From assembly GCA_964187785.1 (NCBI GenBank), contig OZ076421.1:47306001-47370000 (forward strand): a stretch of 64,000 nucleotides of DNA, in the 5' to 3' direction. This stretch comes from Amphiscolops sp. MND2022 (taxonomy: Eukaryota). The notes beneath the pieces are model-generated. The model was given only the letters and a program-made list of their open reading frames with translations. It was not told the origin of the DNA and did no database searches. The translations under genes and the position numbers were made by a program. Below, piece by piece: positions 1 through 64,000 of the stretch; position 1 is the first letter of the stretch, and each line of letters starts with the position of its first letter.

Positions 1-262
1 TTTATGTTTGCGAAACAGAATAAGTGCAAAGTCAAAGATGCAGTAATTGCTTCACTCACTTCCGAAACTTATTCAAAGTAACGCAAGCTAAAATTTTCAT
101 TGAAATTAGTTGCGAATCACCTATTGAAGGTTCTCGATTAGTGGTTTTTGCAAGTGCCTTTCCTGGACAAATCAGATATAGAAATTGTCCGCAAGTTGTC
201 AACCAGGCCGTCGTAAAGCTTGGTTGGTAAGTAGTTTGCTAGTTTACCTTGCAGACGCAAAA
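1..262 (+). repeat. 3' end of the 5' LTR of the BEL/Pao element
   Basis: Aligns to 7803-8060 with a few substitutions and a 4-bp indel; followed by TTTGGTGCCG. Confidence 0.9.
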
Positions 263-265
263 CTT

Positions 266-283
266 TGGTGCCGCGACCCGGGA
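266..283 (+). promoter_or_regulatory. Primer binding site, tRNA-His-like
   Basis: TGGTGCCGCGACCCGGGA directly after the LTR; resembles the complement of the tRNA-His 3' end (TGGTGCCGTGACTCGGAT). Confidence 0.7.
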
Positions 284-359
284 AGGCACTCTGCAAATTT
301 AACCCATTTGAGCTTTGTGAAATTTGCCTATCTGACCGCTGTGAAAAAAGCAAAAGACA

Positions 360-3300
360 ATGGCTGAAGGTGGGCTTTATGATCCTCAATTCATGACCGT
401 GTCAAAAAATGGAACTGAAAGAAAAGTCCCATTTTCGGATTCGTCAAAAAACTCATCCACATTGAGCGACTGGATCAATCATGAAAAACGGGTAGTTGAC
501 ATTGTCTCGACCATTCGAAATATGGAACATGACTTGCGAAATATCAAATCAAACAATCCAATTCTTTGGATCGATAAGGGCAATTTTTGTTTAAAGTTTT
601 GGGCGTCTAAGGATGAAATGAAGAAAGAATTCGAACTGTATCTTCCAATGTTGAAAGAAAAGAACCAAAGTAGTCGCAGAACGGCTCTTAGAAAACTAAA
701 TTTGGAATTCGAAGAACGATTCACAGAATGGTGTAAACACCTCAGAAATCTTGGATTTATCGAAAGCCTTCCCCAGAAGTTAAAAGATGAAGGAGACTTG
801 CTGAAGTTTTGTAAGTCCATGGATCAATTTTCCGAAATGACACGAAACTTGTCCAGTGAATTAGATACCAATAACAACTTGATGAAACAAGAAGAAAGGT
901 CAAGTAAAGTGAAGTCATCTATACAAAAACTCCAAGAATTCAAAAGTAAGCTGGATAAGGTTTACGAAAGTGTTTGTAGCCAGCTAAAAACGGAATCAAT
1001 TGGAGAGTTGTCAATGTTTGAAAAGGAAATTAGAGAATTCAGTGTGAAAATACAACAAGCGACGACAGATTCATTGAACTATGTCGATCGTTTGAATGAA
1101 GTAAAAGATCATTGGAACCAACCAATAACTTCAGATGGGTTGGGGGAAACTACCTCCATGAAAGACATTCCAGTGACATCGACTGGTGATGAAGGTAGTC
1201 AAACTCGGAATTTGCGCCAAAGTGCAAACGATACACTAGAAAAGAGTCTGAAATTGCTAAGAGATGTTAACCAATCCACAGCGTTTGATAAGAGTGAAAA
1301 CCGTACAGAAGTTGCTCCTCGTCAAACAGGATCAGCGACTTCGAGTACAGTGAAGCGACGTTCATTAGTGGACTTCTCACCGTCAAGAACTTTGCCGAAA
1401 AGTGATATCTGCAAACCGTTGGGCTCAAGAGTGGGTTCCGAGTTGTCAAGGGTTAGTGAACTACGACGCTTAGAGATGCATGCTAAAGTGCTAGAACAAA
1501 AGTCTCAGTTAGAAATTGAGAAAAGGTAGCGAGAATTGAAACTGGAGAAAACGAAAATGCAAATGGAGATGCATCAGAAGCTCCTAGATCTACAAGCGGA
1601 AGCTGAAATTGCTGAAATGGAAAGCAGAAAAGCGTTTGAGCAGCACGAAATGAGACTGCAAATAGAAGAAGCTGGAGGGTCAGTTCGTGCTGTGTCGATT
1701 TGTCCCAGCTTGATGTCTCTCAGCCTTGGAGAAGACAAAAACAGTGACATCAGAAGCTGGTTAGAACGAAGTGATGAAAATCTCGGAAAGGGCTTTTCAC
1801 AACCGAAGGAATCTAGTAGAGAGGTAGAAATCAAAAGTGGATCAAGAAGACTACCTCAGAGATTTCCAAAACACTCTCCTCATAGAAATCAATTGCTGAC
1901 TTCGCAACCTCATAGCAGAGGTACCAGTAAGTCACCTCCGAGAAAAAACGCTGCAATCAATTTTCCGAAAACAAAACCTTCACTTCAGCAAGGCAATGAC
2001 GAACCGAAGTCAAAACATGAATTCGCGAATCCCACTTTCAAAGTAGAAAATCCGTTTCCTTCCTTTACCCCTGCAGTACCTTTACAGCAACATGTACATT
2101 TTGTTCAAACAAGTTTACCTAAGTTAAAATTATCTGAATTTCACGGAGATCCATTGGAATGGCCGGAATGGTCCAGCTTGTTTACAGCAACCATCCATAA
2201 TGCACCAATCGATGACAATGCAAAAATGAGTCATTTGAAAACGCTCGTTAAAGGTAAAGCCAAGGCGGCAATTGCTGGTCTTGGGTACTCAGGAATCATG
2301 TATAGTGCTGCATGGAACGCTTTGGTTACCAATTTCGGACGTCCGCAAACAATTGTGAATGCGCAGATGAAGCAAATCCATCTGAGTCCGTTTATCAAGT
2401 CGCATGACTCAGCTGCTATAATAAGTATGCTCAGTTGATCACCACTTGTGTCAATGTATTGAAACAATTTGGTTTCACTGGAGATTTGTACTCAGAATCA
2501 GTCCTCAATTCAGCTTTGAGAAAGTTACCTCCTGAATTGAAAACAAAATGGTTTTTCCTTGCAAAAAGCAAAAGCTACTATAATGCAGATCTTTGCAATT
2601 TTAGCGAGTGGCTAAATGAAGTTGCCTATGTGCATGATGAAATGATGGTGCAATTCAAAACACCATTTGAGAAAAAAGCCACTGGATCAACCGAAAAGGT
2701 TAAGACTTCAATATTTGCTGCCAATGACCAAGGTAAACCAACATCAACTTCTATTAAGCAATGTCCATTAAAAGATGGCGAACATAAACTTTGGATGTGC
2801 AACAAATTCAAACAACAAGCTGTCAGCGAAAGATATGAAACGTTGAAAAAACTGAAACTTTGTTTCTGTTGTCTTAATTCTCACCTGATTAAAGACTGCA
2901 AGTCAGAACGTGTCTGCGGTGTGAATGGTTGCACTAAGAAACACAACAGGCTTCTACACTCTGATGCGCAGAAAATAGATAAAGTCACCAATGACAAGAA
3001 AACAGAAGACTCGGTGCCTCAAAGCAGGGCCGGCAGCTCTTCAATGATGTCGACAGGCAATAACGGTTTCTTACAACTGATTCCTATTTCGATAGGTAAT
3101 GAAAAACGATGCGTTGAAACCATTGCGCTCTGTGATACCGGATCCACTGTTTCGTTTATGGATCAAAGTTTGGTTGATCTTCTCAGGTTGAAAGGTAAAG
3201 AGTCCGTAATGTCCGTTGCTGGCATTCGTGGTTTGTCTGATTTGAAAACGCAAATAGTAACAGCCAAAGTGGGTTCCAGCGAAGCAGAAACGGCTGGAGA

Positions 3301-6300
3301 GACTGTAACGTTCTGCAGTCATCCTAACCTAAATGTTGGTGAAAAAGACTATGACTTCAGAAAACTAAAAGAAGAGTACCAATATTTATCTGATCTGCCT
3401 AATATTAAAGTCTCAATGACTGATGTTAAAGTGATTTTCGGACAGGATGCTTATCATTTGATCAGGCCGCTGGAATACAAATCTGGCGAAAGAAATCAAC
3501 CATGGGCAGTTAAAACAGCACTGGGTTGGACCATTAGCGGAGCCTTGCCAAAAAAGGAAACAAGTAACATATCGGTTTCTTGCAATTTTTCAGTTGCATC
3601 CGACCCACTGGCAAATCAGATGAAAAAATGGTGGGACATGGAGACATACGCGTCAGTGTGTGATGTCTCTGGTCGATCCAAAGAAGAAAATAGAGCACTG
3701 TCAGTTTTAGAAAGAACAACAAAGCATAACGGTGAACATTATGAAGTTGGTTTAATGTGGGCTGATGACAACCCCGATCTGCCTAACAATTATTACTCAG
3801 CATATCAGCAGTTCTTGTCGATGGAAAAAAGGTTGGAGAAAGACCTTGAATTGAAAGAAGCTTACAAAGCTACCATTGAGAAGGACTTGGAAAACCATTT
3901 TGTTCGAAAACTGGATCAGGAAGAAGTTTTCAGTACAGAGAATGATATGCAATGGTACTTACCTCATCACCCAGTGAAACATCCACATAAGCCAGGCAAG
4001 GTCAGAAGGGTTTGTAATGCGGCTTCAAAGTTTAGAGGCGTTTCGCTAAATGACAAACTTCTAAGTGGACCTGATTTATTGCGCAACTTAGTGGGAATTG
4101 TTTTCAGGTTCAGAGAGCACCTGATAGCAATCACTGCTGATATAGAGTCAATGTTTTTACAAGTAGCAGTTCCGAAAGAAGAATGTAGAGTTCTACGTTT
4201 TCTCTGGAGAGATAAACCAGAAGATAACATTGGAATTTTCGAGTATAATAAGCATGTGTTCGGAGCAAAGAGTTCCCCAACGTGTGCCAATCATGGTTTC
4301 CAACAAGGCGGTAGGGATAACAAAAGGGAGTTTCCTGTAGCAGCCGCTACAATAGACAGAAACTTCTATATGGACGACCTAGTCAAGAGTGTTGATACAC
4401 CACAAGAGGCCATTGAATGTTATCAACAGTTAGTGGAAACACTGAAACGCAGTGGCTTTATTCTAAAGAAATTGGCGAGCAATTGCCCTGAAGTGCTTGA
4501 AGTTATCCCCTCGGAAGACCATCTGGAATCTAATGAATTTACATTGAATGCGGATTCATCGCCCATCCTAGGTCTCGAATGGACCATAGATTCGGATAGT
4601 CTTCAAGTCTGCCGAGGACCAAACAAAGAATGTCCACAAGAAGTAACGCAACGAGTGGTACTATCCTTTGTTTCATCTGTATTTGATCCCATGGGAATCT
4701 TCGCACCGTTTACCATGCGAATGAGAATGCTTTTGAAGAGTATTTGGATCCGTTTTGGTCAGTCGTGGGACGAAAATATCAGTGAAGAAGATAAGAGAAT
4801 ATTCTTCGAGTGGGTACAAGAAATGCAGACAATTAAGCAGACATCTCTTTCCCGGAAGTATTTTTCCAATATCCCCAAGAACGTGCAGTTACATGTTTTC
4901 AGTGATGCCTCTTTGGAAGCAATGTGCATTGTTGCATATTTTCGAGGAGAACTCGAAGATGGCATCGAAGTGTCATTTGTGTTGGGCAAATGCAGAATAG
5001 CTCCTATCAAACAGTTGTCTATTCCTCGTCTAGAGCTACAAGCAGCCTTGTATTCTGTGAGGTTGAGAAAGTTGATCATTCAAGAACACGATTTACCTAT
5101 TAATGGTGTAACTCATTGGACAGATTCCGTTACCGTATTGCAATGGTTAAACTCAGCGGACAAAAAGCAGAATGTCTTTGTTGCCAATAGAGCAGCTGAA
5201 ATTCTGGAAAACTCCACCATTGACGAATGGAAACATATCCGAGGCGAGTTGAATCCATCTGACATTGGAACTCGTGGGATAACTATAGAAAAGTTATCTG
5301 AAAGCGACTGGTTAACCGGACCTTCTTGGATGAAAGACCAGCCTGAAGATTGGCCTTTATCTTTGCATCCAAATCACGTGATTTCTGATAATCATGCTGA
5401 AGTTGCAGTAATTGCGAACACAAGTATGACTCAGGAGCCACCTGTTGATTGGAAAAAGTTTAGTAGTTTCTCGAAATGCGTGCGTGTTATCGCGTTTTGT
5501 TTGCGGTTGAAGTATAAAAGTCAATCTAAAGCTTTACTTGTTGAAGAATTGAATCGAGCAGAAGAAAGAGTTTTGAAAATGATTCAGAAAGAATCTTTCC
5601 CGGACCTTTTTGATGAGAAGGAAAGTTTCGGGAAAACTAAAAAAGGCGGAAATCTATCAAAATTTGCACCCTTCTTTGATGAAAAAGGAGTTATCAGAAT
5701 TAGGGGTCGCATCAAACATGCCAACTTGAGCTTCGAACAGCGTCACCCAGTATTGCTATCTACTAAACACGACATGGTAATGACCATGTTGCGAGATCTA
5801 CATTTCGAACACAATCATGAAGGTGTAGAGTATGTGAGAAGTGTTATTCAACAAAAACTTTGGATAATAGGGTTACGAAATGCTTTGAGAAGCGTTAAAA
5901 CTAGTTGTGTATTCTGTCGCAAATTACGTGCACAGAATAAAACCCCGTTCATGGCCGACTTACCCCCAGAGAGACTTGATTATCAGTCATATCTGTTCAC
6001 CAACGTTGGGATGGATTATTTCGGTCCGTTTGAGGTGAAATTATTAAGAAGATCTATGAAACGTTGGTGCTGCTTATTTACATGTTTAACTACCAGAGCA
6101 GTCCATATCGAAGTGGTTCGAAGTCTTGACACAGATTCTTGCTTGGTAGCTATCAACAGATTTATTGCTAGACGCGGCAGGCGACTACTATCATCAGCGA
6201 TAATGATACTAACTTCGTTGGATCAGCAAGAGAGTTGAAGGAGTACATCAACTCATGGAATCAAGATCAAATAACGTCAGAGCTTGCTCAGAAGCACATT

Positions 6301-6945
6301 GTATGGAAGTTTAACCCTCCTGGCGCACCCCATTTTGGTGGTGTATGGGAGAGATTAGTTAGAAGTTGCAAAAAGGCAATGGTGGCTATATTGGGTAATC
6401 GATCTCTTACAGATGAAGTTTTATTGACAACTATGTGCTTAGTGGAACAAACATTAAATGCGCGTCCTATTACTCCAGCAAGCGATGATCCTGAAGATCT
6501 TGAAGCACTTACACCGAACCATTTTATTATTGGTCGAGCGAATGTTTGCATTCCCTTTATTCCAAACGCAGAGGTTTATGCTAACCATAGAAAGATGTTT
6601 AGATCAAGCCAAGCTTATGCAGACATGATTTGGAACCGATGGGTGAAAGAATACCTTCCTCAGAACAATGTAAGAGCACAATGGAACAAGTCAGAGCCAA
6701 ATATTCAAGTTGGAGATCTTGTTTGGCTCATAGACGACAATGTTAGAAGGTGTCACTACAAGATGGCGCGAGTCATGGAAGTATTCCCTGGAAAAGATGG
6801 TATTGTGAGATCAGCACTAATCAAAACTGTCGATGGAACCCTGAAACGACCTGTGGTTAAACTGGCGCCACTTTTTGAAAAGCGTTTTCGAGCTGAAAAC
6901 GGGGCCGGCATTGTTGGCGCCTCAAAAGTTGTTCCGAAAAATTGA
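360..6945 (+). pseudogene. BEL/Pao gag-pol polyprotein, interrupted
   Basis: ORFs 360-1529, 1536-2438, 2435-6238 and 6235-6945 form one polyprotein broken by an in-frame TAG (1527-1529) and frameshifts near 2425 (AAIIKYAQLITT restored) and near 6185 (TIISDNxTNFVG restored). Confidence 0.92.
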
Positions 6946-8062
6946 AGGAAAAATAAGTCGAGTTAGCCAATTTCAAAATGCTGTAAAAATGTGTAGAATT
7001 GAATTTGAGTGCTAGTTTTCGCCCAATCGACATATTTTGACCCAAATGAGAGATTTAAACTATAAAATCGAAAATCGAAGCCAAAAAATTTGCAATTCCC
7101 CTCTTACGTCCCATTTTGGATTCCTTTTTCAGAGTCAGTGTATATTTGGATTTTATTCTTTGTTTATCGTATTTAACTTGATATGAACTCCATATTTGGG
7201 CTACGTGGGTGTCTCTAGGACCATGAGGACTATTTGTCAACTTCACTGAGTATTTCACAGCAAATAACATGTGTAAATGTATGCCTTAATCTTGCTTAAA
7301 TGTATGCCTTTTATACATACTTTTACATATTTTGGTGTATACCTCTAGCCCAGTTAAATAGTTTGTTTCTGCTTATTCTATATATCAAGGCGCTTGTATG
7401 GTGATGGTAAATTTAACCACAAACATCCGCCATTTGGTATTTCCTGTATGATAAAGTAACCAGAGTTAACTCCTACTAAGACACACAGCAACCAAGTAGA
7501 GATTCAAATCAGTCGACTTTGCTACTCAAGTATTGAAGAAAGTGAAAGCTTGGAAGTTTCTCGTACAATTAATTCAGTTAACTCTGGCTATTGAAGAGCT
7601 TTTTGGAGTTGAACGAGTGATATTACATTGTTTCGAAATTCCAACGTCAATTTATTATATTGCATACAGTTGCGATATTTTTGCTTGAGAAAGTTATCGT
7701 GGACACAAGGATTGGGACCGATCAATTGGTTTAGCAGATCAACAGAAGCTACTCTTCATCAGGACAGCTAAGTTGATTCCTATAGTCACAGTTTAAAGCT
7801 ACTTTATGTTTGCGAAACAGAATAAGTGCAAATTCAAAGATGCAGTAATTGCTTCACCGACTTCCGAAACTTATTCAAAGTAACGCAAGCTAAAATTTTC
7901 ATTGAAATTAGTTGCGAATCACCTATTGAAGGTTCTTGATTAGTGGTTTTTGCAAGTGCCTTTCCTGGACAAATCAGATATAGAAATTATTCGCAAGTTG
8001 TCAACCAGGCCGTCGTAAAGCTTGGTAAGTAGTTTGCTAGTTTACCTTGCAGACGCAAAAGC
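6912..8062 (+). repeat. 3' LTR of the BEL/Pao element (~1.15 kb)
   Basis: Starts TGTTGGCG after the purine-rich GAAAACGGGGCCGGCA; its 3' part matches 1-262; exact right end uncertain by a few bases. Confidence 0.85.
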
Positions 8063-9170
8063 ATCAAAGCTTCTTAACACTGCTGGTACGGCACACGACA
8101 GCAAAATAATTTTTGAAAAAAATTGGGAAAATTCTATGGGTAGAAAAAAGTTTCGAGGTATCTCATTTTTCCACAGACGAAGTTTACAAAATGAGAACAG
8201 GCTATAATGCGTGTAGAAAAGCTTGATTTTTACTAACGGAACTTTCGAATGTTAACTACTAGCAGGTGAAGCATGAAAAAAGGAACGCAAAAAACTTTGG
8301 ACACTCTAAAATCGAGAATATGTCATCAATTATTCTAAAACAACTTTGAACACTTCAAGTCAGCTTATCAATCATACAAATTGGCAGTTTTTCTTCGAGC
8401 GAATTAATTTTCACAGAGCGAAAGCGAGAGCTGTCTAGACTTTTTCGAAGGTTCGAACCATCCTGATTCACAAAAGCTCCATTCTAAGTTATTGGCAGAA
8501 AATTTGATAATTTTCAGCCCTTGTTTCCTGGAATACAATTTTGGAGACCGAAATTTTTCTGCCGGTGACACAAAAAACTGTTCTCGCAACTTTAACAGCG
8601 CAAACATTTGTCAACAATATGTCAAAAATTTCCTAAGCTTCATTTTCTCGCCTGTCATTCATTTAGAGCGACATGAATTTCGAGGACATGAATACATAAA
8701 TTTGGCTAATACCTTGAAAAGAAATGAAAAACTCTCCGAGATTAATATTGTTTTTCCATTTCTGAATTTTGACTGTTGAAAATGCATTTAGCCCTATATG
8801 ATTGACAGCTCAGACTCACTACGTTACGAGAGACATTTTAATAATTTTTTTGTTTACGGATAATTTTTTTGATCCGAGCGAAAGATTCGTTGAAATGCAT
8901 CTGTTTTAATACCTACACAAACAATCGTAGAATACCCAAGAAAAACATAAACCGATCAAAAATCGATATTTTTGGCGGTTGATTGAGCATTTTGTGTCAT
9001 TCAAAAAAATTAATTAACATTTTCTTAGCTAAAAATACTGGAAAGACAATTAATGTTCATTTTTCACACCCACCAAAAAGCTCAAAGAGTCTACTGAAAT
9101 ATGTCGCAGTTAACATTAGCAAAAATAGATCTTTATGAACATTTCGGGCCTTTTACAGTTTTCGGGCCTT

Positions 9171-9540
9171 TCAGCAATAATCCCGACTATTACAGTGACT
9201 ATTTTTTTTTCGTCAGACAACAGAAAGTAGTGGACACTTTTTACAGAACTACTAAACTACTGGACTGTCAACCGGAGTGCACAGGGTCCCCCCTTTCGTT
9301 TACTCCATTTTTAATGTAATTTACAAAACCGGACGAGACTATAGGGTCCCTTTTTTGGCACTGTGCAACTTTTTTTCGAAACTTATTTTATCTCCAAAGG
9401 GTCCCCTTTCAACTTAATTGATATTTTCCAACAAACTGTATTTTCAAAAAGACCAAATGGTCCCCTTCCTAACAATTTGAAAAACTTTGCGCTTTTTGAG
9501 CTTCAGATATAGCGCCGAATTTGGCCGTTCAAGGCTTGTT
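9171..9540 (+). mobile_element. Unclassified non-autonomous dispersed repeat, copy 1
   Basis: Shares the 5' motif ATCCCGACTxTTACAGTG, internal AAGGGTCCCC motifs and a 3' end AGATATRGCGCCGAxTTxGGCCGTTCxxGGCTTGTT with copies at 14.2, 16.0, 25.0 and 41.1 kb. Confidence 0.65.
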
Positions 9541-12341
9541 CATCCATAAACTTCACAATGTTGGTCGTTGGTCGTAGGGACTACCCTTGTTGAACTTGCT
9601 TGAACTTTTTATATAGTCTTTAAAATTGCCAGCAACTTTTTCGATGATTTTCTAAATATCTTACGGAAATTTTAATGCGTTATTATTTCCCTGTTGTCAT
9701 CAACTTTTATCAAGCTGCTTGAAAGAATCATTAAAGTTTTGGCGGCAATTTCAAGCCGTGAAGTTCTGCAAGTTTTATTATGCATCAGTTCTAATTTTAA
9801 ATGCACATGAGACGTTAACAACTTTGCCGCCATTCCAATGCAAATTAACTTCAATCACAATGTAAACAACAAACTAGCGTCTTCTTCAGAGTCCTGTTTG
9901 AGAAGCGGTGATTAAATCGGATGAGTAGTTGAGAAATTAATGTATGAATACAACGTGACCATGTCCGTAAAGGATGATTTACCAATGGATGCATACTGAA
10001 TTTTCTAGGTTTTATAAAAAAAATTACCCGGCATGCAGGCCTGCAGCATATAAAGAGTTCAAACAGTCTCAACTAGGGTACTGATTCTTTCGTCGTTGAG
10101 CTCTTCGTTTTTGATTGTTTCAAAATTTCCAAAAATTTCCAATATTGACTAAAGTTTTAAAAATGTATCTTCTAACATTGTTGTCTGAAATTCTTCCCGG
10201 ATTTCTGGTCAGCAAAGCATTCTGGATGGCTGGTCCTTTCTTACTGAAACACTTTGGACAATCTAACCCAGATATTTAATCGAAAATTGTTCATTAAATG
10301 CATCAAAGTTTGAAGTTCGTAAATATTTTGGAAATTTTAAATTTTTTTCTGGTGTCATTTTTTTCGTCATTTTGGTCATAACAAAAAAGTCCAAAGACCT
10401 CTACATATACCTTTTGCATGAAACTAAATTTATGTCGACGCTGCAGTTTTTCCTTGAGATAACCACTGCACAATCTACTGGTGTCGCCTCATGATTCTTA
10501 GCGCACAGCGAATGCGTAGAGAGTGAACCGATTACCTGAAACGGTATTACTCTGAAACAGACAAACTCTTCGCCTGGTGCTGCTCTTAACTGACTATGTT
10601 TTGTACTTCTTTTTTCCAGTTTCGCGGCCAAAGTGAATGGGAGCTACTATGCGTATAAACGCGTCTGCCAGTATTTGCATCAATGAGCGGGATGATTGAA
10701 CGCTATTATTTCAACTTTTCACTCTTCTTTCCGTCTTTAGTCACAAGTTTAGGGTCACCTATCTTACGGTGGCTTCTTGATCAGACGCCCACAAATTTTA
10801 ATAATTTCCGCCCACAAATAATGGGGAGGAAATCATAATCTGTGTTGGTTTGTTTTCCAAATTTTGCACGATCTCCATCCACTTCACTTAGTTACTTGAC
10901 TAGTTAAGTTACTCGACTGTTTTAGTTACTAGTATTTAGAGTTAGTTACCGGGTATTGCCGCCTTCAATTGGCTAACTATAGACACTTAATCGAAAATTT
11001 ACCTCCTCCTTGGTAAAACGCAATGTCAAATACTAGTAACTGATATAGTCAAGTCACTTAGTTACTTGAATATTTTAGTTGCCTGACTATTTTAGCTTAG
11101 TGGATGGAGATCGTGAAGATTTGGCAGAGTTTGGAAAAAACGCAACACAGATTATGATTTTCCTCCTCATTACATGCGGGCGGAGAATAACAAGACGCCC
11201 GCTAATCACGGGATATTTTCCGTCAAAAATTTCAGGGTCAAGCTCGGGTTCGAACCCATGAGCCCTTGTCTGCCAGGTCACAACCGCTTTTTGGTGACTT
11301 ATGCTAAAGGCGTATTTCGGGCAAAATTATCAGTGCCGAAAGCATGCAGAAAGATCGTTTAGGTTCAGGTGTTTTTGTAACTCAAGGCACTAAATCGCAA
11401 AGGGGACACTTTCTTCGGACTGAACTGTGCAGATTCTTTGGAGTTACAAAATAACAACACATATCTACTAAAAATTACAAAAAGACCTTTCAGCGTCAAA
11501 ATATGGAAAAACTACTAACTGAAATCAAAATTGCGATTTTAATATTTTTTTGTTTTATATTGTTTTTTTTCGGAATATACATGTTATTTTGTTTTTTATT
11601 GATTCTTTTTAAAAAAATAAAATCAAAAAACAGTCAAATTTTTTTTTATTTTTATATATATTATTACAAACTGCGCCCCTGATCAACCGTCGTTCAACCC
11701 AGAAGGTGCTAGTGTCCAAATACATGCAGTCATCAGTGTTTCAATACTCTCAAAAACTCTGATGAGAAATGGATGGAAGTTAAAGGTTTTAAGGTCATTG
11801 CCCCTAAGGCTAGACGGCCCTGACCACGTTCATCGAAAAATCGTCACACATGGTTTCACTCATCATAATTGCATCGAAATGCTTGAGAATGCTCATTAGT
11901 TCAGCCATTATGTATCCCGTGCAGTGAGCGGATCAAGCTTTCTTTCACCAAGTATGTAAATCCGATGCTATACGCCAGCCTGCGGCTGAAGTTGATGAGT
12001 TTAAACGAAACGATAATCAACACTTCACCATACGAGCCAATGGTGAAGTGAGAGGTATAATATTTGCGTCCTGTCACCTGAAGTGACAGACCTGAAGGTG
12101 ATGCAACCGAAAATTCGGAAAAGTATTCCTTAATTCGATTTGCTTTAGTACAAAACAGTGACCTGCTTCCTACTAAAATTCTACTCTTGCTCACTCCTCA
12201 ACTCCAGTACAATTATTAAATTCTTCAACCGTTTTCTTCTCATTCTATGAATGTGACTTCTCTTCGTAAGGTCCGTAGTGGTTAAATCATCGTAATTTAA
12301 TACTCTGAACTGAACCTAACTCATCTAGAACTCATCTCAGT

Positions 12342-12570
12342 ATGGAAATCGAACAGAATAACGTCATGAATGCTGATTCCGACTACAATTCATCTGAATA
12401 TCATCATAACGATCAAAATACAGCTTCTCAGATAGAAGTAACTCGTCAAATCGTGCAATTGCAAAATGAAATGAATGAGATCAACACTTTACTGACCACA
12501 CTAACTAAGCAAGTAATCTCTCTATTATAGGAAGGTAACGCTGTAAGAACTTCAACTTCTCGCCCCTAGA
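12342..12570 (+). pseudogene. Gag N-terminus-like fragment (LTR-encoded type)
   Basis: RQIVQLQNEMNEINTLLTTLTKQVIS..EGN parallels QRFSSMNRQINELTGLVLALTEKLSS..EGN of element A gag. Confidence 0.45.
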
Positions 12571-12599
12571 GCGTGTCGGTACTCTTCGAGGATTTGCGC

Positions 12600-14130
12600 C
12601 ACCTGGTTCGATTCTCGTGTCTTCTAATAATTGCTCTACATGCTCCTTGGTGAAAAATTCCGCCTTCACTCTGTCAGCCGGTCTTGTTGGGCATTCCGGT
12701 CGCTGTGCTCTAGTTGTTGTTCCGCATTGAAGTGCGGCGTCCGCGGCCAAATCCAGAGCATTTGGTTGAGATCGCTATTGCTGTAGTGTCTGTTACTGCT
12801 CTTCCAATAAGCACAGTGCTTTTCATTGGCTCTTCTACTTCGTTAATATGTTGGGAAGTCGATTTACTCTTGAGACATCACAGGAAGCGTTAAGTTTCAG
12901 ATAGATAATCCAGTAATCTGTGGCTCGTACTGTATAGTTAGTCTCCATTACAGCTCTTTGGGGTTCGTAAAAGCTCTGTAATTCGAATGTTGTCTTTGGG
13001 AAATCACAAAAAGATGTTCGCTAACACCTTTGGCAGATCCACTCCACTTTTTTGCGGTCCAACTCGCAATCACTTTCTTAGAGGCGATATCCTGCAACTT
13101 TTAGTGTTTTTTTACATCGATAAGTTCCTTCTTCTGTTTTTTTTTCATTATCAGAATGACGCTATCTAGCCACGCCAGGTGCTTGATGTCAGCGTGGTGT
13201 CAGTTTTATCCTGGAAAAAAGTTGGAATGCTGGCAACTCCGGAAAAGTTTTTCAGGAAGCAGTGATATGCTCTGAAATTTCATCCGGTCACCGCGAAAGT
13301 TCATAAATCTCTTGTTCAGTGCAATCCGGAGGCAAAACTTTTGAAATCCTAATCGGTTGTTCTGGGCCAATTGCGAACCGTCTCGAGAATCGCAACAGCC
13401 ATATGGCGTTTTTGAGTTCAGTTATATCTTCACCGACTTGTCTTGTATGTGGATCGGCATAGGACTACTTTTTTGTTGGTTACTTCTTGTTAATACCAGC
13501 AGTTGTATAATTAGGTGATGCCTTCGAATTCGGTACTTGCGTTTCTTTTACCTTCGAATTTCGTCTCTTTTTTGTTTACATCCCGATGGCTAGTATTCAA
13601 CTATCTAAAGGGTGGTGTTGCTGAAGCATTGTTTTGTATTAGCGTAGCCAGTGAAATACTAGTCGTCATGGTTTGGAATGGAATTCCAATTCTGTCATGT
13701 CGTTTACTGGATTCAATTGTTTGTTTAATTTAGTTTATTCTCTCTTGTTATGTTGTTTTGAATAACAAATCAGAGTCACCGGATGATTTCCCTATCAAAC
13801 AAAAAAGTGTTGATGCTAAAAACTCAACCGGTATACTTCCTTCATTTTCACTGTACTCTTCAATATCTAATAGACCCACCCTTGAATCCGCCGCCGATTC
13901 GCTAGGATCCCGTTGTATCCCAAAAAACCTGCGCTGCTGTGTCATTCGGGTCTTTTGGAATGAGTGTAGGCAAAAAACATAGGTGATATATCGAAAGTGT
14001 TGGCGGTTCATTTTCCCTTACGTTTTCGTCATTTCAGCAATGTCTGGGTGCTCAATGGCCCATACGAAGATATATATTTTCTCTGTTTCTTACTGTTGAC
14101 GGTACGGCTATATATAGTAGTTTTTTGCCG
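12600..14130 (-). pseudogene. Degenerate Gypsy protease-RT remnant
   Basis: Minus-strand frames give DVNKKETKFEGK (protease region), DKSVKI*LNS, SIPTFFQDK, LAWLDSVIL and AGYRL*ESDCELDRKKVEWI, matching the plus-strand remnant at 17.8-18.9 kb. Confidence 0.75.
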
Positions 14131-14174
14131 GTTCTCTAGTCGAGGTCCTCTGTAATTTTTAGTCGGCGTTTTCG

Positions 14175-14488
14175 AAGAAAATCCCGACTCTTACAGTGGC
14201 TAGTTTTTTTTCGTCAGCTCAACGCGAACGTCCACTTTTTGTGCATTAAGGCAATTAATGCACATTTACCAATTTTTACCATATGTACTTAGTACTCCAT
14301 TTTCAACGCATCCAAAGCGTCTAACATGAGATAAAAAGCGTCCCCCCTTTTACATTTTTCGGCACTAAATTTTTTTCTCAATTTTTAGTTTTTTGAGAGC
14401 TTTTGTTGTCTCCAGTTGTAGAAAAAGTGGTTTTCGAGTCTTTTTGAGCCTTAGATATGGCACCGACTTGGGCCGTTCCCGGCTTGTT
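14175..14488 (+). mobile_element. Dispersed repeat family, copy 2 (duplicated at ~15960-16273)
   Basis: ATCCCGACTCTTACAGTGG ... AGATATGGCACCGACTTGGGCCGTTCCCGGCTTGTT. Confidence 0.65.
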
Positions 14489-14683
14489 ATCTATTGCGTG
14501 AAGCCAGGGTTTTGCATCAGTGCAGATCAATGTTTCTGCTACTAACGTATTGAAGAGGCTTTGTTTGCGTGTCTTGTCGACCGTCTCTAACGTTTGACTC
14601 TCTAACGTAATTTCTTGTGAAAACGCCTTTCGGAAGGATTTACACCGCAACAAGCTTCCCGTGCTGACAACCCAGGGCAACCC

Positions 14684-15038
14684 ACCGGTGGCCACCGCAC
14701 TTCCCATCGCAGCCCCACCGGTGGCCACCGCGGTGGCCATGACACATTTGGTGGTGGTCAGGGGTGGACCATTGGTGGCCACTTGAGGTAGAAAATTTAT
14801 CCCCACGGTGGCTACCAGAAAATGGGTTATTACTGGTGAAACCACAGGAATAAGATCTAGAAATATCGAAAAACCACTGAAATGAGATCTGAAATCACTG
14901 AAAAACCCACTGAAATACGTCTAAAAGTACCAAAAAAACCACTGGAACAAGATTTGAAATCACTGAAAAAACCACTGGCTTAGGTCTGAACTTACAGAAA
15001 AACTACCGGACTACGATCTAAAATTACAGAAAAAACAC
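14684..15038. repeat. GGTGGCCACC palindrome cluster plus degenerate ACCACTGAAA short-repeat array (duplicated at ~16469-16823)
   Basis: Repeated CCACCGGTGGCCACCG / GGTGGCCA motifs, then several ~33-35 bp degenerate units containing ACCACTG. Confidence 0.7.
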
Positions 15039-16823
15039 TGTGACAAGTGGTATACGGTTTATCCGTTAGATTGACCCTTATCGCACTTTGGGTTACAAAC
15101 ATAGTCTGAAGCTATGAGTTGTCAGTAAACAAACTCAGAAAACAGTTTAAATTGCCTACATACATTATCGCATTTTAGTTAGTACAGTACAGTTGCTAAA
15201 TTGAAAGCATGATATTTTATACTCTTTTTACAACCCAGTCTTAGAATACTACTTTTTTGTTGGTTACTTCTTGTTAATACCAGCAGTTGTATAATTAGGT
15301 GATGCCTTCGAATTCGGTACTTGCGTTTCTTTTACCTTCGAATGTCGTCTCTTTTTTGTTTACATCCCGATGGCTAGTATTCAACTATCTAAAGGGTGGT
15401 GTTGCTGAAGCATTGTTTTGTATTAGCGTAGCCAGTGAAATACTAGTCGTCATGGTTTGGAATGGAATTCCAATTCTGTCATGTCGTTTACTGGATTCAA
15501 TTGTTTGTTTAATTTAGTTTATTCTCTCTTGTTATGTTGTTTTGAATAACAAATCAGAGTCACCGGATGATTTCCCTATCAAACAAAAAAGTGTTGATGC
15601 TAAAAACTCAACCGGTATACTTCCTTCATTTTCACTGTACTCTTCAATATCTAATAGACCCACCCTTGAATCCGCCGCCGATTCGCTAGGATCCCGTTGT
15701 ATCCCAAAAAACCTGCGCTGCTGTGTCATTCGGGTCTTTTGGAATCAGTGTAGGCAAAAAACATAGGTGATATATCGAAAGTGTTGGCGGTTCATTTTCC
15801 CTTACGTTTTCGTCATTTCAGCAATGTCTGGGTGCTCAATGGCCCATACGAAGATATATATTTTCTCTGTTTCTTACTGTTGACGGTACGGCTATATATA
15901 GTAGTTTTTTGCCGGTTCTCTAGTCGAGGTCCCCTGTAATTTTTAGTCGGCGTTTTCGAAGAAAATCCCGACTCTTACAGTGGCTAGTTTTTTTTTCGTC
16001 AGCTCAACGCGAACGTCCACTTTTTGTGCATTAAGGCAATTAATGCACATTTACCAATTTTTACCATATGTACTTAGTACTCCATTTTCAACGCATCCAA
16101 AGCGTCTAACATGAGATAAAAAGCGTCCCCCCTTTTACATTTTTCGGCACTAAATTTTTTTCTCAATTTTTAGTTTTTTGAGAGCTTTTGTTGTCTCCAG
16201 TTGTAGAAAAAGTGGTTTTCGAGTCTTTTTGAGCCTTAGATATGGCACCGACTTGGGCCGTTCCCGGCTTGTTATCTATTGCGTGAAGCCAGGGTTTTGC
16301 ATCAGTGCAGATCAATGTTTCTGCTACTAACGTATTGAAGAGGCTTTGTTTGCGTGTCTTGTCGACCGTCTCTAACGTTTGACTCTCTAACGTAATTTCT
16401 TGTGAAAACGCCTTTCGGAAGGATTTACACCGCAACAAGCTTCCCGTGCTGACAACCCAGGGCAACCCACCGGTGGCCACCGCACTTCCCATCGCAGCCC
16501 CACCGGTGGCCACCGCGGTGGCCATGACACATTTGGTGGTGGTCAGGGGTGGACCATTGGTGGCCACTTGAGGTAGAAAATTTATCCCCACGGTGGCTAC
16601 CAGAAAATGGGTTATTACTGGTGAAACCACAGGAATAAGATCTAGAAATATCGAAAAACCACTGAAATGAGATCTGAAATCACTGAAAAACCCACTGAAA
16701 TACGTCTAAAAGTACCAAAAAAACCACTGGAACAAGGTTTGAAATCACTGAAAAAACCACTGGCTTAGGTCTGAACTTACAGAAAAACTACCGGACTACG
16801 ATCTAAAATTACAGAAAAAACAC

Positions 16824-17035
16824 TGTGACAAGTGGTATACGGTTTATCCGTTAGATTGACCCTTATCGCACTTTGGGTTACAAACATAGTCTGAAGCTAT
16901 GAGTTGTTAGTAAACAAACTCAGAAAACAGTTTAAATTGCCTACATACATTATCGCATTTTAGTTAGTACAGTACAGTTGCTAAATTGAAAGCATGATAT
17001 TTTATACTCTTTTTACAACCCAGTCTTAGAATACA
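16824..17035 (+). repeat. Short Gypsy 5' LTR (212 bp; duplicate at 15039-15249)
   Basis: TGTGACA...TTAGAATACA with TG..CA ends, followed by a PBS and gag remnant. Confidence 0.7.
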
Positions 17036-17038
17036 ATA

Positions 17039-17048
17039 TGGCGCAGTC
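17039..17048 (+). promoter_or_regulatory. Primer binding site, tRNA-Ser-like
   Basis: TGGCGCAGTC three bases after the LTR end; same start as the tRNA-Ser PBS of 17.6/297-type Gypsy elements. Confidence 0.6.
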
Positions 17049-17072
17049 AGCCAATTTTTAAATTGAAAAAAA

Positions 17073-18950
17073 TATGACTGAGAAAAACATAGGAGCAAAG
17101 GCTTCGGATGGAAACGCGGTGTTTACACCACGACAGTGGTTAGAACGATTCCGGCAGTTCACGGAACGGGAACACAAAATAGACATTGCACCACTTATAA
17201 AAGGGGACGAAATGACCGATATCTAAATATATGACAGCAATCATAGACTAGAAACTGTGATACAAACTGATGAAAGAGAAAACATCAGAACTGAAGACGA
17301 CGATCGAGCTGATCAAACAGCACACTTACGAGAAGAACAAGGAAAACACAATACCGGAGGCAATAATTTCGTCAAAAAAACATGTGATAAAAAAGAACCG
17401 ATACAAAGAATGGAAAGATTCGGTGCGCGAACGAAAAATAGACCGACAGGAAAAAGACCATGCAGATTCTGCAGAGTATCAAATTGGACACAACTACAAA
17501 ATTTTCCAGCGATGGAAACAAATTGTTTCAAATTCGGGAAAAGAGGACACTATGCCAAAGTGTGCAGACAAAAATTCTTCCAATAACCGAACAGTGCAAA
17601 AACTAACCGAGGAAGAAATTGATGACCCAAGTGAAACATCAAGTGAATCAAACGAAAGCATCCACCACATACAAGAAATAAAGGAAATCGAAAAGAAAAA
17701 CAAGCACTATACGGCAACAGTAAAGATAAATGGGAAAAAGAAAAAATTTATAATCGACATCGGATCACCGATAACAATAATGCCGCCGGTCGAAGAAATC
17801 CTAATATCAACCGGATTACAGAAAATAGAAACAAACACCAAGATGTAAAACAAACGAAGTAAACTTCCTGGGAAAAATTCCGGTAAATCTAGAATACGAA
17901 AATAACAGACAAAATGTGGAATTGTTGATAATCGAAAGAACAGACAAATCACTTTTACTCGGAATGGACTGGATGAAGAAGTTCAAATTAACAATTGGTA
18001 GAATACAATTGGCCGAGAGCAACCAATCAGAACGCGGGAAAGTATTAAACAGATTTCCGGATTTTTTTGAAAACAACGAAACAATAAAAGATACCGAGAT
18101 AAACATCCAACTGAAACCAAGACACTACCCAATAAAACAAAAAGCTAGACTGGTACCTCTACATCTACTAGAAGATGTGGGACGGGAATTAGAGAAGCTG
18201 ATCAAATACGGACATCTAGAAACAATAAACGACGGGGATGAAGATTGCTTTGTATCACCGGTGTTAATAACTGTAAAAAGTGATAAATCGGTAAAAATAG
18301 CATTCGACTCACGGAAACTAAATGACAGTTTCATTAAAACGAGACCACATATGCCGAACATGGAGACGTTACTAAACCTAATTTCGGTAGACATCACCCG
18401 TGATCGAACAGCACAACTAATCATATCAAAAATAGATTTAGACTACGCATACGGTCAGATGAAACTATCCGAAGAAACAAGCCGACAATGCGTATTCGCA
18501 CCGTCGAGAAATTCAGCGGATACTACCGATTCAAAAAGGGGTTCTACGGTCTTGCCGATATACCCACAATATTTCAAGAGAAAATTGACTGGACACTTGA
18601 ATACAGTACACCGGCATGGTAAGATGATATAAACGTCGTAACCGGGGAAGAAAACATATTACGAAAGAAAATTATTTGACATTTTGAACACACTAGAGAA
18701 GGTGGGATACGGAGCAAGTAAAAGAAAGTCCGAATTCTACATGAGCCAAACAAAATGGCTGGGACACGAAATTGAAGAAAACAGAATTGAACCGAATGAA
18801 GAAAACGTGGAAGTGATACTACAACTAAAACCACAGGAAAATACAAAAGAACTGAAATCATTTCTCTGAGCAATACAATACATGGCTAAATTCCTACCGA
18901 AACTTTTGGAACGGACAGTCCGATTTAGAAACCTTCTGAAGAAAAAAACC
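17073..18950 (+). pseudogene. Gypsy gag-protease-RT remnant, 3'-truncated
   Basis: Zn-knuckle remnant (CFKFGKRGHYAKVC), protease IDIGSPITI, RT DKSVKIAFDSRKLN / KIDLDYAYGQMKL / KSEFYMSQTKWLGH; many frameshifts and stops. Confidence 0.9.
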
Positions 18951-20220
18951 CATCACGAGCTTCCTTCCGTAGTGACGCCAATGCGACTCGATCCTGACTA
19001 CTACCAGAAGCTTCAAGTGACCGGTTGTACTCATTCAAGGGAACTGCTGTACTCGGGAATAGAAGCTGTAGGACCGATATGCGCATCCTCGATATCTGTA
19101 CTAGCCTGGAAGCTAATACCGCTACTTCCAGTCATTATAGCTCTACTGGCGTAACTTTCACAGTAGCTTCCGAGCGGACATACGTCACTGTACATGGAGT
19201 CCCCAACTGTTGAAGGTAAAGTCTAAGCGCGTCTGAACTTACCGGAATCAAAAGTTCTCCACGGCTTGGTTGAGTGGCGGTTCCAGAAGGTATTCGCGAG
19301 GCCCGCTGTTATAACCCGCTCATCATCTCTAAAGAAGCAGGGGCAATCTTATCACAAGCCATCCGCATCAGGTTGTAAACCCCACCCGGTCATCACTGAA
19401 GAAGAAAATAGTATGGTCCTTTGAGAGTGTAACGGGCATATTCCATTCAAAGTACGTTTTCAAGAGGCACCTGCTAAATCCACTGAGCAACCTGATATTG
19501 GGGAAGAAATCGAGGGAATTAAAGACAGCGTTACCACGGTTATCATCAATTTCAGACTGGTTTGCATCCGGATTATCAGTCCCGAAATCCTCAAGGAGCA
19601 TCTGTGGCTGTCGCGTATGGTGGCGAACGGCACAGCAGGACTCCCCAGAAATTTCAACTGATTTCTAAGGGCTTCAGCGAAAAAGGGTCCGTGCACTGGC
19701 AATCGAGTGCACTCGCTGAAACTGAGAACATCATAATCGCCCTCTCCGAAGCAGTCACGGGCGAAAGCAGAGCTTGTGGCAGCGGACCGCAGTGGCGAGA
19801 ATACTTTTGCAGTTGGAGCAGGCAATTAGTGGGCTGGGGCAGAAGTTGAAGCTTCACCAATAAAGGTTACTTCATTTTGTCCGATTTCCTTACTCGCAAA
19901 AGACACAGTTTTTGGTGGGTCTGGCTGGGATTCGAAGTTGACCGCCTGACAAACTGGAGTGGTGGTTTCACACGCCTGTTCGCCTTCATAGACTCAACTT
20001 GACTCACGTAATTGCGAGCATAATGGTTCACATCGTCTTCTGGACCTCCTTTGGATTGTGAAATTATGCGCTTGTCCGAAGGCTGACTATTGGAAACAAG
20101 TGCACTGAGCTCTCTCGATTTCTTTCAGATTCAGACTGCGAGTTCTCCATTGAAGACAACTTGATTTTCTTCTGGAGAGACATACCCAAACGAAAAGGAA
20201 TAAATTTGCGCGGAATCCAT
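18950..20220 (-). pseudogene. Decayed 5' part of the antisense accessory gene
   Basis: Start context GCGGCAAAATGGATTC vs GCGGTAAAATGGATTC in B. Peptides EDDVNHYA, VYNLMRMACD and LGSYCES match B EDVNAYA, VYHLLRVLSD and FGES. Stops and frameshifts present. Confidence 0.7.
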
Positions 20221-21130
20221 TTTGCCGCACTAAGAGCTTCCGGAAGCCAAACAGAAATTAGAATTTTTTCCACGTGCCAAAGACGTGTATTTTTGATGTA
20301 GGAAGTAGCTAATGTGGTAAGGCCCTGATCAAGCTAAAACTACATGACAAAATACGTCAAAAGGAATTTCACCTGGAACAGGAAATGACAAAAAGAGTGG
20401 ACCGGAAATGGATCTGATTCTTCACGGCGACGAAAGGTTGATAAGCCGTACAGATATATTCGGAAAGCGAAGTGGAAGCTTGAGGTAACCCAATCTAAAG
20501 GTACCAGGAGAGAAGGTGAGGTAAAACTCGGTAGTTAGGAATGAGTTGGGAGGAAAAACCTGGGACAAAAATCCCAACAAATAGAGTATACATGTTTGAG
20601 TGTGTTTAAGTGTGCTGAGTCTGCGATCGAAGCACACTCTGGCTTGTCTTTGCAATGTCTTTTTGGAGAGAGGAGGACAAAAGACATTAAATTTGTACGA
20701 AAACGCACAGTTCAAAGAAAATGGCGAGAATTATTTCGACATAGAATAGTTTTAGTTAGTTAGTTACTTAGTTGATAAAATCCAACAATGTATCAAAAGA
20801 ACCTGATCGCTGAGAAGAGAAGGAAGCTGATGTAAAAAAAATTTTTAAATAATCACTTCAGATTCAGTAGATGAGGTGATGATGTGTGCTAAACAGCTCA
20901 GAGAGTAGCTGAAGAGGATTGAGGTGTTGTTATGAAACCCTCGAGTTATGGTGAGACCGGTACTTGAAGTTCCATTCAGAAGGAACTTTGAAAAACAATT
21001 TAGGCCGCATCAACAACTTGGTGGACAACAAAGACGCGGGGATCTAGTGCGGGAAAACTGAAAAAAAGTGTACACCCCGCGTCGGGGACGTGTGAGTAGG
21101 AACACTTATTCCTGATTTGAAGACGATACA

Positions 21131-22019
21131 GTGCAGTTGCTTCCTGAAGCGAAATTGCAGAGAAACTGCAAAGATAAAGTTGACGCTCAATTATACCTTG
21201 AGTCAGTGCAGGAGTCAATGTACTCGGAATTAATCACAATTTCCAGTGATGAGGAAGACATCTTTTGCGACGGTGTCTCTGTAATCTCCTTTGAACTTGA
21301 AGAGAACATGATCGATGTGGAGGCCCAGCTAATCGCAATGAATCTTGACGCTGAGTTATCGACACCTGTGAATGTCTGAGGCCGACAGATGACCGTAGAA
21401 GACTAAGATGTGTATGCCTCTACCTCAACACCCATGTACTGCGGAGGGCCCTACTCTGGCTATCAACCTCTCGGGAGAAGCAACCTGGACAACAGGCAAC
21501 AAGAAGGAAGAACAGTTGGGACACCAATCAATGGTGGCTTGCAGTATCCTAATACCATTTGTGGAGGACACACCTTTGTCGCCACCCGTTCAAGAGAGGA
21601 CTCATGAACACCCCTCTTAATGACTTCCTAGTACCGTGCAATCAACCCGATAAAGTGCCCGTGGCAGTGCAAACGTCTTGCTGCAAGTAAGTGAGTCTCT
21701 ACTAGTTCCGTCAGCTCCCCGTCCGACGCCAATGCACACAAAAAACGTGATGCCTTTTCCTGCTCGACAACCGCCCAAATGTTCAATGGTGCAGTCCAGG
21801 GGAATGATCTGTGGCAAGCCATATGAGCAGATAGCAGAGAAAATAGTGATCGACTTCATTCGGCACACAGAGTACCCGGGTGGCCCTCATTACGTCAAGG
21901 AGGCGAGGAGAAGAGCGTTCATCGAGCGAATGCACGCCGCGAAATACCTTTTAATTTCTCGGGGAGTGTCACAGGCGGCCGCCTGTGATGGCCTCGTCTA
22001 CGCAGTTCGTTCCCCATGA
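21131..22019 (+). pseudogene. Decayed ORF-X homolog reading into the LTR
   Basis: ITISSDEED, IPFVEDTPLSPPVQER and ICGKPYEQIAE...RRRAF...VSQAAACDG match B 57781-58580. Confidence 0.75.
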
Positions 22020-23164
22020 GCGATAATGACAAACGCTACACCTTCCAGCCTGCCGCTCCGAACGCCGAAGAAACCCTACAAACCGTGAAATTGTTCACAA
22101 TAAACATATGTTGACTTCTGTACTGCCATACGCTTACAATTCAATTTGCACGTAGCTTTGATTGAATTAATTCATGCGAAATGTCAGCCCGTGTGCCCTT
22201 GTGACACCGCGCGATATGGTCATTATATTCACCTGGATGGCACACCTTTTAGCATATGATAATGAGTTTCACCTATAAATGTCAAATAGCTGATATTAAC
22301 TAGCTAACCTCACCATTAAAGGTGCTACTGTATAGTGACTTAATATACAAATAGCTCTGAGCTATTTACAGAAAGGGGTGTCAGAATAATCCCTTTGATG
22401 GCGGCATAACAACCAGCAGTCGGTCTAGACCGCTTCTCCATGATAATACTATAAACTGAAGGTCTACCAATGACGTCACAGACCTGNNNNNNNNNNNNNN
22501 NNNNNNNNNNNNNNNNNNNNNNNNNNNNNNNNNNNNNNNNNNNNNNNNNNNNNNNNNNNNNNNNNNNNNNNNNNNNNNNNNNNNNNNNNNNNNNNNNNNN
22601 NNNNNNNNNNNNNNNNNNNNNNNNNNNNNNNNNNNNNNNNNNNNNNNNNNNNNNNNNNNNNNNNNNNNNNNNNNNNNNNNNNNNNNGCATTGGTGAGTTT
22701 TATCTAAAAGATAGCGAAATAGATAAAATGACAGTTTTTTCAAACATGCTTGATAGGGAAGATAATGACGATATTGGTTTCGTGAGAGGAAATTCTTCTC
22801 AAGAAAATGAGATTAGATTCATGCCTGAAAATAGGGATAATCGAGACATTTCAAAAGACATGGAGACACTGACTGGAGAAATGAACCTAAGGGTCTCGCA
22901 AGAGATAAGTAGCTTGCTAAACGGAGTAAGTTCACAGAGAGAAAGTGCGATTAGTACTGCTGTATCAGAGAGAATCATTACCCAAATGCAGGACGTTTTT
23001 GAAACGGTATCAGCCAGACCGTTGGGAAGTGTCCCTGGAATGTCTTATCATAATTCAGAAAATGATGTGCGTAGCCTAAACAAGAATAACTTAGCGAACA
23101 GGAACTTTCATTCTCACAAAAATTTGTCTGAAACTGAGGTGGAAAGTCCTTACAAACAGTCACA
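21967..23164 (+). repeat. LTR of the third element (spans the gap; right end uncertain)
   Basis: TGTCACAGGCGGCCGCCTGTGATGG start, homologous to the B LTR start. Post-gap frame LTGEMNLRVSQEISSLLNGVSSQRESAISTAVSERI matches the LTR-encoded gag N-terminus of B. Confidence 0.55.
22487..22686. other. Assembly gap (200 N)
   Basis: Run of N. Confidence 1.
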
Positions 23165-24111
23165 TTTTTGAACTTATCTCTCAATCAAGTTTCCCCTAGA
23201 CGAGTAGACTTCACAATGAGGTGTCGAATCTTTAACATCTTTAACAAAGGGTGCACTTTTGGGGGATTTGCTTGGTATCGGGTTAGAATAGTTCTATTTC
23301 AAAGCAATTTTTGGGAATGGTTGGTTGTCAGTTGCCAATCAAACTGTCTTCGTGGTTTAGTTGAACAGAACTACAGAAAACTATTAAAAAACTTTTCCGA
23401 TTGACAGTTTTTCCTATTCGTGACCGGTTTTAAGATATTTGTTTTTGAAATTGGCAATTTTGAGCAATGCGATATACTACAACGTTATTGTACTGTAGTA
23501 TGTACTAGGTGAACGCGTAAAAACGTTTGAGCTCTCAAAGTTTCCAAAAAATGTCTACAAATGTTTCAAAACATCTCGAAAAGTTGCAATTCAGTTCGTC
23601 AGTTATTCAATTTAACAACTTTTCTTCGAAGCAAATGAACTTTCACTAATGAAAATTGTGAAAGAAATGACTGGTAAAGACGTCTGGACTTTTTCTGAAA
23701 GTTCTGATTCTTTATTGTTGAAGAGTTGATTACGTAATGAGAGGATGATTGACAGAGAAAGTGAAAGATTATCAGTGTCTTGTTCACCAATACATTGCGA
23801 TTTTGAAGAGTGAATACTTTGTGCGGTCCGTGTTTTTGGTTCACCAAATATCTCTTTCCATAAATGGTGGTTGCTGAACTAGTCCATTGCAGTTGATGTG
23901 TCAATTGATTCACTTTGTGGTACAAAAGTTTCGCTACTCTAGAGGTTACTCGACCTTGCAACCAATCTACAAGAGAATTAGTTTAGTCTAAATTGGGGTC
24001 ACATTCAAATTGGTGTCTAGACTAACTCAAAACAGCTTCAAATTAGGGTTCACAGTTTAGTATTCTCCTGGCATTTGTAAGCAAGCAGCTATGTACATGA
24101 ATGGCCATGAC

Positions 24112-24533
24112 TGTTGCATGCATGTGCATGTAAGGACAGCGATGCAAGTCAATGTGTGCAGCCAGCCTAGGGCAAGAAACCCGCTGAGAATTGCCTCTAA
24201 TTTGGTCTCAATTCCAAATCAAGATGCCCGAAGTGCCATTTACCTGAACTGACAAGCTACCTCTATGGATAATACCTTCACCCCTGAAGTACCTTCAATA
24301 TACATACGCTGAGGGGTAAGAGGTAAGAGGGGGGTCGGTTTTGAAGGAATGCAATAAATAATCACTTCTCAGTTCCGAGTCGGTGTGACTTATGGAAGAA
24401 CCTGCAAGGACAAGTAAGCATCAGCTGTTATCAGTCTAGTCCCACTCCAATAAAAGTCTGGTAGGGATTTTCGAAGTAAGTTCGATTGCTTTCTATATTG
24501 CTACTCCTGACTAACCGGACAACATCCCCCCCC
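24112..24533 (-). mobile_element. Probable isolated 3' LTR with PPT on the minus strand
   Basis: Minus strand reads GGGGGGGGA|TGTTGTCC from 24533; TGTTG...CAACA 5-bp inverted ends at 24112 and 24524. No matching second LTR seen. Confidence 0.4.
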
Positions 24534-25011
24534 TAAAAAACACAGAGAAATGAAACCCCCCTCAACCACCAAACAGCCAGCGGAGTGGCAGTAATGAGTG
24601 ACATTGTGTGTTCTCTGCAGCAGAACATGCTCGCTATTTATGGCAACTTGCCAATAATGAGGTCTTCGCTCTTTGCCTGTTCAGTTAACACTCCACTTGT
24701 TAGCCAAATGTCAAAAACAGTGGAAATTTTGGAAGGGAGAGAAAAAAAGGAGATCAATACATTTCATGAATAATTGTCGCAACATGACAAACTGTTCGAG
24801 CAAAATCAAGGCATTTATTAGCAATTTTTCATTGATTTCTAGTCAGCGCTTCATGAAGTGAAACGCAACTATTATAGTGACTCTTTTTTCAATCCACACA
24901 AACTGATCAAAATAGTTCTACAAAGTTCTACGAAAATTTATGGTGTCAAATTGAATCATTTGGCCTAGCGAACTGAGCCAATAAGGTTTTTCCTGTTTTT
25001 CCGCGTAACAT

Positions 25012-25376
25012 ACAGTACCGGGTCAGACTGAAGGGTCCCCTTTCAGCTTTTTTAGGCATTTTGAAACATTTTTTTCAAAACTTTTTTTCCGCCAATGATT
25101 CCCCTTCAATTTTATGTTGTTTGGCGACAGAATGGATGTTGAAAATCCCAAAAGGTCCCCCCTTTTAGTTTTTTCGGCACTGTGAGACTTTTTTGGAATA
25201 ACTTTTCTGCAACAATGGATGTTAAGAAATCCGAAATGGTTCCCCTTTTTAGCGCAACAATTCGCTCCAACTTTCGGGTTTTTCAGGTACTGTAAAAGAA
25301 TACTTGACACTTTGAGATTCTTTAGATATTTTTGAGCCTTAGATATGGCGCCGACTTATACCGTTCCCGGCTTGTT
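25012..25376 (+). mobile_element. Dispersed repeat family, copy 4
   Basis: AAGGGTCCCC motifs; 3' end AGATATGGCGCCGACTTATACCGTTCCCGGCTTGTT. Confidence 0.65.
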
Positions 25377-25772
25377 CCTTTGATTTTGCAATCAGCACTC
25401 GCGCGATAATTTCCGAGCATTGGAAATCCTCCAAGAAACTCCATTACGACGCCAAGCAGGGAACTTTTGACTGCAACAGATCTGTTGCAGTGTGGTGTGG
25501 ATTCTTCACATCGATTACATTACGTGGCTTTTCAAGAAATGAGGAAAGTGGAGTGAAACAATTTTCTGGATTCTTGCACTAATACCGTGTGTAACCTGCG
25601 AAGAATCGCCGAAACAAAATTTTCACTGTTTTCCTGAATTCTTGAAATTTTGTGGATTCTTCGTTTTAGCAATTATTAGCAATTTTTAGTTTGAAGTCCA
25701 ACAATCTTTCCAAGAAGTGATTGAAAACTTACAAAAACTCGCCAACTTTTCAAAACGTTTCAACTAGGATGA

Positions 25773-26958
25773 TGTCATGCCTGACGCATGATAATACTGA
25801 ACAACGATGCTCTCAACTGAACAACATCAGTAAAAGGTGAACCGACAATACGCGCCGAAATGCAAATGGGGAAAAGAATGTAGTTATATACACGGCATCA
25901 CTAAAACCAAAAAACTAAAACTCTTCAATTACATCATTTTTACATTATTTACATGTCATCACACAACAACCCAATCCCATTTTCATTATAAACATACACT
26001 CTTAACATGACTTTTCTCAACCCATTCCTAAAGTGCATCACGTAATGTAGTTGATATACTATCGTCAGAACTATTTTTAAAGTAATTATTTTATTCATTT
26101 CTTCATTAGTTAAACCAGGCTATGCTGGTAACTCAACCACTCCATTTTATTGCTCAAGCATATAGCGTTAATGACATAAACATATTTCATTCCATATGTA
26201 AGTCATGTTGGTAATATAACCACATCACAGTGCTTTCTAAATTTACATGTAACGATGGTAATATACCACCATTATAGTGCATTATTACTCATTTCAATTA
26301 GTGTAGTAAATTTAACAAACATTATGCGTCGCGATGGCAACGCAACATCATCGTAAAGCCTCAAATAGTACAACCACCAGTATGTCGCAATTAACACCTC
26401 ATTAGTAGTGCAGTGCTATTGGTCAATACAGTCACGTGACGTTGTCACGTGACCGACATTGCGAAATTGATAAGGGGTGCAAAAAGACAGCCATTAACCT
26501 TTGGTATAACTTGACGCTCAGTAGCTTACCACATCATTGCGAAAGATTAACCTTTCTCTTCAAAACTTAAATTCAACCTTAAAATCTCAATTCAAATTCT
26601 TTCAACAATTCCAGTTCTTTATACAAAATGGTAAATACACGATCTCAGGCAAGAAGTTCCATCCCAGTATTCATGGGTAAAACAAGTAGAAATGACCGTG
26701 TTAGTGATTCCGAAAGTGAATGCAGTATTCCCGACCTCCTCACAAGAGAACAAATTGATGAATTAGAAAATGAAAACCTCATTCATTCTGAACAACACTC
26801 CGATCAAACGACTATTGACCAACGTTTCTCGAGTATGAATAGACAAATTAATGAGCTTACTGGACTAGTATTAGCTTTAACGGAAAAGTTATCCTCCAGT
26901 CATGGAGAAGGGAACGGTCAAAATACAGTTATCGATAAGACTAACGCACGTTCCGACA
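25773..26958 (+). repeat. Element A 5' LTR (1186 bp)
   Basis: TGTCATGCC...TTCCGACA, repeated at 39806-40991; followed directly by the PBS. Confidence 0.97.
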
Positions 26959-26971
26959 TGGTGACAGGAGT
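26959..26971 (+). promoter_or_regulatory. Element A PBS, tRNA-Leu-like, inside the gag ORF
   Basis: TGGTGACAGGAGT abuts the LTR end; one mismatch to the tRNA-Leu(CAG) complement TGGTGTCAGGAGT; first 12 nt identical in B. Confidence 0.75.
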
Positions 26972-28138
26972 CCCTCAGACCAACCTCCTGGCGAACCCAC
27001 ACACAACACAACAATCAACCTCCAGATACCCTCAGCCACCCGCCAGCCAGTTCGACGACATTGTCAGTGAAATTCACCATCTACGAGACACAATGACGGA
27101 TACAGTGCAGCATCCCAAAATCCTGCACACACAAGTCCCGCTCTTCAGAGGAAACCGGAAGAAATATAACGAATTCGAACACTTGCTACTTAATCACCTC
27201 AGACCGCACCAGCACAAGCTGTCTGAAGAGCAGAAACTCACATATTTCCAGAGTTTACTGCGAGACGACGCCATCGAGTTCTGGCAATCACTGAAGATGA
27301 CGAGCCAGACCACACTCGCCCAAGTCCTCCGCTACTTCAAGAAAGAATACGCGAAAGAAGATCTGAAGGAAGTAGCGAAATACAAATTCGATCAAATGCG
27401 CTACGATCCGACAGCTGAGACGTTCAAGGACTTTTTGAACAAATTCAAAAAAGTGGCGAAACAAGCATTTGGAGATAAATCAAGCGACATAACGGAAACC
27501 TTTCTGATCGCTAAACTGCCCGTCCAAATGCAGAACGAATTGGCTATGGCTGGGAAACACGATGCGTCCATGGAAGAAATACGGACATTTGTTCAACGAC
27601 GATGCCAATACGCCCAGCTCATACCAAATACAACGCCACAACCATTCAACCAGATCAGCGCTCCACAACACAATGCAGCTGAACCTCAGTCATCAAACTC
27701 CCAACCACCCCAAAACCGGGAGACGAAACGAAAAGTCGACGGACAATGCCGCCACTGTGGAATCACAAGCCACAAGTGGGCCGAATGCCGTAAGCGCCTC
27801 AGGGAGGAAGCGCAAAACAAAAACGGCCACAACCAACAACAACCAGCTCAACCCACCAACACCCAGGACGTCAAACCTAAATACAACCCCAAGTTGGTGT
27901 GCCAAATATGTGGCAAAGTGGGACACTCCGCCCGAGACTGCTACTACAGAAATACGACGACGTCAGCCTATAGAAGCGTCCCGTATTCTTAGCAGTCGAC
28001 CGAAGAAAACAAGCAGTTCCGCCGCGACTTCAGACAAACTAACAACACGGTCTACAACGCGAACGAACTGTCCCACGCCACCAACGATGAAACTGATCAT
28101 GTCGAAGAAACGGAAAGGCACGATGACGTAGAAGACCC

Positions 28139-28145
28139 AAAAAAC
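28139..28145 (+). promoter_or_regulatory. Predicted -1 ribosomal frameshift site A AAA AAC (element A)
   Basis: X XXY YYZ heptamer in gag phase; the -1 frame is open from 28145 into the pol ORF at 28211. Confidence 0.75.
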
Positions 28146-31100
28146 GTCTAGAGCCACGTCATCCTCTACAATCATACAAAAGTGCGCTACTAAATCAACG
28201 ACAACAAACTATGACCCAGACTCGACTACATACTGGAAAAAACACGGGGTGGCAGTCCCGTCCTTCAACTTACACTAAGGAGACTACAAACTTTGTCATC
28301 ACCCGACATTCGACCGATAATTACTCCATTAAACCAAAAGAAACGAAACCAAGAAGTGAAGTCAACAACATAAATCAGCCTCCCACCAATGACGCAGCCC
28401 CTAACCAAACAAACGCTGATACAACAACCACTTCCGCCAAATCACCAAAACCACCAAGAAAGCCGAAGTACGAAATACGTCAGCTGAGTGCCACTCTTCA
28501 ACTGAACAGAAAAGACAGGATGCTCTATGTACCACTTCAATTCCGTGCATACGAGAACTTCGGTCTACTCGACACCGGCGCAATCCAAAGCGCCCTCTCT
28601 GAAGCTGAACTCCGTCGAATCCTCACGGCTCACCCAGCAGCCCTCCCTGAAGAACTCCCTGCTCCAGAGTTCAAGGTACAAATCGCCAATGGCAATATTG
28701 TACCTGTGAGGAAACAAGTCCTTCTACGATTTTTTATTGGCGGCAAAATCTTCGAGGAAACGTTCATGGTCCTCCCGACGATGGGGAACATCCTCATAGG
28801 AATGTCGTTCTTTAAAAAGTACTCAGTCACCCTAGACCTCGCCAACAACATCGTCAAATTCCCGGACATCACACTCCAATTGCGATCAGTCAACGGCAGA
28901 TTCAAAAATAAACTACTAGAACTGAAGACCACCCAGAAGATAGTGCTTCAACCAAACCAACAAGTGTTCACTCCAGTGGTGATTGAACGTGATCTAGGCG
29001 ACATCACCGGGACAGTCGAAGGATTACCTGCATTTGAACGACGCACGAACCTACTGGTGTCGCCAGCTCTCAGCGAAACCCAGGAGGGCCGGACTCATGT
29101 CCAGATTACCAATCCACTAGATTATCAGATAACGATCAATGTGGGCACGGCTGTAGCATCCTTCAAAATATTGACGCCGAAGCAAGCAACCAATCTGCAG
29201 CCGATGGCCGACCATCAACTGAATCTGATCTCACAGTACCCAGACGAAGCTGAAGCTGTACTGAACCAGATTTTCCAGGACCCTACTGCCAAATCAGACA
29301 GACGTTGGTACCCTACCCCTGAGACGTGTGACGACCCATCAAAACTAAACAAGATCGAGAAACGAATCTATGAGGAGATCATCAAACTCAGGGAACAGGA
29401 GAAACTTGATCCGACGACGAGCGAAGAGCAACGACACGAATTCCTGGCAAACTTTCAGTGGGAACAATCAATACTGAGTCCGCACGAAAAGCAGCAAGTT
29501 GAGGCCCTATTGGTTAAGTACCATGACATCTTCGCCAGGCATAGACTGGATATTGGAATCAACACCGAATTCAAGATAAAGTTGACTCCTAAACACGACG
29601 AGCCAGTCTATGCACAAAGTCTGCCTACACCGACGAACTTGAAAGACGACCTCCTAGTTGAGCTGGCAATGATGCAAGAGTACGGTATAATCACAACATT
29701 TACCGTACAGCAAGTACTCATCACCCATCTTCGCCCAGCGTAAACCGAATGGAAAACTGAGAATACTCGTAGACCTTAGGAGGATCAATCACCTGTTAAA
29801 GAATGACTATAACCAGCATAACCATCCAGTGACGACGATGGCCGATGCAGCACAACATATGGCTGGGAAGAGATACTTCTGCAAACTGGATTGTTCGCAA
29901 GCGTATCACTGCTTGCAGATGGCAGACGAGCAATCAATTCAGTTGCTTGCATTCAACTTTGGAAGCAGGACGTTCGCCTTCCTCAGACTGGCCCAAGGAT
30001 TGAACCGGTCCCTGTCAGCTTTCAATAGTACTGTTCGAGAGTACTTGGACCCTCTGGTCAAAGTTGACAAGTGTGCGCAGTACGTTGACGACATCGGCAT
30101 TGCAGCCAGCACTGTTGAAGAATTAGTCGACAACATAGAGGCCGTGTTCACCAAAGTCAGACAAGCAGGTCTCAAACTTTCGATGTCGAAGTGTGCATTT
30201 GGTCACCTCGAAATCGAATTCCTTGGCAGAAGCATTACCAGTAAAGGCATCGGGCCCATCGAGAAGAAGATTGACGACTTCCTGAAAAACATCAAACTGC
30301 CGACGTCAGTGAAATCACTTCAGCGATACATTGGATTTGTACAATTCTACCGGCAGTACATACCGAGACTAGCCGAGAAGTTAGTACCCCTATACAAGTT
30401 GTTGCAAAAGGACGTAAAATTTCAACTCACGCAAGCCCACAAAGACGCAATATTTGACATCAACGAAAATTTGGCAAACTCTGCTAAGATGTCATTGAAA
30501 TTACCACTTCCTGACAAGCAATTGGTGATCATGTGCGACGCCAGTGAGCACGCAGCCGGTTATGTCCTCTTGATAAAAGATTACACTGAAACCAGCGAAG
30601 GTCCGACGAAGTCATATGCTCCAGTGGCGTTTGGTTCACAAAGGTTCACTGAGGGCCAGATGTCACTCACGATGTACGCGAAGGAGTTCCTGGCTATGCA
30701 CTTCGCCTTCGACGAGTTTGCTCATATCTTGTGGGGTGTGAAGAAACCAACCATTGTCATGACAGACAACAAAGCCCTCACAAGATTCTTCCAGTCAAAG
30801 CGGATACCACCCAAGTTGTGGAACTACTGCGATCAAGCACTCCAATTCGACTTCGTCTTAGCCCACGTCCCCGGCGTCGAGAACCCTGCTGCCGATTACC
30901 TATCGAGGATTGATATTGACCCAGCAGACAGGATCCACCTCAAGTTACACGATGAGATACCGGTCTTCAAGGTGGAAATCGACCTGGCATCCAAGACGCC
31001 CAAGCAAGACGATGACGAGGAAGAGTACATCCCTGACGATCATGATGTACCAGATGTCGCCACGTCATCGAACCAGACAATCCAAACACTGATGACGATG

Positions 31101-33161
31101 TTCCCGCAACAACACCGTGAAAGTGACGACCAATACAACGGACGTATCGAGGAGATCAGGTCCCAGATACAACCATTTGTGACGCCCTCTGACCCAACTC
31201 TTCTCTTCACCCGATTTCACCGACGGGACCAGGTCCACATGGTAAATCAGGTATGTCCTTCGGGGGTTTCAAAAATTGTTAAGGCTCAAGGCGAAAGTAG
31301 TGACGTACAACGTGTAATTAGGATCCTTACTGTCCAAGAAACACCTCCTAACCACGTGAACTTTGAAAGTACCTTTTTCCAAAAATTGTTCAAGAACCGT
31401 AAAAGACTTGAAGTGGTTAACAACGTCTTGTACAGACAGTTTTTTGACAACGTTGGACACCTAGCTTACCGACAAATTGTAGTTCCTCCAGAAACTACTG
31501 AAGCCATAATCAGGACGATGCATGGCGACCCCATGCAGGGACACCCTGGCGCTTCCAAAATGTTAAGTGAACTAAGGAAACGGTACTACATCCCAAATCT
31601 AACTGAAAAGGTGCAAGAGTTTGTAAACAATTGCCAAGAATGTATCAAAGCGAAACCTGCGAAACCTAACACTCTAGTACCTCCACTTGAACCAATATAT
31701 GACCCCTGCAACGGTCCTGAAGACATCCTTGAAATTGATCTCGTAGGTGAGTTCTCGCGATCTAATGGGTACTCACACATCCTGACGGCTTGTGATTATT
31801 TTTCGCGTTACCTGTTTGCTATCCCGATCCGCAAACCTGATACGAAGTCCGTCGTTGATGCTCTGCTAGACATTTTCACAAAGCATGCGTACATACCAAA
31901 GCACATTATCACCGATAAAGGCTCTGCTTTCACTTCACAAGTTATAATCGAATTAATGAACAGAGCCGGAATCAAGGTCTCACACGCGACAATCAAACAC
32001 GCCCAATCTATTGGGATGGTCGAAAGGTCACACCAACGTTTAAAACAGATTCTGAAAATAAACGTCTCTGCGGACCGTCCACAGTGGGACCGATATGTTA
32101 ACCTTGCAGTTATGGCGCATAACACAACTTATCATCAGTCCTTAAAATGTTCTCCAACTGAAGTCTTCCACGGCCGAGTGCCATACAACGCTCTAGACCT
32201 GAAATTTAGCAACCCTCTGAATCTACCACGAAACACTGTTGACACAAAAACATTAGTGGACAACCTGAATACAAAGTTCAAAGAGACGCACGCCAACATC
32301 ATCAAGGCTTTTCATAAATACAAAGCGTACTACGACCTAAAAGCGCAAGCATCGCCACTGAAAGTAAACGACTTTGCCTTTCTATTGAATCCTAAAATTA
32401 CAACACAATCTGACAAAATTCCCTTCAACTCCTTTAAATGGGAAGGACCCTACAAGGTAGTCAAAGTCCAATCACATTCAAACTACATCATTAGAAAGGT
32501 GGGTACATTCCGAACACAGTGTGTACATAGAATGCGGCTTCGCCCATTCGTACCACACGACCCCATTGGCGACATAGATGACGATGCGAAAAACTACTAT
32601 AGTGATCCAGACGCTACCGACGACCAAACCATATTTACCGAAAACTTGCCTGCACCCGATATACTAACTCCGGCTGAAAACACAACTGAAACCGACACTA
32701 ATGAATTTGAGGGTGTCGATAAAGAACACGGAACAATCTATTACGAACGCGAACAAATGCACGAGGTTCCACCTCTGCCGAACGCTCTGCCCGATACAGT
32801 TCACCCTGACAAACAATCTGACATGACCGAAGTACAACATGGTATCATCTCGTATGAACGGGAACAAATGTACGAGGTTCCACCTCTACCCGAGCCATTA
32901 CGAGATACCGCTCACACAAACAACACTGAACAAGCTGAATCTGAAAGTCTGCCTGAAGAAATGAATTTGCCGATCAACAATGATGTGGGACCAACCACAT
33001 CCTCACCTGAAACGCCCGAACCAATCACGCGAAACAATATTACCAGATATAGTCTTAGAGAAGCGCCTGTACCAAAAACATACAACAACTTCCTCGTTCA
33101 CGAGTTACAAGCAAAACCGGCACTCTTAAAAATCATGCAACGCAAATCAACAAGCCTTTAG
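28145..33161 (+). pseudogene. pol: Element A pol (PR-RT-RNase H-IN), one frameshift near 29700
   Basis: LLDTGA, ITTLPYSKYSSPIFAQ restored across a 1-nt insertion, YVDD, CDAS, HHCC finger, DLVGE/TDKG/GMVER integrase core. Confidence 0.95.
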
Positions 33162-34736
33162 TAAAAATTTCCTAAAATTTTATTTTCACATTCAAATGAA
33201 TGTAGTCTACATCACCACATGCATCAATCATACCTTTAAATTGTTTAGTCTACTTTACGCAATTCAGTGACGACTGATACTCACTGTCCGACATACTTGA
33301 GTTTACCGGCAGAGTAAATGGTTACTCTCTACCGAGACAGCTGAGCGCAAAAGTAAATACATGTAATGCAGTCATACACACCGCATCACGTTAACCGGAA
33401 ATCATTAAGTACATGTAAAATACATGCAAACGAGCTACTAATTTATGCATTTCACAGAAAACCTCAACCACACGCCTTCAAAGGAATTGCTTTGCAATTC
33501 TGTTCTTACCTACCTTATTGCAGCAGAAATAAACCAATTTAGCAAAGGTAATAACACACAACCGAACATGCAAAAAAGATAGCTGCCTTAGTTAAGTTAC
33601 GCCGCCAAAATCTAGTCCCGCACTTCCGCCCAGGAAATCATGATGTGGTTCGGCTGTGTGGGTGCGTCATCAAAAGCGCGTCTGTGTGGTTGTACAAACA
33701 TTCAGATGAAGCTTGCTCTTTAGCAAGTGGATTCGGTGTTAGTTTTGTATGGGTTTTTGCGACGGCAAATAACCTTCCCAATCCAATGAACAACATATAA
33801 AACTTTCCTAGGACAGTAAAATGCAGTCGTCACCTCTACATCGAAGTTAGATCATGACACTTTTGTTCTTACTGTTGATGCGTAGGCTTCGCCTCGCAGC
33901 AGGAACGACAGAACAACAAAAAACATGTAGTCATATTCACTACATTACCGAAGATTCGTAACAAGGGATGGTACACACCACCCCTTGTCAAAAAGATTAA
34001 TGGCCATGGGGAAACCCATCTACCATTAAGATTGACGTTAACGCTTGACACACGACACGAAGTGATGACGTCGCATGACACACATCAACGATGACGACGT
34101 CAAGAATAACGCTACATGAGAAATAAACATATGTAACACTTGACCTGAACTGACAGATTAAAATGACACTTAAGTTAGTAAACACCTGTCAAACAACCAC
34201 CTAGAGCACTATAAAAGCAGCTACTCAAAATGTTCAAATCATCTGTAGGAGTTGAGCGACTCCACCCACCCACCAAGCTTCCATCTCTGTCATATGTAAG
34301 CCATAATCATGAACAACGCTGACACGAGGATGGCACTTGGTGAGTGAGAGCTTTTCAATGGTAGTTACCTCGGCGACTACTCTACTAGAACTTGAATCAC
34401 TTGCAAAGCTGAGCCTATCACTCCAACATTTTGAAACCAGCTAACGAAGTTCACACGCAAAAAATTAGTATAACACAGTCAACATGTAACCTCACATGAA
34501 AAACATGCAACCTAGCCGACCAATCTGCTAAATGTAGACCAAATCATAGGCCGTCACACAAAATGTAAATCAAAATAAAACATAATCAAATCCCATCGAG
34601 CAAATAGCAAATCTACACTGACAAAAAAAAGAATCGGAATAGCACAAATAATTCACTGTAGTGAATTATGACCAAAAACAAACAGAAAAGATAACAGTTT
34701 CTAAATAAGTTTCACGGTAGACAAGTTCGCATACAT

Positions 34737-37700
34737 TTAATTGCCTGATCCAGACGAATCCAAGTGAATACGGCTCAGTCGTTTCCTCCCGCTCACAACT
34801 ACTTCACTAGCGGAATCGTCATCGGAGCCAGCAACATTAGCTAACTGCAAGTGTTTCGTTCCTCGGGGAATCCCTCCTGTTCTACGCCCAACTGACTGTC
34901 TCGTACGGACACCACAACGACTAGTTGAAGGCATACAACGTCTCGCACCCCTAGGATTCTTAACGGCGGATCTCTTCTTGTGGGGGGCTGTCTGAGCGGC
35001 AAACGGCGCACTGATGCCCAAAGTCACATCAATCTGCCTCCGTGCACTCTTTTTTGACTTAGCACTACTGACACCAATGGGACTGCTTCGCCGTCCAGCT
35101 CCTGGGGGACTCAATACCTCCACAAGATCCAATTGAGCCAAGACATTCGATCGATAATCATCAATAGGCACAGTTGAGGTAGTAGTTAGATCATTGGACA
35201 ATACAGCGTTTCCCAAAGAGAGAGCTTCACTCAGACTTGATTTGATTAACCGATCCCAAGGCCTGCACCGCGCCTCATCTGTTAATCGGGACACTTGCAT
35301 ATCACTCGTAGAACAAACACGTAGTAGCCCAGTGAGCGATTGACGGGTATGACCCGCAAACATCTTCGAAAACCAATTCCTGACAAGATGCAGACTAGAA
35401 CGCTGAGAATCAACAGACATAGCAGTACCAAACTCATCACTGAAGTTAGGGTTGTAAGTTCCGACAACTGCAAGTCCAAACAAAAGATTCAGTACTGACA
35501 ACAACTCTTGACATCGAGACCAAAAAGGATACGAGAACCACATCGTGATTACATCATCCACTGCAGGCATGCCTTCAATCAAGGCCCACTTGGTTTTGAA
35601 AAATTGGGTCACTTCCCGATATTGTCTCAGAGTATTCGCAGCTATGGAGTCGCTCATTAAATTATAACGAGAAAGAGTAGCACAGGTTCCGACCAAAGCA
35701 TCAATACAGCGATCATCAGACCCATGATGCACCAACAGTGGATCGAAAGGAGTCAGACTGAAGTGGTCAATAGCTCCACATTGCCACGTCCCCACAAGCT
35801 CCGTGCATATCACTCCCAACAATTTCTGCACTGACCGGTAGAAGAACGGGAGTTGTGTGCGAACGTCATACCGGAAATACTGACCAAAATGCAGTTGGTA
35901 CAGACTCTCGTCTATTGTAGAGAAATCGCGCTTCACTGGCTTCAGGAGTGAATCCACTTCATACTCAGCAGGTATGGTTGATTCAGGATACACTAAACGC
36001 ATCAGCCTCCGAACGAATTGTGACAGTTCACGCTCAACAACCATGTTACTATCACTGTTGCTCCTACACAATCGAGGGCACGTTTCGGCCACTGTAAACA
36101 CAACGCAACACACGTTAACCCATGCTCATAATTAGTTTGAACGTACCATTTAGAAACAAAAGGGGGGATAAAGAGTTAAGTCGACAAAAGCCACCAATAC
36201 CATGGCTGAACTCAATTACAAGAAAAAACCATACTAACACAAATCCAAAATGAAACGTAGAACGGCAAAACGAGGGCGCATCATGGCATCGTCAAATACC
36301 TGCTCCTCAAGCGGAGTCACCAGGCGCAACTCAGAAGTCACATGGGGGCGATGAGTTCCAAAATAGACTGCGAGGTCGTTCCAGTATTCGACAACTTCTG
36401 CACACAAAGCAGCCAACGAAACCACATCACTTCCTCTGTCTAGTATAAACTATAACAACAAAAGAAACATCCACGCAAGAAAAATAAGTAGACCCCGCAA
36501 AGTAACACCTCCTCTACAAAAAAAAACAAAAATTGGATCAAATGTCCTTTGATATACAACATACTATACATGTATAGTTCAAAATACTCACTTGTTTCAA
36601 ACGAGGCAAACGATCCAGAACACTCTCCTGCACCACGGAGGCTAGTTGAACACGCAAATAGTCCAGAACGCTGAGGGGATCCAGACCCACGAACTCAGCA
36701 AGAAAGTGCTTCCTAACAAGGTCAAACAACCACACTTGCGTCACTCGACCCACAACCAAAGGGTCAACGATCCCGACTGAAGCTGCTAGCGCGTATCCAA
36801 TGCGAGTATCTGACTCCGTGCTGTACGCCCTCATAGAAGAAGCATGTGACAGACTCAACAACACCGGAACAACAGTATCGAGCATTCGCTTCTCCCAACC
36901 GGTCCCGCCGACCACAACACCAAGAACGATTGTTTTCACAGCGTAGTCGCACACCACATGACACTCACGCAACCAATCTGCTTCGTGTCGTCTGATACTG
37001 ACACTTGCGCCTTTACCACGAGCTATCAGTTCATCTAACTGCTCCACGACGAACCGATACAATCCATAGTGAACCAGACTCTGTAAACAAAAGAAAAAAA
37101 AATCAACCTCTTTCTGCACAATTTCAACTATAGCCGCATAGTTGCACACCCAAGCATACAGCCACAACCCTTAGATGACCTCATCACACACAAACAGAAA
37201 TCGACATGAACTTATGTAGATACATACCTGACATCGTGTGTAGGTTAAGGTGCGGCACTCAACTCGCAGTTCCGTATTCATGGTGTCCCGCCACCACTCC
37301 ACCATTTGCATCACATCTCTGAATGTGGTAGTACTACAAAAACTGCTCACAAACTGGCTCAACCACAGGAATGAAACGCTCTCCTCGCCCAAAACAGGTT
37401 TTCCTCCAGAAACCGCTTCAGCCTCTTCAATGGCAACCCTCTCATCAACACTGAGACTCAGCTCTGACTCCAAAAACACAGGCGGTTCAGACATCCGTGC
37501 TCGCCGAATCCGTCTGTCTTCTTCTGCTGACACTGGCCGACATGCCTTATCAAGTAACGGCATCTGCATCATGATGCGAAACTTCTGCTCCACACGGGTG
37601 TGCTCTACACCCCGCCAATGCTCCCACAAGGAAGACAAACCACGTCCGGCAATGCTGAGGTCGACTTTGCACAACAGGCACCTGGCATACCCGTCGACTA

Positions 37701-39020
37701 CGCGCTTATGTCGTGGGAAACCAACAAAGGTCCCCACCACACCAGAAACGAAATAGGCCGGCTTCAACGTCTTCACCTTCTTATCGCGACCTACAATAAA
37801 AAACAGCAACTCCAATAAAAAACTTGTGTCGTAAATCGTAATCCTTAACCTAAGTGCTAATACTAAAACCCCTCCCATGATCTTCTGAGTTTTCTTACCA
37901 GGTTTAGCAGTAGAGGATGTGGAGATACCCCCCTCTTTCGGAGCCACTGAACGGACACCAGCGAAAGCAGTCGGAACATCGGACACTTGACTCAAACTGA
38001 CAGATCGTGAACTACTGGCATCCAAAGGACTCCCGGGTGCTTCCAACCGCACTGACGGCACACTTGTCACAGCTTGCTCGACCCCAGATCCACCAGGCAC
38101 AGAAGACGCAGCCAAGTGCTCCATTGCTGTTTTCAACTTTCCGATGAACTCCTCGACGGACAACGCACAGACCGATCCCAGCTCGCCCATTTTGGAATCG
38201 ATAATTGCTTTGACAGTCCCTGCCAATTCTTTCGTCATCTGCTGAAATGATGACTCCAACTCAGCAATGGTTACAGGCAAGCCTGTAACAGTCCCTACAA
38301 CACAACTTAATTTTGACCATATGCTGTGCACCATTCAACATGCAAGATACCGCCAATCCTAACAGTGAACTACGACTGGAAGTATATTCAACCTAATGGA
38401 TAACAATCGACTACGTACCTCGCTCATCACCGAGGACAGAACGGAGCCGATCCTCCACAGCAGTTAGTTCAGTAGCACCACTGACAGCAATACTCCGTTT
38501 CGAAGCTAACAGCCTCCGAAGCAAACTCACAATCTCTACGAGTGACAATTCTTCTAAAGTACAATAATGCCTAATTAGCTACCACATCAGTTACCCAGAG
38601 CATTTGATCCCGGGAAGTACATGCCACAATGCCAGTACCGTGCAAACCACATACTAGCATACCATAATTCAGGATACTCTGAAGGAAGATAACCTTCCCT
38701 GGTTACTACTTCGAAAAACAACAAAAAAAAGAACAACGAAATATTGGAAATTGAGGGTACTCACGGAATTCACTCGATAGAGCGATCTCTAATAACGTGT
38801 TGGCTACTTCTTTATTGGCAGCAGTCACTTTCCCAGCGAAACGGCAACAAATTCCTAGACGCTCTCCTGACAGAGTCTCCTCCACAGCAGCTGTTAACTC
38901 ACTGCCCACCGAAGAAAAACTTAACTGTGCCAACTCAGTGAACACCCCCTCCGCAGCTAACACAACAGAAGCCACATCAGTCGCAGCCTGAGACGTCTCC
39001 ACTTGAGGCGTTGAACTCAT
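34737..39020 (-). CDS. Spliced antisense accessory gene of element A; hAT-transposase-derived BED-finger protein, ~1130 aa
   Basis: Hand-built exons 39020-38765, 38553-38419, 38282-37899, 37790-37228, 37080-36592, 36449-36239, 36091-34737. All introns are GT-AG (donors GTGAGT, GTACGT, GTAAGA, GTATGT, GTGAGT, GTTAGT). Total 3393 nt with no internal stop. Finger CLLCKVDLSIAGRGLSSLWEHWRGVEH. The first exons are less certain than the last four. Confidence 0.85.
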
Positions 39021-39805
39021 AACGGCAATAAAAAGCAAGTCTGAAAAGAATAAAATCAAGGCTAACAATCTGGAAGCATACAGTCGTTTGCGATTTACTG
39101 AGATTCAAATTAACTTCTAAGGATTATGTGGCCTGATCACCCACATTATCTATGCAAAGTTACTACCCGAAAATTTCAAAGGGACAACCGAATTCCCGTC
39201 TACTTATATTTCCTCTAAAACGGTCAACACCTACCCGAAAAATTTGTCAAAATCACAACACGACTTCCTGGCTTATCCTATCTATAGCCTACTTGCTTAG
39301 TTGATACAGTCACTCAGTAAGCCGCGGCCGAACTGAACTGCTGAAGAATCGCACCAATGAATATAATGGAGAAAGATTTGTTTTTCGGTTTTGGCATCGG
39401 CGAAGATTTGTTTACAAAGCGCACGACATTTCCACTGCATCTTACTTCCGAACAGTTACCGAATAAGCCGAGTAATTATACTACGCTGCGACGTTATTAA
39501 TTTCCGGCAAATTCACTCTTGCTCTCACTCTCTTACTGCAAACAATGCGCACGATTGGATGACGTGGCTACATTCGCCACATCGACTTTATATTTACTCT
39601 TGACCGAAGTGGAATGTTCGTAATGCAGTGAACATTTTTCCAAGCATGATGCCGAATCATCCACCATGATGCAGTTGCTATGATAACGTCACTGCCATTT
39701 CCGACGAATAATCAGCACAAAGCTCAAAGCAGCCGATAGAAACGAACAATTACATCCAACTCTCCTCCACCCCCACCACTTGCTCTTTTCAAAAAAGACC
39801 CGGAC

Positions 39806-40991
39806 GGTCATGCCTGACGCATGATAATACTGAACAACGATGCTCTCAACTGAACAACATCAGTAAAAGGTGAACCAACAATACGCGCCGAAATGCAAAT
39901 GGGGAAAAGAATGTAGTTATATACACGGCATCACTAAAACCAAAAAACTAAAACTCTTCAATTACATCATTTTTACATTATTTACATGTCATCACACAAC
40001 AACCCAATCCCATTTTCATTATAATCATACACTCTTAACATGACTTTTCTCAACCCATTCCTAAAGTGCATCACGTAATGTAGTTGATATACTATCGTCA
40101 GAACTCTTTTTAAAGTAATTATTTTATTCATTTCTTCATTAGTTAAACCAGGCTATGCTGGTAACTCAACCACTCCATTTTATTGCTCAAGCATATAGCG
40201 TTAATGACATAAACATATTTCATTCCATATGTAAGTGATGTTGGTAATATAACCACATCACAGTGCTTTCTAAATTTACATGTAACGATGGTAATATACC
40301 ACCATTATAGTGCATTATTACTCATTTCAATTAGTGTAGTAAATTTAACAAACATTATGCGTAGCGATGGCAACGCAACATCATCGTAAAGCCTCAAATA
40401 GTACAACCACCAGTATGTCGCAATTAACACCTCATTAGTAGTGCAGTGCTATTGGTCAATACAGTCACGTGACGTTGTCACGTGACCGACATTGCGAAAT
40501 TGATAAGAGGTGCAAAAAGACAGCCATTAACCTTTGGTATAACTTGACGCTCAGTAGCTTACCACATCATTGCGAAAGATTAACCTTTCTCTTCAAAACT
40601 TAAATTCAACCTTAAAATCTCAATTCAAATTCTTTCAACAATTCCAGTTCTTTATACAAAATGGTAAATACACGATCTCAGGCAAGAAGTTCCATCCCAG
40701 TATTCATGGGTAAAACAAGTAGAAATGACCGTGTTAGTGATTCCGAAAGTGAATGCAGTATTCCCGACCTCCTCACAAGAGAACAAATTGATGAATTAGA
40801 AAATGAAAACCTCATTCATTCTGAACAACACTCCGATCAAATGACTATTGACCAACGTTTCTCGAGTATGAATAGAAAAATTAATGAGCTTACTGGACTA
40901 GTATTAGCTTTAACGGAAAAGTTATCCTCCAGTCATGGAGAAGGGAACGGTCAAAATACAGTTATCGATAAGACTAACGCACGTTCCGACA
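39806..40991 (+). repeat. Element A 3' LTR (first base T>G)
   Basis: Matches 25773-26958; carries the 111-aa gag N-terminal ORF 40661-40996. Confidence 0.97.
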
Positions 40992-41052
40992 GATGAATGA
41001 TTCACAATGAAGAGCAAAGACTTGTATGAAAATCATTGATCAGCGTAAAATA

Positions 41053-41485
41053 AAACACGCCGGGAACGGCCAAAGTCGGCGCTATACATAACGCTGAAAT
41101 TTGTAAAAAGCGGACCTTTTGGGATTTGTGAAACCGCAGTTGATTGCAAAATATGAAAAAATTAAAGTAGGGATCCTCGGGAGATTTAAAAAAAATTCCG
41201 AAAAAAATTTGAAACTGAGATTTTTGAACAGTGTCACGCTGCCAAAACATGTAAAAGGGGGACCCTTTGGGATTTTTTGACATCCATTGTGTTGCAAAAT
41301 GTCGAAACAAACGAAAAGGAAACCCTTTGGTGCAATCGTCGATGTTTTTGTTTCGGGCGTTTTCTGGCGTTACGAGTATGTTGTGGACGTCCGTAGTTCG
41401 AGTTGATGTCGTTGAACAAATGAACAAAAAAGTGGATCTTACGCGTCTAAAAAAACTACCCACTGTAAAAGTCGGGGACATTTTC
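41053..41485 (-). mobile_element. Dispersed repeat family, copy 5 (inverted)
   Basis: Reverse complements of the 3' motif (GCCGGGAACGGCCAAAGTCGGCGCTATA) and the 5' motif (CACTGTAAAAGTCGGG). Confidence 0.6.
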
Positions 41486-43200
41486 TACTATAATGCGCCG
41501 ACTAAAAAAAGATCACATAGAATCAAATCGGAAGACAAAGACATTGTTTCTACGAATCTGCATCTCAACTGTTAGACTTTCACGTGTTTCAGAAGGGAGG
41601 AATTCGAGATATGTACCCAGTGTCCCAGTGCACAAACTCTTGGATTTATACCCACAAAATACTGCTAACTTTTGAATTTCTTGGTAAGATCTTGGAAAGT
41701 CTTACTTTCAAAAAATCTTGGAATTCTTGACGAGAATCTTGCCAAGACTCTTATTAAGAAATCCGGGCGGTAAAAATTGCATTCAGCAAGTCTCCCGGGT
41801 TTACCTCCCATACAAAAACATACAAAAACAGGTTGATCATACTCTGGACCATAAACCTTTATGGTCCACAGTATGATCAGCCTGGAAACATGAATAAAAA
41901 ATTAGGATAAGGTAGTCCCTTAACGCATTCACTGATGAAATTGGTGATATTCCTCAACCAAAGTGCGATTACAATCACTGAGCTGAAAACAATACGCAAT
42001 CATTAATTTTTGGCAGCTTTTGATTCATTGGAAATTGTTCTCGAAAGAATCAAAATCACACTGAAAAGTGGTTACTGCTGTAACAAAAGAGTTAGTTATT
42101 AACTAGGGCGTGGTTGAGAACAAATTGAGTAACTATAGTTTGATTTTAAATCCGCCTAGAATTTAACAGAGTTCTGGCCTGCAATGTATCGTTCGCAGAC
42201 ACAAAACGTCGAATATGGCTCTATTGCTTTCAGCCTATAAAGCTGGCTGTTCTCAAAATTTGAAAATTTTTCTTTAAATTGCATGTCACGTCGACCCACT
42301 TTGGAACAAAAAGTTTTCATTTCAGTTTGATCATAATCTGGGTTATTTATGCTTCCAGAATGAACCATTTATGGATTCAGACTGGACTATTGTAATTTAT
42401 GGTTCTAGGTTGACCATACTCTGAATCATATATGATTCCTGATTGATCATGGTAAGGTCATAGAAAAAACCTGTGTGATTTGTATGGTACCATATATGAT
42501 CAGAGTATGATCAACCTTGTCGGGAAACCCGGGCTGTGATAATTTATGCATTTTATCAAACACCAGCCAGGAGCATTCCTATGGAACGAATTTTGTTTAT
42601 TTATAAATTTCCAGCGGAAATATGGGAAAATATCAAATATGAAATCAGGGGAACTTTCGAAAAGTATTTGGAAGACAACTTGTTGAATCAGGTTCATAAC
42701 GTTATGATTATATAAAACAAAGTGTGTTACGAATTGATTTATCGTCCTTTTTAGACGTGGAACTATTGTATACGAATACAGTATACTAATTTCAGTTCAC
42801 AAATTCTTTATTTTAGTAGTGCATAATAGCACTACTTCTAACAAAATAAATGAAAAAAAAGCGTTTTAATCCATGATCATCCCTTAATTTTCTGGAACCT
42901 CTTGATAAATTTCATAGGAGTTTCATATGACTTTTCATGATTTGAATGTTTTTTGTATGGAGGTCAACCTGGGTTCCTACTTTTATCAGCTTGCTTTCAT
43001 ATCATACAACACCAATAATCGCTTGCGAAATACCGTGTCTCTCGTTGTTGGTACCCTAAAGAATTTCAATGTCGGCTATAGGAGATAATTTGTTGTGTTG
43101 TTAATTTCATTAATCTGCCTTCATGATGTTTGAGACATCTTTGTTCAACGAATTAGAAAGAAAAGGAGAGTTTATAGAAGATAATGAGAGATAAAGAAAA

Positions 43201-43201
43201 A

Positions 43202-43246
<45 letters not shown>
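43201..43246. repeat. Compound microsatellite (AAAG)n(AG)n
   Basis: Directly visible. Confidence 0.95.
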
Positions 43247-43247
<1 letters not shown>

Positions 43248-43384
43248 ATTTTTTCATTCGAGGTAAACGTGTAAAGTAGTCCCTCGAGACCTTATTTACC
43301 GCTTTTGCGGGGGCGACATTTGAATATCTTGGCAGCGAATGGCCTTTTCTCTCTGGGCTGTTATGTAGGGAGGTAGTATAGGCC

Positions 43385-43403
43385 TCAATCAATCAATCAA
43401 TCA
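43385..43403. repeat. (TCAA)4 microsatellite, possibly a LINE/SINE 3' tail
   Basis: TCAATCAATCAATCAATCA; the tail interpretation is inference only. Confidence 0.6.
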
Positions 43404-44127
43404 GTGCTCAAATGTGTTAATCTACGAATGTGCATTCAGACTCAGAAGCATCGCTACTGGGATTCATTTGAAACCCGGGGCAGTGGGATTATTTTCTTAA
43501 TTGTCCCATTCATTCCATCCCATTCGTATCTATGATCCGATCCCCCTATGAACCGCTAACTTCTGATACAGTAGGTAGTAGTGCTAAATATGCATGTGCT
43601 GAATTAAATGCTAGACCATGCTTCTTACCCCTCAACCCCCCCAAGTGCATCTTGTTTCGTACCCCCAACCCGAAAGCACATTTTCATCTTGAAAAAAAAA
43701 TATTTCACTAAGAAAATTTAAGAGAATATTATATCAATGTGAATACTAAGAAGTTTGTCTTTACAGCTGTTCTAACATTCCCAGCAAAAAATATTATCAT
43801 AATTTTTTGATATTATTGTCCAAAATAGCAAAAATTCATGATTGGAACAAGTTAAATTGAAAAAGAAACACCTCGTTCCAACGAAAGTTTTCTCCGCCAT
43901 CGAATTAAATGAGCCACTTTTAACTGGCAGTCAATGTAAAAGATAGGATTAGTGTAAGGATCAATTATTTTATTGGAGCGAAATTTCAACGCAAAGGATG
44001 TCGAAATAATGGTATTTGAATTTGTTTCTTATGAACCACTCTCAACAAATAGTTTCCTCAACCCCCAAACCCACCCCCACCCATTGCATTTTTAGACCAA
44101 CTTCCACTTTTCACTAACTACGCGCCT

Positions 44128-46056
44128 TGTCGCAGGCCGCCTCTGACGGCACTAGAATCACGACTTCGGCAGAAGGGCAAGAGATAGCGACCGGCACCCT
44201 TCCAATCTATTAGAGAGGTAAAAACGCTCAAAACTCAAACTCTTATGTCATTTTGTCTAGTTTTGTAAGTCGGATTTATTACTGTTGCTAATTTTTCAAC
44301 TACTGTGCGCCTTTTACTAGTATTAGTCCGTTAATGCCAACAACTGAAAGATTCAAATAATGGGCTGATGTTTGTAAGGCTTGAAGTGCAGTACAATAAT
44401 ATAATTGAAGCAAACACGGCTAAATAGCGTAAAGGAAACGAGTTCAAGTGAACGCAACTCTGATTCCGGAGACGTCACTTGATCTCACTTCGTTAGCCAA
44501 TCACATTTATCCATCCTCGTGCTATTATTGCTGTATTCAATAAATGGCCGGTTAAGACCATCCGACAGAACTCTGCTTTTATTTATCGGTGCTTTAGTTA
44601 AACGGCCGATCCCGGCCACGAAGCAGTAATGAAAGAAGTACATCGTAATACCTTCGAGTGCTGATTGATAATGTAATAGTTGTGCTTTAACACTGGTTGA
44701 ACGTTCAATTTAGTAATTAGTGCTTTGTTTGATACTTGGCCGAATAAGGCCAATTGCTTGATTATTGTTTCGCATTGCCAGAACCAACCGAATAATAGCC
44801 GGTTAGGGCTCCTACCTAGATTAATAATCGGAAGTTTTGTTTGATGAGTTCATGTACTTTAAATGTAATGTGTGCTTGTAATCGCGTTATAAACAATCAT
44901 GTAGTTCTCTAAACTAATTGGTGCAATAGACGTTGACCTATGATGTTACTGCATGCGCCGGTCTGAAGGACCTTTCTGGCCACTTTCACCAGCTAGCCTG
45001 TGCAATCTGTTGTAATATTTTATAGAAATAAACATGTACAATAGAATGTAATAATGTTGACTTATAGTCAGTCCTGCCTGGTAACGAGGCACGTGCCGAC
45101 ACGAGATTGTTAGCATTCTTTGAATATAAGCGGACTCTGCATTTATATGATGTTCTTTGATGCCCTACGTGCCATTCAAATGTTTATTAGTGTGGTCAAA
45201 GTAGGAATTTGAATGGTCATGTGACTGTTCCGATCACATTTCTGCGGTACTTTGATGTTTGTGAAATTATGAAAATCAGGTGCTCTCGGAATGTGGTCAT
45301 CACATTTTTTAGTATTCGAACTATGTATGTCATGCCCGAGGCAGTATATATAGGTGCTACTTCCTTGGTCAGACACAACCTTACGTTTTGCTCATTACAA
45401 TTAGTTGATAATAATTTTGTTGCAAACCCACAACCAAATACCGTTTTCCGGTTCTAATAATTGAAATATTCGACCCGGATTTGTCTTAATGCCTACCACA
45501 AGAAAGCAAAAGAAAGCAAGGAAATCTAGAGGATTAGAAATACTCTCTGACATTGAAAACCTTGACATAATGTTAGGTGAAAATCACTTCAATGATACGA
45601 GGAGAGACGAAAGTCTCGACGGAACTTCCAATAGAAGGCAGGAAAGTATTATAAGTAATAACTTGGAAAATGAGGAAATGGATCTCCATTCTGACCACAG
45701 AAATCTTGGAGTCGGGACTAGTACCGGGTATGACCGAAATTCAGCAAGTGTAGACTCTCAAGCTGAGATCAATAAGTTGTCGAGTGAGTTGAACTCTAGG
45801 ATATCTAGAGAAATGGATGTAATAATGGACAGTGTTTGTTCTCAGATTCAAAGAGCCATAAGTGACGCCATAAGTAATCAGATTTTGCCCCAGATTCAAA
45901 ACGTCATTATGGCCGGTTCAGGACAGGAGACTAGAAGGGGATGGGAGAGACCTGGCGAGAGACCGGAAAATTATTCCGAAGTTCAGTACAACGCGAAAAC
46001 TAGAACTAATCTCAATAATGAACACGGTGATAAAACAAACCGTAATGTTCATGACA
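44128..46056 (+). repeat. Element B 5' LTR (1929 bp)
   Basis: TGTCGCAGG...TTCATGACA; repeated at 58492-60188. Confidence 0.96.
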
Positions 46057-46068
46057 TGGTGACAGGAG
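46057..46068 (+). promoter_or_regulatory. Element B PBS, tRNA-Leu-like, inside the gag ORF
   Basis: TGGTGACAGGAG abuts the LTR end; identical to element A. Confidence 0.75.
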
Positions 46069-47171
46069 ACAACGAATCTCCAAATCAAGTTCCTGAGTTT
46101 CTCACAGGACGAATCTCATCCAGAAATCATCTCGACAAGTCCTTTGAGGACATCAACCTCGACACAACGATCCCAGCACAAGAGAGAATCACTACGGCTG
46201 CTGACTCTGACCCCATCACTCGACTGGCAGACGTCTTGACTACAATGCAGAATAGACCGACAGCCCAACAACTTACCATACGCCCAGTCAACTCAAATAC
46301 CATGACATTCGATGGCAAAAGTGAAAAATTCGAGCTGTTCGAAGACCTATTTCACACTATGATCAAGATGCAGCCAGAAATGACTGAGCAAATGAAGATC
46401 AACCACTTCCACTCTTTATTGAGGAAGACTGCTCTTCAGACATTCAGAAATATCAGCTCAAGCAACCGACAAACTCTAGAGGACGTATTAGTCATTTTTA
46501 GACGAAAATACGTCAAGCCCGAGTCACAACCGACTGCCAAACAAATGGCACCGTCTGGTCTTCGATCCCAATACCATGAAACTGCCTGATTTTCTCGAAG
46601 AATTAAACCAGGGAGCCGAGAAGGCGTTTGGTGATCATGCGCAGAAAATGATTGACAGCTTGCTTTATGCAAAACTGCCACCAAAACTGAAGCGGTCCGT
46701 CAACATGGCCAGATTAGAAAATGGCTCCTACGATGAGATAGTTGCTCATTTGGAGAGAGAATTAGAACTTAACGCCCTCGAGGAGTCAGATGACCTACCA
46801 ATGGCCACAATGACCTCCTCGACTACAAAATCTAAAACTCCTCTGTCCACTGGGCAAATGTCAGACATTACTTGCAATTACTGCAAGGAAAAGGGCCACA
46901 TGGTCAAGGACTGCGAAAAACTGAAAAAGAAAAAAGAAAAAGATGCCCAACAAGGCAAGTCGACGCAGAAGAAAACATATCCGGAGTGTGGCACTTGTGG
47001 GAAAAAGAACCACCCGGAGGAGAGATGTTGGCAAGGTGCTGGTGCACATCTTAAACCCAAGCGCACTAGACCTGAGGACTCAACTGACAATAAGCCCAAT
47101 CCCAAGGCTCAGAAACCTCAGACCAAACCGACATCATCGGGCTCCCAATCCTCATATTCTAATGATGAGTC

Positions 47172-47178
47172 AAAAAAC
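47172..47178 (+). promoter_or_regulatory. Predicted -1 ribosomal frameshift site A AAA AAC (element B)
   Basis: Heptamer directly before the gag TAA; the -1 frame is open from 47178 into the pol ORF at 47277. Confidence 0.8.
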
Positions 47179-50100
47179 TAACTTCGCCACGACTCCAATA
47201 TAACGAATTAATATCTGTCCGACAGTACATCAGATCGGACCCTCCAACACAGACTTTCCACCAATTTAATCAGCAATTGATGGGCTATCCCTCTGTTGTC
47301 TGGCAGCAGCAGATAGAAAAAGCCACCATCATCACTTACAATAACACCCATTTGTTCCAGAAACCAATTCCTTTTTGGGACCCTGATTACACCACCACCT
47401 TCACTACCCGGTTCAGGCCTATTCCCCTGATCGATGACTACAATCCAACATACATCGATCCAGACTACAACAGAGATACCTACTGGGACACCGAGCTTTA
47501 TAACCAAGATTCACTACAATTTCAATATGTCCTGGACGATATTGAACACTATAATAGAACAGTCCACGAGAACCCTCCAATTACCCATAACAAGAAAACA
47601 AGAGCGCTAATTGAAAACTGGCAAATGAATGATGGCACAAACAATCCAGTGTTCCCAAACCCATTGGGGACCGAGACCCATGACAGCAATGCTGCAGCCA
47701 TACCACAATCATTGATAGACGAGAAACAGTTCCAAAATGTCTTAATCACTAGAGACGGCGAACCAGACTGTATACCCCTGTCAACCAACATCAACCTCAA
47801 ATGCAAAAAACGCATGTTGTATTTCCCAATGGACTTTGGGGAATTGACCATTGACGGACTCATTGACACTGGAGCGCTGTCCAGTGCAATTCCTGAAATG
47901 GACCTCCGGAAAATTCGACTTTTATCTCCACAATTCGTTATCCGGGAAGGTCCGCCTCCGAATTTCCAAATCATGGTCGCTAATGGGCAACTGGAAACTC
48001 CCAAGAGTACCATAGAGCTCAAATTTGAAGTTGGTGACATTGAATTCCACGAAATTTTCATAGTAATGGAACACTTGACTGGACCGATTATTGGACTGAT
48101 GTTCCTTCAGCGAAACCATACAGTTCTGGATATGCGACAAGGGATACTGAATTTCCCGTTCTTTTCGATGCAGCTCAAAACGGCTGACCATAAGTATTCA
48201 AATGTATTGGAACCAATTCTCAACCCTATTGAGATAACTATTCCACCAAACGATAAAGTCCTAATTAGGACCAATTCCCTACTCTACCCCGAGAATGCTG
48301 TCACTGGAATTTTGCAACCGAGCAACCTTCTACACGAAGAAGGCGACATCACATTTTGCCCAGCTCTGGTCACTCTGAATGACGGCAATATATTGATACC
48401 AGTGAACAATTTCACAGACCACCCTTATAAACTCAAAAAGGGACTTCATATTGCCAATTTCTCTGTCATGACACCAGAACAGATGAAGTATGTCAAACCG
48501 GTAGATCCGGCATCAACCTGGCACCTGTTGCAGAATGACCAGGAGCAAGCAGCCCATTACGTCAGCAGTCTCATCAAGACCAATAGAAATCCGCAAAACT
48601 CTGAAAATTATTGGTTCCCAACTCCAGAAAATCCTGGAAATCCTGAGGAACACACACCCATACAAAAACGAATCCTACGCGAGTTACAGGCCATACAGGA
48701 CCTGGAGACACTCGACCACACTACCGATGCAGAATCGCGTGCAAAATTCTTAGAAAACTTTGACTGGAAAGATTCCACCCTTACTCCTGAAGAGAAGGAG
48801 AAAATTGAGGAATTGTTAGTGGAATTCCATGACATTTTTGCACGACACCGATTTGATATAGGCATGAACGAGGAATTCAAGGTGAAACTGACGCCTAAAG
48901 ACGATTCCCCAGCCTATAGTCAAAGCCTTCCAGCTCCTATCAACTTGAAGGAGGACATCCTAGTTGAATTAGCCATGTTACACAAATATGGCATAATAAC
49001 CACACTACCATTCTCGAAATATGCAAGTCCAATATTCGCACAAACGAAGCCGAATGGGAAACTCCGACTCTTGGTTGACTTGAGAAAAATCAACAACCTC
49101 ATATCGGATGATTATATCAACAATAATCACCCCGTCAGTACACTAGTTGATGCCGCCCAACGCTTGGCAGGCGAAAAACTGTTCTGTAAATTAGACTGTT
49201 CGCAGGCACACCACTGCCTACCAATGGCCGACCAACGCTCAATCGAAATGTTGGCTTTCAATTTTGCCAGTCGCACATTCGCTTACAGACGTTTGGCACA
49301 AGGCCTTAGTCGGTCACTATCCGCATTCTCGAGTTTCATGAGAGAATACCTTGACAAAGTCATTAAAGCGGATCAGTGTGCCCAATATGTGGACGATATC
49401 GGCATCGCAGCTAATGATGTTGACCACCTCATGACGAACCTGAGAGCTACGTTCAAATGCATTCAGGAAGCAGGCCTTAAGTTAACAATGCACAAATGTC
49501 ACTTCGGTGCAAAAGAAATTGATTTTCTCGGACGGACTATTACCCCACAAGGCGTCAAACCCCAGAAACAGAATGTGCACAACTTTCTGGAAAGAACTAA
49601 ATTCCCGAAGTCGAAAAAGGCTTTACAGCGCTATTTGGGATTCCTAAACTACTACAGGAATTATGTCCCAAGACTCTCCGAACGCCTTGCTCCATTCTAC
49701 AAGATGCTCAAAAGTGACGAAAAGGTCCTAGTATCGAAAGAATTAGTCCAACAATTCGAAGAAATCAATGGAGCACTCGACAAATGTTGCGACTTGGCCC
49801 TACAACAACCCATTCCAAACAAGCAAATAGCACTAATGACTGATGCAAGTTTTGGTGCAGCCGGATACGCGGTCCTAATCGAAGACGACCAAAGCCAGAA
49901 ATTCACATCACTCAGAAAATCGTATGCACCGGTCGCATATGGATCAAAAACTTTCACCCCAGCACAGATCAAGATGTCAATTTATGCTAAAGAATTTCTT
50001 GCAATTTATTTTGCATTCAAAGAATTCGGACATATCTTTTGGGGTGCGCCGAAACCGGTCATCATCCTTACGGACAACAAAGCTGTAACACGATTTTTCC

Positions 50101-52383
50101 AAACGAAAATAATACCCCCAGCACTGTGGAACGCATGTGACTATGTTATTCAGTTCAATTTTGCCATAGCGCACATCCCGGGGGCACAAAATACAGCTGC
50201 CGACTATTTGTCCCGATTGGAAGCAGATCCGAAGGACAAATTGGTGATGAAAATTCGCGAAGATGTACAAACACTACCAATTGAAATCAATGTCCAATCT
50301 GCAGGAGTGTCGCAAGAGGAACGCATCTTCTACACCAATGACGACGATGAGACAGAAGAACAGTTGTGGGCAAGAAAAGAAGCAATCAGGAAAAATCCAA
50401 TAACTGATGAGTCCACTGTTACTATACAAACTCTGTCAACAAATCTAGTCAAGCAACACCCCGATATACAAGCCCGATTGAGGAAGACGAACCAGATCAT
50501 TATCGAGCAATCCAAAGATGCAGTACTACAACAATTGAAAGCAAAACTGCTTCATGAGGATTATTCAGAAAATCTACTGCACCAGGATGCCCGATACAGA
50601 CATTACGCAAACAACCTGGAACGAATTGTACTTAAGGACGAAATCCTGACAAGGCAATACTTTGATGAAATAGGGAACGTTAAATACCATCAAATTCTGC
50701 TCCCGCAACATTTACTCCAGGAATTACTTCAGTCTCTTCATGGGACAGCACACAAACACCCTGGGATTTCAAAAATGCTGCAGGAAATTCGACAGAGGTA
50801 TTATTACCCTAGCATGGCTAAGTACGTCAAAAAGTGGGTAGAAGGGTGCGAACAATGTGCCAGAGACAAGAGAGTCCCTAACGCAACGATCACACCTGAG
50901 CTACTCAACTTGCCAGAATGGGACCTTGGACCTGAAGACGCCATGCAAATCGACCTATTGCCGAATCTTCCCCCAAGTGGAGGATACGAGAATGTCCTAA
51001 CAGCAATCGACGTATTTTCCAGATATTTGTTCGCATATCCTCTCACGGACTCATCAGCGATCAATGTAGCAAAAGCGATCATTGACATCATGACCAAACA
51101 TGCATATCTGCCAACAACTCTTATTACTGACAAAGGTACAGCATTTACTTCTACAATTATTGCGGAGGTTACGCAGATTTTGGGTATCACACTCAAATGT
51201 GCAACGACAAAACACCCACAAACAATTGGGAAATTAGAGCGGACCCATGCCTCATTAAAGACGAATCTCAAAATGGCATGCGGGGAATACCGCCGACAAT
51301 GGCATAAATACTTGCCATTAGCAGTACTTAATCATAATACTAGTTATCATACCAGCATCGGTTGTGAACCAACAAGGGTATTCCATGGCAGAATTTCCTA
51401 TAATATTCTGGATCACAAGCTTGGAAATAATCCAAACGAAAAAATCAACCCTACAACCGAATTTGCGGAAGAAATCCAAAATAGGACAAAAATCCTAATT
51501 GACAAAACGAAACAGAACATTATGCAGTCGTATATTAAGTACAAAAAATATTACGACCGCAAAGCAAAAGCCGCTCCACTAAAGGAGAACGAATACTGTT
51601 TTGTCTTACAGCCGAAAGCGGATAACCAAGGATCAAAAATCCCATTCCGCGATTACCGTTGGGTTGGACCATTTGTAGTCCAAAAAGTTTTGCCAAATGA
51701 AAACTATATAGTACGACGGATCAATACGAACAAAACCCAAATTTTGCATCGCATTCGTCTTAAGAAGTTTGTCCCAAATCAACCGCTTGAGGATAATTTC
51801 CGAGAACAACAGTTGCAGCCAGATGAAGAAATTGTCATTCCGCAAGATGATTTATACGTCATAACGTGGGAAACAGACTTTGGCGAGCAACTAGTTACAC
51901 GAGGCAACGAGACTATTCCGACCAGCATGCCGAATGGCGAACAGCCGAATGCGCCCGAAGCGAATACAAATGACGTAGCCAAGAACGAAGCGGATTACAT
52001 AATCACGAGTGACGAAACAAGTTACGCTGACAACGTGGCGCGAAGCCGGAATGAAAGATTAAATCATGACGTCACAAAAAGGAATGAAGCTAGTGAAGCG
52101 GCTAGCAATGACAAATCTGATTGGCCGAATCCGGCCGTTTCCCCAAAAAATCAAGAAAAAACTTTGCCGAATATGGATGAAAGACCAAAAAATGATGAAA
52201 CTCCCTCAGAAAGAAGTTTGACGAATGAAAACGACGCACAAAATTCTCCAAAAGGGGGATGATATTATCGTGCCCGAAATATCTGAAAGCGATGCTAGAA
52301 ATGAGAGTCTGAGCCCTAGAGGAGGGAAATATAACCTCAGACCTAACCCTAACCCAAACTACTCAGAAGACTTTAGATACTAA
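47178..52383 (+). CDS. pol: Element B pol (PR-RT-RNase H-IN), open for ~1690 codons; C-terminal tail frameshifted near 52255
   Basis: LIDTGA, YVDD, MTDAS, HKHPG..CEQC, IDVFS/TDKG/KLER. An alternative frame after 52255 gives ...GKYNLRPNPNPNYSEDFRY* ending at 52383. Confidence 0.95.
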
Positions 52384-52482
52384 GAACTGAATTTTCCCGG
52401 GAATGGGAATTCTTTTCTTTTATCTCTGTGTTTTTTTCAAGCCCCTCTGAGAACTTCCTTTTTGAATAAATACTGGGGCATT

Positions 52483-55400
52483 TCAAAGGATCCCACACAA
52501 AAGGAATAAATAAGGGATCAAGACAACAAAATTGAAAGAAACAAAACAGAAATCAACAAAGTTTACAGTTTGTAGGTACATAAATACATATGTACAATTA
52601 ATCCTTAGAATCCCAGCAGGAGAGTCTTCTACGACAGAAGAGGCCCTTGACCTCGAATTGCTCTTCTCCATCCGTCTTCGCTTGCGATCACTAGGGGGTA
52701 CTACAGCAGGTGCCTCTCCAAAGGTAGAGGTTTCGTTCCCATCAGGGTCTCCAACTTCTTCCCCCAGTCCGGAAAGTGCAGAACGATATGTCGTCAATAA
52801 GGTCTTGTAGATCTTCCCCTTGCCAAACTCATCAATGAACGTCCAGGGGTCATAGGAGGAGGATAAGGCTGACCGACCGAATGAGGCGGAAAGAAGGGAG
52901 AATTCACTCAGATTGGACTCATTACTACAGAAAGCAACAGAGTCAGGAACTCCAGACAGGTAACTCTGCACGGGTAAAACCACGTCAGTAAGCCTACTCT
53001 GATAGTTTGAAGTGCTGAGAGACCCCACAGTTACTACGGGATAACGAGGACTGTTAGAAGTAACACACAGGCAGCTCAATTTGAATAGGTACAACAAGTG
53101 ACTGTGCTCCTGCATAAAGTCAAGGTTGATGAGGAAGTCAATCAGATCCGGAGAACCCCGAGTGACATCAAAGGAAGGTAGAACGGAGGCACGAAGTTGA
53201 TCTAGCAACTCCACGTACTCGTCTCGACAGGCAGACTCGTTTGCAGAGCTAACCCAAGATCGAAGCTGGAAGGTACGGTACAAGAGATCAAAATGGCGGA
53301 GAGCTACTTCGGTAGGCCTATGCACCATAATATGAGGGTCAAAGGCAGCAAGCCCCCTGACGAGGTTAGAGCAAAGGCCGGCTTGTCGAAGGACTGTTCC
53401 AATCAGATACTGCAGGTAGGATTGAGTGTCCCGGACGAAATCATTTTTGATGGTAGTGGCGGTCTTCTGAACAGCAGCCCTGTCAATCTTCTTGCCTGAA
53501 TGCACCCCTTCCGCTTTCTGCTTGCAAGACTTGGCAACTTTATTAGTCATCTTTAGCCGGGTCAGGAACTCGTCCGCTGGCATGAAGGTTCCCTCGCTGG
53601 TCTGGAAGTTCAAGAGAAGGAACCACGAATTTTCTAGAGGAATAGTGTCGGGGGAATAACAGCGGAAGCAGAGCCGGTAAATGTAGCGGGCTATTTCTCC
53701 ACAAAGGTAGAAGGACGAGTCTCGTCTACATTGAAGATTGTTTACGAAACTGGAGTTGTCTAAAAACAAAGGAACAATCCTCACTAGTCTCAGCAAGACA
53801 AATCAGTCCACCTTGTTATACTAACAATCGCTGACGAGATGGTAGAAGAGTTCCAGCTTGACAAGGAAAAACTCGTCACAGATGAGCGGCCACTCAAAAC
53901 TCTGGACCTAGAACATAACAGGAAACAATAGCAAGCCTGTGTCATTCCTACCTAAAGAATTTGGAACAAGGTCCAGGTAGGGCCACTTACCCTCGTTCTG
54001 ACTCCTTGGCCTTGCTGTTTGGGGGCATGCAGTGTGAGGTAGGCAACTACGAATTTCCACTCTTCCATGAGCTCCTGACACAGAATTGGCAAAGTGGAGA
54101 GCTCCAAGTCACTTTTAGAGATAGCCTAAGGAAAAATTCAGAATCATTGTAAGGCCCAGGCTAACGTCCCAAACTAACCAGAAGTGCGCCTAACATTGAA
54201 ACCCTAATAATTGCTAACCTTGGCTAACACAGGACTGCGTTGCACCCAATCTTCTTGAGAAGATCCACCCAAAGAGATGACCAGACCTCGTAACACTGAG
54301 AAGAAGTCCAGATGCCCGAAAACACTGTAACTGCTTCTATGCATCAATCTAGGTAAATTCAACTGGCTGAATCAGAAGCAACTTTGGACAGCACGGGAAG
54401 AGGTCGGGAGTTCATCTAGTGTTCGGATCAATTCAGAAGGGCATCCGGAACAGGCCACAATATCCGCCTTCGTTGAGACCACCGAGAGCAGGCGGGCCAA
54501 GGAACCTAACTCGCCAGTGAGATCCGTGCTGGGCAACCCACTGCGACTGATGACGACCCTGCACAAGTGTTGACCCTTCCAGTACCTGAGCGACATGAAG
54601 CGGCTAGCTCCTTCATCCTCAAATTCCAGAGCGAAGAACTGCGAGGAAGAAATGTGGTCTGCGATGTCACGCATACTGCAATTGAAGAGATGCTGGAATA
54701 TGGCCTGGAAAGGAGAATGAGTTGAGAACCTAAATAAATTCGGATGGGGAAGTTTGTAAGTGAAGCGAAAAGATAGTACTTACGGTCACTCTCTCTTCCC
54801 CCCAGTCAAAGTCACAAAGGGCTGCCTGGTGATCGGTGAACGAGCTGATCTTCGCCCACATGTTGCGGAGGATTGCAATGTCACCGTGATGCTGGATAAA
54901 ATCGGCAACCATGCACAGCTGAGTTCGTGCGCGAGACTCCGGAGTGACCAGAGGAGTCGTCCGGCCTCGGATGAAATCCTCATAGAAGGGGAAGCGCTCC
55001 CCGATATCCACCAATTCAGCGTGTATGAACTTGGGAAGCTCCTTAGCCAATTCCAATTTAGTCAAGATTTTCCCGTTTTTGCCCCGCACACGATGTTGGG
55101 TTTTCAGGGTGACGGGATCGGTGCTCTTCAAGTGCTCGTACCGCCACCGCTGATCACGTCTAAGGTGCCTCTCGGTACGATGGTGTCTGAGGATCTCCAT
55201 TGTCCCTTTGGTGCGTATGGAAAAATTCTTTTTGCAGATATGGCACCAAACCATATAAGGGTTGTGTAGTGGATCTGCGGGTCCGGAAATGAATGAACGC
55301 GTCCACCCGATCTTGGCGAAAAATTCTTCCCTCATTGGGACTCCGCGTTGTGGTACCCTCTTAGGCTTGCTAGCCTTCCTACTCCGCTGCTTACCTTTGG

Positions 55401-56733
55401 TCCCCAGAGTCTGGTCTCTCACCTCAGACAACGTCGCGTCTTGACTGCTGAAGTCAGTTTCCTGGCTGTCGGCTTGGATTAGCCCACCGGGTGCTGGCAA
55501 AGATGTAGCCTTGACGGCTGACCGATTGTTGGAAGCCTCGAATGTGCCAGAGATCAAAGCCATTTCCCCGGCACTATCACTCTCTCCGAACGTGGAGGAG
55601 TCGCCTAACCCACCAAGATCGGTGGCACTCTGATCCTCTGAATCAACGATGGGCAGTTGGCCGGATTCGGCATCACTGGAATCACTGCTAGCGTACCGGT
55701 AAGGAGTTTGTGCGCGCGCCCCCAGTTGGAAATGCCCGGTTCTTGATGGTGCGACCGTTGGGCTACAACGAACAGCGTCTAGGATCATGCGCTCAATGGT
55801 TGTGAAGGACATGCGGAGAGTCTCATCGCTTAGAACGCGCAGCAAATGATACACCTGTGGCTCGGAGAAAGTCACGGTTGTCTGTCCGGGTGGCAACCTG
55901 AAGGCATTAGTCTCGTCAAAATATGTCTTCAGAATGGCTCTTGCTCTCCCAGAAAGTTCTGGAAGCTGGTCTCTGGTCCCCCTAGAAGTTGAAGGTTCGG
56001 GCTCTAATTGTTCCTGAGCCGTGATTGTCAGGTCGGGCGGATCTATTGTCTCTGCTCCGGATTCGGACACATTCGGAATTCCTCCATATAACGAAGGGCA
56101 GGTTGCATTGCTTGACTCTTCTGCAGTTTTCTCGGCTTCACTGAGGTCTGTCAAAAACCGGACCTTATGCTCCTGTGTTGGGAGGGCAGGGACTTCATAC
56201 ACGGAAGATTCGCAATCATCATCAGTTGTTGATACGGCAGAAATTGGGACAATAGCCTTAGTCAGCGTCGTGGTGAGGAGTTCAGGCAATTGGGATCCTA
56301 TAGGATCAGCGACTCTCAGTCCCGACTCTAAGGCAGTTAGACTAGCTTGAGAAGTCCCAGCTGTTTCAAGGGGGATTGGAGTGCTTGCACGGATAGGGAA
56401 CATAGGCTGCGTCTCCAGTTGGCTGGAACGAATCTCCGTACGAGATAATTCAGTATTCTTGGCACTCACACCTGGCTCTTCCTGTATTTGGAGTATCCCA
56501 GTCTCTATGCTTGAGGCTTTGGCTTCCGCATACGCATTCACATCCTCGTCGCTATCTGTATTCTGGGGAGAAATCTGAGGATGGGTGACATTCCTGGAAG
56601 CATTTGTAGCGTCTTCAGTGGAAGCTGACAGAGACAGTTCAGAAGGATTTGGAGAAATTTCGGTCTCAGGAGTTTGATTATCTAAATAGAAAGAAATGAA
56701 AGTCGGCGGTATGCTTCCTTGAAAAGAATCCAT
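52483..56733 (-). pseudogene. Spliced antisense accessory gene of element B (homolog of the A gene), ~1300 aa, one internal TGA
   Basis: Exons 56733-54784, 54704-54219, 54125-53991, 53907-53826, 53759-52483. Introns of 79, 93, 83 and 66 bp, all GT-AG and frame-preserving. Premature TGA at 54374-54372. Finger WCHICKKNFSIRTKGTMEILRHHRTERH. True C-terminus uncertain. Confidence 0.85.
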
Positions 56734-57780
56734 TTTACCGCGTTAGAAATCTTCCGGAAGTGTTCGAAAACTTGAATGAAACGTGTTATCACACGTTTAC
56801 TCGTGGAAATAGGAAGCAGTATTTGAACAAAGTATAGCCTTGATCAAGCTAATCTAGTTCACTAATTAGGAAGAAATCAAACCAACCTGGATCTGAAGAC
56901 ATGTTCTTTTGGACTGTTGACTTGTGGGAAGTCCTAGGCGAATAGCTAGAGATTGCAGTTTTTAGCCGGTCTCGGCAATGAGGGTGTCCCGGGATACTGC
57001 AGAGAGGAGAATCAACAGCTGACTGAGGACAAAAGGGAGACGAGTATCAGCTGAGTGAGCCCAAGTAAAGGTAGTGGAACAAATAAATAATAAACGGAAT
57101 TGAACTGGAATTTTATTGTGAATAAATTGGAGAATTGGAGGTCGTGGCTGAAGAAGATTACCGGACTAATATTATACAATTATCTACATATTTAAGTTGT
57201 GCATGGAGTCTGCCAGCGAAATGTACAGGAAGCATACACTATTTACAGCTTAGTTAGTTAGTGGCCGATTATGGCCGTTTGCCCTATTCCATTTTACCGT
57301 TTCGTCCAATTGCCTTAGTTACCTCTAGTTAGAATTTTCGCCATTTTGGGGTTATTTAGCTTTTTTATTTCCGCCATTTTATTATTCAATTTTCAATTTA
57401 TCGAAACTCGATTCTCATTGGCTGAAGCCATTTTGAGAAAACTTTGCGACGCATGCTGTTAATTGTTTTCAAGCGACCTGTTAATTACCCACTTGAAACG
57501 GGCGAAGTTAATATTTACAACTCGAGCGTCATTTACACCTCTCATAGTGACGGTATTAATGAAGGGTAAACATTGAATTATCAAAGGATGCCGACTAATT
57601 GTGGAATTCCATTCAGGAATGTTTATGTCGGATTACGACGATTTACCGAAGATTCAACCGCCAAAACGGGCTACCGGGAAGAGGCCCGACTCGACCAAAT
57701 TCTTGAATTGGTAACTTCATTCCACTTTGAAATCCTGATCAAGTCAGTTTACCTTTCCACCTAACAAAATTGCTAAGAAA

Positions 57781-58580
57781 TTGATAATGCAAAGATACAA
57801 CTTGACCAAAAAACTCTTCGACTTTGAAGAAGACTCAGAAAGCTCAGCTAACTCAGTGATCTACATATCCAGTGATAGCGAAGATGAAGTCTCGAGTTCC
57901 TGGGATTCGGACTGGTCTACAGATACAGAGGCAATAATAGACAGAATTGAGCGGGAAGTCAAGGCAACTCCAATCCCGATTGCCGGACGAGTGATGACGA
58001 CGGAAGGCTCAAACGACGGAATGGTAGCGGGGCCCAGCAATGCTCAGCCTGTTCCGCCCTCTACCCCCAAACTGGGATTTGAATACTTCAACAAAGAAAT
58101 GTGCCTCGCGCCGTCCAAAAGGCAGAAGAAATCAAGAATAGAACTTTGCACTACGGTACTACCTGTCTTGGAGTCACCTCTGTCCCCTCCTGAGCACGAG
58201 AGACCTAATATTGACCTAATATTGACACCCCTTTGGTGCAGATGACCCCAGGGATCTTCTATGCTTCTTACCATGTGCAGAAAATTAAGCCATACCAAAA
58301 TGTCAGTGAGAGCCTACACACGGGCTGTATGGTGTGTGGCAAGTCAAGGGACCAGATAAAAGAAGAGAAAATTAACCGGTATATGGAGAGATCAACGCCC
58401 GAAAGTGAACCCGCCTACATTACCGCGTTACGACGAGAAGCATACTCTAATGGATTAAATGCAGGTTGCTTACTCTTCCTAACACCCGCAGTGTCGCAGG
58501 CTGCCGCCTGTGACGGCACTAGAATCACGACTTTGGCAGAAGGGCAAGAGATAGCGACCGGCACCCTTCCAATCTATTAG
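57781..58580 (+). pseudogene. ORF-X: ~260-aa sense ORF running into the 3' LTR, split by an 11-bp tandem duplication
   Basis: GACCTAATATT is duplicated at 58202-58223; removing one copy fuses 57781-58245 and 58233-58580 (ERPNIDTPLVQMTPG). Contains CMVCGK and VSQAAACDG. Confidence 0.8.
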
Positions 58581-60188
58581 AGAGGTAAAAACGCTCAAAA
58601 CTCAAACTCCTATGTCATTTTGTCTAGTTTTGTAAGTCGGATTTATTACTGTTGCTAGTTTTTTCAACTACTGTACGCCTTTTACTAGTATTAGTCCGTT
58701 AATGCCAACAACTGAAAGATTCAAATGATGAGCTGATGTTTGTAAGGCTTGAAGTGCAGTACAATAATATAATTGAAGCAAACACGGCTAAATAGCGTAA
58801 AGGAAACGAGTTCAAGTGAACGCAACTCTGATTCCGAAGACGTCACTTGAGCTCACTTCGTTAGCCAATCACATTTATCCATCCTCGTGCCGGTTAAGGC
58901 CATCCGACAGAACTCTGCTTTTATTTATCGGTGCTTTAGTTAAACGGCCGATCCCGGCCACGAAGCAGTAATGAAAGAAGTACATCGTAATACCTTCGAG
59001 TGCTGATTGATAATGTAATATTGTGCTTTAACACTGGTTGAACGTTCAATTTAGTAATTAGTGCTCTGTTTGATACTTGGCCGAATAAGGCCAATTGCTT
59101 GATTATTGTTTCGCATTGCCAGAACCAACCGGATAATAGCCGGTTAGGGCTCCTACCTAGATTAATAATCGGATGTTTTGTTTGATGAGTTCATGTACTT
59201 TAAATGTAATGTGTGCTTGTAATCGCGTTATAAACAATCATGTAGTTCTCTAAACTAATTGGTGCAATAGACGTTGACCTATGATGTTACTGCATGCGCC
59301 GGTCTGAAGGACCTTTCTGGCCACTTTCACCAGCTAGCCTGTGCAATCTGTAGTAATATTTTATAGAAATAAACATGTACAATAGAATGTAATAATGTTG
59401 ACTTATAGTCAGTCCTGCCTGGTAACGAGGCACGTGCCGACACGAGATTGTTAGCATTCTTTGAATATAAGCGGACTCTGCATTTATATGATGTTCTTTG
59501 ATGCCCTACGTGCCATTCAAATGTTTATTAGTGTGGTCAAAGTAGGAATTTGAATGGTCATGTGACTGTTCCGATCACATTTCTGCGGTACTTTGATGTT
59601 TGTGAAGTTATGAAAATCAGGTGCTCTCGGAATGTGGTCATCACATTTTTTAGTATTCGAACTATGTATGTCATGCCCGAGGCAGTATATATAGGTGCTA
59701 CTTCCTTGGTCAGACACACTTCAATGATACAAGGAGAGACGAAAGTCTCGATGGAACTTCCATTAGAAGGCAGGAAAGTATTATAAGTAATAACTTGGAA
59801 AATGAGGAAATGGATCTCCATTCTGACCACAGAAATCTTGGAGTCGGGACTAGTACCGGGTATGACCGAAATTCAGCAAGTGTAGACTCTCAAGCTGAGA
59901 TCAATAAGTTGTCGAGTGAGTTGAACTCTAGGATATCTAGAGAAATGGATGTAATGATGGACAGTGTTAGTTCTCAGATTCAAAGAGCCATAAGTGACGC
60001 CATAAGTAATAAGATTTTGCCCCAGATTCAAAACGTCATTATGGCCGGTTCAGGACAGGAGACTAGAAGGGGATGGGAGAGACCTGGCGAGAGACCGGAA
60101 AGTTATTCCGAAGTTCAGTACAACGCGAAAACTAGAACTACTCTCAATAATGAACACGGTGATAAAACAAACCGTAATGTTCATGACA
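58492..60188 (+). repeat. Element B 3' LTR (1697 bp; 26-bp and 209-bp deletions)
   Basis: Matches the 5' LTR except for a 26-bp deletion near 44522 and loss of 45378-45586. Confidence 0.96.
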
Positions 60189-62986
60189 CGCCTATACTAG
60201 GTTACCATATTTTCCATTACGCTCGTTGACACAGCTACACATTCCAAGAAAAGACCGTCTTGACTGAGTCACACTGAATGACTAGGTTATACATTAAACA
60301 TATTACGCTGTGTGACTGAAAATCTTTTTTTCCACGTGGAGGTTACTTTCATGTTTACATATCCTTCTGTATATGGAAAGCGAACACCTCTAGTACTACC
60401 CAAACCAAACATTCTCGGTCGCCAATAATAAACAGGTCGAAACATAACAACTTGTCAAAATTTCGCGTTCCATGATTGCTCAAGTCGTACAAGAATAAAA
60501 TAAAGTACAGACGATCGCTCAATGACCTTCGCTTACAAGCTTCATATGTTTTCTAGATGTGGGGCACTATTCCGTTTTAACGAATGCTATTACCTGGTGA
60601 CTGCTCCCGTCTATATAAAATGCATGTTTCATCATACTTTTGAGTCTGATTTACTTGTTTTAATGTATGCTCTTCCATATGTTCAAGGGTCGTGCGATTG
60701 AGATCACCCTGAGGCCGACCCTCAAGTGACCTCAATGCTATTGTGACCTTCTTGAAGCTTATCCGTGTCATCTAACGTTCGCAAATGCCGGGTTATAGAG
60801 CCATAGGGTTGATGATGGTCTCCAAGTTACATGATCTGCCCATGGCTTCTCAACTTGTTTACTCAAGGCAGTTACCTCCGGATCAGTCAGAAATAAAGTT
60901 CATTCACGCTAGCAATCAGCTACAATAGGGCTTGCGATTCATTTGACATATTACAAGCCACGATCAAACGCCTCTATTCTGCAGGCCGTGCCTCCGTTCC
61001 CAAATACCTTAATCAATCAGTACTTCTTGCACAATGGATCGATTAATGTAATTTTGTAACATGTACGAAACGATCTTTGGTGAAACATTTTCATGATAGC
61101 CATGATGCTGCTTCAGACGAATAGATGCGAGTATAAGTAACTTTCAAAAAAATCTTGTACAAAGAACAATCATGAAAAATGAAAAATGGCTGTTAAAATT
61201 ATAATGAAGTACTGTTATATAACTGTTGAATAAATGATGTTATAGGCAATGTTGAATATTATACCACCCATGGTGTCAATAAGTTGATAGATTTACAATT
61301 TCATGATGGCAGCACTCTATGATTGATCGATCAACATGAAATCATGATGTATCACGTAACGTCAGATTACCATGACGTAAGATTATCATCGGCTTGTTTT
61401 TGTTTGGCAGGTTGTAAACACGAGGGCCCAATATGCCAATTATTGAACAAACAAAAGCTATGCTTTCTGGAATGACTACATCTGTAGCTCAAGGCCACTG
61501 AGCACCTACAATCATCATCGTACATACTCATAATCAATACCTTTTTCAGACCGCTTTTCCCCTAAATGCGCTATTTCGTTACGTCCACCGGAACTGACTG
61601 TCAACAATTAATTGCAAATAATTGCAGTTAGTTAATTGATTTCATACGTTTACCAATTACAATTAATTGATTGCTCGGTCCAATTAATTGCAATTGATTG
61701 TAATTTTTATACTTACTTTCGTAAACATTTTGAAAGTATGCTTTACCACGTAACGTATTGCTTAACTGGTAATTGGAGAAATTGAACCAGAAAATTCGGT
61801 TGCGGAGTTTATGAAACAACGGAAGCAAACAAAAGCTGAAAATGACAACAGCAACATTGAAACAAGGATTTTATTGGCCGCCTAAATTGGTTCTTTAGTG
61901 TTTCTGGAACTGCATTTGACGAATTTCGCCAAAACATGACACCAATGAAAGCAAAGAAACAATTTTGTGATGAAGAACTCGTTTCAAAATGCTATGCATG
62001 ATAGCAATGAATTGCAATTAATTGATTCATTTTATAAAAAAATTAATTAATTGATAGGAACCTTTAATATTTGATTGTTTTCCAAAAATTAATTTTTTGC
62101 ATCCGCTGAAGTCAGTAGTCAGGTTAGTGTTACTCGAGAATATGACTGGGCCACAGTTGCCAACCAGACAATCAGTCAGCCAAATAATTCCAGTATGTCT
62201 GGCACACATACACATCCAACAAAGTACTTACTCATGTCCTTAATTTCCCATTTCCTCTAACCAATCTCCCAAGTTGGAAAAGTGCCACAATGTAGGTGCG
62301 GCATAGTAGTTCTCATATAAGCAACCAACCCCCCCCCCCCCCATTTCACTTCAAAGACGATCCGGTCGGTGCCTTTGGTCTATCAAATTTCGCTTTGTCT
62401 TCTAACTGACTGTTGTTCACATTTGTGAGCTGTGATCAGCTGATTGGCCCCCATCTCAATCACGCGCCCAGGTGTCAATAGGGGCTCATAAATGCATGAC
62501 GTCATAAAGCCCAAGCTCCTGTGGGCAACTGCAATTACCGCATCAGCATCTCAAAGCCAACAAATAAGCACCCCTGACTATCAACACGAACAAACAAAAA
62601 ACAAACCAATATATCCTTCACATGTGGTGATGGGGATGTATTTGATAATTTGGTTGATGACAAAAAGGACAAAACTTCATGCACGGAGTAATTATTGGTT
62701 TGTCGAAAGTTATTTAACATACGAATAAAAACTTTTTTGCAAAGGTCATTTTTATCGTGGTCAAGTTTCAATTTTGCCGAAGTCAACTTTTTGAAACTCC
62801 TTTCTGCTCCCACCCCTCCTGCCACTCCACCACCGAAAATTATGAAATTAAATTTGGAATTCTTTTTCATACTGGCCAGAATAAAAGTGGAACCTTTTCC
62901 CGTAACATCAATTTAGTTGTTTCTATTGGACAAGTTTGAACAAAACATTTTTTCAATCATTTGGACCAGTGATGGTTGTTATACGG

Positions 62987-63078
62987 TGTCGCAGGCTGCC
63001 TCATGTGATGGCATATTCTACCAAATTATGCCAGACGACAACCAGAGCAACCCGGGACCAGGAATCTTGCCCATATAG
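62987..63078 (+). mobile_element. Start of a fourth, related LTR (extent unknown)
   Basis: TGTCGCAGGCTGCCTCATGTGATGG; frame VSQAASCDGIFYQIMPDDNQSNPGPGILPI*. Confidence 0.6.
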
Positions 63079-64000
63079 AAGACATTTTAAACTATCTTGA
63101 AATCTTAAAACAACAAACTGGTGTATTTAATACTGTTAAAATTAATACAAGGGTAAGATAGACCAGTACGTACTATTTCGTAATTTTGACCAAGGGTCAA
63201 TTTGACAGCAACTTACTACTTAAATTATTTTGAATACTGTTTTTATTATCATTTTGTTTGTAGTTTGCTTAGTTATTATATTACAAACACGTTGTGTCAA
63301 ATATGTTAAGTGCATTAGTTTCGTAATTGTGTTATAGAACAAGCTGTGTCACGACCCGCTCCCGGTCGTGGGTGTGAATGGTGTTTCGCCCTAGGAAGAG
63401 GCAGAGGAAGGGGATACTGCAAGTACCATTAAAATACTAACTAAACTAATATAATTCTACTTACAGTGCAGCTAAGATTATTTCGTAGATAATTTTTCAG
63501 AATAAGAATCTAACGTATGCGTCACGGAATATTTTGGGAAATGAATTTTAGCTAAAACTTCCGGTTAAAAGATTTCACGCTTAATAGATTTTCCATATCC
63601 GGTTTAATCTTCTGAAGTTCGCCATACTGATCTAAATACCAAGATAGACATCTAACAACAGGGATTTTTCTTCAGTTCCACACTAAAATAAAACACATTT
63701 AAAATCCCGCAATCCCAACGGAATCCATACGATCTAAAAGGAAAAATACATAAAAGACAGAGTTGTTTTGGTGTTTTCTGTGATAAAGTAGTTGTCAATA
63801 CCCACTTAAGGCGCAATCAAGTGACTTAAGAGAGGATTTACAACGTAATGACGGCGTCACTCTACTGAGCTAAAATTAGATATTCTACTTTCGCGGACTA
63901 ATAACGTCACCTCCTCGGCAGGATTATTCTTAGCTAGCGCGAGCGGTATTGAATTCGGTTGCCCCTAGCAACGCCAATCAGAATAAGAGAGAAAGAATGA

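Follow-up and report, generated by a model that had tools for sequence, protein, structure and literature searches.

A spliced gene on the antisense strand, between pol and the 3' LTR

The window (the whole 64-kb stretch of Amphiscolops sp. DNA analysed here) contains two Ty3/Gypsy elements: element A at 25773-40991 (TSD GATGA, LTRs 99.3% identical) and element B at 44128-60188 (flanked on either side by the TSD CGCCT; 1693 nt of its LTRs align, at 98.6% identity). Element B displays the features of a Ty3/Gypsy element, namely a TG...CA LTR pair, a TSD and the domain order PR-RT-RH-IN. Its 5' LTR (44128..46056, + strand, 1929 nt, TGT...ACA) is followed by a primer-binding-site-like TGGTGACAGGAG (46057..46068, + strand) that is common to elements A and B, and its 3' LTR (58492..60188, + strand, 1697 nt) has an internal deletion of ~209 nt. 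The gag region (45465..47181, + strand) comprises two frames with DUF1759 and a CCHC knuckle; the gag frame starts within the 5' LTR (ATG 45489), and that of element A likewise begins inside its LTR. The pol region (47169..52262, + strand) shows the PR-RT-RH-IN order in both elements, with ~65% identity between A and B in RT and 45% in integrase. A self-blastn of the window returned no match between the LTRs of A and B, in agreement with the first-pass annotation, which had called them not alignable by eye.

A polypurine tract was sought before the 3' LTR of B-family copies, and the sequence there is a pyrimidine-rich stretch ending CCCGCAG, not a purine run. Two islands within the LTR, 58799-58815 and 58840-58855, are common to 13-17 of 21 otherwise diverged LTR regions. 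Two small sense ORFs lie at the 3' end of the element: the first (57739..58245, + strand) is conserved in the B, F and G families and has no Pfam match, and the second (58242..58580, + strand), a CxxC frame, extends into the 3' LTR. An AT-rich spacer (56734..57738) separates them from a gene of five exons, which occupies the opposite strand between pol and the 3' LTR.

Exon 1 of this antisense gene (54784..56733, - strand as are all the following; 1950 nt, 650 codons) encodes an acidic, Ser/Thr/Pro-rich stretch over its first 450 aa, then a finger and a helical region. Intron 1 (54705..54783; 79 nt, phase 0, donor GTAAGT) is common to seven families. Exon 2 (54219..54704) likely encodes RNase-H-like strands without conserved acidic residues, and intron 2 (54126..54218; 93 nt, phase 0, donor GTTAGC) is common to B and the A, F and G families but absent in the D and X groups. 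Exon 3 (53991..54125) is followed by intron 3 (53908..53990; 83 nt, phase 0, donor GTAAGT), which A does not have, and exon 4 (53826..53907) by intron 4 (53760..53825; 66 nt, phase 1, donor GTTAGT), which in our reading of the family alignment splits the same codon as the last intron of A. All four introns end in an AG acceptor. Exon 5 (52598..53759) encodes a helical domain and a basic tail and ends at the family stop, TAA at 52600-52598, giving an intact gene of ~1,270 codons. The 650-codon first exon, the finger and the four introns with these donors had all been read correctly at first pass, the phases being 0, 0, 0 and 1. GT donors are kept at introns 1-4 in 27/28, 27/29, 28/29 and 29/29 aligned sister copies, respectively, and among 11 mid-diverged sisters indel events number 19-55 per kb in the introns versus ~1 per kb in the exons.

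The copy of the gene in the window carries two lesions. The nonsense codon reported earlier, a TGA at 54374-54372 in exon 2, is real and private to this copy: the proposed check of sister copies found a sense codon in 27 of 29, a stop in none and two unaligned. It is not the only damage: a frameshift also lies a few codons before the family stop. This frameshift overruns the stop at 52600-52598 and makes the previously given gene end at 52483 an artefact; the last frame is 439 codons long here versus 401 in most close sisters. With its private stop and late frameshift, the window copy is a pseudogene. CpG decay as the source of the stop is unsupported, since 18 close copies showed no CpG hypermutability (0.020 vs 0.027).

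Distribution, descent and selection of the gene

Element A carries a gene in the corresponding position, with its homologous core at 34737..37790 (- strand). Direct comparison of the A and B proteins gave weak signals both by pairwise BLASTP (E 0.039 between the last exons and 1e-5 over the finger region) and by a shallow A/B profile comparison (HHalign probability 0.3%), and intermediate sequences were therefore needed. A profile built from 34 B-side last-exon frames, with zero A-family members, recovered element A at E 8e-5 and a second member of the A family at 1e-10, with 0.4 for the top-scoring reversed decoy; later E-values were circular and hence left unused. Together with introns at the same codon and phase, this upholds the homology of the two proteins claimed at first pass, and the exon 2 and last-exon blocks quoted for it align in the family alignments. 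Exon 3 of A and exon 3 of B fall in the same profile columns.

The gene was also sought in a sample chosen without regard to it. The primer-site motif with the preceding CA has 7527 matches in the 1.07-Gb genome versus 1 for a reversed control, which places the gene in one of the genome's large repeat groups. We fetched the 10 kb downstream of the motif for 60 samples from the first 100 matches listed, all on contig C1, and found the antisense gene in 50 of the 60. Among the 51 with a pol match of at least 40%, 48 carry it, in every case antisense and downstream of pol. Two of the three pol-bearing misses (L105 and L121) look internally deleted and the third, L112, is an outgroup; another outgroup, L126, which falls below the 40% pol cut-off, also lacks the gene. 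A last-exon profile matched 1,692 clusters of a sequence library (50% identity, E up to 0.001). We consider it nearly certain that this is an ancient, clade-wide, protein-coding spliced gene.

The introns serve as markers of its descent. When introns were mapped onto profile columns in 59 copies from eight groups, intron 1 lay at columns 168-172 in phase 0 in 47 copies, with 9 that could not be scored, 1 unresolved and 2 lacking it. Intron 2 lay at column 333 in phase 0 in 34, with 17 that could not be scored, 6 lacking it and 2 other outcomes, and the last intron at column 402 in phase 1 in 18, with 35, 2 and 4 copies in the corresponding classes. The last-intron test fails for most B copies because of the extra intron in B. 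Two copies, L113 and L158, lack all three introns with zero offset, leaving the core in one frame. In a tree rooted on L112, families A and C branch before these two, and intron loss is therefore the simpler reading; such exact loss would imply that spliced RNA existed. The intronless relatives, like the second lesion of the window copy and the hAT origin considered below, are absent from the first-pass annotation.

Trees were built from 41 copies having RT, IN and the last exon, with group names assigned after the trees had been seen. Seven groups form clades in the RT, IN and accessory trees alike (support 0.75-1.0). The accessory tree has 17/37 splits in common with RT and 20/38 with IN, where 1,000 label shuffles gave at most 3, and the Mantel rho values are 0.91 and 0.92, respectively. 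Supported accessory splits conflict with RT in 5 of 30 cases and with IN in 4 of 30, every such conflict falling inside family A or G. The one put to the test, an accessory clade of family A, was rejected by both pol trees (AU p 4e-10 with IN, 0.001 with RT). In 21 B-family copies, picked for the breadth of their accessory diversity, three parts of the gene vary together (rho 0.89-0.93), while the accessory gene follows neither RT nor IN (Spearman -0.14 to 0.06), nor the small ORF (rho 0.07-0.14), nor the LTR start (0.17-0.22). L050 and the window copy have an RT dS of 0.10 and a saturated accessory dS; for L043, the IN dS is 0.58 and the accessory dS 0.027.

The ancient vertical inheritance proposed at first pass thus stands between families, where the seven clades recur in all trees, and fails within them. 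The suggested comparison of RT and accessory trees gave congruent deep trees, not the pattern of independent recent captures, and supports one ancient origin of the antisense gene. As judged from the B-family and family A comparisons, the gene has moved within families as a complete cassette, independently of pol and LTR, likely by template switching.

The antisense gene is under purifying selection in at least seven families. Last-exon dN/dS is 0.17, 0.12, 0.07 and 0.05 in bins of rising dS (63 pairs, after 213 of the 276 had been excluded for saturation), with 0.02-0.05 for RT and IN, and 108 of the 125 best last-exon matches are stop-free. Over long times the antisense protein changes much faster than pol: tree lengths are 26.1 substitutions per site for the accessory gene, 2.8 for RT and 4.6 for IN.

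The antisense protein and the question of a hAT origin

The protein of ~1,270 aa has, in order, an acidic N-terminus, a C2H2 finger, a strand-helix region encoded by exon 2, a helical domain and a basic tail. In 37 aligned copies of the finger (C-x2-C...H-x5-H), both His residues are invariant and both Cys residues at least 90% conserved, and the basic tail cluster is present in 35 of 46 last-exon frames. A model of the helical domain reached pLDDT 84 and pTM 0.68; a single-sequence fold reached pLDDT 36. Pfam searches of 14 and of 75 proteins returned no family above cut-off, PF04195 (Transposase_28) included, with zf-BED at sub-cut-off E-values of only 0.11 and 0.17 in two of the 14. Sequence searches of the PDB gave nothing significant.

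We wondered whether this domain order reflects descent from a hAT transposase. In the Atlas comparison, PF05699-bearing clusters made up 24 of 30 matches (score 0.93, 148 shared features), and DUF4371, FAM200 and DUF659 clusters scored 0.79-0.82; the recognition values, 2086 and 2047, lie below the bar of 2300. Hermes (8EDG) ranked sixth among 48,161 structures (Z 4.9, rmsd 6.3), with 173 residues aligned onto Hermes 367-609, exon 2 lying outside the model. This was the longest alignment among the best 50 of the 48,161 structures, and its Z of 4.9 is within the chance range for helical models. Hermes 367-609 is the region that we take to be the insertion domain plus the last catalytic helix. 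No Foldseek match reached E 0.001, and a second look found nothing at Z 5.

HHalign against hAT gave collinear segments at the finger, the RNase-H strands and the C-half, with probabilities of 0.07-1.3%. Profile z-scores were 2.1-3.0 against two hAT profiles, compared with 0.3-0.7 for an integrase control, and the real hAT profile scores were reached by 1-6 of 100 block shuffles. The accessory profile found nothing below E 0.3 among the hAT frames of this genome, PF14291 had no match in the genome and none in the controls either, an uninformative result, and a search for longer homologues found none, which is weak evidence. In the strand region of exon 2 there is no acidic column at 60%, where a hAT control has 8 columns at 90%, and no acidic residues stand where the alignment places those of hAT. 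No DDE triad was thus found, and the catalytic residues have likely been lost.

A hAT-transposase origin is in our judgement probable: four weak lines agree on it, each below its own significance bar and none decisive, and we do not assign the protein to the hAT family as a member. We give a lesser, though appreciable, chance to the alternative in which this genuine, clade-wide gene has no relationship to hAT and its finger-plus-helical protein came from elsewhere. Every sequence or structure match to hAT is sub-threshold, as this alternative would have it, but independent methods agree on the superfamily with the correct domain order, and the hAT idea preceded the Atlas and fold results.

Possible function and relation to known systems

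In the scenario that we propose, an ancestral Ty3/Gypsy element came to carry an intron-containing antisense gene, likely captured from a hAT DNA transposon, and the captured transposase likely lost its catalytic residues. Lying on the strand opposite to the packaged RNA, the introns would stay unspliced there and so outlast retrotransposition; by established logic, an intron-bearing gene persists only if the packaged RNA is unspliced, and antisense placement would thereby keep the introns. The gene's own promoter, likely divergent, may lie in the spacer at 56734-57738, and the exact intron loss in two lineages could reflect recombination with cDNA of the spliced message. The finger and the helices after it may bind DNA, the acidic N-terminus may contact factors of transcription or chromatin, with the basic tail as a possible nuclear signal. 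The protein would act in trans, which would leave single copies such as that in the window free to decay.

Our tentative reading of the function is that the protein binds DNA in the nucleus and regulates transcription or chromatin of the element that encodes it. This reading is suggested by the acidic N-terminus, the finger and the basic tail, and by the tendency of domesticated hATs to keep DNA binding and only rarely catalysis, as described in the available text of PMC10368747. Accessory alleles do not track LTR type, which argues against allele-matched binding to the element's own LTR, although the two short LTR islands described above recur in 13-17 of the 21 regions compared. A role against CpG methylation was also considered and is unsupported, the close copies showing no CpG hypermutability.

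Two other functions, for the same gene of the same origin, appear rather unlikely. As an integration cofactor, the protein would tether the integrase-cDNA complex to DNA or chromatin, or aid nuclear entry. Its likely transposase-derived, putatively DNA-binding architecture and its basic tail would suit such a role; B-family integrases are 86-97% identical as proteins, so that many alleles could share one partner, and the available text of PMC6673714 offers a precedent in a captured reader domain that steers insertion. However, the gene is separate and antisense, not fused to integrase, and the long acidic N-terminus better suits a transcription factor. As a counter-defence factor, it would oppose small-RNA or chromatin silencing, with host-element conflict keeping the deep allelic cassettes. 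The length of the accessory tree relative to those of RT and IN speaks for this, as do alleles of saturated dS on near-identical RT, but dN/dS is low at every depth, the B-family sample was picked to span accessory diversity and there is no CpG decay signal. That the gene arose by independent recent captures, or is a passive nested DNA-transposon insertion, is very improbable: the A and B proteins are only ~15-26% identical and pairwise tests are weak, but position, orientation and intron codons are the same across families, the deep trees are congruent and selection is purifying.

On balance, we lean towards a picture in which a catalytically dead hAT has been domesticated by a retrotransposon lineage as a spliced antisense gene, present on thousands of elements and swapped as allelic cassettes, with a sister lineage carrying a different antisense gene in the same slot. 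If true, one transposon class would have domesticated the enzyme of another, and LTR elements in general could use the antisense slot to carry large genes with introns. Because this clade offers a traceable origin, old introns that serve as markers and many natural alleles, it becomes testable where antisense accessory genes come from and what they do. Annotation by standard means detects no Pfam domain here and would overlook this gene or label it as a host gene.

In position and conservation the gene resembles an antisense accessory ORF of the aORF-3R type: it is antisense and downstream of pol in 48 of 51 copies, and under selection (dN/dS 0.05-0.17). Plant Tat/Retand-type Gypsy elements (Grande gene23, RIRE2, Retand TRP28) and fungal Boty also carry conserved, family-wide antisense genes in the slot between pol and the 3' LTR; the Grande product is nuclear and has its own promoter, and the origin and function of these ORFs are described as unknown in the available portions of PMC7264820 and PMC11963269. 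By the same partial texts most of them have PF04195, which the gene described here does not match, and the word intron is absent from the available portion of PMC11963269. The gene described here differs from those ORFs in its ancient shared introns, its ~1,270 aa and its likely hAT ancestry.

HBZ of HTLV-1 is a small bZIP protein. According to the available text of PMC1459196, it too is the product of a regulatory gene that is antisense, spliced and carried by an LTR element. HBZ begins in the 3' LTR, whereas the present gene has its start ~1.8 kb within the element and shows no sequence relationship to HBZ. Captured accessory genes of animal LTR elements also include the bdelloid ORF3 types (PMC5408684) and CopiaMBD (PMC6673714), as well as errantivirus env genes (PMC13524379, as far as its available text goes); the former two are ORF3-type genes or a captured domain, and neither is described in the available portions of those papers as an antisense gene that keeps introns and derives from a transposase. 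In the main texts searched, no LTR element was reported to carry a spliced antisense gene of hAT origin. The hAT transposases themselves (Hermes; ZMYM1/THAP12-like and FAM200/ZBED5/GTF2IRD2-like) and the domesticated ZBED factors probably share the finger, the RNase-H-like strands and the helical C-half in the same order. Unlike hAT transposases, the protein described here has no conserved DDE and has a long acidic N-terminus, and whereas hAT-type genes are carried by the host or by their own inverted repeats, its gene is borne by a retrotransposon.

Intronless members and outgroup elements

The intron content of the hAT-like antisense gene varies among the sampled element copies. Two members are intronless and encode its core in one frame: L158 (2899-5274 of the copy, + strand) and L113 (4820-6997, - strand). 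In the antisense gene of group D, intron 2 alone is missing.

The gene is absent from L112 and L126, two outgroup elements that have the same primer site as the clade that carries it. Compared by eye, L112 and L126 have in common a different, multi-piece set of antisense ORFs located 3' of the integrase (3546-4862 in L112 and 4006-5231 in L126, both listed on the + strand). Farther along, both contain a sense envelope-like frame, which in L126 includes a furin-like RTKR and a hydrophobic stretch. Pfam returned zero matches here.

Small sense ORFs, LTR borders and CpG sites

Element B also contains a pair of small ORFs on the sense strand, oriented divergently to the antisense gene, at window 57739-58245 and 58242-58580 (both + strand), the second of which extends into the 3' LTR. 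Both are open in most copies of the B, F and G families and display recombination independent of the antisense gene.

The gag frame of elements A and B starts inside the LTR (window 26583-26958 in A and 45489-46056 in B) and continues through the primer-binding site, and as a result the 5' end of gag is present again in each 3' LTR. No polypurine tract precedes the 3' LTR in B-family copies (window 58470-58491); a conserved, acceptor-like pyrimidine-rich stretch ending in CCCGCAG adjoins the LTR there. B-family copies L001-L019 show no transition excess at CpG (0.020 vs 0.027), suggesting that these repeats are not decaying through CpG methylation.

Other repeats in the window

A tandem duplication at 13464-17034 (~1,785 nt, 99.7% identity), which contains a 32-33-nt repeat array, is either a recent duplication or an assembly artefact. 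The stretches 17261-18632 and 22455-23171 hold protease/RT-like fragments in a decayed state, together with a fragment that resembles a gag start, beside a 200-base N gap (22487-22686). The short stretch at 62987-63015 (TGTCGCAGGCTGCC) is similar to the start of the B LTR and is perhaps a solo LTR remnant. The window opens with an LTR element (1-8060; LTRs 1-262 and 7803-8060), which from its motif we take to be BEL/Pao-like.
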